This document shows, piece by piece, positions 1 through 64,000 of a stretch of 64,000 nt of DNA; within the stretch, counting starts at the first letter, position 1; every line of letters starts with the position of its first letter. A model generated the notes under the pieces. The model made no database searches, was not told where the DNA came from, and worked only from the letters and a program-made list of their open reading frames with translations. Origin of the DNA: Amphiscolops sp. MND2022. Lineage: Eukaryota. The stretch spans positions 5,768,001 to 5,832,000 of the forward strand of contig OZ076409.1 in NCBI GenBank assembly GCA_964187785.1, in the 5' to 3' direction. The position numbers were made by a program, and so were the translations under genes.

Positions 1-3000
1 TTGAGTTTAAATGTCTTGCATCTAAAACTACCTTTATTGAATCTCCTTTTGGGATAATTATTAGAGGATTTAAAAATGTTGTTCCAATTGTATGTTTTTC
101 ATCTGTCTTTGAACCAATTTGTTTGATTATATTGTATTTTTCGAGTTCTTGTAAAAGTTTATTTAGTCTATCTCTATAATGAATTGGTACTTTAGAAGGT
201 CTTTGTGTATGAAGTTTACAGTTGTCTTTTATTCTAATTCGAAAGGGAGTAGAAATTTTTCCTACATCGTTTTTATGTTTGGCGTAGCAATGTTGATTAT
301 TGATTAAAATATTACACAGGTTCACATATTCAGTGTCAGTTAAATCTGAGTATTCAAAGTTAAACTTTTTTATAAATTGTTGATTCTCTGTAGAATAGGG
401 TAAAGGAGGAAAATCTTTTCGAATTTTATCTGAGGGTTGAAGGTTTCCAATAACAGAAGGAATAGGAAGTTGAAGTGTTTTATCCTTTATTTCTATCTTG
501 TTTATTTCTAATAGAGACTGTGGTGTTACTCTAGTGCATAAGTTCATATCTGTATATGGATTTGGTTTAATCGGAGTTGTGATATCAGGATGATACGCAT
601 GTATTACAGAGTGAATGAGTGAGTTTACATCATGAACTCTATAGTGAGAAGGAGTTGTTTGAGTAATAGGTATTTCTATGTATCCAATGATTCCTCGTGG
701 TAATGTAGCTGGTTGAGATGTAAAGTTTTGAATTATTGTTGCACAAGAGTCTTTGCTTTTGTCATTGGTCATCATGTCTAGGAAATGAAAGATATTTTTG
801 AATTTTTGTAAAAAATATGTATATGGATTTGTTGGATAAAATTTTGTATTGTCTTCGAGTTCAAAGTGTAAGTGTGAGTAGTTTTTTATTGGGAAATAAA
901 TTGTTTTTCCTGACCTTGGTTTAAAGTGAATTGGTTCTTTGCATTTAATCGTGTAAATATAAGAAATATATGGGTAATCTTTTTCTGTAAATGTAGAGAA
1001 TGTAGTCTTTGTTGGAAGATTTGAGTGTTGTTCTTTGTAAGTCATAACGTTTTGTTGAAAATCTATATTTTGGATGTGGTTTTTGAAAAAAGGTGTTCCA
1101 AGGATATTGTATTTAATATTGGCTACGGCGAAATCAATATTGAAGGATCGCGTTTGATGATTTACTTCAGTGAAACAGGTTATTGAAATATAATGTATTA
1201 TTGGTACTTCAGTTTGATTTGCAACTGTAAGAGTTTTGGCTCTTTGGTTTTGAAGATTGGTTGGAACATTAATGTTTAATTGTTTGGAAATTACGTAGAA
1301 TGTTGGTAAATTTAATACGGATATAGATGCTCCATTATCTAAGAGGAATAAGATTTCTAATTTTGTGGGTAATATACTATCATTTGTTTCAGAAGCGTGA
1401 ACATATAGTGGATAAAACCAACTATAAGGAGTAATTGTATTTGCTATTTCAGATGTTTGACAGGTGTGGATTTCAAATTTTGTACTATCATTGTCTTTTG
1501 TGGTTTTAACATCTACTTGATTTATTCTGTTTTGTTGTCTGTTTCTTGAGGGTGTTCTAGATCGTGATCTAAAATCTCTAGGTCTTGATGGAGATCTATA
1601 TGGGTGATTATATCGTTTAAAGGAATTTTCTTGTGATTGAGAACGTGATCTATATCTTGAGCGAGAGTTATATCTGTAGTTTGAGTTATTTCTATATGGA
1701 GTTCTATATGGAGATCTAGATGGAGTTCTTCTTTGATAATAATTATCAAATCGAGATCTATATGGGCTTCGAGATCGATTGTAATATCGTTGTCGAGAAT
1801 TAGATCGATAGTTGTTTTGCAAAGTTTCTCTACTATTACTGCGGTATCTATCGTTATTTCTATATCTATCGTTAAAGTAATTTTGATTGTATTTGTTACG
1901 ATCATTGTCTGAGGAGTAAATATTTGTATTCTTGTTTTGATTTTCTTGTGGATTATTAGGTTTACTACGAAAATATTGTACAAAGGATTGTTGAGGAGTT
2001 CGTGATCTTTGGTTATTGTGTTTATGATATTCATCGTCACGTTGTTTTTGGTAACAATTTGAAATACTATGATTATTTTTGTGACAATAGGAACAATATT
2101 TTCTATAAGCTGGTTTGCTCTTGTTATTTGGATCTCCAGATTGAGTAACCATTATATGATCTTCATTTTCAAATTCCTTTTTACTGTTATCATCTTCAAG
2201 CGATACTTTGTTTATTTCTAGAGCTAAGTCATTAGTTCTTATTTTCTCATTGGCAATGTCTTCAGAATCAACATGTCTAACAAGTGTGTGAAATGGTATC
2301 GAAGGTTCAAGTAATGTTGATACATGTTTGACTTGTCTTTTATGGGCAAAATCTTTTAATTTTTTTGGTAATCCTTTTGTGAAGATTTCATTATTTTTAA
2401 GGTTTATTGTAGCTGCATTTTCATTACACCATCCTTTTTTAACTAATTGTTGTACTCTAAGAGCAAAATGGCGTACTGTCTCATTGTCCTTTTTCATGAG
2501 TGACATAGCTTCTACTTGGGCGTAGTAAGCTGTTTTTTGAGATGAAAATTGTTTTTTGAATAGTTGTACAAAGGAATTCCATTGTTGTTTATAAGATATA
2601 TGAAGGTTTGTATACCAATCGAGAGCTGTTCCAGTTAATGAACATTGGATGTAAGCCATGCGTCTATTGTGCCAATATTTGTATTTTATGGGATTGTTTT
2701 GAGGTTCTTCGCCTATGGCAAAGGTTAATCTAGCTTCGACTTGTTGTAAATATTCTTCTGGAGTATAAGAATGGTCTAAACCATCAAAAGGTTTTATAGG
2801 TTCTGGTATTGAAGCGGACATGTTAATAAAAGTATCTTGTGGCATTGGTAGATATTGAATAGGAGTAGCTAATTGCTGTGCGTGTTGAGGAGGTACATGT
2901 TGAATTGTATTTTGCGGTAATGGATTAGGATTAAGATTTGGATTAGAATGCATTTGATATAAAGGATCAGTTGGTATGCGTGTGAGTGGAGGGTTTTGAA

Positions 3001-4552
3001 GTCTTCTTTGATGAGCTTGTGTAACATGAGCATAAGATGTAGAAGGATGTGAAGTTCCTTGATTTTGAGCATGTATATTTTGTGTTGTAGTGGTATGATT
3101 TTGATTTATATTCGTATTAGTAGTTGCATTAAATGAAGGATAAAAATTATAATTAAACGGATCATAATGTTGATTTGAGGTTTGAGGATTTTCATTGTAA
3201 TTGATATTTGAAGAAACTGATCTATTTGAACGGAAAACAGAAGGAACTGATGGAGGATCATATCTAGATTGAGTAATGTATGTTGTGGGATCAAGAGTAG
3301 TTCTTGTTGGAGATGCAACATTAACAGAAGTATTCTGAGCAATAGATGTAGTTAAAACATCATCTTGTATAGTATCATGAGTTTCGTCGTGTGTTTCATG
3401 TGTTTCATCCGGGTTTGGAATAAAGAACGTTATATTACGATTTGGAGATGCATCCAAAGAGGATTGAGGAGTACGTGTATTTCGTCTTTGATCTACAATT
3501 CTAGTGGGAGCTCTAAATGATTGAGTGTGTACCGATGAAGTTCCTGTTTGTGATGGATTATGTGTTGAAATTGTAGATTCTTGAGTAGGAAATTCATTTT
3601 CATTATAGTTTTCATGTTCGTTTTGATGTTGTTGCTGAGGTGTATTATCATTTTCAGTAAGGTTGTTAATATTAGAATGTAGATGTTGTTGGACTTGAGA
3701 ACTTTGTTCATAGCTAAAAGGTCTATTGTCTGGAAATGTAATATTTTCTGTAATTAGTAGAGGATCAAAAGGTATGTAATCTAAAGTTTGTTTTGCAATT
3801 GATTGAGGTTTATGAAAATAAGGATTTTCATTTTGTTTATTGATGATGAATGGTAAACATTCGTCTGCTGTAAAATGATCTGGAAATTCTGTAAAAGCAG
3901 ATTGATCTTGTTGTGACCATAATAGTTGATAATTAAATCTGAAGTATTTTCTAAGAAATAAAGATATTACTTTGATCTGAGAAATTGTTTGATCATTTAA
4001 TGTTAAATCTTTGAAGTAATGATAAATGAAGTTTTGAATTCGTAGTATATCTGCTTGTAACCAATGATGAGGATTGTCTTCAGGATTAACTATTCTTTCA
4101 ATAATCTCTACATCGAAGTTGTTGATATATCGTTCAAGATCTTCTAGTGCATTTGGACTAAACCTTGGAGTATCATTTGTTAGATTGTGGTCCTTTACAT
4201 TGTTTAGAAAAGCGTGAAAAACTTGATTGATGGGAACTTGTAGATTTATAGGATTTATTGTTCTTCTATATATATGAGATGAATTAGGTCCTTGTTGAGG
4301 AAAGGATATTTGAAAAGTGGGGTATTCTGTGGTAATAGTTAAAACTTTGTATCTAATATAGAAGAGGTAAGTGTCTAAATGTTCTCTGATAAGAGGAATT
4401 GTTTCGAGTGTATGGGGTTCATTTTCAAATGGGAGTGGTTGTGTATAATGTGAAATAATGTTTTGTAGAAATGGGTTTAATTCTAATTTTACTACTTTTG
4501 CATTTTTAATGAGGGGTGTTTGAAAAGGTAAAAAGGTTGTTACTAAAGACAT
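1..4552 (-). CDS. Gag-Pol polyprotein of element A, single frame, 3'-partial (absent from the ORF track because no stop lies in the window)
   Basis: Hand translation from ATG 4552 (in-frame TAA just upstream): capsid-like PFDG..TALDWY..WNSFVQLFKKQF, knuckle CSYCHKNNHSISNC, RS-rich tract, protease LFLLDNGASI, RT start PSKVPIHYRD..NPLIIIPKGDSIKVVLDARHLNS; start and RT end are in the same frame. Confidence 0.9.
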   Translation of the reverse strand, partial: MSLVTTFLPFQTPLIKNAKVVKLELNPFLQNIISHYTQPLPFENEPHTLETIPLIREHLDTYLFYIRYKVLTITTEYPTFQISFPQQGPNSSHIYRRTINPINLQVPINQVFHAFLNNVKDHNLTNDTPRFSPNALEDLERYINNFDVEIIERIVNPEDNPHHWLQADILRIQNFIYHYFKDLTLNDQTISQIKVISLFLRKYFRFNYQLLWSQQDQSAFTEFPDHFTADECLPFIINKQNENPYFHKPQSIAKQTLDYIPFDPLLITENITFPDNRPFSYEQSSQVQQHLHSNINNLTENDNTPQQQHQNEHENYNENEFPTQESTISTHNPSQTGTSSVHTQSFRAPTRIVDQRRNTRTPQSSLDASPNRNITFFIPNPDETHETHDETHDTIQDDVLTTSIAQNTSVNVASPTRTTLDPTTYITQSRYDPPSVPSVFRSNRSVSSNINYNENPQTSNQHYDPFNYNFYPSFNATTNTNINQNHTTTTQNIHAQNQGTSHPSTSYAHVTQAHQRRLQNPPLTRIPTDPLYQMHSNPNLNPNPLPQNTIQHVPPQHAQQLATPIQYLPMPQDTFINMSASIPEPIKPFDGLDHSYTPEEYLQQVEARLTFAIGEEPQNNPIKYKYWHNRRMAYIQCSLTGTALDWYTNLHISYKQQWNSFVQLFKKQFSSQKTAYYAQVEAMSLMKKDNETVRHFALRVQQLVKKGWCNENAATINLKNNEIFTKGLPKKLKDFAHKRQVKHVSTLLEPSIPFHTLVRHVDSEDIANEKIRTNDLALEINKVSLEDDNSKKEFENEDHIMVTQSGDPNNKSKPAYRKYCSYCHKNNHSISNCYQKQRDDEYHKHNNQRSRTPQQSFVQYFRSKPNNPQENQNKNTNIYSSDNDRNKYNQNYFNDRYRNNDRYRSNSRETLQNNYRSNSRQRYYNRSRSPYRSRFDNYYQRRTPSRSPYRTPYRNNSNYRYNSRSRYRSRSQSQENSFKRYNHPYRSPSRPRDFRSRSRTPSRNRQQNRINQVDVKTTKDNDSTKFEIHTCQTSEIANTITPYSWFYPLYVHASETNDSILPTKLEILFLLDNGASISVLNLPTFYVISKQLNINVPTNLQNQRAKTLTVANQTEVPIIHYISITCFTEVNHQTRSFNIDFAVANIKYNILGTPFFKNHIQNIDFQQNVMTYKEQHSNLPTKTTFSTFTEKDYPYISYIYTIKCKEPIHFKPRSGKTIYFPIKNYSHLHFELEDNTKFYPTNPYTYFLQKFKNIFHFLDMMTNDKSKDSCATIIQNFTSQPATLPRGIIGYIEIPITQTTPSHYRVHDVNSLIHSVIHAYHPDITTPIKPNPYTDMNLCTRVTPQSLLEINKIEIKDKTLQLPIPSVIGNLQPSDKIRKDFPPLPYSTENQQFIKKFNFEYSDLTDTEYVNLCNILINNQHCYAKHKNDVGKISTPFRIRIKDNCKLHTQRPSKVPIHYRDRLNKLLQELEKYNIIKQIGSKTDEKHTIGTTFLNPLIIIPKGDSIKVVLDARHLNS

Positions 4553-5885
4553 ATTTTAAAGTTTATCTCTTATTACTGTGAGTATTTTTTCAAGAAGAAC
4601 ACAAACTATAAATAAGACACAAAACGTGTATGTTGTAATGAGTACTACTGTGGTAACTTTTTCCCACATGTTATAATGTGAAAATTAAAGCGTTAAAATT
4701 AATTTTTGTAGAAATATTTTATGTTGGAGCTCTTGGGTAATGTCTTTGGTGAAGTATAATAAAGAAAAAATATTGTTGATATCGTTCAATTAGTCTTTCA
4801 AAATCTTCTGTGGTAGGGTTTTGAAGTGAGTTAATTGGCGGAATGTAAAAATTGAAAGGATAATTAAGTTGATTGTATATGTTAGGGATCATATAATTTG
4901 TATTGTATATTGAAGTTCTTTGGGATGTTAATAGTTTTGGATAGAGAAAAAGAAGCGAATGCAGTAGAATCTGTATTCAACCTCAAGGGATTGCTAACAG
5001 AAACTAAATGAAATTTTAAGTCTGGATTACTCTAAAGTGTCTAACATAAGGTTACTGACACATCCAGAAAACTAAAGTTATTTTATTTTAAGTAAGTTTG
5101 GTTTTTTAAGACTAAAGGAGTGGAACTCTGAACAATCAACGTCCACTTTCTAAAGTCTGATCAATACTGATCAAGATCAAAGTTTGATCTTCGTTGCTTT
5201 TACTTTTACTTTTACTTCCTGAGAATTTTGAAGATTCGAACGTAGTTCGGTGTCCTCTCGATTCTCCTTAATGACGTTTACACTTAACTAAGGTTTTTAG
5301 TCAGTCTTAGAATCAGAGTAAGCTGGGAAAGCTGTCTGATTGTCTAAGTCTTACGGGAGGGGATAGGAATTGCGGGTGCCTGAAAATAGAAAACTACCTT
5401 TACAGTGTGTTTTTTATTTACATGTCTTACTTTTAAAGCGAAAGAGTTGTGAAGAGTGTATGTGGAGATTTGTTAAGATAATTGTTTTGTATAATTATGT
5501 TAAAAGTATGAAATATATACTTAAGTATAAGTTAGTTATTTTTCTCAGTTGTTAAAATTGTGAATGTGCTTGTGTTGTTTAAGTATTGGGAATTATATGT
5601 GTTGTTTGTCGACAAGAAGAAAGAAATGAAATGAGGCTTGGTTGTATGTAATAGATATTCTTGGTTGCCTTTTTTTTTGTATTCAGATTCTATTTCTGAA
5701 ACTATTTATCTAACTTTTTGTAGAAAATGGATCCAAAACGTAAAAGTAGAAAATCCAGGTTTTCTGCCAACACGAAGTTGATCTTGAAACGTATGTGCTT
5801 ATAGGTGAGCGAAGCTGGACATGCACTCAGTCAACTATTACACCAGGAGTCCACCTGACGTTCAAGATAGCAGGATCGAAGAAAT

Positions 5886-6216
5886 TTGCTGTGTCAAAGG
5901 TGTTAGAAAACCTTGATAAACCAGTCAAATGTTGCTGTGTCGAAGGTGTTAGAAAACCTTGATAAACCAGACAAACATCAAAGAACTGTTTCAACAAGCT
6001 TCCGGATTAGCTGTGATAAATCAGTATAGAGAACAGAACTGTGTCACTTGTGGATAAATCAGTCTGGAAAGAGAAGAGGAGCAGAACTGTGTCACAATGG
6101 ATAAATCAGTCTGAAATGAAACCGTTTCGACGTGTTAGAAAACGTGATAAACCGGTGTGAGAAGAAGAACAGAAAGAAGAACCGTATCAACGTGTTAGAA
6201 AACGTGATAAACCGGT
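5886..6216. repeat. Three pairs of 30-45 bp direct repeats in the leader of element A
   Basis: tgctgtgtc.aaggtgttagaaaaccttgataaaccag x2; agaactgtgtcac..tggataaatcagtctg x2; cgtgttagaaaacgtgataaaccggt x2. Confidence 0.85.
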
Positions 6217-6433
6217 ATTGAAGAGAATTTGTTAAATGTGAATTAATTGTTGTAGTGGAGAAATTGTATGTCGAACAATGATGTATTTATTTATGAAATT
6301 CAGAAAGTCACAGACTAAATTTTCAAGAAATTCTAGAAAAATTTCACTGCAATTCCAAAGAATTTCAAAGATGGAGAGTGGTATTTGTAGTATTGTTGAG
6401 AGAAGAGAAATCATTCAGTAGCGAAAAGAAAAA

Positions 6434-6451
6434 TTTTTACAAGTCGCACCA
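6434..6451 (-). promoter_or_regulatory. Primer-binding site of element A
   Basis: TGGTGCGACTTG begins 3 nt after the LTR-terminal CA. Confidence 0.7.
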
Positions 6452-7914
6452 AATTGTGCTGCCTTAATTCTTAGTAGTGTGGTGGTTATTTTAGAGACTA
6501 ACTAAGACAGGCTTATTCGAGGTTTATCTAGCTAGATTTCTGATGGTAAGAGTAGAACAAAAAGGAAGTCAACCAAATACTGATTATTAACTTTCTCTCT
6601 CTGAGGGAGTAGAGACTTACAATCATTCAATAAATAAATGTACATTATATAAACATTAAAATACTATTGGTTATTAATGTAGGTCAGTACAAATGCTTCA
6701 ACTTTTCCTTGATTTTGGAAACTCGATATAACCTGGCCTATAAATTTTTTGTCCAAACGAGTTCTGACAAGAGCGGAAAAGCGGCTTGGTGAACTCAAAA
6801 GTCCAAGAAATGGGCAGAGTAAAGGCAATTCGATTTCTAAAATTTGGAAAGCAATAGAAGTGCAATTTTCCTAATTCTTTACGAGATATTGAAATAGAGA
6901 CGATTTGCTTCAGTCATTTTTCGTCAGTCAGGTGTCAAATGCAATGATGCGTCAGTCAATACAAAATAATGAAGAAAGCAATGCAGTTTTCCGAAGCTGA
7001 AGAGGTCTCCAGTAGTTTCGAGAAAAACTTTGTGCAGCTATATTTAGGTGACTCTGAACGTTTTACTTTTCATTTACGAGACAATTGTGCAACTATGTTC
7101 AACGCACAGGTCCTCTATGGAGACGTTCAGTATTTTTGTTCACGTGTTCAAGTCGTCATTTCTTTCTAAACTCTGTTTGAGGCACCAGAAAAATTTTTGG
7201 TCAAGTCGTGAATAGTTTGGACGACGTCAGAACAAATATTGAATCCGTGGTTCTTCAAAAATGCATTCTGATGACAGTTCCACCGATCTCTCAGAAGAAT
7301 GTAGGACGTTTGTCATACTAGATAACAAGATCTGGGGATTTGAAAAGTCGGCTTCTTGCTCTCAGCTTTCCGAAACTTTAGCTTGTCTCCTGCAAAAGTC
7401 CAGCGGCAATTGAAGCGAATGTTCAATTAGGCTCGAAGGCGAAAAACTTGTAGTTGCAGTTGCTGGTCATCGCGGCTCAGCACAGTCAACCAGTGTCAAG
7501 GTTCAAACGTACAGTGCTATTACCTTGAAATCTATATCATCATCCGAACAATTCTTTTGCTGTATTGGAGAAAACAACAAAATTTTTCAGTTGTCCTGCC
7601 GAAGACTCTCTGGCATCACGCGTTATTGTTCTTTCAGGTTACTTTGAGTGTTGTTTTATCAATGTATTGAAACAAGATTCTGATCATAAACAGACAGCTT
7701 GCTTTTAAGAACACTGACGGCTGTAAATTCATGATCTTTTTCAGCACTGTTTTTAGTCGGCGCTTCATGAAGTGAAACGCGACTATTATAGTGGCTTTTC
7801 TTTTTTTTCAATCCACACGAACTGACCAAAACAGTTCTTAAAAATTCTACAAAAAAATTATTGCACCAAATTGCACTATTTGATCTAGCGAAACTGTTTT
7901 CCCGCGTAACATAC

Positions 7915-8362
7915 CATACCGGGCGAGACCCCCTTTCAATTTTTTTCGGCACTGCGAGACTTTTTTCGGGAAAAATCTTCCCAAAGGGTCCCCCTTCAAT
8001 TTTTATGCTGTTTTGCGACAGAATAGATGTTGAAAAATCCCAAAGGGTCCCCCCTTTCAGTTTGTTTCGGCATTGTGAGATATTTTTTTCCGAAAATAAA
8101 GATTTCCCCCTTCAATTTTTTGATGTTTTGCGACAGAATGGATGTTGAAAAACCCCAAAGGGTCCCCGTTTCAGTTTTTTGGCATTGTGAGACTTTTTTT
8201 CTCTTTAGCGCCCAGGGGCTCACGCTAGCGGGCCCCGGCGCGCCACTCGGTCCATTTTTTGGTTTTTCGAGATTTTCGAGTATTGTAAATTGACACTTGG
8301 AAGTCCTTTTGCTATTTTTGAGCCTTGAATATGGCGCCGACTTGGGCCGGTCCCAGCTTGTT
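7915..8362 (+). mobile_element. Abundant non-autonomous interspersed repeat (DINE-1/Helentron-associated-like)
   Basis: Modules gggtccccc-ttcaattttttgatgttttgcgacagaatggatgttgaaaaa and terminus ggcgccgacttgggccggtcccagcttgtt recur near 22944, 40470-40877, 42857 and 44760-45181; AACAAG terminus in a T-rich context. Confidence 0.6.
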
Positions 8363-11300
8363 TCTTCCACTAATGTTTCGAATGTTTTTTTCCAAACGTT
8401 ATGCTTGGACATCGTTTATTGACATGATTGTTGGATGCCTGTTGAGTTGAGTTAAAGCAGACCGTGTTGACATTGGAAGCTCTGTGGTACAAGACTGGTT
8501 GTGCCCTCGTATTTGAAACTGTCCGATTTCCCAAAATCCAGGCTGATGAGCCTAATCGAAATACTTCCACTGACCAATGAGCAACTTAGAGTACATCCCG
8601 GGATGTGCCATAGCGTCTCATTGTTCTGATAAAGTTTTCCAAATTTCAGCTGACAATTTTATGCCACTCAGGACAATGGTTCCTAATACTGAATGTTCAA
8701 ATACGAAGTTTCATTCACTTTTTCATTGCCAGTGTCATTGTATTCCATGACACAAATTTGAAGTTGTCTGGCACCTTTCTCAACAGAATAAAATCTCTCC
8801 ATTCAATTTATGTTCAACAAATGAGTCGAGTCGTTGGAAGTTGAAAATTCCATTTTGACTGAATCCTGAAACCAATTTCTGAAACAAAAGTCAGCAACAG
8901 TACATTTTCAGCAGCCAAGCTCATTGGTACCCCGACATGTGGAATCGGACTTTTTTCCGTGAAAATTACTTGGAGCTAGCAAGTGGTTTTGACAGCTGTG
9001 GTAACAAAAATTTGTCAGAAAAACCGTACAAAAAGGATCTCGTTGCTGAGGAGTCAAAAGCTGTAGCTGGTAGTTTTATAATTTTTGGAGAGTTGCTTCC
9101 TCGAGACAATCATTCATCCAAGTATTAAATATCGGCCTCATTGCGAGACTCGAAGTTAGCCGCGAAGTTGTTCAGGCAAAAAATGCTTTACTGTACCCAA
9201 GAAAATTGCAAATTCTATGCCAGCCCCTGGAATACATCAGTCCTACGGCACTCTGACAGGGACAATGTCCAGTTTAACGTGAACCTTGGTGATTTTCATG
9301 CTGCACGAAAGTTCAAGAGGATATTTTGGATCTATGCTCGGATTTCTTTTTTAAAAATGAACCTGGTATCTTCAATTTTAGTCTATGCTTCATGAAGTGA
9401 ATCGCGATTATAATGATCACTTTTTTCAATCCACGCGAACTGAATGCAATAGTTCTACAAAGTCTGCAAAGTTTTATAGTGTCAAATTGAACTATTTGGC
9501 CTAGCGGTCTGAGCTACAAATGTTGTTCCTTTTTTCATCGTAACATACAATACCAAGTGAGACTGAAGGAGCCCTTTTGTTTCTTTGGCATTGTGAGTCT
9601 TTTTTTTCGAAAACATTCTGATGTCTCCAAACGGTGTTCGGTGTGTTTTGTATCCATTTTTCAATCCACTCCCTATGTCAATGTCATAATGTTACGATAT
9701 TGTGGCAAATGCGTGGTTTCCGGTTTTTAGTAGGCGCTTCATGAAATGGAACGCGAGAATACTGGTGATTCTTTTTTTCAATCCACACGAACTGACCAAA
9801 GCACTTCTACAAAGTTCTACGAAGTTTTTAGGTGTAAAATTGGACCATTTGGCCCAAGGAACTGAAATAAAAGTTTTTTCCTTGTTTTCAGCGTAAGATA
9901 CAATACCGGGCGAGAGTAAACGGTCCCCGTTTCAATTTTTTGGCCTTGTGAGACATTTTTCGATAATTTTTTAATGTCTCCAAGGCCCCCTTCAATTTTT
10001 TTGATGTTTTGCGACAGAAAAGGTGTTGAAAGATGCCAAAGGGTCCCCCCATTTTTGCGCGCCAGTTCGGTCCAACTATTTGGTTTTTCGAGTACTGTAG
10101 AGGAGAATACTAGGCACTTTGAAACACACTAGTGACATTTTTTTTCAATCCACACGAACGGACCGAAAAAAGTTCTACATAATTTAATGGCGTCAAATTG
10201 AATCATTTGACCCCCGGAACTGATTTATAAATGTTGTTCCTTTTTCAGCGTAACAATACCAAGTGAGACTAAAGGGTCCCTCTTTGTTTCTTTGGCATTA
10301 TGAGACTTTTTCCCGAAAACTTTTATGTCTCTAAACGGTGTTCGGTGTGTTTTGTATCCATTTTTCAATCCATTCCCGATGTCAATGTTATAATGCTACG
10401 ATATTGTGGCAAATGCGTGGTTTTCGGTTTTTTTGTAGGCGCTTCTACGAAGTTTATAGGTGTCAAATTGGAGCATTTGGCACAAGGGCCTGAAATATAA
10501 AAGTCGTTCCTTTTTTTCAGAGTAACATACAATACCGGGCGAGACTAAAGGATCTCCCCTGCAATTTTTCAATATTTTATAACGGAATGGTTGTTGAAAA
10601 AATCCTAAAGGGTCCTCGATTTACATTTTTGGGACTATGAGGCTTTACAAAATTATCTTTTCGTTTTGAAAATTTTTCAATGTCTTCAATAGCATCCGTC
10701 TTGAAATTTTTGAAGTTTTGTAACCGATGCACGAGAATGGATGTGAAAAACCAAAAGGGTCCAGTCTTTTAGACTCTAACAGTGGTGGTATCTAGTCTCA
10801 TCCTTGCTGTAGAAGTGCTTCAGACTCGGCCGCAATTCTAGCTGACGTTCCAAACGGAGAGAATTGCAAACCGGTTCAACAGATCTTTGATTTTGGAGCC
10901 AAAATTGTTTTCCGTTTTCGATTTCCTGACTGCAATATGAGACGAAAGTCGAGGACAACTTTCATAACCTATTCTAAACCGTTGTCTTTGAATTGTTTGA
11001 GAACCTTGCCTTTTGCCCTTCCTTTGTATCAAAGAATCGAATGTTTGAGACACTGTACCGTTATAGGAGCTCCAACCTTGGTTTTTTTTGGCTTCGTTGT
11101 CATTGCAGTTCGCAGGTCTAGTTGAAGTTTCAGACGGTTGAGCGGTGAAAGCTAGTTCCTTCTGGGCTCTTTCTGGCGTCCTTCTGGCTTTTTTGGGCGT
11201 CCTTCTGGGCCTTTCTCTGGGCGTTCTTCCTGGGCTCCTTTTGGGCGTTCTTCTGGGCCCTTTCTCTGGGCGTCCTTCTGGGCCTCTTCCTGGGCGTCCT

Positions 11301-14300
11301 TCTGGGCCTTCCTCTGGGCGACAGAATGGATGTTGAAAAACCCCAAAGGGTCCCCGTTTCAGTTTTTTGGCATTGTGAGACTTTTTTTCTCTTTAGCGCC
11401 CAGGGGCTCACGCTAGCGGGCCCCGGCGCGCCACTCGGTCCATTTTTTGGTTTTTCGAGATTTTCGAGTATTGTAAATTGACACTTGGAAGTCCTTTTGC
11501 TATTTTTGAGCCTTGAATATGGCGCCGACTTGGGCCGGTCCCAGCTTGTTTCTTCCACTAATGTTTCGAATGTTTTTTTCCAAACGTTATGCTTGGACAT
11601 CGTTTATTGACATGATTTTTGGATGCCTGTTGAGTTGAGTTAAAGCAGACCGTGTTGACATTGGAAGCTCTGTGGTACAAGACTGGTTGTGCCCTCGTAT
11701 TTGAAACTGTCCGATTTCCCAAAATCCAGGCTGATGAGCCTAATCGAAATACTTCCACTGACCAATGAGCAACTTAGAGTACATCCCGGGATGTGCCATA
11801 GCGTCTCATTGTTCTGATAAAGTTTTCCAAATTTCAGCTGACAATTTTATGCCACTCAGGACAATGGTTCCTAATACTGAATGTTCAAATACGAAGTTTC
11901 ATTCACTTTTTCATTGCCAGTGTCATTGTATTCCATGACACAAATTTGAAGTTGTCTGGCACCTTTCTCAACAGAATAAAATCTCTCCATTCAATTTATG
12001 TTCAACAAATGAGTCGAGTCGTTGGAAGTTGAAAATTCCATTTTGACTGAATCCTGAAACCAATTTCTGAAACAAAAGTCAGCAACAGTACATTTTCAGC
12101 AGCCAAGCTCATTGGTACCCCGACATGTGGAATCGGACTTTTTTCCGTGAAAATTACTTGGAGCTAGCAAGTGGTTTTGACAGCTGTGGTAACAAAAATT
12201 TGTCAGAAAAACCGTACAAAAAGGATCTCGTTGCTGAGGAGTCAAAAGCTGTAGCTGGTAGTTTTATAATTTTTGGAGAGTTGCTTCCTCGAGACAATCA
12301 TTCATCCAAGTATTAAATATCGGCCTCATTGCGAGACTCGAAGTTAGCCGCGAAGTTGTTCAGGCAAAAAATGCTTTACTGTACCCAAGAAAATTGCAAA
12401 TTCTATGCCAGCCCCTGGAATACATCAGTCCTACGGCACTCTGACAGGGACAATGTCCAGTTTAACGTGAACCTTGGTGATTTTCATGCTGCACGAAAGT
12501 TCAAGAGGATATTTTGGATCTATGCTCGGATTTCTTTTTTAAAAATGAACCTGGTATCTTCAATTTTAGTCTATGCTTCATGAAGTGAATCGCGATTATA
12601 ATGATCACTTTTTTCAATCCACGCGAACTGAATGCAATAGTTCTACAAAGTCTGCAAAGTTTTATAGTGTCAAATTGAACTATTTGGCCTAGCGGTCTGA
12701 GCTACAAATGTTGTTCCTTTTTTTCATCGTAACATACAATACCAAGTGAGACTGAAGGAGCCCTTTTGTTTCTTTGGCATTGTGAGTCTTTTTTTTCGAA
12801 AACATTCTGATGTCTCCAAACGGTGTTCGGTGTGTTTTGTATCCATTTTTCAATCCACTCCCTATGTCAATGTCATAATGTTACGATATTGTGGCAAATG
12901 CGTGGTTTCCGGTTTTTAGTAGGCGCTTCATGAAATGGAACGCGAGAATACTGGTGATTCTTTTTTTCAATCCACACGAACTGACCAAAGCACTTCTACA
13001 AAGTTCTACGAAGTTTTTAGGTGTAAAATTGGACCATTTGGCCCAAGGAACTGAAATAAAAGTTTTTTCCTTGTTTTCAGCGTAAGATACAATACCGGGC
13101 GAGAGTAAACGGTCCCCGTTTCAATTTTTTGGCCTTGTGAGACATTTTTCGATAATTTTTTAATGTCTCCAAGGCCCCCTTCAATTTTTTTGATGTTTTG
13201 CGACAGAAAAGGTGTTGAAAGATGCCAAAGGGTCCCCCCATTTTTGCGCGCCAGTTCGGTCCAACTATTTGGTTTTTCGAGTACTGTAGAGGAGAATACT
13301 AGGCACTTTGAAACACACTAGTGACATTTTTTTCAATCCACACGAACGGACCGAAAAAAGTTCTACATAATTTAATGGCGTCAAATTGAATCATTTGACC
13401 CCCGGAACTGATTTATAAATGTTGTTCCTTTTTCAGCGTAACAATACCAAGTGAGACTAAAGGGTCCCTCTTTGTTTCTTTGGCATTATGAGACTTTTTC
13501 CCGAAAACTTTTATGTCTCTAAACGGTGTTCGGTGTGTTTTGTATCCATTTTTCAATCCATTCCCGATGTCAATGTTATAATGCTACGATATTGTGGCAA
13601 ATGCGTGGTTTTCGGTTTTTTTGTAGGCGCTTCTACGAAGTTTATAGGTGTCAAATTGGAGCATTTGGCACAAGGGCCTGAAATATAAAAGTCGTTCCTT
13701 TTTTTCAGAGTAACATACAATACCGGGCGAGACTAAAGGATCTCCCCTGCAATTTTTCAATATTTTATAACGGAATGGTTGTTGAAAAAATCCTAAAGGG
13801 TCCTCGATTTACATTTTTGGGACTATGAGGCTTTACAAAATTATCTTTTCGTTTTGAAAATTTTTCAATGTCTTCAATAGCATCCGTCTTGAAATTTTTG
13901 AAGTTTTGTAACCGATGCACGAGAATGGATGTGAAAAACCAAAAGGGTCCAGTCTTTTAGACTCTAACAGTGGTGGTATCTAGTCTCATCCTTGCTGTAG
14001 AAGTGCTTCAGACTCGGCCGCAATTCTAGCTGACGTTCCAAACGGAGAGAATTGCAAACCGGTTCAACAGATCTTTGATTTTGGAGCCAAAATTGTTTTC
14101 CGTTTTCGATTTCCTGACTGCAATATGAGACGAAAGTCGAGGACAACTTTCATAACCTATTCTAAACCGTTGTCTTTGAATTGTTTGAGAACCTTGCCTT
14201 TTGCCCTTCCTTTGTATCAAAGAATCGAATGTTTGAGACACTGTACCGTTATAGGAGCTCCAACCTTGGTTTTTTTTGGCTTCGTTGTCATTGCAGTTCG

Positions 14301-17300
14301 CAGGTCTAGTTGAAGTTTCAGACGGTTGAGCGGTGAAAGCTAGTTCCTTCTGGGCTCTTTCTGGCGTCCTTCTGGCTTTTTTGGGCGTCCTTCTGGGCCT
14401 TTCTCTGGGCGTTCTTCCTGGGCTCCTTTTGGGCGTTCTTCTGGGCCCTTTCTCTGGGCGTCCTTCTGGGCCTCTTCCTGGGCGTCCTTCTGGGCCTCTT
14501 CCTGGGCGTCCTTCTGGGCCTTCCTCTGGGCGACAGAATGGATGTTGAAAAACCCCAAAGGGTCCCCGTTTCAGTTTTTTGGCATTGTGAGACTTTTTTT
14601 CTCTTTAGCGCCCAGGGGCTCACGCTAGCGGGCCCCGGCGCGCCACTCGGTCCATTTTTTGGTTTTTCGAGATTTTCGAGTATTGTCAATTGACACTTGG
14701 AAGTCCTTTTGCTATTTTTGAGCCTTGAATATGGCGCCGACTTGGGCCGGTCCCAGCTTGTTTCTTCCACTAATGTTTCGAATGTTTTTTTCCAAACGTT
14801 ATGCTTGGACATCGTTTTTTGACATGATTGTTGGATGCCTGTTGAGTTGAGTTAAAGCAGACCGTGTTGACATTGGAAGCTCTGTGGTACAAGACTGGTT
14901 GTGCCCTCGTATTTGAAACTGTCCGATTTCCCAAAATCCAGGCTGATGAGCCTAATCGAAATACTTCCACTGACCAATGAGCAACTTAGAGTACATCCCG
15001 GGATGTGCCATAGCGTCTCATTGTTCTGATAAAGTTTTCCAAATTTCAGCTGACAATTTTATGCCACTCAGGACAATGGTTCCTAATACTGAATGTTCAA
15101 ATACGAAGTTTCATTCACTTTTTCATTGCCAGTGTCATTGTATTCCATGACACAAATTTGAAGTTGTCTGGCACCTTTCTCAACAGAATAAAATCTCTCC
15201 ATTCAATTTATGTTCAACAAATGAGTCGAGTCGTTGGAAGTTGAAAATTCCATTTTGACTGAATCCTGAAACCAATTTCTGAAACAAAAGTCAGCAACAG
15301 TACATTTTCAGCAGCCAAGCTCATTGGTACCCCGACATGTGGAATCGGACTTTTTTCCGTGAAAATTACTTGGAGCTAGCAAGTGGTTTTGACAGCTGTG
15401 GTAACAAAAATTTGTCAGAAAAACCGTACAAAAAGGATCTCGTTGCTGAGGAGTCAAAAGCTGTAGCTGGTAGTTTTATAATTTTTGGAGAGTTGCTTCC
15501 TCGAGACAATCATTCATCCAAGTATTAAATATCGGCCTCATTGCGAGACTCGAAGTTAGCCGCGAAGTTGTTCAGGCAAAAAATGCTTTACTGTACCCAA
15601 GAAAATTGCAAATTCTATGCCAGCCCCTGGAATACATCAGTCCTACGGCACTCTGACAGGGACAATGTCCAGTTTAACGTGAACCTTGGTGATTTTCATG
15701 CTGCACGAAAGTTCAAGAGGATATTTTGGATCTATGCTCGGATTTCTTTTTTAAAAATGAACCTGGTATCTTCAATTTTAGTCTATGCTTCATGAAGTGA
15801 ATCGCGATTATAATGATCACTTTTTTCAATCCACGCGAACTGAATGCAATAGTTCTACAAAGTCTGCAAAGTTTTATAGTGTCAAATTGAACTATTTGGC
15901 CTAGCGGTCTGAGCTACAAATGTTGTTCCTTTTTTCATCGTAACATACAATACCAAGTGAGACTGAAGGAGCCCTTTTGTTTCTTTGGCATTGTGAGTCT
16001 TTTTTTTCGAAAACATTCTGATGTCTCCAAACGGTGTTCGGTGTGTTTTGTATCCATTTTTCAATCCACTCCCTATGTCAATGTCATAATGTTACGATAT
16101 TGTGGCAAATGCGTGGTTTCCGGTTTTTAGTAGGCGCTTCATGAAATGGAACGCGAGAATACTGGTGATTCTTTTTTTCAATCCACACGAACTGACCAAA
16201 GCACTTCTACAAAGTTCTACGAAGTTTTTAGGTGTAAAATTGGACCATTTGGCCCAAGGAACTGAAATAAAAGTTTTTTCCTTGTTTTCAGCGTAAGATA
16301 CAATACCGGGCGAGAGTAAACGGTCCCCGTTTCAATTTTTTGGCCTTGTGAGACATTTTTCGATAATTTTTTAATGTCTCCAAGGCCCCCTTCAATTTTT
16401 TTGATGTTTTGCGACAGAAAAGGTGTTGAAAGATGCCAAAGGGTCCCCCCATTTTTGCGCGCCAGTTCGGTCCAACTATTTGGTTTTTCGAGTACTGTAG
16501 AGGAGAATACTAGGCACTTTGAAACACACTAGTGACATTTTTTTCAATCCACACGAACGGACCGAAAAAAGTTCTACATAATTTAATGGCGTCAAATTGA
16601 ATCATTTGACCCCCGGAACTGATTTATAAATGTTGTTCCTTTTTCAGCGTAACAATACCAAGTGAGACTAAAGGGTCCCTCTTTGTTTCTTTGGCATTAT
16701 GAGACTTTTTCCCGAAAACTTTTATGTCTCTAAACGGTGTTCGGTGTGTTTTGTATCCATTTTTCAATCCATTCCCGATGTCAATGTTATAATGCTACGA
16801 TATTGTGGCAAATGCGTGGTTTTCGGTTTTTTTGTAGGCGCTTCTACGAAGTTTATAGGTGTCAAATTGGAGCATTTGGCACAAGGGCCTGAAATATAAA
16901 AGTCGTTCCTTTTTTTCAGAGTAACATACAATACCGGGCGAGACTAAAGGATCTCCCCTGCAATTTTTCAATATTTTATAACGGAATGGTTGTTGAAAAA
17001 ATCCTAAAGGGTCCTCGATTTACATTTTTGGGACTATGAGGCTTTACAAAATTATCTTTTCGTTTTGAAAATTTTTCAATGTCTTCAATAGCATCCGTCT
17101 TGAAATTTTTGAAGTTTTGTAACCGATGCACGAGAATGGATGTGAAAAACCAAAAGGGTCCAGTCTTTTAGACTCTAACAGTGGTGGTATCTAGTCTCAT
17201 CCTTGCTGTAGAAGTGCTTCAGACTCGGCCGCAATTCTAGCTGACGTTCCAAACGGAGAGAATTGCAAACCGGTTCAACAGATCTTTGATTTTGGAGCCA

Positions 17301-17743
17301 AAATTGTTTTCCGTTTTCGATTTCCTGACTGCAATATGAGACGAAAGTCGAGGACAACTTTCATAACCTATTCTAAACCGTTGTCTTTGAATTGTTTGAG
17401 AACCTTGCCTTTTGCCCTTCCTTTGTATCAAAGAATCGAATGTTTGAGACACTGTACCGTTATAGGAGCTCCAACCTTGGTTTTTTTTGGCTTCGTTGTC
17501 ATTGCAGTTCGCAGGTCTAGTTGAAGTTTCAGACGGTTGAGCGGTGAAAGCTAGTTCCTTCTGGGCTCTTTCTGGCGTCCTTCTGGCTTTTTTGGGCGTC
17601 CTTCTGGGCCTTTCTCTGGGCGTTCTTCCTGGGCTCCTTTTGGGCGTTCTTCTGGGCCCTTTCTCTGGGCGTCCTTCTGGGCCTCTTCCTGGGCGTCCTT
17701 CTGGGCCTCTTCCTGGGCGTCCTTCTGGGCCTTCCTCTGGGCG
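8133..17743. repeat. Tandem triplication of a ~3.2-kb unit (8133-11320, 11321-14532, 14533-17743)
   Basis: Identical ORFs recur at offsets 3188 and 3212; both internal junctions read tctggGCGacagaatgg. Confidence 0.97.
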
Positions 17744-17948
17744 TTCTTGTGGGCTCCTTCGGGCGTTCTTCTGGGCGTCCTTCTGGGCTCTTTCTGGCGT
17801 CCTTCTGGCTTTTTGGGCGTTCTTCTGAGCTCCTTCCTGGGCGTCCTTCTGGGCTCTTTTTGGGCGTTCTTCTGGGCTCCTTTTGGGGGTTCTTCTGGGC
17901 TCTTTTTGGCGTTCTTCTGGGCTCCTTTTGGGCGTTCTTCTGAGCGTC
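17560..17948. repeat. 12-bp GC-rich minisatellite (ctgggcgtcctt variants); truncated copies at 11160-11320 and 14348-14532
   Basis: Directly visible 12-nt periodicity; minus strand reads (AQKD/AQKN)n or (RRTP)n. Confidence 0.95.
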
Positions 17949-17999
17949 CATTTCAAAACAGCTAGTTCCACTTAACCTTAGCTGCCTTTAAGAAAGTTA

Positions 18000-18131
18000 A
18001 GGGAGATTTTTTCCGGTTTTTTGAGTTTTCTCAGCCTCTCTGATTAGAGAAGAGCACAAATACTCACCTGTCAAAAAATTTAAGGGAAGTTTTTTTCCGG
18101 TTTTTTGAGTTTTCTCAGCCTCTCTGATTAG
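18000..18131. repeat. ~50-bp direct repeat, two copies
   Basis: ttttttccggttttttgagttttctcagcctctctgattagag within 18000-18049 and 18083-18131. Confidence 0.9.
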
Positions 18132-18512
18132 AGGTTTCTTTAAAAACTCCGGACAACAAGCGTACCACGTTTAAGCGCTTTGTGTATTCTGTTGGAGTCG
18201 TCCAGTCCCGTCCTGGCTTTTGCAGCTTCGTCCTGATCAGGTAAGTACCTAAGGTAAATCCAGTTCCGAATCGCCAACTAAGGTTCGGTTCGCCTAGCAG
18301 AAACCCAGTTAGTCCTCCTTGCGTGCCGCTCGGTTCGTCCATTCCGCATTCATTGCCGTCATCGTCTTGCTTGTCGATAGCTCGGATTAGGTAATCAATA
18401 CGCATCGTTTCCTTTTCATCTCATTGACCATTGTGTTTTTCGCCGCTTCTAGCGTGTTCGTTCAGTCTCTATAGGTTCCGTGGGTTGTTGCCCATCAACA
18501 GCTACAGCAACG

Positions 18513-20280
18513 ATGGTCAATCCGAAGATAGCAACCCTCACAAACCAGTTCAAACTACATGAATTGAAGTTCCGGAACGCATCCAATTACTTGGCATCTA
18601 GATTGGACTCCGACCAGAATCCTGCTCGTCTGCGTCAAAATTTTGCCCAGTTGCAAACTATTGCATGCAGACTTGAAGAACTGGCCGAACAAATGTCAGC
18701 ACACATGCCTCTTGAAGAATTGGAGCCGTTTCTCCAGATTTCAGCCGACACCTCGCTTCAAATTCTACAAATAGTCGACCAAATTGAAACCCTATCAACG
18801 ACAGAACTCACGCATGCCACTCACAGCCAATCTTCTCCAGGATTTACAGCAGTCCAACTCAGATGCGACGAATTCACAACAACACCAGCAGCCACAGCAC
18901 CCACAACTTCGACACAAAGGGACAGCAGCAGATCCGACAGTCAACAACCCGCTTCTACAGTCACCACGAATCGAGAAGCCACTCACATCTTAGACATGAC
19001 CGGAGACGAGCTCTCTCGTCATCTAGCCACTGCCGAAGACACAAAACTTCCAATGACACCCGACCGCCATCAACACAACAACAGAGGTACACAACCAACA
19101 GAAAACTCAACTACCGTCACCGAGCTAGACAACGTACTTCAGCAACAAGAACCCTCGAGCTTTGGAAACAGCCTTCAACCGCAACACTGCACCAGCACAA
19201 CTGGAAGTAGCTTAATAGCACCTCAACAGCAAGCGAATATGCAAACCATACGACTTCCGCCACCGTTACCACCTCTTCTAAATCAACAAACTTTCAACAA
19301 CCATTACGAACAGCATCATATCTCCAACAGCAACCAGCATTTTCAGCCCACAGTCGACAACATGCTTCCCCAATTGGTCTATACATCCAACTACCATCAA
19401 CCAACCTTTGACACCATTGTTACCCACAACCCTACATACCCGCCAACTGCATACGACATGAGGTCATACGAACCTCGCCACTTATCGCCTGCACAGCCAC
19501 CTCCCAGCCACCCACAAGAACAACTACCGTTCACCCAGTCCACTGGAAATTTATTTAACCCCATACACAACCACTACAGTTTTTCGCCGCCCTGTGAAGA
19601 TGTACTTCACCCACATCAATCACAGCCAACTTACTCTACTACGATCCCTACAGCTGTACCTCATCGTGTGATAGACCCGTCACATCAACTGATAGCAAAC
19701 AACGCTAACTATCCTATACCACCACTGATCCCACAACCTACTATGATTGGACCTCCGGTACCACCTCCTCCATCAACTCTATTCATGAACGATTTCCCAC
19801 GACAACAGATGACCCAAACCAACTTCCGACAGACCGCCAACACTGTGCAGCAGTACTTTGGCACACCAACCATGCCAATCAGTCAAACCGTCTTCACAAC
19901 TCAACCCCAGCACGTTATCAATATACCGACCGATAACAGCTCCGCAACACAGCTAGAACCAACCAATACAGCACTCACACACAACCGCCCATCGTTGCAA
20001 CCTCATCATACCTCAACTGCAGATGCCAACAATTCACCTGCTTGCATCAAATTACCACCCATTCAAATTCCCAAGTTCAACGGTGACCCATTAGCATATC
20101 ACGATTGGATGAATATCTTCAAAGCCACAGTTCACACTAATCACTCAATCACACAAACACATCGCATCACCTACCTCCAAAATTCAGTCACCGGCCAAGC
20201 CAAGGACCTAATTCGTGGATACTCCTGTATCCCTGCATTCTACGATGGAGCCCTGGCTGAGCTCCACTCTCACTTTGGAC
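18513..20280 (+). pseudogene. BEL/Pao Gag N-terminal part (DUF1759-like), truncated
   Basis: IKLPPIQIPKFNGDPLAYHDWMNIFKATVH..RITYLQNSVTGQAKDLI after a long P/Q/T-rich region. Confidence 0.85.
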
Positions 20281-20751
20281 TTCACGACTATTTTAGCAGA
20301 AACAGAGCTGATGCTCCTCAATTCCCGCCCACTCACTCATGTTGCCGATCAGCCGGAGAATGAAGAACCACTGACGCCCAACCACTTCCTACTGCATCGA
20401 CCCTATGCCAACTTACCTCCCGGAGTTTTTGACAGCTCTGAGCAGCCGCTTTCATTTAAATCATGGAAAGAAATTCAGAAAGTGACAAACCACATATGGA
20501 AGAGGTTGCTGAAAGAATACCTCCCTACTCTTCATCCTCGAGGGAAGTGGTCGACTGCCCAACCTCAGCTACGAGTAGGTGATCTTGTCTGGATTCTACG
20601 CGATTTTACGCCTCGTGGAATATGGCCTCTTGGACGAATCGCAGCTACCCACCCTGGGCGAGATGGAGTTGTCCGTGTCTGCACAGTCAAGACAGCCTAC
20701 GGAACCTTCGATCGGCCCGCCGTTTCGCTGTCTCGCGTTTTTGCCCCGTGA
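20281..20751 (+). pseudogene. BEL/Pao integrase C-terminal part (DUF5641-like)
   Basis: LNSRPLT..PLTPNHFLL..WKRLLKEYLPTL..VGDLVWI..WPLGRI..PGRDGVVR. Confidence 0.9.
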
Positions 20752-21981
20752 CGGTTCGCTCCGCAACGCTACGCATCATCTTTTTCTCCTCAGCCGTTAC
20801 GCGCCCCCTTCTTTGCAGCTAAGGGGGTGAAGCATGTCACTGAAGTGATTCATAACTAAACTGAAGTGACTCATAAATGTATTACTACTTCTTGACTTTC
20901 ATAATGTTGTGTTCTCACTGAGAATGAGAACCATTGATAATTGAGAATATAAGAATGAAAGACCCACCTTTTCTCTTATATTTTTTGAGATTCCCATAAA
21001 TTCTTAATCAGGACAGTTGAGTAGATTCCGGAGACTATAAGGAGTCTCCGAATAAAAAAGATTCCTAAAAATTTCGATCTTAAGCTACTCTATAAACCAA
21101 ACTGTAAACCAAACTCGATAACCTATGACAATAAAAAAGATAAATTCACAAACTTTCAACTAAAATAGTAATAAACAATCAACTGAAAAATGCAACAATG
21201 ACCAACAATTATGGGAAATTGTTATCGGCATTGTAAGCTCTTCATAACTAGGTTTGACTGCACAAAAGGCACTACTAAAAATCAACTCCGCAGTCAATCA
21301 AAAACCAGCCGCAACAAATCAAAATGTTCAGCATTCATTGAAAAAATTTCAACGGATTAAAATGCACAAAATATCAACTTGATTGTCGTCTTCCACCAAT
21401 TGACATACGACTTGACAATTGAAAAAATCAAATCAGTTTTTAAATACAATTTTCCAAGATGCAAGGGAAAATTCCAACATTTTGAGACGGAATGAATTTT
21501 TTCTTTACACAAATGAATGAAATACTGAGGAAAACAACTTTTGGACCTTTTTCAATTTAAGAAAAGGGTGGTTTCAAAAAATCGTGTCAAAAATTGAGAC
21601 ATGATTTGTGGCAATTAAAAATTTACAGGTGAAAAATCGAAAGCGCACAAAACACAATCACCCATTGAGCATTAATCAAATCACAAAACTATTTAGCAAA
21701 GCAAATATTACTCAAAAATTATCGGCAACTTTTTTACATTATCGTTTGTAAAAAAATCACTACAAAATATCATGTGTCAGCAATACTGCTTCAAGTTACG
21801 AGATAGGTCAAAAAAGGGCCTTTTGAAATTTTCGGCTGAAAACCCCCAAAATATTGGCACAAACACTGCTTGCACGAATGTGAATGACGGATTTTTTCTG
21901 TTAATCCCCCACCGATTTAATTCCCCACAGTTAGGCGGTCAAGTGATTGAATTAACAGTAACAACCAATCAAATTGCAATA

Positions 21982-22124
21982 CAGTCAAACTCGGATAAAA
22001 GAAACACTTAGAGCGGTAAGAACGGTTTCTTTTATCCATATAGGTTCTTTCATCAGTTGTCCTATTAACGTAGAAAATTTGTCTTTTGTTATTGACTAAT
22101 GTTTCTTTTATCCGAGTTCGACTG
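21982..22124. mobile_element. Tc1/mariner (pogo-like) MITE
   Basis: 25-bp TIR CAGTC(A/G)AACTCGGATAAAAGAAACA with TA on both flanks. Confidence 0.85.
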
Positions 22125-22319
22125 TATTTTATAACTTTAACTGCAACTGAAACTCATCACAGATACTGGGGGGGGGGGGGGTAGCCTTGTTTTTCCTGAA
22201 AAAATGAAGAAATTTTGAACAGAAATACAGATAATGGGGAGGGAGGGGGTTTATTCGAATTAAAATTTTCGCGCTTACTGTGGGGGGGGGTTAACAGAAA
22301 AGATGCGAATGACTTTCAA

Positions 22320-22645
22320 TCACTTTCTGAACTTGGTCGATTCTGGTTTCAACTGCTGCTTCTTGCGTATGTCGACACAATTGAGTCTTTCTGAAAAGTT
22401 GGGGCTGTGGGCGGTGGTCGCTTTGTGAGCCAATCGCAGACTGAGTCGTCTGTAGGACTTGATGGGATTCGCCCTGAACTGGGTCTTGCTTCTGAGTTGT
22501 TTGTACTGCAGGTCGTTCTGCCTCTCCACACGGGCATTCACGGCCGATTCCTCCGCCGCTCGCCGGGCCGCGAAATCTGAGTCGAACTTCTTTCTGTCTT
22601 CCATTCTGTGATCGGTTGACTTTGGCACCAGCGATTCACGCACTT
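22320..22645 (-). CDS. TPX2: TPX2 last coding exon (TPX2 C-terminal domain)
   Basis: tttag acceptor, phase 1; STDHRMEDRKKFD..KQLRSKTQFRANPIKSY..KATTAHSPNFSER; TGA stop. Confidence 0.85.
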
Positions 22646-23084
22646 CTAAAAAGGTTGAAAACATATTTTAATTTTTTAATGGAGATATTAATGATTTAAA
22701 TATTTTAATCAGATTTTTGAAAATTTGCAAAAACGCCCAGATCAATTAGGGTTAACGATTTATCGACCGCGCAGAATTTTTTCAGCTATTCCAATCAGCG
22801 GCAACTTATAGATTGACCGAATTCAGTTCGGAAACTGAATTCGGTTGTAATTTTTATTGAAACATACTTGAAGTCAAACATTGAATAGTTTGAAGAGAAC
22901 GTTTTTCAGCGAAACCGCGAATTTGCAAGTCACTGTTTAGCGAAACAAGACGGGAACGTCTAAAGTTAGCGCTATATCTAAGGCTCAAAAAGCGCAAAGT
23001 TTTTAAAATTGTAAAAGGGGGGACCCTTTCGACTTTTTCAAAATCCAGTTTGTTGCAAAATATCAAAAATTGAAGGGGGGACCC

Positions 23085-24827
23085 TGTAAGAGCCACGTCC
23101 CGTGGTGTCTCTCAAATCACCAACGGACCGCGAGTCCTTTTTCAATAATTTTGTTTTCAAGCCGGATGAATTTTCCCTATTTTCCTGACTGCTAGGGGAC
23201 ATGCTAGCCTCAGTGTCCCTGTTCCCAGAGGAAGACATTGAACTCACAATATTTTGAATCTCTGGTAGCACCTTTTCTGATATGGCAATACTGATTGCCC
23301 TATTTATTTGGCTATGTACCATAGCCATCATGGAATCCATTTCTTGAGACAGTCTAAGATTAAATTCATTTGAGAAAGTTTCAAAAGACTGCCTAACATC
23401 GTTCTGCCTGTATTCACTATTCTCATGGGAGAAGTTTCTATATTCATCCCTTTGGTACAAATTAGCCTCACTATCACTACGAACTGAAGATTGTTCAATT
23501 ACTTCAGTTAACTCTCTCTCTATAGGATTTTCACTCCCGTTACCTAACATTACGTCCAAGTTGTCCATATCGGACATCATGTCCATTTCTCTAGACTTTC
23601 TAGTTTTCGCCTTTTGACGTCTCGTAGAAGGCATGAGAGATTGTTGCAAGAGGAAAGAATTTAAATTGAGATCTTTAAGCTTGCAAATAATATTGTATTC
23701 GGTATTATAACAGCGAACTTGACTGTGACTATTCGTGTGAAGATTATGTCCCCAGGACCACGGGTCCCAGTTATTTATAATCAACTAAACATGACATGCA
23801 TAAAAGTGGTAGTCATCAGTCTAATTTTAGCAACAGGTATTCTAAAAATAGACACAACATACAACGTGTCTTTACAAGTATTTTATCGTAATACTAAAAA
23901 TAGCAACAGGTATGACGTAATTGATTTACGTGCTTCTACATATATGAAGTAGTTACGTTTAAAGATGTACATGTGCCCCTTCAGGCCATCCAATTAAGTT
24001 TCAGTAGCAACATTTCATGTAAAACAATACATACTAAATTATATGAAATAAATACATGCAAAGATGGTGTGTGAACATTGAGCTGTCCTTTATGGCCTTT
24101 TAAGATACAAACAGCTCGTTTTGACTTTCTATCCAGAAAGTTCTGGAAAATAAGAGAACACAAAAGAGGGGGGGAAAGGACTAATGGTCCTTTTGTAGAC
24201 AAGGTGACAGATCTCCAATCAGAGTAAATATACCGCTTCTGAGATAGTACATTATCAATTTCAATATACGCACTTCTTTTATTCTACTTTGGACTCAGTG
24301 TCCACGCGTCCCTATTTAGTACAAGAGTAGCGTCGTTGTGGTGGCGAGTGGCCCTTGAGTCCTTTAATTTAGAATACAGCACAAGAGCGAGCAAATGAAC
24401 AATGCACTGTGATTGGTTGAGAAATTGGACGGACAGCGCGTCTAGCGAGACAGGAAAGGAAACATTTGAACTCGTTTCCTTTACCTGTACGCCTTGGTGT
24501 CCAATTTCTCAGCCGTGGTATATATCTATCACTGTTATACATGTATTAATACACTATATTCAATTTTCAACTACATACTTTACAAGGCTAATTCCGGATA
24601 ATTATTCCAAAGCGTTTCAAATTTCATTAATATAAAAGCCCCGAATAAAATGATATACTTACATAAACATATGCGAAATCAATTACAATAAGATAAGTTT
24701 ATAGTTTGTCTTCTTAGACTTTTGGACTAATAGTCCATTCCTCAGTTCATCGGGAGGGTACCAGGGAGAGTATTGTAGTTGTAGCCGACTGAGTACCAAT
24801 TGCCATCGCAGGCGGCAGCCCGCGACA
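23085..24827 (-). repeat. 3' LTR of element B (1743 bp)
   Basis: Direct repeat of 37207-38951. Confidence 0.97.
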
Positions 24828-25560
24828 CTCCCCCTGGCATAAGTAGAAAAGCGTTTGCGTTCATGCCATCTAGGAATGCTCTCCTCCTTGCCTGAGTCTC
24901 AGCTAGAGTCTCTCCTACAGTTACTGTCCTGTCCAGATATTCATTGACGGTCTCTTCTTGAATTTGTTTGACTGATTTCCCGCATACCACACAGTCTGAG
25001 TAGTTGACTAAGGAGGGGGGCTCGGCAAGGACCATCTCGTCGAAATGACTTGCCACCGCTTCCATTGACGTGTTCATGGATGATGGTGAATCGTCATGAG
25101 GTTCACATGGGTATTGTAGTCCTCTGTCCTGTTCAGGTGGAGATAGCGGGGTGTCCACTTGCGGTACTAAATTTCGGCATATATTTATGGGGTGATTAGA
25201 TTTGATCCTGTTGTCCCGACTTACAGGCCCATTTCCCCTTGCCAAGCTGAAGTACTTCTCCCCAAAGGTAGGAAATGGTGGCACATTTGGCCTGGGCGTC
25301 ACAGGTCTTTTCTGCTCCTGACCGGCTGAGGTTGAAGGAATTGATATGGGCTCCGCAAGTTGTCTTTCAATGCATTTGGCCATGAGTCTAATCTCGTCTG
25401 ATTCGTCTTCGGACGACAAGTTCAAGTCATCCACAGACCACCCACAATTCGAGTCCATCGCTTCCTCTTCGTCGCTAGAGATGTATATGATTGTCGGTTC
25501 CCCTTCTGATCTTGCTGCTCCGATGAAGTCCATCGGGAAGGTCTCGGAGATGTCTGACAT
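24742..25560 (-). CDS. Accessory ORF of element B (272 aa, unknown function), ends inside the 3' LTR
   Basis: ATG-to-stop ORF; acidic N-terminus with IIYISSDEEE; CVVCGK motif; no recognisable env signal peptide or TM segment. Confidence 0.75.
   Translation of the reverse strand: MSDISETFPMDFIGAARSEGEPTIIYISSDEEEAMDSNCGWSVDDLNLSSEDESDEIRLMAKCIERQLAEPISIPSTSAGQEQKRPVTPRPNVPPFPTFGEKYFSLARGNGPVSRDNRIKSNHPINICRNLVPQVDTPLSPPEQDRGLQYPCEPHDDSPSSMNTSMEAVASHFDEMVLAEPPSLVNYSDCVVCGKSVKQIQEETVNEYLDRTVTVGETLAETQARRRAFLDGMNANAFLLMPGGVSRAAACDGNWYSVGYNYNTLPGTLPMN
24828..24835 (-). promoter_or_regulatory. Polypurine tract of element B
   Basis: AGGGGGAG immediately before the TG of the 3' LTR. Confidence 0.75.
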
Positions 25561-26776
25561 AGCTCGGATTTTGAAGATTTTCTTTGCAATTTTGATTGTT
25601 TTCCTGTTGGAATTTAGGTGTTGTTGAAATCAACTGATTTTCAGCAGAGGAATTGAGATTATGGCGATCTCAGTTTCCTTCGACCGCGAGTCTCTTCGTC
25701 TCTCCTTTCCCGGGTTTTCACATTTCCCGGCAAGTAATTCTTCAATAACAGATTCCGCTTCTCTTGTTCTTTTATCATGCCGCCAAGACACTTTGTAATT
25801 GCCGACATCAGTTTTATTGACCATCATCAGCTAGGCTAATACTTCTAAGTTAGGAGAGTTACTTCAAGTGTTTATTAACACTCATCAGGTACTTGAGAGA
25901 CTCAAGGAGATAAAGTTATGGCAGTCAGCCACGCCGGCCTTCATCAATATGATCAACCAATAAGATTGCAGCAAAATTTCTCCCAAGTTAAAATGGCTTC
26001 TCAAGGTTGTAAATCCATATAAGGAATAATATAAAATGACCTTGAAAACGGAATAAAATGAAATAAAATAAAATAAAATAAAAACATGGAATAATTTTGC
26101 AAATAACAGTTTTCGAAATTAATGGAAAAGTAGATATCACTGGCAGCCTTTATCCACATATTTCCATAAATTGTAGATACTTGTAAATTTGACACCAAAT
26201 TGTATAGCCACGATCTCCAATCTTGACATCTTGTCACAACGCCAATTCATCTTTCAATTCTTTATCATTCAGTTGTACTATTCACTTCTTGTATTATCCA
26301 GTATTTAATCACCAACGTATTTACTCATCGTATATTTAACCAGTTATTTAGTCTTTGAGTCGTTTTTATTTATATTTTCCACTCGTCTTCAACACAGGAC
26401 TCAGTGTCCATTCGTCCTCATCCCCGTGGGTTTCCTCAACTTCTCCCGGAAAATCGACATCCAGTCCCAATTTTGGACGTCCCCATCTAGCTGTCAGCTC
26501 GGCTCGACTTATCTACACAAATATCACTTACCGACTCCCCCGCATTGGAATACTAACAGGTCAGTTGTTCTTCATACATCTTCATTAGCTAGGCTAGATT
26601 TTTGAACTAAATTGAGGCTTGATCAGGGCTCTCTTTTCGTTCAAGTACTTCCTGTCCACGTAACACGAGTGTTCACAAGTGTTCAATTTAATCTACTTCC
26701 GGAAGATTTTTTAACGCGGTTAATGGATTTTAACTCAGGAAGCTTGCCGCTTGAATTCAATTCTTTCTATTTAGAC

Positions 26777-29700
26777 ATGTCGTCTGAAGAACAAATCGCC
26801 GGCACAATTCTTCCAACATCAGAGAATCCCGAGGTTGCCGTAGAGACCAATACAGCACCAAAGGAGCCAGTAGTGATAACTCGTCCTGACTCCAACCAGT
26901 CATCTAGTAGTGGAAACACTGAAGAGAGCATAACCACATATGCGGAGAAAACTTTACGGACACTGGCTAGTGATAATCCTTCTCTGGATATTTCATTTCT
27001 CCCGGCACCGACACTACCTGAAGATGGAACAGCAGGGCCCATAAAGGTTTCCCAGTCGATAGGTTTTGAACGTCTAGGAAAGGAAGCCTTCTCACTCGAC
27101 GGCATGCAAGAAACTGGTAGCTACATTGAGCCACGGGACAAGAGCAAGGAGTACTTTGCCACTGATACTAGTGAGGCTGGCGAGCTGCTTGACGAGATGG
27201 GTACTGAAGGAACGCGTAAACGGCCTACCTCAAGCATTACCTGTTCTGAATTACCATCTGCAACCGAAGGTGCTGCCGGACAAGATACAGATGGTACTAC
27301 GTCTGGAGTCGCAAAGTCTGGGTTCCGAGAGGTGAAATTACCAGAACGATTTTCGGCTAATGGACAGGCTGTTTTAAGGAAACATTTCTCCTCATCTGCC
27401 CCAATTGAATTGCCTAAAGGTCACAGTACTGTTTCATTCAGTGAGCCGCAAATACATGCCGTCCTCAAAACCATATCAGATGAAACTGTGAAATCATCCA
27501 TCCATGCCATGCGTTCCCTTGTCTTACATGCTGTTTATGGGGCAGGAAAGCAGACTCCTGGACAGTTCCGGAAATCAATGGTTCGAGGCGTGGTCCCTAC
27601 ACGAGGCGATCCCAATAGCTCAGGTGCTGATACAGAAAGTGAGGGAGGAATGACAGACGATTATACGAGCGGAGCCCTCACCTCTGATGATGAGCTCGTT
27701 GTTGCAGCCAGGCCACGCTGTGGGACGCCACTACCAAGAGAACGTTCTGGCTACCCAAATACTTCCGATGGAGAGATGGATAGGACTCCTAGTACCAGCC
27801 ATACCACAGTCCCTAGTCCAGGCTACAGTGAGGGAGACTACCAACCTCTAAGTGCCATGCGGGTAGAAGACCAACCACGACGACCTGGAGGCAGTCCGCC
27901 GCGCAAGAAGCGGAGGTACGTGGGCAGACCTGGCAAAGTCATGAAGGCTGCCCATTTCAAAAGTATTCAGTGGACCAAGGTCTTCGTAACTGGACCACTA
28001 GATCCTGTGCATAACAAGCACAAATTCTACTGCCAAATTTGCAAGGCGAACGTGTCAATCTATTCCAAAGGGGCCAGAGAAATCGTGAGACACTACCAGA
28101 GTGAGACCCATCTGCGCAAAGACCAACGATGGCGCTACGAACACCTTAGTAGGGTGGACAAAATCAGTGGACAGATTGTCCATGCAGTTAGAGGGAGGGA
28201 CGGACATCTCCTTTCCGCTCTAGAATTAGAGAAGAAGCCACGTTTCGAATCGGCTCCATTAGTGGATATTGGCCCTAGATTTCCCTTTTACGACGACTAT
28301 ATGGCCAATGCTGGGGGAATTGCATGCCCCGAAGATTTGAGACTGGGTACTCAACTTTCTTTGATTGGACGAGCGGTCCCACATTTCGGCAATCTGACTG
28401 TACTGGAGAGACTGTGGGCCGAGGTTGGGAATTTCACCAATCATCAAGACACTTTCCGACAGCTTGATTGGAGTTCGCTCACGCTCACTGTAAGTCTTTC
28501 CATTCTTTCTAGAAGTTAGGACCACTAAGCGTATGAATTTTGAAAGTGTACCTTAATCCACTAAGTCTGTTGAGCCATAGTTTGCCCTTTCCAATTTTTG
28601 GTGATTTCGTTTTGTTCTAGGCCATGTTTCACCACATCTTTTTGCGCGGAATGGAGGATATAGCCCAGTCCGTGAATTCCTGCGGCGCATACTCTCTGGA
28701 GTTTGAACCACACGGAAATCAGTGCATCCTTTCAATCAGATACTGGAAGGCGAGTACCCTGGCCAAAGTTCAATTGTGCAAGTACCCACTGCCTTCGGAC
28801 CCGGGCCCCAGTCAGTTACTGATGATTTCACGCCTACTGTCCTCTCTTTCCACGCTGCCACAAATTGCCTGTGTATCAGGTTGTACTTCCGAGGTGTTGC
28901 GATCAGTTGAGCGTTCCGGGCTGTTCAAGAAGGGCATCGAGTACCCATTCCGCTTCAATGCCTTTTCTCTTCCCAAGCTAATGCATCAGCTTGAAGGGAG
29001 TGTGTTCGGACGAATTGACTTCTTCACACAGCTGAAGTACCTTCTGGCCTTCCTCAACAACAGTCTAGATGAGCCTTGGATGTCTTCTTGCCCAGAACTG
29101 ACCAAGGTTTGAATTAATATTGCTGGACTCGTATGTTTGCACATTGTTTGTGCGTCTCACAGCACAGAGTGTTCCTTTTAGGCTATAATCAATTTCGACT
29201 TGAAGATACGGTGCGTTCCGACTATTTGTACTGACTTGATCAGCAACTGGCAGCCTCTTCTTGACCACCTGACCAGACTTGCCCCTGGCTACGAAATGCG
29301 AGGAGTTAAAAATAAGGTTTCGATTTTTCCTTGTACCTGTTTCGGTTTTCTTCTCATGACGTACGACCCCAGGATCACTATCCATTAATTGCTTGAGTTC
29401 CCTTTTAGCCGCAGAGTCTTGAGTGGACTATCATCACCGATGACTTCTTCTTAGTCAAGTTGGAATTCTTTGGAAAGATCATCTATGATTGTGAGTATTG
29501 CTTTTGTTTCAGAGGGAATTTACTCGTGATCGTTCACGTAGTTTCTTTGCAGGGACTCACTAGGTAAGGCTTTGTACTCAAAGGTCTATTTCCCTGTTTA
29601 GATACTCGTTGCTTTGAGAGAAGTCTAGTTGGACACAGGGACGCTGGTTTCTTCACCTTTGGGCAGTTGAATAATTTTGCCCGTAAGCTATGCTATCGCT

Positions 29701-30761
29701 CTTTGCTCCCCAAGCACCATCCTAGCGAAACCGATTGGACTCAACTTCCCATTCTGCGAACTGCTGAATTGCGACAACTCTCCACCAGGGACTTTCTTCA
29801 CCGCTTGAAATTGAAAGAAGATCTAGACGGAGCTGCTAATTCTAAGGTCAAGCGGGACTACAGTGACAAGGAAGGGCCAATACCTAATTTCCCCAAACTC
29901 GTTGAGGAATGCAAGGAGAAGTTCGCTGGAAAAGCAAGGGGTTATGTGGTCTACCTTCTTGAGAAGCTGCTAGCGCATCACAGCATCAATGCTGAGATTG
30001 TGAAGGGAATGGCCAGTTTTGACCCACACATCCTCTTGAGTCTGCCTCGAGACCAGGCGACCTATTGTTACCGGGCACTGTATAACAGCTTCAATCTCCG
30101 TGGATGGTTGGAAGGATCCTCTGAAGACGACTGTCGGGACGAGTACCTCGAATTTATCGACTTATTTCGCGAAAAGTATGCTACTCTGGAAGATTCGCCT
30201 GATGGTTTTACTGATATGGTGGAATTGTTGTCTAATATGACTGAGCTCCGAAGTCGACCTCATTTGTATCGTTTATTTCGATTGTGTTGCTTGTGCTTGA
30301 CAGAGGACACCCCTTTGCTTCCGACTATCCGTTTCCAGGATGTTGACGCACAGAGTCCTCGGTGTAGATTGGGTGACGTGTTGCTTCCTGCTCAGTCTTT
30401 CCTAGCACGAGCCCCTGACGCCATCTCGGTTTGCACTAACGATGTCTCTTTGTGTAAATATCGTGAGGTTGAGCAGCAATTCAATTCTGGCAATGTGGCT
30501 GGTGACCCTTGGGTCCACGTCGACACTTTTGGGCGAGCTGATTTTTATAAGACTCTCCAAGCCGCTTACGAATCTGTGGTCCGAGTGCCGAGGTCAGCTT
30601 CCTCGAGTAAGACTGGTTCGCGTTCTAATTCTCCTGCTGCAGTTGGTCGGCGTAAATCTTCTCCTGGGAAAGCAAAAAAGAAAGTTTCTTTTGATGGCTC
30701 CAATGCTGTGAAGGGTACCACAGACGGCCAAGAAGCTGGACAGAAGGCCACTAAATCTTAA
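26777..30761 (+). CDS. Spliced antisense gene of element B: BED-type zinc finger + degenerate hAT-transposase-like protein (~1191 aa); exons 26777-28489, 28621-29106, 29182-29316, 29409-29490, 29602-30761
   Basis: GT-AG introns with compatible phases 0,0,0,1 give one open frame; NLS SPPRKKRR; FYCQICKANVSI..IVRHYQSETH; YSLEFE..ILSIRYW; DDFFLVKLEFF; RPHLYRLFRLCCLCL. Confidence 0.8.
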
Positions 30762-30983
30762 ATGTACATATGTACATTTGTTCTTTAGTCTGTTATTTTG
30801 TATTTAACATGAACTAACTGATCTTCCTTTTTTTGTTGAAGCTTTTGTGGATTGCTTGTTGACCCTTGGGTCTCTTTTATTGTTTTTTATTGTATTTATT
30901 TGAAAAGTTCAGAGTCAGAGTAGTCCCAGTAAAAATATTAATTTAGTCCAAGAGACTTATGGGACTTTAATTTACATGTCTGA

Positions 30984-33900
30984 CTAGTATCTGTATTCAT
31001 CAGTGAAGTTGGGGGTGGGGTTAGGTCGAAGATTATATTTCCCTCCTCTAGGGCTAGAATTTTCTTCATTTTTTCCTTTTTCCGATATTCCGGGCACGGT
31101 AATATCTACGCCCCTTTCTGAAGCAATTTCCTCATTTGTGACGTCATTTTGATTTTCCGTCCCACGTGGCGTTTCGTCTAGCGGGGACGACGCGTTACGG
31201 TTGCTGGCCGATCTCGGCCGTACTTCATTCTCGTTGACGTCATTGTCATTCATTCTCTCGCTGCTGCGCTCACTTTCGTTTACGCTGCTGCTTTCATTTT
31301 CGGTGACGTAATAGTCGACTTCTCCGTTCGCGGCGTCCTGTGGCAGACGCGTGGCCGTATGTGGCCAATCATTTATCTTCGGCTCGAATAGCTCGTACTC
31401 AAAGTCCGCTTCCCATGAAATGGTATACAGATCATCTTGCGGTATTACGATTTCTTCATCGGGCTGTAATTTCTCTTCTTCGTATTTGTCCTCTAGTGGA
31501 GCATTTGGGACAAATTTTTTGAGCCTTATCCGGTGCAAGATTTGCGTTTTATTCGTATTTAAACGACGCACTATATAATTGTTATTTGGTAAAGTTTTTT
31601 GAACAACAAAAGGACCAATCCATCGGAAGTCCCTAAATGGTATCTTAGAGCCTTGACTATCCGCTTTCGGTTGAAGAACAAAACAGTAGTCTTTCTCTTG
31701 TAGCGGAGCTGCTTTGGCCTTGCGGTCGTAGTACTCCTTGTACTTTAAATACGACTGCATAATATTCCTTTTGGTTTGATCAATGAGGATTTGTGTCCTC
31801 TGCTGCAATTCTTCCGCGAGTTCAGTCGTCGGTAGGAAATTTTTGTTAGGATTATTCCCTAATTTGTGATCCAGGACGTTATAGGGAATTCGGCCATGAA
31901 AGACTTTGCTAGGCTCACAACCAATACTAGCGTGATAAGTAGTGTTATAGTTAAGTACAGCTAATGGTAAATATTTGTGCCATTGACGACGGTATTCCCC
32001 TGAGGCCATCTTTAGGTTGGTTTTTAAAGAGGCGTGTGTCCTTTCAAGTTTACCAATAGTTTGCGGATGTTTAGTAGTGGCACACTTCAATGTGATCCCC
32101 AGTATTGCAGTAATTTCTTCTAAAATTTTTGATGTAAATGCGGATCCCTTGTCCGTGATGAGTGTTGTTGGCAAATACGAATGTTTCGTCATGATGTCAA
32201 TTATCACCTTGGCTACGTTTGCGGCTGTTGCCTCAGTTAGCGGGTAGGCGAATAAATATCTTGAAAATACGTCTATTGCCGTCATCACCGTTTGGTATCC
32301 GCCGCTGGTTGGTAAATTTGGCAGTATATCGATTTGCATGGCATCTTCTGGGCCTAGGTCCCATTCAGGTAAATTCAGTAATTCTGGGGTGATTACCGTG
32401 TTGGGGACCCTTTTGTCCTTGGCACATATTTCGCAGCCTTCTACCCATTTTTTGACGTGTTGAGCAATTCCGGGGTAGTAATATTTTTGGCGAATTTCCT
32501 GTAACATTTTAGAGATGCCCGGGTGTCGATGTGCCGTGCCATGTATTGCCTGTAATAATTCTTGGACTAAGTGTTTCGGTAACAGAATTTGATGGTATTT
32601 GATCTGGCCGGTTTCATCATAATACAGTCTGGTCACGATTTCGTCCTTAAGGACTATTCGGTCTATGTTGTTCAAATAGTATTTGTACCGAATATCCTGT
32701 TGCAAGATTTCTTCAGAGTATTCTTCCTTCTGAATTTTTGCTTTCAATTGGAGCAAAATCGGATCTTTAGACTGTTCAAGTAGTATCTGGTTAGTCCGTC
32801 GTAATTTTTGAGAGAAATTGGTAATTTCTTCTATTGTATTTTCGGATATGGCGTCAATGTGAATGACTGTCTCAGGGACCATGAGTCCCTTTTTGGATTG
32901 TTTTTTCCGTTCCCAAATCTGTTCTTCTGTTTCGTTATCTTCCTCAGTGAAGAAAATTTGCTCCTCCTCTGACACGCCGGCTGATTGGACGTTGACCTCA
33001 ATCGGTCTAGTTTCTACGTCCTCTCGTATTTTCAGGACCAACTTTTCAGTAGGATCCAATTCCATACGGGACAAGAAGTCTGCCGCTGTGTTGTTTTTGC
33101 CTGGAATGTGAGCTATAATGAAGTTGAACTGAATGACAAAATCACAAGCATTCCAGAGAGGCGGTGGAATTATCTTTGTCTGGAAGAACCTCGTGACCGA
33201 TTTGTTATCTGTGAGGATAATCACGGGTTGAGGTGTTCCCCAGAAGATATGTCCAAACTCCTTAAATGCGTAATATATAGCTAGGAATTCCTTTGCATAT
33301 ATCGACATTTTCAGTTGAGAAGGCGTGAAAGTTTTGGATCCATATGCAATCGGCGCATAGGACTTTTTAACAGAAGTGTATTTTTGATTTGGGTCGTCTT
33401 CGGTCAATATGGCGTAACCGGCTGCTGTAAAACTTGCGTCAGTCATGAGGACCAGTTGTTTGTTCGGCAGAGGTTGTTTCAACGCCAATTGACTACATCG
33501 GTCTAAATCACGGTTGATCGCATTAAATTGTTCAACCAGCTCTTGCGTGACTAGTACCTTTTCATCCTTTTTGAGCAATTGGAAGAAGGGAACTAGTTTT
33601 TCGGATAGCCTTGGAATATAATTCCTGTAGTAATTGAGGAAACCAATATAGCGTTGTAAGGCCTTCTTGGACTTTGGGAATTTCGTCTTTTCCAAGAAGT
33701 TAGCGATTCTTTCTTTTTGGGGCTTTACGCCTTCAGGTGTAATGGTTCTCCCAAGAAAGTCAATTTCAGTAGCGCCGAAATGGCACTTGTGCATGGACAA
33801 TTTCAATCCTGCTTCTCTGATACATTGGAACGTTGCTCTTAAGTTGACGATAAGCTGGTTAGCGTCTGTCGCCGCGACACCGATATCGTCCACATATTGA

Positions 33901-36077
33901 GCACATTGGTCTGCTTTTATAACACGGTCCAGGTATTCCCTCATGAAACTGGAGAAGGCCGACAGGGCTCTACTGAGTCCTTGGGCCAATCTTCTATATG
34001 CAAATGTCCTGCTGGCGAAGTTGAAAGCTAGCATTTCAATCGATTTCTGGTCTGCCATAGGAAGGCAATGATAGGCTTGGGAACAGTCGAGTTTGCAAAC
34101 GAGCTTTTTGCCTGCCATATGTTGCGCCGCATCCGTCAAGGTGCTGACTGGGTGGTTGTTATTGACGTAGTCATCTGAAATCAGATTATTGATCTTCCGC
34201 AAATCCACCAACAGTCTCAGTTTTCCATTGGGTTTTTTCTGCGCAAATATTGGACTGGCATACTTCGAGAATGGTAATGTTGTTATAATCCCATATTTAT
34301 GGAGTAATGCCAGTTCGACCAATATGTCCTCTTTGAGGTTGACCGGAGTAGGTAGGCTCTGACTGTAAGCAGGCGACTCGTCCTTTGGGGTCAGTTTGAC
34401 CGTAAATTCCTCATTGACTCCAATGTCAAATCTATGGCGTGCAAAGATGTCATGGAATTCCACTAATAGAGTTTCTATTTGTCTGATTTCATGTTGTAAC
34501 ATTGAGTCCTTCCAATCAAAATTGCTGAGGAATTTTCGACGAGATTCCGCATCGTCGTGCGGGTTGAGTTGTTCTAAACTTTGCAGGTTTCGTAATTCTT
34601 TGAGAATTCTTTGTTGTATTGGGGTATGGGTCGTTTCGTCCCCTGGGTTTTCAGGCGTCGGGAACCAATATTGTTCGTATTGGTCATTATTTCTGTTAGC
34701 TTTAAGAAGGCTACTAATATAATAAATGGCGTCGTCTTCATTTTCATTCAGTAAGTGCCAGGTGGACACTGGGTCTATTGGCCTGACGTGTTTCATCTGT
34801 TCAGGGGTCATCACTGAAAAGTTTGCAACGTGCATCCCTTTCTTTATTTTATAGGGTTGATCAGTGAAATTGTTGACGTGTATTCTCATAGCCCCTTCAT
34901 GTAGTGTGACTATGGCGGCACAGATGGTTATGTCACCTTCCTCATGCAGAAGATCGCTGGGTTGCAATATGCCCGTAACTGCATTTTCTGCGTAAATTTG
35001 CGATTGAATGGGTATGACCACATGGTCATTGGGCGAAATTGTGACATCCTCAGGATTGAGGATGGGTTCCAAAACATTTGAGTATTTATGGTCAGCCGTC
35101 TTAAGTTGCATCGAGAAGTAGGGAAAGTTGAGTATACCTTGGCGCATGTCCAGGACAGTGTGGTTCCTTTGAAGGAACATTAGTCCAATTATGGGGCTTG
35201 ACAGTTTTTCCATTACAATGAAAATTTCGTGAAATTCTATGTCGCCCACTTCGAATTTTAGTTCGACTGTGCTCTTTGGGGTTTCTAAGTCTCCATTTGC
35301 GACCATTATTTGGAAGGATGGGGCAGGACCTTCTTTTACAATGGATTGAGGGGCCAACAGGCGTATTTTCCTGAGGTCTGCCTCCGGGATTGCACTGGAG
35401 TGAGCTCCAGTGTCTATCAGGCCATCTAGAGTTAATTCCCCAAAGTCCATTGGGAAATAGAGCATTCGTCGTTTGAATTTAAGTCCAAGGTTTGTTGAAA
35501 GGGGAACGTATGGTAATTCTCCTTCTTTGGTCACTAGGAGGTGTAAGAAGGCTGTCTCGTCTAAAAGACTATTAGGAGCCTTGTGGTCCTCCTGTGTGTG
35601 TATAGCGTCTACTTCTTGTATAGTTGCTTCAAAGTTCGGCTGCCAAAGATCAATGAGGGCCCGAGACAGTGTGTTGTGTTCGATGTCTGGGTCGTCCTCG
35701 TCGTCAGTTGGAGGGTAATCTTCGTTTCGAAATTGTAAATTTGTTTTGTCATATAGTTCGTCGTCCCAGTACGGGTCTTTGCCATACTCGGGGTCATAGT
35801 ATTGAGGGTTATAATCTTCGACAGTTTGTAAGGGTCTAAATTGAGTTTCGGAGTCGTTGTAATTGCTATTCCGTCGATATAGGTATGGGTGATCACTGTG
35901 AATGATATATTGAGTTTCTTTGCGGGCGTCGGCCATCTGCTGCTGCCAGACAGTCGATGGCATCCCTGTGGTGTCGTTTTGAGTTTGTTTATATGTAATG
36001 TTTGCAGGGTCAGATATGACGTACTGTCGTACTGACATCTTGTTACATATTTGGAGTCGTGGCGAAACTAGTTTTTT
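30984..36077 (-). CDS. pol: Pol of element B (protease, dUTPase-like insert, RT, RNase H, integrase), probably reached by -1 frameshift
   Basis: LIDTGA; YVDD; TDAS/EFLA/TDNK; H-H-C-C finger, TDKGSAF..ERTHASLK; WIGPF; 1684 uninterrupted codons from the first ATG. Confidence 0.97.
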   Translation of the reverse strand, partial: KKLVSPRLQICNKMSVRQYVISDPANITYKQTQNDTTGMPSTVWQQQMADARKETQYIIHSDHPYLYRRNSNYNDSETQFRPLQTVEDYNPQYYDPEYGKDPYWDDELYDKTNLQFRNEDYPPTDDEDDPDIEHNTLSRALIDLWQPNFEATIQEVDAIHTQEDHKAPNSLLDETAFLHLLVTKEGELPYVPLSTNLGLKFKRRMLYFPMDFGELTLDGLIDTGAHSSAIPEADLRKIRLLAPQSIVKEGPAPSFQIMVANGDLETPKSTVELKFEVGDIEFHEIFIVMEKLSSPIIGLMFLQRNHTVLDMRQGILNFPYFSMQLKTADHKYSNVLEPILNPEDVTISPNDHVVIPIQSQIYAENAVTGILQPSDLLHEEGDITICAAIVTLHEGAMRIHVNNFTDQPYKIKKGMHVANFSVMTPEQMKHVRPIDPVSTWHLLNENEDDAIYYISSLLKANRNNDQYEQYWFPTPENPGDETTHTPIQQRILKELRNLQSLEQLNPHDDAESRRKFLSNFDWKDSMLQHEIRQIETLLVEFHDIFARHRFDIGVNEEFTVKLTPKDESPAYSQSLPTPVNLKEDILVELALLHKYGIITTLPFSKYASPIFAQKKPNGKLRLLVDLRKINNLISDDYVNNNHPVSTLTDAAQHMAGKKLVCKLDCSQAYHCLPMADQKSIEMLAFNFASRTFAYRRLAQGLSRALSAFSSFMREYLDRVIKADQCAQYVDDIGVAATDANQLIVNLRATFQCIREAGLKLSMHKCHFGATEIDFLGRTITPEGVKPQKERIANFLEKTKFPKSKKALQRYIGFLNYYRNYIPRLSEKLVPFFQLLKKDEKVLVTQELVEQFNAINRDLDRCSQLALKQPLPNKQLVLMTDASFTAAGYAILTEDDPNQKYTSVKKSYAPIAYGSKTFTPSQLKMSIYAKEFLAIYYAFKEFGHIFWGTPQPVIILTDNKSVTRFFQTKIIPPPLWNACDFVIQFNFIIAHIPGKNNTAADFLSRMELDPTEKLVLKIREDVETRPIEVNVQSAGVSEEEQIFFTEEDNETEEQIWERKKQSKKGLMVPETVIHIDAISENTIEEITNFSQKLRRTNQILLEQSKDPILLQLKAKIQKEEYSEEILQQDIRYKYYLNNIDRIVLKDEIVTRLYYDETGQIKYHQILLPKHLVQELLQAIHGTAHRHPGISKMLQEIRQKYYYPGIAQHVKKWVEGCEICAKDKRVPNTVITPELLNLPEWDLGPEDAMQIDILPNLPTSGGYQTVMTAIDVFSRYLFAYPLTEATAANVAKVIIDIMTKHSYLPTTLITDKGSAFTSKILEEITAILGITLKCATTKHPQTIGKLERTHASLKTNLKMASGEYRRQWHKYLPLAVLNYNTTYHASIGCEPSKVFHGRIPYNVLDHKLGNNPNKNFLPTTELAEELQQRTQILIDQTKRNIMQSYLKYKEYYDRKAKAAPLQEKDYCFVLQPKADSQGSKIPFRDFRWIGPFVVQKTLPNNNYIVRRLNTNKTQILHRIRLKKFVPNAPLEDKYEEEKLQPDEEIVIPQDDLYTISWEADFEYELFEPKINDWPHTATRLPQDAANGEVDYYVTENESSSVNESERSSERMNDNDVNENEVRPRSASNRNASSPLDETPRGTENQNDVTNEEIASERGVDITVPGISEKGKNEENSSPRGGKYNLRPNPTPNFTDEYRY
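36068..36077 (-). promoter_or_regulatory. -1 ribosomal frameshift site A AAA AAC followed by TAG
   Basis: gag frame TCA AAA AAC TAG; -1 frame AAA AAA CTA GTT is open into pol. Confidence 0.75.
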
Positions 36078-36172
36078 GAGTCCGTTTTACGTGAGTTTGA
36101 TTGGCTTGAAGATGCAGTTTCAGGGTTAGTTGACTTTTTGGACGATTTTTCATCGCCAGAGGTGTCATCAGC

Positions 36173-37756
36173 CTAATCCTCAGGACGTGTCCTTTTGGGT
36201 CGTAAATGTGCTCCAGCCCCTTTCCAGCATCTTTCAACAGGGTGATTTTTCTTTCCGCAAGTAGGGCATTCTGGGTATGTAGGACGTTGGGGCTTTTTGC
36301 CATTTTTGTCCTCCAGTTCTTTCTTCTTCTTCAATTTAGAGCAGCTCTTATAGAAGTGGCCTGTGGCTTTACAATAAGAGCATTGTGCGTCCTTTTTAGT
36401 ATTTATGCCATTAGAGAGCAAATTGTTGTTACTGGTGGACGCAGAGGCCATTGTAGCGATTGGTAAATCGTCTGACTCTTCTAATGCGTTGAGTTCAAGC
36501 TCTCTTTCAAGATGAGCGACGATTTCTTCATATGTCCCGTTCTCCAGGCGGGCCATATTGACAGATCGTTTCAATTTTGGAGGCAGTTTTGCGTATAATA
36601 AGCTGTCAATCATGCTTTTTGCATTTTCGCCGAAAGCTTTTTCTGCCCCCTGGTTCAGTTCTTCCAAGAAATCCGGCAATTTCATGGTATTCGGATCGAA
36701 AGTCAGCCGATGCCATTTGTGTTTTGCCGTTGCTTGGGATTCCGGTTTGACGTATTTCCTCCGGAATATGATTAGCACATCCTCGAGTGTTTGGCGGTTA
36801 ATTGAGTTTATGTTCCTGAAGGTCTGCAGGGCCCCTTTTCTGAGCAATGAGTGAAAATGGTTTATTTTCATTTGCTCTGTCATGGCCGGTTGCATTTTGA
36901 TCATTGTGTGGAACAAATCTTCAAAGAGTTCGAATTTCTCACTCTTTCCGTCAAACGTCATAGGTGTCGTTTGGACAGGTCGGATAGTCATCGTTTGGGG
37001 TTTATTTTGCAAATTGACTAGTACATCAGCCAATCTATTGAGCGGGTCCTGAGGCTGCTCTGTGACCTCTGGTTCTGGCGCTGGCAGAGTGGTGTCCAAA
37101 GAGACATTGTGGTTAGACTGCTGTCTCTCTAGGTTCGGGATTGAGTGGATTCGTCCAGTGAGAAATTCAGGTATAGGCTGTTGGGCTTCGTTAGCTCCTG
37201 TCACCATGTAAGAGCCACGTCCCGTGGTGTCTCTCAAATCACCAACGGACCGCGAGTCCTTTTTCAATAATTTTGTTTTCAAGCCGGATGAATTTTCCCT
37301 ATTTTCCTGACTGCTAGGGGACATGCTAGCCTCAGTGTCCCTGTTCCCAGAGGAAGACATTGAACTCACAATATTTTGAATCTCTGGTAGCACCTTTTCT
37401 GATATGGCAATACTGATTGCCCTATTTATTTGGCTATGTACCATAGCCATCATGGAATCCATTTCTTGAGACAGTCTAAGATTAAATTCATTTGAGAAAG
37501 TTTCAAAAGACTGCCTAACATCGTTCTGCCTGTATTCACTATTCTCATGGGAGAAGTTTCTATATTCATCCCTTTGGTACAGATTAGCCTCACTGTCACT
37601 ACGAACTGAAGATTGTTCAATTACTTCAGTTAACTCTCTCTCTATAGGATTTTCACTCCCGTTACCTAACATTACGTCCAAGTTGTCCATATCGGACATC
37701 ATGTCCATTTCTCTAGACTTTCTAGTTTTCGCCTTTTGACGTCTCGTAGAAGGCAT
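36173..37756 (-). CDS. gag: Gag of element B (likely start MPSTRRQK inside the 5' LTR)
   Basis: MTFDGKSEKFELFEDLF capsid-like region; two CCHC knuckles CSYCKATGHFYKSC and CPTCGKKNHPVERC. Confidence 0.9.
   Translation of the reverse strand: MPSTRRQKAKTRKSREMDMMSDMDNLDVMLGNGSENPIERELTEVIEQSSVRSDSEANLYQRDEYRNFSHENSEYRQNDVRQSFETFSNEFNLRLSQEMDSMMAMVHSQINRAISIAISEKVLPEIQNIVSSMSSSGNRDTEASMSPSSQENRENSSGLKTKLLKKDSRSVGDLRDTTGRGSYMVTGANEAQQPIPEFLTGRIHSIPNLERQQSNHNVSLDTTLPAPEPEVTEQPQDPLNRLADVLVNLQNKPQTMTIRPVQTTPMTFDGKSEKFELFEDLFHTMIKMQPAMTEQMKINHFHSLLRKGALQTFRNINSINRQTLEDVLIIFRRKYVKPESQATAKHKWHRLTFDPNTMKLPDFLEELNQGAEKAFGENAKSMIDSLLYAKLPPKLKRSVNMARLENGTYEEIVAHLERELELNALEESDDLPIATMASASTSNNNLLSNGINTKKDAQCSYCKATGHFYKSCSKLKKKKELEDKNGKKPQRPTYPECPTCGKKNHPVERCWKGAGAHLRPKRTRPED
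37189..37206 (-). promoter_or_regulatory. Primer-binding site of element B (inside gag coding sequence)
   Basis: TGGTGACAGGAGC directly after the LTR-terminal CA. Confidence 0.75.
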
Positions 37757-38951
37757 GAGAGATTGTTGCAAGAGGAAAGAATTTAAATTGAGATCTTTAA
37801 GCTTGCAAATAATATTGTATTCGGTATTATAACAGCGAACTTGACTGTGACTATTCGTGTGAAGATTATGTCCCCAGGACCAGGGGGCCCAGTTATTTAT
37901 AATCAACTAAACATGACATGCATAAAAGTGGTAGTCATCAGTCTAATTTTAGCAACAGGTATTCTAAAAATAGACACAACATACAACGTGTCTTTACAAG
38001 TATATTATCGTAATACTAAAAATAGCAACAGGTATGACGTAATTGATTTACGTGCTTCTACATATATGAAGTAGTTACGTTTAAAGATGTACATGTGCCC
38101 CTTCAGGCCATCCAATTAAGTTTCAGTAGCAACATTTCATGTAAAACAATACATACTAAATTATATGAAATAAATACATGCAAAGATGGTGTGTGAACAT
38201 TGAGCTGTCCTTTATGGCCTTTTAAGATACAAACAGCTCGTTTTGACTTTCTATCCAGAAAGTTCTGGAAAATAAGAGAACACAAAAGAGGGGGGGGGAA
38301 AGGACTAATGGTCCTTTTGTAGACAAGGTGACAGATCTCCAATCAGAGTAAATATACCGCTTCTGAGATAGTACATTATCAATTTCAATATACGCACTTC
38401 TTTTATTCTACTTTGGACTCAGTGTCCACGCGTCCCTATTTAGTACAAGAGTAGCGTCGTTGTGGTGGCGAGTGGCCCTTGAGTCCTTTAATTTAGAATA
38501 CAGCACAAGAGCGAGCAAATGAACAATGCACTGTGATTGGTTGAGAAATTGGACGGACAGCGCGTCTAGCGAGACAGGAAAGGAAACATTTGAACTCGTT
38601 TCCTTTACCTGTACGCCTTGGTGTCCAATTTCTCAGCCGTGGTATATATCTATCACTGTTATACATGTATTAATACACTATATTCAATTTTCAACTACAT
38701 ACTTTACATGGCTAATTCCGGATAATTATTCCAAAGCGTTTCAAATTTCATTAATATAAAAGCCCCGAATAAAATGATATACTTACATAAACATATGCGA
38801 AATCAATCACAATAAGATAAGTTTATAGTTTGTCTTCTTAGACTTTTGGACTAATAGTCCATTCCTCAGTTCATCGGGAGGGTACCAGGGAGAGTATTGT
38901 AGTTGTAGCCGACTGAGTACCAATTGCCATCGCAGGCGGCAGCCCGTGACA
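37207..38951 (-). repeat. 5' LTR of element B (1745 bp)
   Basis: Direct repeat of 23085-24827. Confidence 0.97.
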
Positions 38952-39554
38952 GACCCTTTGGAGACAAAAAAATTCGAATTTTTCTAATTTTCGAAAAAAA
39001 AACGAAAAATGAGAATTTTGAAACACTCATGGGTGCCGAAAAAATAGAAAGGGGAGACCCTTTGGGCTTTTTGAAACTTCAGTTTGCTGCAAAAAAAATC
39101 AAAAAACTTGAAGGGGGACCCTTTGGCGACAAAAAAAAATCGAAAAAAAAGTCGCACAGTGTCGAAAAAAAATTCGAAGAGGGGACCCTTAGGTCCCGTC
39201 CGGTTTTGTATCTTCCGTTAAAAATTTAGTAACTTAGATGCGTTCCCGCTTGCCGGTCCAGTAGTTTAGTAGTTCTGTAGAAAAAGTGTCCACTACGCAT
39301 ATAGTCTGTTGTCTGACGGAAAAAACTTGCCACTGTAATAGTCGGGCTCATTTTGTTAAAAAGCGCCGACTAAAAAGTAGCGAGGTCAAAACCCTGCCCA
39401 AGATTATTACGTCAGAAGGTAGGTAGGTAGTAAAGAAGTGGACCTTTCCGAATGGAAAAATGATCATTTTACACAAGAAAGTTGCTGTAAGAGTCCGGTA
39501 CATTTTTTTTTCGAAAAGCGTTGACCAAAACAGAAATAGAAAGAGAAGACTCAC

Positions 39555-39657
39555 TGGTTGGGGGTATTAGATTCTGTAGCGGTCTAAACGGAGACCCTTT
39601 GGGAGCTGGCTTCGCTTTGAACTTCTGCTGTGACGTAACACTGTTCTCAACGTCATT
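39555..39657 (-). CDS. TPX2: TPX2 exon
   Basis: ttcag / gtgagt; phase 0 in, 1 out; QKFKAKPAPKGSPFRP. Confidence 0.85.
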
Positions 39658-40673
39658 CTGAAACACATTTACAAACAAACTGCGCCCAATATCAGAACAT
39701 GTGCCATGACGAAGATAAAGGGCCCGATCAGGACTGGGGAAAACGTGTTTCGGTTGATCCGAATGAAACCAACAGCGTGTTTTTTTGTCAAAAAATGTTT
39801 GTTTTTTATTGTTTTTTTCTCCTTTTTCTTGCAAAAGTAAGGTTGAAAGCTTAATTACAATGCACAGAGAGAGTACAAGTTATTCAGCGTTCAACTGTCT
39901 GAGCAAAAATGCGAGCAGAAGAGTTTTCTATGTAACTCATGCCTTGTCGGAACTTTTCAGGTGTAAGATTTTTTCTTTGGTGCGAGGCACAGCTACCTGA
40001 AAAAAAATATTTTTCGTTATTTAAAACAGTTTAAAACAAACGTGCCAGCGTTGGGACCGATAATAATAAGTTTGCAATGTGGTTAAACAATAATTCGATA
40101 AATCCATTCATCAAATGAAAGAACTTCATTCATATGATGATTCTCCTAATTTGTACGACTTCGTAACAATTATTTAAAAAATTATGAAACTTCGTCGACC
40201 AATGTGACTAGAAAAACCAACGATTGCTGCAAAAACGGGGCCTAAAGAATCCGCCATTCGAGTGAAAGAAATGCTTCTTTCAAACGGATCGAGATTATTT
40301 TGAAATGAGTTACGAAGACCTAGACAGAGTAGGAGAAATATGCGAAAAATGAGTTGAAAGTTAAATAATTGGTTCGAATTTGTTTTTTTCTGGACAACTT
40401 TCATTTTGCAATGGAAGTCAAAGCAGTAGGGTTTTCACAACATCAACGTAAATTAGTTTCTACATGCACCTTCAATTTTTTGATGTTTTGCAACAGAATG
40501 GATGTTGAAAAATCCCAAAGGGTCCCGCCTTTCAGTTTTTTCGGCACTGTGAGACGTTTTTCTGGATTTTTTTCACCAAATTTTTTTCACCTTTCAATTT
40601 TTTGATGTTTCGCGACAATGGAAGTTAAAAAATGCGCGCCAGTTCCGTCGTTTGGGTTTTTCGTGAGTTTGCC

Positions 40674-40866
40674 AACCGGCCGAATTCGGCGCCGTATCTA
40701 AAGCTCAGAAATGACAAAATGACATGAAAGTGTCAAAACTCAAAGTATCAACCTCACAAAAAAGTATCAGTGATACTTTTTTGTGAGGTTGATACTTTGA
40801 GTTTTGACACTTTCATGTCATTTTGTTATTTCTGAGCTTTAGATACGGCGCCGAATTCGGCCGGTT
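40674..40866. repeat. 193-bp near-perfect palindrome (96-bp arms, 1-nt spacer)
   Basis: Centre aagtatca-g-tgatactt at 40770; one mismatch seen. Confidence 0.95.
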
Positions 40867-42182
40867 CCGGCTTGTTACATTTCCAGTTAAATAAAAATAT
40901 GATTTAAGACGGTAAACGATAAAAAACTTTCAATGAAGAAAAACACTGACACCTTAACTACGCAACGCTTTTCCATACCCGTTGCGAACGAACCCTGATG
41001 TAAGGGATTGAAAGAAAATTATATTATTTGGATGATACAAATAGATGCACAAAAGTACATATGACCTTAAACTTTCACCACCCAAAATAGGCCCCTCCGG
41101 GGCTCAGTACTATTTCTGCTTTAATCTTTCATTAATAACAGAAACATATCTGGAATACCAATACACTCTTGTTTGATCATTATTTAGCGCACAATTAATC
41201 ACTGTACAAGTTTACACCGCCTTTAATTTTTCTCGGACAAAAGCAAATATAACTACTAAGCGTAGACAAAGTTTCGCATTCGCATTTGAATGCAGGCGAA
41301 GCTCTCAACGAACGAAAATTTAACACTCATTCGCTTCATCTCAATAACTCGGGGCAACGAAAGCACAATTACGGACATTCGCTCGCTTCATCTCAATGAC
41401 GTCAGCATACCACTCAGCATACCACAATGACGTCAGAATGGATAATTACCACTCGCTCGTTCCATCGCACTAGAATTGAATTGTCGTCGGCAGCTTGAGA
41501 AATTTAATTCCCACGCTTACAGTCACTGCCGAACAAAATATCTGAATTATTCAGTATCGTACGAAAAATTGTACTGAAAAAAGTAGACAGTTTGAGGTTA
41601 CAATAATATTCCTGCTAAAGCAGAATTAATAAAAAGGACGAAGTAGGAGCTTAATTGCTCTTCGAGAATTGAGAGAAATCCCTCGGAATTGTAACTTACC
41701 TCTGGCAGTGTTGTGAATTTTTATTTTTAAGAAGAATTTTTAAAGGAAAAGTTTTTTGTTTATAAAGGATCATTTAAATTAATGCATAGTATTCAATACA
41801 AATGAAGACAGTATTTCAGATCAAAATTGCAATTCGCATTAAAAATTCGCAAAAACCAGGTACATAAACATTGGAGTCTAAACTTAATGTTATTCATGGC
41901 CAATGGATTTTCCCGTAAAGTATTGAGCCCTTGAAAATGCCCTGTGGTGTTTATGATTAAATACAGTAACTGGAAAATCCCAGAGTTAACACAGATGGTA
42001 AACCTTCCACGCTCCCATCTATGGCCGAGGTTCGATTCTCTGAGAGTACAGTTTTTTAAATTTAAAATATTGCTATTCATTTAAAAGATTATTCCTTTAA
42101 ATGAATTGCTTTTAAAGGTCGGAAAATTCACATGATCATTTGAATGATGATTTATATTATCCTTTAATTGTTCAACACTTAC

Positions 42183-42446
42183 CTCTGGGTCACCGTGGTA
42201 TCTTCTGGTGGACACAGGTATGCGGGAGGCGAAACTGAATGGCTGCACTTTGGTCACCTTTTTGTGCTTCTCCACCTTGAAGGGAGAACCGAACTTGGGC
42301 GCGGGGTGGTACATCTTGGGCAGGGGAGCAGCCTTGTCTAGCTCGGCCGCTTCTGCTGCTGCCAGGCGTTGTCTGCTCGCGTGGGTGGGCCGGAACTTGG
42401 GAGTCTTGGGCTGAGTCATCGGCAAGGGGTCGTGGTGAAACACTCC
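42183..42446 (-). CDS. TPX2: TPX2 exon
   Basis: tccag / gtaagt; phase 0/0; PMTQPKTPKF..KVTKVQPFSF. Confidence 0.85.
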
Positions 42447-44450
42447 CTGGAAAAGGCACCAACCTTTAACCAGAGCCGCATCTACGGTAAAGGAGTCGGG
42501 CTTAGGTCTTTTTCCTCTGATTCGCTCGAATCCTAGTCATACAATTTTGATGAAATTCCACTTATTGGGCCCTTATATGGTGTAGAAAGACTCCACGAAA
42601 GTTCTTTCAAACCGTAAAGAGTATTTGAGAAAATCGAAAAAGTCCAAAACTGGAAGTTTTTTGGCCATTTTTGGACTAATTTTGACAATGTTTCTCACAT
42701 CCCAGTCATACGATTTTGATGCCATTGCGCACGCAATAGCTCCTTTGGGTGTAGAATGACTGTGCAGAATTTTATGGAAATAGTAAGGACAGTTTTTGAG
42801 AACTTCGAAATTTCCATTGAAAGGTGGGGAGAAAAAAAGACTTGACGATTCAAAAAACAAGCCGGGAACGTCGGCGCTATATCTAACGCTCAAAAAGCGC
42901 AATTTTTTTAAAATTGTAAAAAGGGGGACCCTTTGGGCTCTTATATTGGAAGAGGCGACCATATGGAGACATTTAAAAAATTTTGAAGAAAAACCAAAAT
43001 TGAGAATTTCGAAGTGTGTCGCCGAAAAATGTAAAAGGGGCAACCCTTTGGGTTTTTTTAACATCGATTCTGTTGCAAAATTGAAGGGAGACCCTTTGAT
43101 GCAATCCAAAATATTTCAAAAAAGTCTCAGTGTCGAAAAAAAATCCAAGTGAAAAACAAGAAAGCCAAAGGGAGTATCCTAAATAGGTTTTCGAGGTCAC
43201 GGTTCTGGACGTTGGTTTTGTTTTTTTTTGTTTTGAACGAGGTTGTGAGGTTTCGAGTATGTTTTGAACTTCCATAGTTCAAGTTATTGTTGTTGAACAA
43301 AAGAACAAGAAAGTGGACCTTACGCGTATCAAAAAAAACAACCCACTGTAAGATTCGGGCATTTTCTTCAAAAGCGCCTACTATAAACAACTTTTAGTCG
43401 GCTCTTACAGAGGAACGTTTTTTCGTCAGATCACAGACCTCACACTGATTGGTCCACTTTTACAGACGTTATGTCAAAAACGTCTTTTACACGAGTTTAG
43501 CTCGTTAAAGACGTGAATTGTTATTTTGGACAATTATATCAAAAATTAGGGTATTTTTGCTGGAAGTGTCCTTGTTCGGAATAAGTTATTCTATTTTGAC
43601 TAACATTGTTTGCCGTTGAAACATAATTCTGCCATTGTTGTAACGTTGTTCTGCCATCGTTGTAAAGCTGTTTCGATTACGTAACATCAAAAAACAATCG
43701 AAAGATGTTGCTTACACGTTTGAAACAACAAAGGCTTGGCAAGTGAGCGCAATGCCGTTAGCTAAGAACAATGAACTGAATGCTCGAACTTGCCCTTTTT
43801 GCGAATGTCATTGACCTTCAAACTTTGACAGTTCGGTTTGAACCTTTCATTTCAACTTCTCAAAAGTCTATGTCCGAATGTTATGTCACAAAGGTTTATG
43901 GTCTGAGTACACTAAAAAGGAAACTTTTCCCTGAAAACCAGGAAAGTTCGGGACGGATTAGGTTTGGCTGACTGGTACTTTCGAGCAGGAGGAAGACCTC
44001 CTGTCTAGGGTATAAGCGCGAAAAAGAGGCTCAAGTAAAGACGTTATTTTCACATAAAAAGATAGTCATTTTCCATTTTCATAACATATCAAAATGCCTC
44101 AAAAGTCTGTCATTTCACTTTATTCATTGTTGATACTATAACATTGTCAGCGAAACCTCTCGTAAATCTTTTGTATCACTCTGTAAAGTGATCAATACTG
44201 CTCAATAAACAATTTCTTTTACATTCTCTTTCGACCACCACTACTTAGCAGAACTTCGCCATCAATCAGGGCTCCTGGCAAGACACCCAGGAATAGTCCT
44301 CTATAAGTATTCACAACCATATTTAATTCTCTCATTAGTGAAGTATTTTTCTTCAAGAATAAAATGTTCTTTCGCGTTGGGGGATCCACGAAACAAGGTG
44401 TACCTGGGGAGGGGAATGAATTAAGAAACATGGTGGCAAAGTTGACTTAC

Positions 44451-44673
44451 AATTCTACCGAGTTCTGCATAATCAGGAATGGGTTGTGCCTTGAAACTGC
44501 CTGCCCCGTCTGACTCAGTGGCACTGCTGCCCCATTGATCTTTGTGCTGCTGGGCCCTGGAAGCAGTTTCCAGACGAGGCACCTCGAAGTCTTCCGTGTG
44601 CTGGTGCGCCAGTTTCAGTGCCTTGGGCGGCTCCAACACTTTCTTCTCCAGTTTGGTCGCTCTGAATTGCAGT
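44451..44673 (-). CDS. TPX2: TPX2 exon
   Basis: tccag / gtaagt; phase 2 in, 0 out; QFRATKLEKKVLE..FKAQPIP. Confidence 0.85.
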
Positions 44674-45801
44674 CTGGAAAACGCAATGTGCCAATATAGT
44701 TATTGCAACTAACCGAGACGAGACACTTTGAGACAAACGTCTTTTTACGTTTTAAATGAACGTTTTTAGTCGGCGCATTTTAGAAAATGTGCCCGACTCT
44801 TACAGTGGGTAGTTTTTTTAGACACGAAAGTTCCACTTTTTTGTTCAGTCCATTTGTTCAACAACTTGGGGGAGGTTCAAAACACTCGAAATCTCAAAAC
44901 CTTGTGCAAAACAAAAAAAAAAAGAAACAAACGGACATCCTGGAAAACATAATAAGAGTCCAAAGTTAGACATTTCCAATTTTTTTTCGGCACTATGAGA
45001 CATTTTTTCGAATTTTTTGTTACTGGAAAAATTTTCAATGTCCAGAGGGATCCCCTTTTCATACTTTGGAACAAACTGGAGTTTCTAAAAGCCCAAAAGG
45101 TCCACCTTCTTACAATTTTAAAAACTTCGCGCTTTTTGAGTCTTAGATATAGCGCCGACTTTGGGCGTTCCCGGCTTGTTTCTAATTTACAAGGCATTAG
45201 CCTTTAACATGTATTTATAGGACCCGTTGAATTAACTGAGACAGTGTGGATTTACGTTTTTAGGTAGAAAATTCAAATACACGCTCCCATTTGTCTAAGC
45301 ACGCTATATCCTAACTTTTGACGCTATATCCGAAGTAAATCGCTTTCTAGTAAGGAGGAATTCCTAGTAAGGAGAAAGCTGAGGATCGAAATTATTGCGC
45401 TATACTCGAATTTTGACACTATATCCGAAATAAATTGCGCTTTACAAAGGAGGAGACCGAGGTTCCGAAAAAGCGCTCCCATTTGTCTCAGCAGGCTATA
45501 TCCGAACTTTTAAAGCGTTTTGGGTGTTTCGACACTTTTTTGTGAGTTTTTCATTGTAAAAAGTCGTGAACACATTTCCCAGGAAAAACGCGGGAATGAA
45601 AAAAAATTGGGTAAATGAATTAATCTGAAACATGTGTAGAGTTAACTTTAAAAGCGTCACTTTGAACTACATGGACTTTGTACGGATGCAAATGGAAAGT
45701 CATCAATTTGGCTATTTCATTCGTGAGGCACTGTGTTGATCGAAAACATCACAATCAAGAAAATCGGTATAAAATCTAAAACATATCACCACCAGAGCAA
45801 C

Positions 45802-46184
45802 CACGGTGGGCATGTTAAAAACACGCATGCTTTTAACATATGTTTTTAACGTTAATTAACATTAGTTTTTAACATATTTTTAACGCAATCCAACAATTAG
45901 TTAATTTTTCAAGTAGAAATGAGTGGTGGTCGACCCCGCGACAATTTTTTAAGGAAAGACAAGACCTAGGGGCAAACAAAGCAGAATGTATTACGTGCAA
46001 GAAAGTGATGGTTGGAAACGCCAAACTAAAAATGCGAATAAATTGTTCAAAAGTACTTTTTAAGTTTCAGCAGTTTTCATTTTTAGTTTTGCTTAATGTT
46101 TGATTTCAATTTTGATTGTTAAAATTTGTTTTTAACGTTTTTAACTGTTAAAAACCTGGGAGAGGTGTTAAAAAGCCCACCCTG
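45802..46184. mobile_element. hAT-type MITE (383 bp)
   Basis: TIR CA(C/G)GGTGGGC, 8-bp TSD AGAGCAAC (45794-45801, 46185-46192), internal ttttaac/gttaaaa repeats. Confidence 0.85.
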
Positions 46185-46258
46185 AGAGCAACCAAAATGC
46201 ATTCCTTAAATAAAATACATGAAAGACAGCAACCACAATAGAATTGCAGACTGACTAC

Positions 46259-46430
46259 CTTTTCATTTCATCGACAAGTTTGTTCTCCCTCGTGTTGGGA
46301 GTGTCAAAATGCATGGGCCGAGACCTCGCCTTGGACCTGAGAAGGGGCGTCTTGGCGACGGTGGTCTTGCGAAAGTGGTACTGGTATTTCACTCTGGGCG
46401 CAGACACTCTCCGGTTGCTAGATGAGGCGG
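46259..46430 (-). CDS. TPX2: TPX2 exon
   Basis: tttag / gtagtc; phase 1 in, 2 out; TTVAKTPLLRSKARSRP. Confidence 0.8.
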
Positions 46431-48338
46431 CTAAACAGACCACCAGTGAATTGATTCGTGTACTGAAAATCGTGTATCGTCTTTTTCGTATATTTAACTA
46501 TGGGTTTAACTATAAGCATATGTATCGTGTACAACAAATCTTCGTGTAAAAAAATCAAGTTTTTTGAAATTCATTCTTAAAACGCATTTCAACAATCTGT
46601 GGTCCGGGTTATCTCCCAACCTCTTCTGGCCGCGTGGGGAGGGTCCCACGGACGGCCCCCTTAATCAAATTATCATTTAAAGATTTGATCACGTTTGAGC
46701 GATCCCGAAATTGAACCGTCAGAATTTTCGAAACATTTGCATGCAGCAGCAGTTAGCGATTGTAAGAACTTTTCACTACTGGCGTTTTCCGGGAAAATTC
46801 AAAAAGTTGGATTTTTTAAGGGTTTTTTGGGCGTTTTTCGAAAACGTTTTTCAAGAGCCTATATCTCGCTCCCAGGTGCCCGTACCGGTCCGCACATGGA
46901 CGTCGATATTGCTTGGCAAAGTTTCGTCCAAATCTGATTGAAATTGACTGAGTAATAGCCGAAATTCCGACACAATTTTTTGAAACTTTTTATAATCCCT
47001 GTCTATCTCTGCCCTTTTTGCCCAGATTTTTTTTCCAGGTCCCCTACTAAAGACCTTCTCCCAGCAAACCCACTTGACCCATTTAACGCAGTTTCAGCGT
47101 TCCAGCATTCCCCGGGTAAAAGACAAATGACTTGAAATTTAAAAGATTTAAATTTTTTCAACTTCAGGCCTCCCAGAGTCAAGAACCTTTCACATAACTA
47201 GGATTGGAAGTGGATGCATGTGGAAAGTACTCGAATAAACGAGAAAAAAGCGCCATAGAACGCCTCTCTTAACCTGACGTTGACTTACGACATTTTGAGT
47301 GTGTACTTCATAAGGGGTAAAAATATCAAAAATTGGAAATGGAAGCTAAATCTCATAAAATTAATATGATGCAACATTCATTGAAGCTTACTTCTCATTT
47401 CCCCACATTTGTCAAATTTTATAATTATGTAATAACATAAAAGTAAATTTTGTCATTAATGTTGCAAATTACAACTCTTAAATTTCTATACACACTTGAT
47501 TGGAAATTGTGATGATTTTGGGTTGACCATGCGCCCGGGTAGGCCTGGCACTCTTTTCGGCACCGCGTATCCTGAAGCCGCTGTGATAGGTAAGGTGGTT
47601 TGATAAGGTTTTTGGTTAGGTAATTCTTTGTTTAACTTAGGTTTTTGCGTAATGTTCCAGGATGTTTTTGTGTTTTTCAATGGTCATCTGAGAACATGTT
47701 TTTTTATTCCAACGCTTGTTATGAAAATTATTTAGTCATTAAAGGCCTGTAGATTCACTTTGTATCAACCACTTACTACTTTTGTAATTTCAGGTGACTT
47801 TCATCATTATCATCAGGTAAGATAATACATGATTCATTCAATTAAATAAGTTGTGTATTTGACTGGATAATTGACTACTGTTTATAATGAGGTTTCTGGT
47901 AAACTCAATAAAGGCGCTATGCGTCTACTTCGGTATTAAGTATTTCATAGGTTCAATTAGATTTCACCTTGGATGTTGGTTATAAAGCTTATGACTTGAC
48001 TCAATAGTGGTGCAAGGCGTCTACTGTAGAATTTGGTTTTTCGTTGGTATCGCTTGCTTTCATATTGGAGTTCATTGACAATATCGCTTGACGTTTGCTA
48101 CGTTCGTTGCGGTTTCTCCAGAATAGCTCGTTGTTTTTTGGTTTGATTTTTTTGCGTTTAGATGATTTCAACGTATCGAAACAATGTATTTTTGTTGCGA
48201 TTGCAGATTTTTTATACGTTCGTGGTCTATTTTCTGGATCTTCATCAATTGCGGCTTCGATCACATCATTCATGATGCCTCTTGGCAATAATATTTGGTG
48301 GTGTCTCCCTCTTAGGTATTTTTTTTCCAGATTGAACA

Positions 48339-48905
48339 ATGTTTCACTTCTACAACAGAGAATTCAAGTTCAAATGTCTTATTCAAACAACAAATTCAGA
48401 CCGTACCCTCATTGTCGGTTATTCTCTTCTAAGAACCTTTTATATGCATCAAGTCGATAAAATAAGCATTTCCGGTGCCCGAAGTGACGATTTGGATGCG
48501 TTTGTTCATGGTTTCAGATTTGCCACGATCATTTGCCATTGTAATAAAATTATATTATTCCTTGGTGGAAACAGCGTCAACTATTTCCTCAAAAATAATG
48601 TAGTGCGTCAAGCTGAAACGCCTGGTGAAAACTTATTTATTTGGAATCATATTGTGCATCGTATTAAGTTCGTGAATCCTGCTTGCAAAGTTGCAATTGT
48701 CGGTGTTCCAATAAAGACGAATGGTACAGCTGATCGACTGAAAAATTAAATTACATTATTAGCACAGTCCCAGCAGATTGTCGCTATTTCGGAGTAGAAA
48801 TTAAAACGTCTGCAGTTACTCTGGTTGATGACGATGAAGTGATTTGAGTGAAATCGGCATTTCGTACTTCAAGAGTATTATAGAGAATAAAGTCTTGCCT
48901 TGGTA
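48339..48905 (+). pseudogene. SGNH/GDSL hydrolase-like ORF, degenerate, upstream of the Helitron-like Rep
   Basis: TLIVGYSLLR (block I-like, D lost), SISGAR, IILFLGGNSV, KVAIVGVP. Confidence 0.6.
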
Positions 48906-49384
48906 ATGAATTTGTGGGAACCGCTGTAATTCTTTGAATTCACTTTGTGTCGTTTTGTTGTTGTACCTGTTGATCGATAACTGCTAATTGTGTCATTTGA
49001 CTTATTTGTAATTTAATTTCATAAAATAGCTAAGAAATTTGAACAAGATAATTTCTCATTTATTTTCCAGTTCCAGTTGCTACAGTTTAGGCATTTAACT
49101 TTTCTCGAATATTGATTTTTATGATCCAATGGGTCATACAAATCCTTGAATGTTACACCGAAAACATGTTTCAATTGCTGATTTTATTGTTTGTCGTAAA
49201 AACTTTGACAAATTACTTTTGAGTCTTAATTCCAATGATCCCGTGTTTAACGTTGTCATGGTTTCAAGTTATTTTGTTCATTCTGCGACAATCTTTGAGC
49301 CTAATCTCGATTATATTGCGTTTTGCATCTATCGCGTGGGATTCTTATAAACGTTTGAATAAAAAAAACATGTGACCTTCATGC

Positions 49385-52300
49385 ATGGTTTTTCTAGATA
49401 GATTGTTGTTGCATTATTTGACAATGGACTCACGAAAAAGCAGAGGTGGACGTAAGAAGCGGCAAACTAACGTGAAAACATGTAGTCAGTGTGGCCAGTT
49501 TTACTCCAATGCAGTTTGTTCCAATTGTTCTAGTTCGACGGCAATCAACTCCGAGGATATATTTGAAGTTTCTGTTTTATCTCCAGATACTAACGAAGAC
49601 CCAGTTTTCATCCAGATGTCGATTACTGCTTCAGTTGTAAACGCATTTCAACCGCTGAGCACCCTCTCACGTTTTTCTCAGTTGATGGAAGCTAATTACA
49701 CAAGCGCAAATTTTTTTCACACTCCAACCAGTGATAGTTTCACTTTGTTCCTTGTGTAATATTCATTTGAATCCTCTAGCTCCTGATTTTAAATCAGTGC
49801 AAGTCTTCAAAAGGCCTTGGCCGTCAGTATTTTGGAAACTTTTATCTGATCACTCGGCAGCAATTAAGTTCTGGCAGTACTTACCATTTGAATTAAAACA
49901 ATTTTGGCTTCATGGAGGAGCGTTGAATAATTGTCTTCCAGCAGCGTGTTGATCTTGTGTCTTTTCCTATTTTTGGAGATCTTACTGCCAGAATCAAATT
50001 ATTCAACACATTTAAACAGAGTTGGGCGTTGAGATGGTCTGCAGTGTGAACAAAGAATTTTCCCCTTGCATTCACTGTCCTGTTGGGTGTGATGAATTTA
50101 TGGATAATTATGGAGAAATAAGTTTCGTTCACTACATATCGAAGACTTTGCCTTCTTTCAGAAGCTTCGCTCCTGATGGAAAAGATTTTTTTGAATGGAA
50201 TGAGATCAGACTATGAAATACTGTTCGATAGTGATGTTTATTCTCCTTCTAAAGACCGTGCATTGTTATTATTGAGAATGGTGTTTTTCTTCTTACTTGT
50301 AAAGATCATGATGAAAAATAAGCCAACAATACTTTCACTTGCCTTTACATCCTGGTGACAGAGTGTTTAATCCGCTGCCAGATCGTTTAGCTCCAGCTGT
50401 GTTGAGTACGCGCACGATGAAACCGCTCCGAGAAAATTTTTCGAGTGCTTACTTCAAAATAATTCGATTAAATGTGTCCTTTTCTGATTTGTTCCATTAG
50501 CCAAAATAGTTTTGATGAGACCTCAGTTGTAAGCACTCAACACGAATCGTTTTATCTACATTCAAAGAAACTAACTCGGTTAGTTTTAAAGAAGATGGTG
50601 TTGAATGGTTTAATTTCTCAGTTTGGCAGACAATTGAAAATAGGAATGAAAAATGGCTAGCACTGGAGGAAAATTTTGCTGAGGAATCAAATTTCATGCC
50701 ATTAGAAACTGTGGCATTTATTAGATATTTGAGTGAATGTGATACTGCGGGACAGTTATCAACCATAGCCCAAGATGACGAAATTGATGAAGTTAATGAC
50801 AACGCTTCATTACATGGTTGTCAAAATACCAATGCAATTACCACAGCGGCTGACTACGCTGTTAGTGTTGACCGTGACGATGACAATGTCCCGCTAGCTA
50901 ACAGAAGTCTGACGTCGGAGCGTTATAACAAAAGTGAACTGCCGCTGCTTCGTCTACGAGGTATTTCTTATTGTAACATATGTATTGATCAGTGCGTTTT
51001 TCCATGTGTCAAAATTTTGAGTAGGAATTTAGGAGCTCCTCCTGTAACATCTTGTTTGCTCTAAATCAATTAAACTGAAAATCGACTTGTCAGCAAATTC
51101 TGTGCTTTTCATGAGCAATGTCATTCAAGCTCAGTTACATAGAAATACTTGTTGGAAAATCTGCAATTGTTTTAAGGCCAAGAAACAATGAACCAAAATT
51201 AGGGTTGCTATTAGGAATGCTTCTCGTTTGTAGGAGAGGGAGTTTGAGTCTGACACAATGGGAAAAACATTGTCTCAATTACCTTTTGTAAAGGTAATTG
51301 ATGTTGGTAATAAGCAGATTCCTCCTGAGTTTTCTTCTTTTCATCTGGAAAAAGACTTTCACTTTCTGCTCAGTTTATCCTCTCATAGTAGGTCGTTAAG
51401 TCTAACTCAAGAGTGCATTAATTTCGGGGAACAGTCATTTCGGTTAGTATATGCTGTTAGAGATGACGGTGATCCACAAACCTTTTTCCGATATAAGTTT
51501 TGTGAGAGTTGGTGGGATGTGTCAAAACATGTTTCGCAGCATGTTCAATAAGGACGTGGTATAAGTTTACTTTCAAGAAACAACTCTTGGAAAATTACTG
51601 TTTGTGAACGAATTGATTCTATTCTTAGTGAATCAGAACGTAATCAGGCTCTAAATTCCATTGTCCTAAAAATGCTTACGTATGCCACTTTGATAGCAAT
51701 TTTCGAAGAAAATCTGCTGGGCGTTGTCCGTCGGAATGTTGCGAAAGTGCTTTGTGTAAGTCTCATTTCGAACAACTAAAAGAGAAATGTAGTTGTTCCC
51801 CATGAAAGAAAAAAACTATGCGCATTCAATCAAGTGAAAACGTTGAATTGAGCGATGAAAGTAATAGAGAAATAGTTGAGGAGTTTCCATGCGCTCCTCT
51901 GACTAATTAAAACGCCCACAGAAGCCGGAATTGATGAAATTGTTGTCACTGATACGGATGTGGGAGCAACTCCTGTGGAATATGATCACAACAATGATCT
52001 ACAGTACGTTGGAAGCCATGTAATTATTAACGGCGTCTGTTCGCTTCTCAAAAGACATAAGCACCATACTTACACAAAAAGGAGTGGCGCTTTTTACAGT
52101 CTTTTCTAGCTAATTGTCCGGGAGAATCTGTTCCATTAACATATCCTGAGGCTAGTTTGTTAGTTTGTTGCCATCGGTTTACTATGTTATGATACACAAA
52201 TGCTTTTGGAGGGGCTCTTCCGGCGCCACTTTACAAAAAATTCAACATTGCTTGCATTGTTTCCCACATCAGAAGTCGCTTGAAAAAAGTTTCCCTTTCC

Positions 52301-53600
52301 AGTTCAGGCGAACCACGATTGATTCAGTTTTATTTCGATTGTTTTTTGAATTATTAGACTCTCTATCAACCTATCAAAAAATGATACAAAACAACTGTCA
52401 ACAGATCAAAGAAAAATCGTTGAAGAGAGCTTTATGTCTTCGTATATGAGGTTGTGGTAAAGGATTTCATCGAAAATTTGGAGAAATCTCCTGATAAACC
52501 ATTAGGTTCCATCACTAATACTTTCCCGCGTTTTGAGTTTCAGGCTTCAAAGGGTAACGCACCTCACATCCAAATAATTATTTGGACTGTAGAAAAAAAG
52601 ATGACCCTGTTATTTTGTATAAAGTCTCAGGAACAATGCCGGCAACCTTTGCATAAATGAACAAATCAATTGTCCGATCCATTTAACAGTCAAGTTTCAA
52701 CAATGATAGATGTTAACAATCTCAGCTTAGCTTCGTCAGTTCTGTCTCATTGTTAATAGAAAGCTTCATTCAGGTGCCTCAAAAAGTGTGATAAAAAGGT
52801 CAAATGATATGTCGATTTAGTTTGTATGAACCATCTCCGGCGACTTTCTTTGGGACAGTAGATCGCCCACACTCTGCTGAAGTGGGTTTAACTCGGCTTA
52901 GCTACTTTCATTGAAGAGTCAGGTTTCTATAATGTATGCAAACCGCTCAAAGCCGGCAAATACAACTACATTGCTGACTTTGGGGAACTCTTTTCTCCTG
53001 TTACCGCCCGAATTTTCTCAATAGTTCACTCTAGTACGAATTGTTTAAATTCTGATAGAGTTATGTCAGCCACATATTTACCTAAATATGCAGCTGGAGT
53101 AGAAGAACATGCTTCAGTTGACATAAGTGGTCAATAGGATAGCACTGTAACGATTTCAGTAAAGCGGATGAAAAACTTGAAAATTGCTGGAGCTCAAATT
53201 GCATCCAAAAACGAAAAAGACAAATCTATTAGGAACTGCAGGGTAATGTCATCCACAGAATGCATTTGGTCAATGATAGACTTGAGATAAGTGTTTCCGA
53301 CATATCAATGTGTCCATGTTAACACGTTACTTCTGGAAAATCGAGGTGCGTTTATTCGTAGAAAAGCTTTTAATCGCAATATGAAGAGATGGATAGCAAG
53401 ACTAGCAAGACTCAGGCCATGATTTTGTTATTATCAGAAAAGTTCTTCAATTTGATGTTCGTCGGTTTTTCACTATAAATCGAAAACGTAAATTAGACCA
53501 GTATTTATTATCTTCTTTGACAATTGACAAAGTATCGCTTTTTGCCTTACGCCCTCCGGAACTTTTATTCATTAATGACAAAGATTTATATTTTCGACAC
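49385..53600 (+). pseudogene. Helitron-like Rep region with Cys-rich N-terminal motifs; many stops and frameshifts
   Basis: RFEFQASKGNAPHIQIIIW (HUH motif 2-like), TYLPKYAAG (motif 3-like), RVMSSTECIW, FALRPPEL; CxxC clusters upstream. Confidence 0.75.
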
Positions 53601-53671
53601 TTTTTAGTCGGCGCTTTTCGTAGAAAAACGCAGACTATAGTAGTGACATTTCTTTTTTTAGGACCAACAAA

Positions 53672-55041
53672 GTGACAGATTCTATAAGCTTCAAAAGCTG
53701 GCTTCCACTAACTGCATGGAGACTACTGGCATTTGGCATAGTGATTAATCAGGCTTTTTTGAGGTCTGCCAAGAAGAAGGACGTGGCCGAAGGACTCGCC
53801 AATAGGTCTATTTCACGCCAAAGTAGAGGACGGTGGGATGGGAATCAGTCTTTAAGGCTAGATCTACCAATCCTTGAGAGAAACAGGACAGAAAGGCTGT
53901 ATGAAAGCACTCAAGATCTAGTCCTAAAAGAGCTTTTCGAGACTGAGCCGTTAAGGTCGAGGTTCGAGAAAGCATCAAGTCCAAGAGCTCATGCTGGGGT
54001 TAATCTGAGGACGAGAGAGGTCGCTCTAAGGGCTTGGAAGATCGCACTTTGCAACAGTGTCGATGGAAGAGGTCTGAGTGACCACAATGGCATAAAGCAT
54101 CAAGGTTTTATGGCCAGTGGGAGCAGTCTGATTCCTGGAGGTGAGTTTGTAAACGTATCGAAGGCGAGGGGGAACTTGGTAAGCACAAAAGGTAGACAAA
54201 GTCGCGGGCGGCCTTTGGTCGACACGAACTGCGACTGCTGTAAACGTGAGTATGAAAGTCTAGCCCACATCTTACAAGTTTGTCCCAGGACCCATGAAAG
54301 TCGAGTAGCCAGGCACGACAGTGTTCTAGATAGTGTTGAGAAGGCCTTGAAAGAGCAGAAGGCGGAGGTGCTGGTTGAGCCCCAAATCCCCACTCCTGGG
54401 GGAATTAGGAAACCGGACTTGGTAGTCCGCAAGGAGGGGGTAGTTTACGTGATTGACTGTCAGATTGTTGCGGACAATGCAGACCTGCAAAAAACGTCCA
54501 AGACATCTGTCCAAGACATTGTACTATGAGAAACGTGAGATTAGGGCCTTCTCCTCGAGCAGGTTGCCTAGTGAGCGAGACGCAGTGTTCAGTTCAATAA
54601 CAGAAATTAGCATCGAATCTGTGAGTCTAATGGAACGAAAGTTAATGTTGAGTTCAAAACTCAAAGCCATGCTAGCTTTAAAAGTGTTGGAGGGCGGATC
54701 GAGGATCCGAAGGCACTTTAGTCGAAGTACATATAGTTGTAGAAGCTAAGCAAGCATCAGATGATGCTCAAGTGCGGAAGTTTCGGCACCACTTGAGTAG
54801 AACCGTGGCCGATGTGTTTTCTTCTGCCCCAGTAGTCAGCGGTGAAATAGGCTACAAATGCAGAATACTCATTGCACGAGAGTTTTTAGTTGGTTAAATT
54901 CCAACACTGCCCTAACATATGCAAAATGGGATGACGCGGACGCCTCCACCGACAGCTTCGGCTGGTCAGGGCCCGAAGCTGGGTAACCTGTCATGGAAAC
55001 ATGCGGTAGGGGGTTTCTCTCTGAGTATTCTTTGAAAAAAA
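53672..55041 (+). mobile_element. R2-type non-LTR retrotransposon 3' fragment no. 1 (RLE endonuclease + 3' UTR)
   Basis: SVDGRGL, CDCC..ESLAHILQVC..RHD..KPDLV..IDCQI; frameshift near 54500; A-run at ~55035-55041. Confidence 0.88.
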
Positions 55042-55889
55042 CTTTGTTTCGAAGAAAAATTCTGAATCTTTAGGAACACTTGGGTGAAGTGCAGTCAGCT
55101 GAGCCTGACACGAAGTCCTGGCAACTTTCTGGCGAGATCGAAGCGCATATGTACGCTGATGAAAGCCGTTGCGTAAACGGTGGAAATCTTCTGCATTGAA
55201 GTGAACAAATCAAAAGAAAGCCACAGGCGTATGCTGGGTCACAGGAGCGGTATAAAATAACCCTTGGGCTCCATGCACTTTGAAACATAAGGGGCCTACG
55301 GCCCTGGACTCACTTCACCGGGTTACGGCGGCCCCGGAGGTTCTCACTAGCAGTTGCAATTCCAGCCTTCTCTGTGTCTTTTCTGAACCACTTGACATCA
55401 CAGCTGTCAGTTAGCACCTGAAATTCCAGGCACATTGCAACTGCTAACATCGACACTGTTTAGGCTTAGAATTAGAACGAATCTTTTAATTTTGTGAGGC
55501 ACGTAGAATACCGGCCGTGCCAGGCTCCCAGGTATTCCTCTTACGTGATAGTAAAGCAACTCAAGTCCTGTCATCGTCTTGTCTCCTTTTGTCTGAACCG
55601 TAACACTTTTCAAGTTGGCAAACCGCGTTAGCTTTCGATGGATTGTCTGAAAATCCCGCTGTCACTGTGCTCGCAGACTTTGACACTCTGAATAGGCGTA
55701 CCTGGGGAGTGATTCCCTCTACCTTTATTGAATTTCAAAGTCTGAATCACAGCACTCAATCAATGAAGTGCGACACAAGGGCGCTACCGCGATTTCCGTC
55801 TTAATAGTAGAAACGACACTTAAAACAGCCAGCATCATGAACATGGCTGCAGATGCAGCCCCTCCTACTTGTGGCAGTCTAGTGCCTCT

Positions 55890-57070
55890 GCATCCGAAAG
55901 TACCTAATTCCCAGCCATTAACACATACTAGCTCTCATGAAAACAACAAAGTCTGAACTTATGTGCTTCGACAGATGCCTGCGACACGATGTCAGGAAAA
56001 TGCTCAAGATGCCTAAAGATGTGCATAACGCTATCCTGCATAGCAGCATAAGACAAGGAGGACTTGGAATTTCATCGATTGTGACCCGAACCTCAGTTTT
56101 AGTCAACACAAGAACTGCTCGAGCAAAGGCTTCAATCCATTGTAATGAACCGACACCAGAATGGATGAACGTAAAATCTAAAAGAGAAGAGGACAAATAC
56201 TGGAGCGAGCATCTCGCTAACTCCACAGATGGCAAACATCTCTCGTTACAAAGCCAGAGACCATCAATACTAACCAGTGGATTAGCGAGCCTACAAAGCT
56301 CATGACTGGCGCTAATTACATCCGATGTCTTAAGATCAGGACCAATTCTGTAATGACAAAGATCAGACAAGCACGAATGTTTAGAACGGCGAAACCAACG
56401 TGCACCGCCGGATGCAAAGCCCAGGAGTCATTTTGTCACATTGTCCAAAAGTGCGCCAGAAATTGGAGCCATCGCAATAGTAGACATGACCGGCTATGCA
56501 AGTTCATCGCCAAAAAGTTACAAAAGAAAAACGTCAAGGTTGAACAAGAGAAAGCCTTCAATTGTAACAACGTTGGCCTGAAGCCTGACCCATTGATCAC
56601 GATTGGCCCAAAGACTTACATAGCTGATGTGCAGATAACAAGTGATACTGATGCAGCAGGGCTCGAAAGAGATTATATCGAAAAGAGCTACAAGTACACC
56701 TATCTATCTTTATACGATCAAGTTAAAACGCATTCGCGGAGGTCTGACGTTGAAGTCGTTGCACTCATCATCTCCTTCAGAGGGATAATTGAACCCCGCA
56801 CGGCTAACTTGAAAATGATTGGTATGTCGATATCTGAATTAAAAGTACTGACTGTCCGCATGTTGGAAGCAACCGTTTCTATATGGAAGCATCACAACAA
56901 GAGCGGTATACAACAGTGGGATATAACGGCACCAAACGATTAAACAAAGCACTTGACAGAGATGCCACCCAGACAGACAAGTCGTTTACAATTGGCTACT
57001 ACTTAACTTTCCTTAAAGCGAAGCAAGTTCTTCTTCTTGCAATAGCTAAAGAATGTAGAAAGTTCCAAAA
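55890..57070 (+). mobile_element. R2 non-LTR retrotransposon 3' fragment no. 2 (RT thumb + RLE + 3' UTR)
   Basis: IRKYLIP..LHSSIRQGGLGI; CTAGC..ESFCHIVQKC..RHD..KPD..ADVQI; abuts the 28S target sequence. Confidence 0.9.
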
Positions 57071-57117
57071 AGCCAAATGCCTCGTCATCTGATTAGTGAC
57101 GCGCATGAATGGATTAA
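57071..57117 (+). rRNA. 47-nt 28S rRNA fragment (downstream half of the R2 target site); not a functional gene
   Basis: AGCCAAATGCCTCGTCATCTGATTAGTGACGCGCATGAATGGATTAA, one difference from the conserved eukaryotic 28S sequence as I recall it. Confidence 0.95.
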
Positions 57118-58790
57118 TTGAGTTCGATTTGTTTGACAGTCTAACAATTACTGAAGCGTTTCAAAAAGGTGGTTTAATAAACAGCGCTAGCTCTGTTGAC
57201 TCTCAAGACGTCGATCGATTGCTCAGGATCTTTATTTTGAAAAGAGTCATGTTTGTTCCAGGATCTCATGTATCACAAGATAGACAAAAAGGTGATGCTA
57301 TGGCTGCTTTTTCCATGCTTTCGGAGCAACATGATCAGTTGCAAACTCCCACTATTATATACAATTCACTTCAGGAAGAGTGCTCTCAGGAGTTGAAAGA
57401 TGCGGTAGACTATTCAATGTTACTCATCAAATTCATACTTTGATTGCTGATCAACGGAAATTCTAAACAAGGATGATATCACTGCACAATACAACCCCTT
57501 ACATTCGGTTTCAGTTTCTTCTAATGATGATCAGTCTTTCGTTTTGACACATTTAATTCTCTCCTCCACGTCATTTTTAAAATATCAAATTGTTACCAGA
57601 ATGCCTGGTTCTGGAAAGACGTTGGCTGTAACCCATGCGTTGTTTTTTTTGCTCTTTGTAATGGTCTAAATGTCATGATAACATCGGTGAGTAGTTATCG
57701 TGCAATGCAATTTTCTGGAGTGCACATTGGCGATTTGTTTTGTCTTCGTTTCTGACAGATTAGTTGTTGATGAAATTGTCGAGAGTTCTTCAGAGTTCGC
57801 TTACTGATTTTGTGAAAGTTGTCATCTCGAAAAGTATTGACATTATCTATTTTGAAGATGGTGTTCTCACTTTCGGAACAGGCGAACCTAAATAATTACT
57901 TTCCGCTCAAGGGCGCTTTTTGTGGACTTCCTCAACTGTTATTACAATCGTTCAATCATACTCTCTTAAAAAGGGCGTCAGAATGATAGATTTGGTTGGA
58001 CGTCACTTTCTAGATTTGTTATCGAGCTCTGATATAAGCGATACAGAAAAAAACTGTATTCGATACATTCTCTACGCAATGCAATTTCAGTGCTCCTGAG
58101 ATTTGTCCAGTTGACGCAGTTAGAAATTTGGGGACAAGAGCTGCTGAAACAAGTGCCATTGCCGATCATGTTGAAACTGTGCGATCTACGGGTGTTGCTA
58201 TAACCGAAGTGTACAGTGTTGACGAAGTTAAAACAAATTCTTGCAGTAATTGGAAAGATGTTTTCAATCGTTTTGTTTACAGGCTAAATCTATCTTGTTT
58301 AGAACCTAGGATACTTTATTGTTACGAAGGAGCTCTGCTTAGGTTGACTAATAACATTTCAAGTCTTAATGTATCCCAAGGTCAAAGTGTGTTTTCCAAA
58401 GTTTTTCCACTGATACAAGCATGAAGGTAAAAGTTGCACCTCCCGGTAATAAAAAATTGCCGCCTAAAGAACTTTTGGTAACTATTGTTTCGAAGAGAAC
58501 GGTTGGTTTGACATAGTTGTAAACAAGCAGACAGGTTTCGTCCATAGGTTCAAGGCTTCCTCATTGAGACGCACTGCTTCCAGTTGAAATTTTTTGGCTA
58601 TGACAATTCACAAAGCAATGGGGAAACCATTGGTAAGCTAGTCACTAAAATTGATTGTTTCGAATGAGCTTACAATTTGTGGGAGAAATAGCAACTCTAT
58701 GTTCTCGTTATTAGAGTTCAGCATTTGAAGGATTTGACTTTTATAGGCGACAAAGAGTCTATTTTGTTGTCTATAGGTCAACTTCTCGGG
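57118..58790 (+). pseudogene. Pif1-family helicase of the Helitron-like element, degenerate
   Basis: TITEAFQKGGLI; MPGSGKT (motif I), GVHIGDLF, AMTIHKAMG (V), QLYVLVIRVQHLKDL (VI). Confidence 0.85.
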
Positions 58791-58870
58791 TGCAGTTAGT
58801 CAATATAACATGTAACAGGTTCCGGACTCTTGTAAATCTGTCTGCGACATCTCCTTTTTGTCCTAAGTAA

Positions 58871-59045
58871 ATTGAGATACTGAAAGAAGACGTAGGTTAC
58901 GTTTATTTCCTTGTTAGCACAAAAGATGGAACTTCTACCTATGTTGGTGAAACAGGTAATCTTCCCAGGCGACTTCTTGAACATAACTCAGGCAATGGTT
59001 CTTTTTTTACTAACCAAAAGAATTCAAAACCCTGGTGTCTTGTGT
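58871..59045 (+). pseudogene. GIY-YIG endonuclease domain (SLX1/UPF0213-like) directly after the helicase
   Basis: GYVYFLVSTKDGTSTYVGETGNLPRRLLEHNSGNGSFFTNQKNSKPW. Confidence 0.85.
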
Positions 59046-62000
59046 TTTGCTACTGATGTCAGCGTTGACAAAGAGGAGAATTAATCTCAGCGAAGATATA
59101 TAGAAACGACGATTCACAATGGGATGTTTAGGTCGTTTAACGCTTTCAATCATTCTGGTTTTCCGTCAGATGTTTTGAACATCTTCAATAATCGTTTCAG
59201 AGGCTTCAATCTGATTTTCTAGGACTTCGCGCCGTCGTAACTGGTTCATTGGGCTAAGTGCATGTATCATCTTTTTAATCTGACCAGTCTTGTTCTCTAC
59301 TTCAGGATATAGTGGAAACTTGTTGGAACAATGAGTATTTTTCAGAGTTATTGTGTATCCAATGACTTTTCGGTTATGTAGATCTTTCTTGGGCAATTCA
59401 TCTTGGTTACTGTAGAACTTTTGCTCTACTTCCTGATAGTGGGTAATGTCTACAGGTTGAAACCCTTCTATTGTAAACAAGGGCCGTTATTCACAAAAAT
59501 TTTCTTACGTTTGTTGTTACTTGCTTGTCATTGCGTTACTCTACTTTTATAGTGGGTAACTTCCTCAGTTTTTTCAAGCATCTGTAGCGTAACCGGCTTA
59601 TCTTAGACACATGTGTGGGGTATTCATATGTTCATGTCTTTGAATTAGATATCCTTTTCTGAAACGCCCTACTTCTTTAATAGTGGGCGTTTCTTAAAGG
59701 ATTGAATGGAAAAAGTATAAAAATACAATTTTTTTAGCTTTCACATTGATAATATCATGATTTTCTTTGACATTTGTTGTCTGCTTATACATTTGTAAAC
59801 ATATATACCAATCGAAAAACTTTTTATATTTTTTGGAAGCAATCAGTGAATTAGTGGACTTGCTAGTATTACGGAACATGGCTTTTCTCGGTAGTTTTTG
59901 CTCGTAAATTAATTGGTCATTTTATCACATATTGTGCCTATTTAATCCTTCTCGTAGCTCTAAGACAGCATTTGTCAGTGTCAGTAGTACTTTGGTTATT
60001 TCTCCAAATGATCAATTGCCAGAAAATAATACGCTTTCCTCTTTTAGATTGTTATTTCTGAATGAACTCCGCATTTTCGTCGTCTTTGAATCTTGAAGGT
60101 GCTAGAAATTTGTCTCGATCATACAATGTAATCTCTTTCTCGGACTTTTCATCAGGCGATGATACCGAAGATTAAAAAATATATCTGGTCTTACTTCATG
60201 GTAAAAGATCTTCCGAGCCCATCAAATATAAACAGTGTGGACATGGGATGTACTCCACGCCCTATAAAAACAAGCTGCAACAAGTTAATTATGATCGATT
60301 CTTCCTTTTTGGAGACAAAAACAATGTTCTGGCGCTGTTCACATCCAGTGATTAAAAAAGTCGTGTTTTGACCCGATATCATTTACAATTATACCCAGGT
60401 AAAGGTGTTGCAATCAGAGAAGTTATGATTGAGCCACAAAATATTTTTATCACAACATCTGAACCATTCATTCCTCTGGCAACAATTGAGGCTAGTTTAA
60501 CGTTCAATGAACTACTCCGTTTGAAATAGAGAACGCGACAGATATAAAATCGTTTCATTTCGAGACAACTGATTTGCAGTTCAAATACATTGTGCCAACA
60601 GTGGATCTTTGCCCAGGCTCATTCTGCGACGGTCAGTCTACTGAAGAAAGCATGTGTGTCTGTGTCGAGAAAAATGGTCTTCAAACATGGGGGTTGAGAG
60701 CAATTGTTCAATGCCAACTGTTAGCGCTATAACTCACCTCTCACCAGAAATCCTCCTTCACTTCTGTAAAATTCGGTAAAATAGTCACCATCAATCACAA
60801 GACAATTTGGCCTCAAGATGCGAATATGTTCGACCTAGTAGCCTTCAGACGGAATGTTAAGGAGTTCACTCAGTTCATTAACACTGGTGCCCTATTAAAA
60901 CTACATCATGTTCTTCAAGCGTGATTTTTCCTCCACGAGCCGGTTTCCGAGTGATTGGCTGCAATCAAAAGTTGAAAAAGATTCATTTGTTGAGGTTCAC
61001 TAAATCTACATTGTGGCCATCGAACCGGTTACTAAACGATTGTCGAAAGCGGCGCTACGACTCCGATACCCCAGACCACAGTCGCCACCACCATCGTCAT
61101 CAACATCTACAGACTAATGTAAACGGTTTTGTGGAGTACTAGCTATAGTGGCTGATCATTCAGTCTACTTCTGATCCTCTCCACTATCTTGAAGCTTGTT
61201 ATTATAAAAGTCATGTAGTTTGCTTGAGAATATATAAATTGATTACCAATGTATACATTAAATATCATTGAATACTACTGCAGGTTGAATTATCTTCAAA
61301 ATTCAACAATCCAAGTGTCCTTATCAGTTGATAGAAAGAAGCAATACCACGACTAGCCTATGACGTTTCATCAGGGTTTATATGATATATCCTGGAACCT
61401 TTTCTTAAACATATATAACCGATTGGTATTTCATAGCAAAAATTACATTCTATCTTTGAAGATAGTATTTTGATTCATATAGTCGATTGAAGCACAGTTT
61501 ATACAATTTATGCCGATTGATTGGATATGTCGTGAAACTTAGATTGGTTTATAGAATATCCATTGATTCCATACATTCTAAAACATGATTATAGATAATT
61601 CTCAATTGTCCAAATTGCTTTTGAGTATTCAGACTATTCAGATCATCTATTATCAACTGTTGTGTTTAAGCCTATAAAACCATCTAAGATTCTTATTTCA
61701 TGTATTACTTTTTCCGCTCTTATACATGCGAACTTAAACACAATAACAAGACAAAATGCAATAAACTTTACTTCTCAATACGTATTGAATTCCGTTCTAA
61801 GTGATAAGTCGGTAATTTTCTTTTCAAATGCCCTTCTCGCGATTTATTTGTTATGTATCATGTGGTTCAAGATAGCATTTAATTCAAATTCTTTGTTAAA
61901 CGTACCCTCTTCAAGTTCATTCAAAAATAGTCATACGTATTATATCTCGAAAGGTATTATTCGGTTTTTAGGAGAACTTACTGAACTTTGATATGCTCTT

Positions 62001-62902
62001 TATTGGATAAAAAATCCATCACATATCTCGATTTCTGAGAACACTTGAAATGAATACTATTGTTATTCGGCCCTATTCTCAGTTTAGCTTCCCAAATTCA
62101 TCAATGATGAAAGTCTGCTTCATCCGTCATCACATCACAAAGTACGACCAGAGAACATGCTTTCCACTGAGTCCCTCTTCTCACCAGAATGTCAGGATTT
62201 TATCACTCCTTTCCGAGTTATTTTCGTGTCCGAGCGAACGCCGAATAACTTCTACTCATTTTGTAAAATTGCTTCATTTTCTCGTGTAAATCGTGTATTT
62301 TGAGTAAATCGTGTAAATTGGTACTTCGTGTAACGGTACAAGAAAATTCGTGTATTCTGGTACGGTACATGTACCGACGTCAATTCACTGCAGACCACCA
62401 TAGAGACACACGCAAAATGAGATCAAGGTGGTAACATTTAAAACGAAGGTGGGACAATGCGTCTTATTCAGCCACCAAGGGCCGCGGGAAATAAGACACA
62501 AGGTTCAAATTCCGTTCTGTCGACATCGTCGTGTTGAAATTTTGGTCCAGTGAAATAACTGATGTCGACATAATACTATCCATTACATTGACGGTCATTT
62601 AGAAGTTGCTCATTAGATTTTATCATGGAGAAAATTTCGTTGAAATAGGGGTCGATTTATACAATTTGTGCTTGTTCCAAGCGTGAATATCTGCTATTTT
62701 AGACAATAGTATCGAAAAATTAGGGTCATTTTTTGGTAGAAGTGTCAAAACAGTTGTAGAGACAATCCTCTAAGTATTTACATTCATATAATATTCTCTT
62801 ATTGAAATATTTTTATTAACGAACAAAATGTGTTTTCTTGTTGGGGCGAATTCGAAACAAGGTGTACCTGGGGGATAAGACACATGATCCCAAAGGTGTG
62901 TT

Positions 62903-63003
62903 CCCACGAGTCCGAAAATTGATTTTAACTCCCATGAGTCCGAAAATAATTTTAATTCCCACGAGTCCGAAAATTAGTTTTAATTCGCATGAGTCCGAAA
63001 ATT
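62903..63003. repeat. ~29-bp tandem repeat, about 4 copies
   Basis: ca(c/t)gagtccgaaaat..ttttaa repeated. Confidence 0.85.
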
Positions 63004-63427
63004 AATCTTGCAAGAAAAAAAAATCATATAATTATTGGAATGCAATGTCTCATTTGTGCAAAAGTATTTACTTATTATCGACTTTCATTTCATTTTGTGT
63101 TATTTTACTAGTTATTTCAACTAGACTTAATTGAGACTAATAAATTACACAAAAAATGAACACGGCTTAGCCGAGATGAAAATGAAAAGGAACCATAATT
63201 AGGATAACGGAACACAAATAGTATATAGGAATCATAAGGATAACTATTTTGGACGGCTATACCGGCTGAAGAAACTCTTCTTTCCAGTTTCTATATTATT
63301 CCTGCTATCGCAGAAATGATCAGATCGCAGAAAAGATCAAATCATTGAATGAAATTGAAAATTACAAACTTCACAACAGAACTTCTTGAAGAGGTTACAA
63401 GAACGCTATTCGCAGATAACAACTAAC

Positions 63428-63470
63428 TTGGTTTGTTTTCGTCATTGGAGGGCCCTGATTCTGATTGTGC
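63428..63470 (-). CDS. Candidate upstream TPX2 micro-exon (AQSESGPSNDENKP)
   Basis: ttttttcag / gttagt; 43 nt ending in phase 1, compatible with exon 46259-46430; no protein motif support. Confidence 0.45.
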
Positions 63471-64000
63471 CTGAAAAAAACTACCTTAAGTGAGGTGAAC
63501 AATCCATCCAAAAATCTGGTGCTTCAACTTTGAACCGCAATATCTCCTGAACTGATCAAGTCCGACAAGCGATGTATAGCGCGTTCGAAAGAAGACAATC
63601 AGGGCTTTCAAATTAATTTTTGAACTGCACTGGCTCCGGACAAAACTTTGCACGCCTCGTGTCTCTGACTGCATTTCAGCGTGTTTCAAAACATGCTATG
63701 GCCACTTTGACCAAATCTTGATACCAGGGATAAATTGGCCACAAACGAAAACTTGAAAAACGGAAAAACTGCGCTATTTTTTGATTTGTTGGTCCCGTTT
63801 TCTCACTTTCGGAGACATCAAGTGAATATTCGGTGAAAAGGCGAGCGATACTATGTAAAATTGTCTGAAAATCTTATTCACGAGTTTTCATTACCATACG
63901 GTCAACTGGTGCCTTTAGAATATTGCAGAAAGTAACTGGTACAAAATAGTACCGTCGTCCATTTAGGGTTAACTTTACACCCTGATCTCAATTACTTTAC

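Follow-up and report, generated by a model that had tools for sequence, protein, structure and literature searches.

A third sense reading frame (ORF3) of 272 codons, which crosses the polypurine tract (PPT) and ends in U3 of a Ty3/Gypsy retrotransposon, is almost certainly a real gene under selection, as judged from comparison with its sequence relatives. It represents a previously undescribed protein family, with known precedent for extra 3' ORFs in animal Gypsy elements, and its interpretation as an accessory protein, retrovirus-style by analogy, is well supported.

The element and its third reading frame

In the window (the whole 64-kb stretch of DNA that was analysed) the element and ORF3 have the following features.

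23085..38951, minus strand: full-length Ty3/Gypsy LTR retrotransposon of 15,867 bp, recognized by its LTRs, the target duplication GGGTC and the pol domain order
37207..38951, minus strand: 5' LTR, 1745 bp, from comparison of the LTR pair
23085..24827, minus strand: 3' LTR, 1743 bp, from the same comparison
36173..37756, minus strand: gag, which begins within the 5' LTR and continues across the putative PBS, with Pfam DUF1759 and a weak Retrotrans_gag match
30984..36038, minus strand: pol, 1684 aa open, from Pfam domains and a PDB match
24828..24835, minus strand: PPT, AGGGGGAG, coded within ORF3 codons 242-245
24742..25560, minus strand: ORF3, 272 aa, ATG to TGA, conserved gene with a presumed accessory role
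24742..24827, minus strand: U3-coded end of ORF3, from VSRAAACDG (containing C251) to PGTLPMN-stop
25561..25593, minus strand: in-frame basic leader K-I-A-K-K-I-F-K-I-R-A, with 10 relatives in frame

Both LTRs have TG...CA ends, the target duplication is 5 bp long, and the identity of the pair is 99.4%, with 8 substitutions and one 2-nt indel within the LTRs. The element is young and its lineage is high-copy; the ORF3 clusters looked up include some with 163, 136, 70, 66 and 55 members. The Pfam domains of pol follow the order PR, dUTPase-like, RT, RNase H (RH) and integrase (IN), and the top PDB match is Ty3 Gag-Pol (E 7e-45). The putative PBS, TGGTGACAGGAG, stands after position 37207, with TGG directly following the 5' LTR, and a tRNA gene scan of the 64-kb window returned none. 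An AATAAA at 24283-24278, within the 3' LTR, is likely to be the polyadenylation signal. The start of the 5' LTR repeats the last 28 codons of ORF3, and the first 183 codons of gag also lie inside this LTR. A scan for the pol locus found a single contig, L001, which is 1.1 kb long and does not include the 3' region. TPX2-like coding pieces are located beside the element; a Gypsy element next to such pieces places the host among the eukaryotes, and the host is presumably an animal.

A sequence-only reading had proposed that a 272-aa ORF runs across the PPT and stops 86 nt inside U3, and the coordinates bear this out: the 3' LTR starts in codon 245, and 86 nt of ORF3, including the stop codon, are in U3. 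The position of the other end is less certain. Above the ATG the frame stays open for another 23 codons, and a basic leader of 10 codons recurs there in relatives. Among 365 proteins surveyed, the leader (K-I-A-K-K/R-I-F/I-x-x-R) was found in frame, 11-14 codons above the Met, in 10 N-extended gene calls from several subfamilies, and in none did the stretch above the Met occur in the other two frames; P0037 has the variant K-I-T-R-K, P0019 a worn version, and in P0365 the leader is absent. As the leader recurs in frame, the true start of ORF3 may be upstream of the ATG. In the window DNA the leader Ile codon is ATT at 25590, position -3 being A and +4 being G, and a non-AUG start that would add the leader to ORF3 has about an even chance of being used; alternatively, the stretch may be a conserved DNA element. 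A 361-aa form beginning in an upstream 65-codon ORF was rejected as the protein of the family, because P0085 and P0090 have a stop as the window does and the frame changes in other subfamilies; read-through of the 65-codon ORF into ORF3 was seen in two copies (P0092 and P0093). Longer forms of 554-2000 aa were found in 0 of 7999 scored candidates, which is weak evidence.

Relatives of ORF3 are numerous. The single-sequence search returned 83 clusters with 33-97% identity, all of them unnamed ENA gene calls, and the profile search (E 0.001 or better) 466 representatives with identities down to ~25%; each of the 150 profile matches listed is at most 316 aa long. Locus scans with the ORF3 alignment gave 269 pattern matches in viral contigs and 595 in JGI metagenomes, none of them a relative. 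Seventeen clusters were looked up, and ten of these comprise 607 members, 141 of which were listed. By a pattern test combining full length, the acidic motif, the CxxC and the C-terminal end, 81 of the 141 listed members appear intact and 60 are short or altered, in a non-random sample that contains the ten cluster representatives and was drawn by a search recovering open frames only. The Met and a size of ~260-285 aa are kept across clades.

It could be argued that ORF3 has no function, being either a chance frame held open by PPT and LTR constraints or the decaying remnant of a captured host gene or env. Codons 242-250 are doubly constrained as PPT and LTR end, and both the bias of the search toward open frames and the 60 short or altered members would suit such an explanation. 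The cis constraint, however, covers less than 15% of ORF3, conserved blocks are interspersed with frame-keeping indels, no named or longer host protein was matched in single-sequence and profile searches, and there is no membrane anchor. Neutral simulation (substitution-only, 2000 runs, 21 of 31 alignment rows scored) failed to reproduce the open frame, which survived in 3/2000 runs at 54% protein identity and in 0/2000 at 44%. Mismatches in six subfamily rows (48-63% identity) had a mean BLOSUM62 score of -0.16 to +0.05 against a neutral expectation of -0.61 to -0.74 (sd 0.13-0.16); this signal of conservative substitution is weaker at 31-38% identity and gone in most rows below, and in rows under ~31% the presumably disordered part aligns poorly. 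Taking these observations together, we consider a non-functional ORF3 extremely improbable.

The overlap with the PPT appears to be shared by the relatives. Of the 95 rows, 92 have V or L at position 245 and 89 have S at 246, with P-G/R-G in front. Codons for this stretch are able to encode a run of purines and then TG-TC, and it is probable that the whole family shares the PPT/U3 overlap, as estimated from the protein alone.

Conserved motifs and predicted structure of ORF3

Four stretches of the protein stand out.

25462..25491, minus strand: SIM-like core IIYI with SSDEEE (CK2-type site), residues 24-33
25381..25419, minus strand: second acidic patch with EIRLM, residues 48-60
25135..25155, minus strand: DTPLSPP, proline-directed phosphosite-like, residues 136-142, conserved
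24859..24993, minus strand: CxxC (C190, C193) with a helical hairpin, residues 190-234, from model and conservation

The motifs named in the sequence-only reading were found in place, TIIYISSDEEE at residues 23-33, LSSEDESD at 48-55 and CVVCGK at 190-195. Its further statement that env features are missing was also correct: the highest 19-residue hydropathy mean is 0.86, the protein is acidic (41 D/E vs 21 K/R), with an acidic N-terminus, and Pfam assigns it to no family. Hydropathy over the 272 aa revealed no transmembrane segment or signal peptide, and within the same 272 aa there is neither a classical NLS nor a myristoylation Gly.

The accessible part of PMC12751080 defines a SIM by a core of four residues, three of them V/I/L, next to a flank that is acidic or can be phosphorylated and that suits CK2; the IIYI-SSDEEE of ORF3 fits this definition. 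In 20,000 shuffles of ORF3, a hydrophobic core followed by five S/D/E appeared in 0.2%, and one followed by three S/D/E in 3.6%. With a relaxed pattern, 19 of the 29 non-redundant members show the core with S/D/E in this position; one more match, in P0044, lay elsewhere in the protein and was dropped. Of the ten members in which the core is missing, six group in a single clade (100/100). In four of these six the second acidic patch carries a reverse SIM-like motif, e.g. DSDIEVI, whereas of the remaining two one is without the second-patch region and one fails the reverse pattern. DSDIEVI resembles the motifs ESEVEVIHV and DSEVEIVTV quoted in the same accessible part of PMC12751080. Counting any SIM-like pattern, 27 of 29 members are positive vs 3.2 expected from shuffles, although the members are related and the reverse pattern was defined post hoc, after looking at the data. 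The SSD of the acidic flank is among the most conserved N-terminal columns and is better kept than the hydrophobic core. The second patch of the window's protein forms the start of a weakly predicted helix and is therefore ill-suited to be a SIM strand. SIMs are, moreover, described as loose and easily gained motifs (PMC12751080, accessible part). As to the conservation of the motifs, the CxxC is kept (see below), and the SIM-like core is kept in the 19 members and was lost in one clade. The SIM reading is supported by conservation, but is not universal in the family, and binding of SUMO by ORF3 is plausible on this pattern, with a chance that we put slightly above even.

Since hydrophobic-acidic stretches also form activation domains, the same residues can be read differently. 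ORF3 might be an acidic transactivator of the LTR with a role like that of foamy virus Tas or HTLV Tax, in which case the antisense protein (see below) would bind DNA and SUMO would be incidental. The N-terminal half is net acidic and apparently disordered with spaced F/I/L/M residues, F8 and the SSD are conserved, ORF3 stands head-to-head with a BED-like gene, and its location resembles that of retroviral regulators, all of which would be expected of a transactivator. What weighs against it is that 19 of 29 members have the core in an unchanged position; over such divergence, activation domains seldom retain a constant core of four residues with a CK2-type flank. We therefore regard a transactivator as unlikely.

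Conservation of single columns was surveyed in 29 hand-assembled members (26 non-redundant at 70% and 3 partial distant ones). From the N-terminus to the middle the best-kept columns are F8, S28-D30, A61, E65, C128 and P138/S140/P141, and in the C-terminal part H172, CxxCG, E217, R227-G232, P242-G253, Y256 and P270. In the 95-row alignment C190 is kept in 89 rows, C193 in 88 and C251 in 90; the TPxSP site, the CxxC, the third Cys and the PPT/att-coded residues are kept family-wide. Motifs of this kind could also mark a signalling decoy or substrate, mTORC1-like, with a TOS-like F-x-M/L/I-D/E near the N-terminus and PIxIP and TPxSP downstream. Of 26 members scored, 15 have F-x-[MLIV]-[DE] above the SSD, and the accessible part of PMC8439657 gives FEMDI as the TOS of 4E-BP1, which works with a RAIP motif. 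These patterns are, however, short and low in information, several clades have E at position 3 (FPEDF) and PIxIP is missing in distant members, making a TOR decoy very unlikely.

The full-length model of ORF3 is poor (mean pLDDT 44.8; 43-46 over residues 11-50, with a shallow alignment). In the model of residues 100-272, which was built on the 95-row alignment, the 10-residue pLDDT means reach 91-96 over 190-229, and the sole confident fold is the CxxC with the two helices after it; the models show just short helices, and there is no GTPase-like domain in that of 100-272. C190 and C193 may bind zinc together with two of C128, H172 and C251, as suggested by their conservation. A RING needs eight zinc ligands, and only C128, H172, C190, C193, C251 and partly H123 are conserved; neither a RING family nor another known enzyme fold was found for the CxxC and helices by Pfam or in the model.

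Database searches gave no name to the family. Pfam returned 0 families for ORF3 itself and only single-member weak matches for 32 aligned members, one of which, to the Rad50 zinc hook (E 0.023), was not trusted. The ORF3 profile had 0 matches in PDB, the ESM Atlas yielded no usable match with the whole protein or residues 180-272, and Foldseek against pdb and viral structures gave nothing at E 0.001 or better, with only residues 100-272 modelled usefully. The top VIA score (Z 4.3) concerned the helical hairpin only. No homology or fold of a viral fusogen was detected in Pfam, PDB, Foldseek pdb/viral or VIA, and with the search for longer forms included, no known env or host gene was matched. 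The absence of family, structure and fold matches does not show that the fold is new. The sequence-only reading had named three outcomes as counting against an accessory protein, namely disruption of the frame in most copies, motifs that are not conserved and a match to a known env or host gene; none of these was observed, and its proposal of a retrovirus-style accessory protein stands as an analogy.

The antisense gene, expression and possible roles

Upstream of ORF3 lies a gene of opposite orientation.

26723..30761, plus strand: antisense gene in pieces 26723-28519, 28624-29112 and 29568-30761, with GT...AG intron-like gaps placed by eye
25561..26722, strand not assigned: 1.16-kb spacer that separates ORF3 from the antisense gene in their head-to-head arrangement, possible site of an internal promoter

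A BED-like W...CxxC...H-x5-H pattern was recognized by eye in the first piece (26723-28519), and Pfam gave weak C2H2 matches only, with no zf-BED or hAT dimerisation match in the antisense gene; PDB gave no name either. The gene may resemble a hAT transposase. Its last piece has 77 relatives (33-95% identity) with a well-kept core, and by its sequence the gene is a conserved, intron-bearing family, the exon structure being drawn by eye. Relatives of ORF3 and of the antisense gene were located on contigs of exactly equal size in 16 pairs, among them an ORF3 clade at 34% identity, and identity to the window's genes is correlated between the two (rho 0.71, p 0.002); 7 of the 16 pairs come from 66 single-contig representatives of the single-sequence ORF3 search, and 9 are cluster members picked after the match had been seen and scored at the representative's identity. 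On these sequence data the pairs show co-inheritance, not contact.

The ORF3 ATG is 5.4 kb behind the pol stop, and a subgenomic RNA would therefore be needed. Donor-like sites are GTAAGT at 26531 (minus strand, in the spacer) and a site at 38608 in the LTR, and the 1200 nt above the ATG contain no acceptor with at least 11/17 pyrimidines. An internal promoter in the spacer is favoured by analogy: in Tor3b/4b of Oikopleura such a promoter can drive the third ORF (PMC4402516, accessible part), and maize Grande provides a precedent for an internal promoter (PMC7264820).

Another possibility is that ORF3 is a factor for export or stability of unspliced genomic RNA, similar to CERV or Rev, and perhaps the last exon of a spliced product. 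A CERV-type factor is needed for genomic RNA export and has H, M and GTPase-like G domains (PMC10309623). The conserved Cys residues and TPxSP site of ORF3, the donor-like site at 38608 and the conserved in-frame leader are compatible with such a factor. On the other hand, ORF3 is acidic, has neither an Arg-rich RNA-binding stretch nor, in the model, a GTPase-like domain, keeps its Met and size across clades, and is preceded by no pyrimidine-rich acceptor, so that an export factor seems distinctly unlikely.

In the mechanism that we propose, ORF3 would be translated from a subgenomic mRNA, started at the spacer promoter or made by splicing from the LTR and ending in the 3' LTR, and its product would act as a nuclear adaptor. 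Phosphorylated by CK2 on the SSDEEE flank, the acidic N-terminal motifs would dock onto chromatin factors that carry SUMO. At the C-terminal end, the Cys-rich helical module would coordinate zinc and contact a partner, possibly the LTR-bound antisense protein, and this DNA-binding-like protein would target ORF3 to the element. As a net effect, SUMO-dependent silencing would be loosened or transcription of the element raised. According to the accessible parts of the sources, SUMO takes part in ERV silencing (PMC7472088), and there are two precedents for the proposed role. HSV-1 ICP0, a viral SIM protein, counters SUMO-based repression via its SIMs (PMC3174244); unlike ORF3, it is a RING ubiquitin ligase, and ORF3, being without a RING, is not an ICP0-type ligase. 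VANC of the VANDAL DNA transposons is an element-coded, family-specific reliever of silencing in plants, but acts on plant DNA methylation (PMC6719617). The whole chain from adaptor to a pro-element role on chromatin is tentative, and we rate it below an even chance; that ORF3 opposes silencing, or that it works together with the antisense protein, is conjecture with indirect support from the co-occurrence of the two genes.

A SIM is as apt to attract repression as to counter it. ORF3 could thus bind SUMO and restrain the element, recruiting repressors for self-limitation or copy-number control. This explanation shares the evidence of the SIM-like motif, SUMO is tied to repression, and broad anti-silencing would harm the host, the known TE anti-silencers being narrow (accessible part of the review PMC6719617). 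The lineage, however, is high-copy and young (LTRs 99.4%), a pattern at least equally compatible with a helper, and we find self-restraint quite improbable.

Known systems and implications

The closest parallel in description is CERV of Cer1, a C. elegans Ty3/Gypsy element (PMC10309623). Like ORF3, it is a non-env ORF in the interval separating pol from the 3' LTR of an animal Gypsy element, has no homologs outside its own lineage, contains a conserved Cys cluster and a phosphosite, and has an accessory role. In contrast, CERV has 517 aa, is spliced, shares gag exons and has a GTPase-like domain and predicted rings, whereas ORF3, with 272 aa, is apparently mostly disordered, acidic, SIM-like and PPT/U3-overlapping; no homology to CERV emerged from the searches. 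The non-env ORF3s of bdelloid rotifers (PMC5408684) and the env of Oikopleura Tor (PMC4402516, accessible part) are likewise third sense ORFs of invertebrate LTR elements, and three rotifer lineages share the dUTPase-like domain between PR and RT (PMC5408684). In the accessible parts of these two papers, however, the products are fusion proteins, GDSL esterases, DEDDy nucleases and TM/coiled-coil proteins, and in Pfam searches neither ORF3 nor its 32 aligned members matched any of the rotifer or Tor third-ORF families. The plant Tat/Retand/Grande elements have a long region between pol and the LTR with conserved extra ORFs, and an antisense gene with its own promoter and a nuclear product, with a transposase-like domain in Retand (PMC7264820). 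They differ in that the review (PMC7264820) has no sense non-env ORF across the PPT, and in that the present element carries a sense and an intron-bearing antisense gene head to head.

Complex retroviruses offer the analogy on which the accessory interpretation is built. HIV/SIV nef, foamy virus bel2/bet and MMTV sag have frames that cross the PPT into U3 and encode small regulatory products, and HTLV pX has sense and antisense regulators at its 3' end. The comparison with nef, bel and sag made in the sequence-only reading proved right as to the U3 overlap, but homology was not found: the likeness to these genes and to pX is positional, with no sequence or fold match in Pfam, PDB or Foldseek, and ORF3 has neither a myristoylation Gly nor a TM. 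As the element is a Gypsy without env, the layout that it shares with the retroviral U3-overlapping genes is probably convergent.

In the accessible literature, neither the ORF3 protein family nor the head-to-head cassette was found described, nor any retrotransposon accessory protein bearing a SIM. All three are absent from the accessible parts of PMC13524379 and PMC13269885, and the accessible parts of two acoel genome papers describe no such ORF; the search covered papers rather than Repbase and supplements, and an entry in a repeat library could exist.

These results suggest that a Gypsy lineage independently evolved coding across the PPT and U3, as in nef and bel, and retained it while the ORF3 protein diverged to ~30% identity. 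The wider question behind ORF3 is how animal LTR retrotransposons reach high copy number despite piRNA- and SUMO-based silencing; for TE-coded counter-silencing, the accessible part of the review PMC6719617 names only plant cases. ORF3 offers a large, old and unannotated family whose motif is short and testable, and within which one clade, having lost the first SIM-like motif and showing another, serves as a natural contrast. We give low credence to the fullest version, an animal Gypsy lineage with a complex-retrovirus-like 3' cassette in which a SUMO-binding counter-silencer is paired with a DNA-binding gene directing it to the LTRs of the element itself. If SUMO binding fails, ORF3 is still a new accessory family, of interest mainly to transposon specialists. 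If true, the fullest version would mean that VANC-like, family-specific anti-silencing exists in an animal and is exerted via the SUMO pathway.

The gag start and the gag-pol junction

The 5' LTR of the Gypsy element holds the start of gag, so that 183 gag codons are LTR sequence, and the open gag frame crosses the PBS. The relevant segments are as follows:

37756-37207, minus strand: gag start region within the 5' LTR, with a copy at 23634-23085
within 36175-36069, minus strand: slippery-type heptamer A-AAA-AAC with pol-frame overlap

In Ty1 the gag start also lies within the LTR, but over a few codons only, as against the 183 codons found here. It was also observed that protein-coding sequence is present at both ends of the element's LTR. 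In the window's copy the gag frame stops at 36173-36175 (minus strand), about 34 codons upstream of the heptamer, at which the pol frame overlaps.

Between the PR and RT regions of pol, residues 329-411 form a dUTPase-like domain, whose score against PF00692 (21.4 bits) is slightly below the cut-off of 22. The same placement between PR and RT has been reported for rotifer and basidiomycete elements.

ORF3 and the antisense gene

Upstream of ORF3, the 272-aa accessory frame, a 65-codon ORF (25630-25827, minus strand) lies in the same frame and is separated from it by a single stop codon, which is variable among copies. The clade of ORF3 relatives that lacks the first SIM-like core (P0225, P0344, P0208, P0260 and P0279) has an additional conserved cysteine (CGE/Q/L) immediately upstream of the CxxC, and the motif M-[DE]-[VI]-D after the first acidic patch.

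The gene lying head-to-head with ORF3 is interrupted by intron-like gaps:

26723-30761, plus strand: the antisense gene, divided by several such gaps with GT...AG ends

It is conserved in 77 relatives, and a Pfam search gave no name for it. A gene with introns can survive retrotransposition only if it lies antisense to the element.

Neighbouring repeats and the insertion site

Several other repeats were found in the window:

about 7750-17950: tandem array of near-identical units of about 3.19 kb, which contain an 11-12-nt subrepeat
18513-20751, plus strand: internally deleted BEL/Pao-like remnant with DUF1759 and DUF5641
40674-40866: near-perfect palindrome of 96 bp with a 1-nt spacer
53624-56943, plus strand: two broken C-terminal pieces of non-LTR retrotransposons with CCHC and endonuclease-like patterns and a weak zf-RVT match

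The sequence into which the Gypsy element inserted (flanks 23070-23084 and 38952-39000) is a dispersed repeat of the AAAGGGTCCCC type, which recurs across the window. Just past the 3' LTR lies a TPX2-domain piece (22320-22664, minus strand; E 6e-08), and past the 5' LTR a second piece (42081-42536, minus strand) carries motifs that look similar to those of the first, without a Pfam match. The Gypsy element may have inserted within an intron of a TPX2-like gene.

Follow-up and report, generated by a model that had tools for sequence, protein, structure and literature searches.

An intron-containing antisense gene in a Ty3/Gypsy-type LTR retrotransposon family of Amphiscolops

A gene with four coding introns, running against the genes of the LTR retrotransposon in which it lies, raises the question of whether it belongs to the element or merely fell into it, and of what its protein might be. 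The initial annotation took it for a catalytically dead hAT transposase that the retroelement had recruited as an accessory factor; as set out below, a conserved accessory gene of the element is the probable reading, and the hAT origin is left without support from any search. Coordinates refer to the window that was analysed, ie 64,000 nt of contig OZ076409.1 (positions 5,768,001-5,832,000, forward strand) in the Amphiscolops sp. MND2022 assembly GCA_964187785.1.

The host element and the layout of the antisense gene

The element occupies 23085-38951 on the minus strand and is of the Ty3/Gypsy type, as read from the order of Pfam domains in its pol. It is bounded by a 5-nt target-site duplication, GACCC on the plus strand, at 23080-23084 and 38952-38956. 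Both minus-strand LTRs have TG..CA ends, the 3' LTR at 23085-24827 (1743 nt, aligning with 37203-38951) and the 5' LTR at 37207-38951 (1745 nt). The pair is 99.37% alike, with 9 mismatches and one gap in 1749 aligned nt, in keeping with the young host element first described. Judged by position, a putative polypurine tract (AGGGGGAG in element orientation, 24828-24835, minus strand) adjoins the 3' LTR, and a putative primer binding site (TGGTGACAGGAGCTAACG in element orientation, 37189-37206, minus strand) follows the 5' LTR immediately, its first three nucleotides being TGG. The pol ORF (30984-36086, minus strand) encodes a protease (residues 214-307), a weak dUTPase-like match, reverse transcriptase (RVT_1, residues 617-782, E = 4e-23), RNase H (RT_RNaseH, 848-972, 1e-16) and integrase (Integrase_H2C2, 1170-1225, 1e-15; rve, 1246-1341, 7e-14). 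A gag-like frame extends from stop to stop at 36173-37906 on the minus strand, the portion past 37206 lying within the LTR; its weak Pfam match to DUF1759 (E = 2.6e-5) is slightly below the cut-off. A second accessory ORF of 272 aa, ORF3, is read on the sense strand (24742-25560, minus) from an ATG at 25560 and ends inside the 3' LTR. It has no match in Pfam.

The antisense gene lies between pol and the 3' LTR, as had been stated, but it does not adjoin the LTR, since ORF3 (25560 to 24742) intervenes. Its five plus-strand exons and four GT-AG introns, in phases 0, 0, 0 and 1, were confirmed and give a single open frame, joined at 28489/28621, 29106/29182, 29316/29409 and 29490/29602 and closed by a stop codon at 30759-30761. 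Exon 1 (26723-28489, 589 aa) carries an N-terminal motif, a low-complexity region, a basic motif, a zinc finger and a helical linker, and exon 2 (28621-29106, 162 aa) an RNase H-like domain at its residues 22-110 or thereabouts (28684-28950). Exons 3 (29182-29316, 45 aa) and 4 (29409-29490, 27 aa and one nucleotide) are short. Exon 5 (29602-30761, 386 aa) encodes an all-helical domain, in which ..LSCLCLTE.. and ..PVQSYL.. are conserved, and a disordered basic tail. The gene is convergent with pol, tail to tail, with 222 nt between the two stop codons.

The introns lie at 28490-28620, 29107-29181, 29317-29408 and 29491-29601 of the plus strand. Introns antisense to the genomic RNA are not recognisable as introns there, and are copied through successive rounds of retrotransposition. 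Database relatives bear on three of the junctions. The position of intron 1 matches an insert in the read-through ORFs of five distant relatives, which starts at a V (GTN) and ends at a Q (CAG). Relative P0022 carries the sequence of exons 3 and 4 without a gap, which confirms their junction; intron 3 is missing from that lineage. P0025 and P0070 span the exon 4-exon 5 junction without an insert.

The frame was initially given about 1191 aa, and there are indeed 1191 codons from 26777 with one terminal stop, but the start was misplaced. The frame is open upstream of 26777, and an ATG at 26723 adds 18 residues (MDFNSGSLPLEF...). These form an N-terminal motif in 58 of the 120 listed relatives, 55 of which begin with it. 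On this comparison of sequences the start codon is placed at 26723, not 26777, and the predicted protein has 1209 residues. A likely 5'-UTR intron, drawn at 26560-26774, finds no support: the final 52 nt of that interval are taken as coding because the 18 added residues recur as the N-terminus of relatives. The interval is also the best-conserved part of the locus between the two subfamilies of copies described below (96.3%, compared with 79-86% for the four real introns). Windows across 26600-26799 are 93-97% identical between the subfamilies, higher than any exon. The plus-strand block upstream of the start codon, 26600-26722, is a candidate antisense promoter and 5' UTR; it contains the palindrome TTCCGGAA at 26697-26704. 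Its upstream reading, '..LPEDF..', recurs in the three distant relatives P0173, P0183 and P0241.

Copies, distant relatives and selection

Thirty-five full-length matches of 87-100% identity were collected from the genome, falling into a subfamily at about 88% (14 copies) and a group at 95-100% (21 copies). The initial annotation had asked for presence, intron conservation and dN/dS across the family, and all three came out in favour of the gene. It is present in 35 of 35 copies, colinear from the 3' LTR side into pol, and the GT..AG ends of every intron are intact in all of them. The complete spliced frame is retained in 23 copies, 9 of the 21 in the closer group and all 14 of the subfamily, where it runs to 1195-1196 codons from 26777 (1213-1214 from ATG 26723) despite a nucleotide divergence of 11-12%. 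Between the subfamilies, indels in exons are of 15, 3 and -3 nt, all multiples of three, and the sole intron indel is of 1 nt. Divergence is 0.113-0.120 in the exons compared with 0.169-0.191 in the introns.

Compared with five copies from the other subfamily, the gene has a dN/dS of 0.128-0.134 (dN 0.053-0.057, dS 0.41-0.44), well away from the value near 1 that would have told against a functional gene. Within the gene, the parts encoding the finger, the RNase H-like domain and the helical domain have ratios of 0.05-0.10, and the N-terminal region one of 0.20. The C-terminal part of pol gives 0.084-0.095, compared with about 0.13 for the antisense gene. ORF3 is full-length in the 88% subfamily at 55-56% amino acid identity, with a dN/dS of 0.16 at a dS that is saturated. 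The nearest copy gives a dN/dS of 1.2 at a dS of 0.006, which is what neutral decay of an inserted copy would give. Purifying selection thus acts on the antisense gene with a strength similar to that seen for pol.

The relatives were single-exon or read-through ORF calls, and were sought piece by piece: exon 5 has 470 (E <= 1e-3), the last 177 residues of exon 1 have 154 and exon 2 has 20. Identity among these protein-level relatives reaches down to 24-30%. Exon 5 was also used to look for full-length homologues, and 5634 word-sharing candidates yielded none. No name and no Pfam domain is attached to any of the 361 related proteins retrieved, and ten clusters of relatives that were looked up had no named member. 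A distant lineage in the same genome, with at least 107 matches, is 31% identical in exon 5. Beside one of its copies, a convergent pol that is 70% identical lies 237 nt downstream, in the same tail-to-tail layout; the architecture of this lineage is drawn from that one locus (a 2.5-kb stretch) and from the ORF patterns of database relatives. The best identities of P0070 and P0010 within this genome are 31% and 45%, so these two proteins are assigned to other genomes; by this comparison of sequences, the family spans the Amphiscolops genome and at least one other.

These observations bear on three simpler accounts of the locus. A nested DNA transposon, or a host gene transduced once and restricted to this copy, was considered and rejected, and we give it practically no credence: the gene is colinear in all 35 copies of two subfamilies, a lineage of only 31% protein identity holds it at the same position, and neither terminal inverted repeats (TIRs) nor a target-site duplication were found around it. 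The absence of TIRs and of an 8-bp duplication agrees with what had first been noticed. There are no exact 10-nt inverted pairs around the gene, of the nine 12-nt pairs that have one mismatch, most are A/T-rich and none is flanked by matching sequence, and no inverted repeats of at least 40 nt were detected. A second account, in which the antisense transcript works as RNA alone and the long frame is incidental, can point to known non-coding antisense RNAs of retrotransposons, such as that of micropia, cited in the available text of PMC7264820. It is nevertheless very improbable given a dN/dS of 0.13, exon indels that are exclusively in-frame, a frame intact in 14 of 14 copies at 11-12% nucleotide divergence, and relatives recognisable as proteins at 24-30% identity. 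A chance ORF was rejected on the splice sites of the 35 copies and on the exon indels in multiples of three, beside an intron indel of 1 nt. The locus is probably a conserved accessory gene, a true third (or fourth) gene in a clade of animal Ty3/Gypsy-type LTR retrotransposons.

Parts of the protein and their possible origin

The protein was analysed exon by exon, and folds were made for pieces outside exons 3 and 4 (72 aa). The basic motif SPPRKKRR, noted at the outset, is present at 27893-27916 and recurs in relatives. The CQIC...H...H finger (28031-28111) is likewise present and is near-invariant among them: the four ligands of CxxC-x16-H-x5-H are found in 118/119, 118/122, 119/121 and 119/121 of the aligned sequences, and conserved aromatic residues precede the finger in the alignment. 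Pfam zf-BED does not match it, and sub-threshold C2H2 models, mainly ZN292-like, are the only Pfam hits (best E = 2.4e-4). The spacing would be compatible with that of BED fingers.

In the modelled topology the RNase H-like domain follows about 130 residues after the finger. The site after the modelled strand 4, where the second catalytic Asp would be expected, is the Gly of a conserved Ser-Gly-Cys; Gly is found there in 26 of 40 aligned residues and Asp in 4. On this model the domain is without the second catalytic Asp, and no third residue of the triad was located. Its best matches in fold searches are retroviral integrase cores, and are weak; in that comparison (244..332 versus 59..139) a Glu would occupy the site of the first catalytic Asp. 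The helical domain of exon 5, about 330 residues, was modelled by AF2 with a pLDDT of 77.6. Structural searches of PDB and BFVD gave no match for it, and exon 5 gave no usable match in the ESM Atlas. With residues 1-384 of relative P0163, the ESM Atlas gave leads to non-hAT transposase families at scores of only 0.75-0.77.

A hAT transposase, captured by the retroelement and catalytically dead, was the origin first proposed. Its architecture fits: hAT and ZBED proteins share the order of finger, linker, RNase H-like domain and large all-helical region. YSLEFE...SIRYW may also resemble the motif on the first strand in Charlie-type hAT and DUF4371 proteins. Apart from this architecture the searches went the other way, and the hAT-like core blocks that had been reported were borne out by none of them. 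No hAT-related Pfam family matched any exon or any of 60 scanned relatives, even at E <= 10, and precomputed Pfam domains are absent from the 120 listed relatives of the end of exon 1. The C-terminal dimerisation domain Dimer_Tnp_hAT was found in none of 40 members of the exon 5 family at E <= 0.1. Profile searches against PDB were empty or irrelevant, a structural check on the pieces returned no hAT transposase among the fold-search matches listed, and the leads from the ESM Atlas were to other transposase families. On the model, the D, D, E triad of the hAT core is broken by the Gly at the second Asp site, and the TIRs and 8-bp duplication of such transposons are missing here. We therefore regard a hAT origin as unlikely. 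Another DNA-processing enzyme of the RNase H fold, either a transposase from another DDE superfamily (CACTA/Transposase_21 or Plavaka/KDZ-like) or a duplicated and degenerated retroelement integrase core, is put forward tentatively, as a source that we would not yet expect to prove correct.

Possible function and comparison with known antisense genes

Each round of retrotransposition would carry the four coding introns along, antisense to the genomic RNA, and expression would come from integrated DNA alone by antisense transcription, most likely beginning in the conserved block that directly precedes ATG 26723. The predicted spliced product of 1209 residues would comprise the N-terminal motif, the low-complexity region, the basic NLS-like motif and a BED-like CCHH zinc finger, followed in its C-terminal portion by the RNase H-like domain, probably without the second catalytic carboxylate, and the helical domain of some 330 residues. 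Since purifying selection is close to that on pol, and acts only in lineages that are still multiplying, the protein must favour the spread of the element that encodes it. A nuclear, non-catalytic factor binding nucleic acid, acting on the DNA, cDNA or chromatin of the element in the control of transcription or in anti-silencing, is the role we would suggest, with somewhat less than even confidence. Alternative roles would be control of latency or copy number, like HBZ, or the targeting of integration. A self-limiting or latency factor, with the convergent gene and its product holding sense transcription or transposition in check and copy number at a level that the host tolerates, as HBZ does for HTLV-1 and as repressors encoded by transposons do, would fit the convergence with pol, as transcripts of genes with stop codons 222 nt apart would overlap, and the fast divergence of the protein between lineages. 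Regulation through dsRNA has been raised for antisense ORFs, and an antisense promoter of HTLV cited, in the available text of PMC7264820. Selection for a repressor acting in trans would be hard to sustain in a family of thousands of copies, and the purifying selection found here matches that on pol; we think such a factor improbable.

In plants, LTR retrotransposons with additional antisense ORFs have been described for decades, and these ORFs have no assigned function, according to the available text of PMC7264820. The aORF-3R described there (gene23 of maize Grande, RIRE2 of rice, Retand of Silene, PvRetro13 of Phaseolus and Boty of Botrytis) occupy the same site in the same orientation, are found in most copies, are conserved about as well as the other genes of the element and have no clear similarity in databases. 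Some of their products are reported to be nuclear, and Grande carries an internal promoter of its own (PMC7264820, available text). The Amphiscolops gene likewise sits on the opposite strand in the interval from pol to the 3' LTR, in all 35 copies, with a dN/dS of 0.13 compared with 0.09 for pol. The hosts of aORF-3R are plants and fungi, whereas here the host is an animal, in whose genome at least 75 matches to rhodopsin-type GPCRs were counted; the product is far longer (1209 aa), with a zinc finger and an RNase H-like domain; and there are four coding introns, whereas the word 'intron' has no occurrence in the available text of that review (PMC7264820). Plant Ty3/Gypsy elements of the Tat lineage have antisense eORFs at their 3' end, whose products contain a plant mobile domain or a 'transposase 28' domain, as given in the available text of PMC4408406; the position and a domain linked to mobile elements are the points in common. 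The kingdom and the domains differ, the present protein has no Pfam match, and its gene is multi-exon. HBZ of HTLV-1 is also encoded antisense in the 3' part of a retroelement, and is a nuclear regulatory protein. It has a spliced form. HBZ starts in the 3' LTR and is a small bZIP protein, whereas the protein described here is large, has no bZIP and is likely to start about 1.9 kb inside the element.

Among open-access papers and preprints, no case was found of an LTR retrotransposon in an animal that carries an antisense gene with introns. The available texts of PMC8220671 (annelid) and PMC5408684 (rotifers) describe no such gene, and the words 'antisense' and 'opposite' are absent from that of PMC6431247. 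The same kind of gene as in plants is seen in an animal genome, with clean evidence of selection and with several introns, which a gene inside a retroelement can retain only if it is antisense. Such loci are an annotation hazard, since gene prediction would assign the five exons to the host and repeat masking would remove them from view. With thousands of candidate copies, several deeply diverged lineages and relatives elsewhere, comparative and biochemical study of the gene's benefit is possible. If the RNase H-like domain came from a transposase or integrase, it would be the retroelement, not the host, that recruited a dead DNA-processing enzyme. It is conceivable, though we hold it with reserve, that a large, as yet undescribed clade of animal Ty3/Gypsy elements depends on an antisense, intron-keeping third gene of foreign origin for a non-catalytic, transposase- or integrase-like nuclear protein with a zinc finger and an RNase H fold. 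If so, this protein would be expressed from integrated copies alone, independently of the genomic RNA. The element would then unite a retroelement and a protein of the DNA-transposon type in one stable chimera, and the unexplained antisense ORFs of plant elements would have an animal counterpart, with intact copies and relatives in sufficient number for their function to be tested.

The host element and its antisense gene

The host element is a 15.9 kb LTR retrotransposon on the minus strand (23085-38951). Its LTRs, at 23085-24827 and 37207-38951 (minus), have TG..CA termini when read at their ends and are flanked by a 5-bp target duplication (23080-23084 and 38952-38956, ends read). Self-comparison of 23081-24827 with 37203-38951 gave 99.37% identity, with 9 mismatches and 1 gap over 1749 nt. 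A primer-binding site (TGG...) was read directly after the 5' LTR, and a short purine run directly before the 3' LTR. The pol frame (30984-36086, minus, 1700 codons) gives Pfam matches in the order protease, RT, RNase H, Integrase_H2C2 and rve, which is the Ty3/Gypsy arrangement, and a gag-like frame lies upstream of it. The similarity of the LTRs, their termini, the target duplication and the order of the pol domains bear out the description of a young Gypsy element in the initial annotation. At least 75 rhodopsin-type GPCR matches above the Pfam cut-off occur in the 1.07 Gb genome, which we take as the mark of an animal. A weak dUTPase-like Pfam match (E 2.3e-4; 21.4 bits, cut-off 22) sits between protease and RT (34806-35054, minus, pol residues 345-427), and a review reports dUTPase in this place for LTR retrotransposons from fungi, rotifers and planarians (PMC6431247).

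This region holds a nest of retroelements. A minus-strand frame of 1518 codons with a Retrotrans_gag match runs off the window (2-4555), and a plus-strand frame of 636 codons with a weak DUF1759 match is found at 18453-20363 (both Pfam). There is also a tandem array at 8001-17887 with a unit of about 3.2 kb; three of its copies are 99-100% identical and a fourth has diverged, and CT-rich repeats of 11-12 nt close the array (17556-17940).

Between pol and the 3' LTR, three long and two short plus-strand frames are linked by four GT..AG introns (28490-28620, 29107-29181, 29317-29408 and 29491-29601, phases 0,0,0,1), at exactly the places implied by the initial annotation. As claimed there, the joined frame is free of internal stops; from 26777 it has 1191 codons and one terminal stop. 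It also stays open 5' of 26777, with an ATG at 26723. The 18 residues gained by using this ATG form the motif MDx[FY]xG[SR]xPxx[FL], which 58 of the 120 listed exon 1 relatives carry (58 of the 80 with at least 540 residues); 55 of these 58 begin with it, and the same start is found in 35/35 copies in this genome. Because of the open upstream frame, the motif in relatives and the shared start, the product is predicted to be 1209 residues, starting at 26723. A 5'-UTR intron proposed at 26560-26774 cannot be right, since its last 52 nt are coding.

The interval 26560-26774 is the best-conserved part of the locus between the two subfamilies of copies (96.3%; exons 85-93%, the four real introns 79-86%). 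The block 26600-26722, with the palindrome TTCCGGAA, is likely to comprise the promoter and 5' UTR. The motif CTACTTCCGGAAGATTTT, which holds this palindrome, falls within the most conserved block at 26693-26710, 13-30 nt 5' of the start codon, and may resemble ETS/STAT-type sites. The DNA motif seems to be conserved across lineages, because '..LPEDF..' also stands at this position in the upstream frames of three distant relatives.

Copies, relatives and purifying selection

A genome-wide DNA search (1.07 Gb) gave 35 full-length matches, ie those scored among 2077 first-look candidates, and all 35 were retrieved. They form a group at 95-100% identity (21 copies, the window's own included) and a group at about 88% (14 copies). 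All are colinear with the element to either side of the gene, towards the 3' LTR as well as into pol; therefore the antisense gene is part of the element, and a nested insertion is ruled out. The initial annotation had proposed gene and intron conservation and dN/dS among copies as checks: the gene is present, with GT and AG kept at every intron, in 35/35 copies, and dN/dS between the groups is 0.128-0.134.

The complete spliced frame is intact in 23 of the 35 copies (14/14 in the 88% group, 9/21 in the young group), the 12 others being broken by frameshifts or stop codons. Exon indels between the groups are 15, 3 and -3 nt (a further -3 in one copy), and the sole intron indel is 1 nt; divergence per site is 0.113-0.120 in exons and 0.169-0.191 in introns. 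The dN/dS values (Nei-Gojobori, against five copies of the other group) were obtained at a dS of 0.41-0.44, and the last 847 codons of pol gave 0.084-0.095 in the same comparisons. By region, dN/dS is 0.05-0.06 in the finger region, 0.07-0.08 in exons 2-4, 0.09-0.10 in the helical domain, 0.20-0.21 in the N-terminal 400 residues and 0.26-0.32 in the tail. The intact frames, the in-frame exon indels and the similar ratios show that purifying selection on the antisense gene has been nearly as strong as on pol, along the lineages that kept multiplying. The closest copy gave a dN/dS of 1.2 at dS 0.006, as would be expected from neutral decay after insertion.

Identity between the subfamilies is uneven. 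When 24343-33581 is compared with L021, a copy of the other subfamily, pol is 92.5% identical and the antisense gene 85-93%, the inner LTR and ORF3, a second accessory ORF, only 62-67%, and the outer LTR gives no alignment at all. This suggests either that modules were exchanged through recombination or that the 3' end evolves very fast. ORF3 (272 codons, 24742-25560, sense strand, minus) ends inside the 3' LTR and has no Pfam match. In the 88% subfamily it is kept at full length, though amino acid identity is just 55-56%, with dN/dS about 0.16 and dS saturated. ORF3 and the antisense gene diverge head-to-head with start codons 1.16 kb apart, which makes a shared bidirectional control region possible.

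A search of 1.84 billion representative proteins gave 470 relatives for exon 5 at E <= 1e-3, of which 72 reach E <= 1e-30; for the final 177 residues of exon 1 there are 154 relatives, and for exon 2 there are 20. Every one is a short ORF-type call from an ENA assembly, and the exon 1, 2 and 5 relatives looked up carried no Pfam domain, protein name or accession. These relatives confirm the predicted introns. Five database ORFs run through intron 1, with an insert of 24-38 residues exactly there, the first being V (GTN) and the last Q (CAG); in the relative P0022 exons 3 and 4 are contiguous, and P0025 and P0070 cross the exon 4-5 junction without an insert.

The relative P0023, 31% identical to exon 5, was found at 100% identity in the same genome, where its lineage has at least 107 matches, mostly open. 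At the one P0023-type locus read, a minus-strand integrase frame, 70% identical to the element's pol and with the same C-terminal motif, ends 237 nt downstream of the accessory gene. As pol is convergent at this locus too, the tail-to-tail arrangement appears to predate the lineage split, and the predicted accessory protein diverges much faster than pol (31% compared to 70% identity). In L036, from a distant-lineage locus, the pol end is split over two overlapping minus-strand frames (426-710 and 616-2499), which points either to a frameshift in this copy or to another way of reading the C-terminus. P0070 and P0010 come from other genomes, since their best identity anywhere in this one is only 31% and 45%, respectively. 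Searching the genome with them gave about 7,000-7,700 first-look candidates; of the matches that were scored, most were open frames of 380-430 codons.

Protein domains and origin

No Pfam family was found on any exon of the antisense gene, the finger alone giving sub-threshold C2H2 matches, nor among 40 exon 5 relatives (E <= 0.1) or 20 exon 1/2 sequences (E <= 10). Profiles of both alignments gave nothing meaningful against PDB. The finger, CxxC-x16-H-x5-H, is nearly invariant, its ligands being kept in 118/119, 118/122, 119/121 and 119/121 aligned sequences, and a basic motif N-terminal of it recurs in relatives. Structure prediction used two natural pieces rather than the whole spliced protein, and an RNase H-like fold is graded only as probable because the match scores fell below the level considered safe. 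Judged from alignment ranges, a conserved Glu occupies the place of the first catalytic Asp. A DDE-type active site is unlikely, because after strand 4 the family shows a conserved Ser-Gly-Cys and lacks an acidic residue.

Derivation from a hAT transposase, as first proposed, was not borne out. The order of the parts fits such an origin, and there may be a likeness of motifs to hAT proteins, but no analysis recovered a hAT family, and ESM Atlas points weakly to Transposase_21 and Plavaka instead (0.76-0.77). We consider a hAT origin improbable, and descent from some DDE transposase or integrase, all kinds taken together, moderately probable.

Known antisense ORFs and a possible mode of action

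Additional antisense ORFs located between pol and the 3' LTR are described for maize Grande, rice RIRE2, Silene Retand, Phaseolus PvRetro13 and Botrytis Boty in a review which presents them as kept in most copies, partly nuclear and without assigned function, gives the Grande ORF its own promoter, and cites an antisense promoter in HTLV (PMC7264820). In Tat-lineage elements, antisense ORFs are reported to encode a plant mobile domain or a 'transposase 28' domain (PMC4408406). The Amphiscolops gene has in common with the plant and fungal ORFs its antisense orientation, its position and its retention in copies, so the kind is already known; however, its occurrence in an animal and its four conserved coding introns are new, as are the protein's size and composition and the scale of the family. 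Literature searches, which covered open-access papers and preprints, gave no example from an animal LTR retrotransposon.

Since introns on the antisense strand escape splicing in the genomic RNA, they are passed on through reverse transcription; an intron-bearing gene of this kind in a retroelement can be expressed from DNA only. Transcription would start from an antisense promoter inside the element, within the conserved block 5' of the ATG at 26723. The basic motif may direct nuclear import of the protein, and the finger, together with the dead RNase H-like domain, would bind nucleic acid. The protein might then act in trans, affecting transcription, silencing or integration of the element itself. 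An integration tether is one alternative, and an HBZ-like latency factor, a doubtful one, is another. The reading we favour, though tentatively, is that the accessory protein may regulate the chromatin or transcription of the element that carries it.
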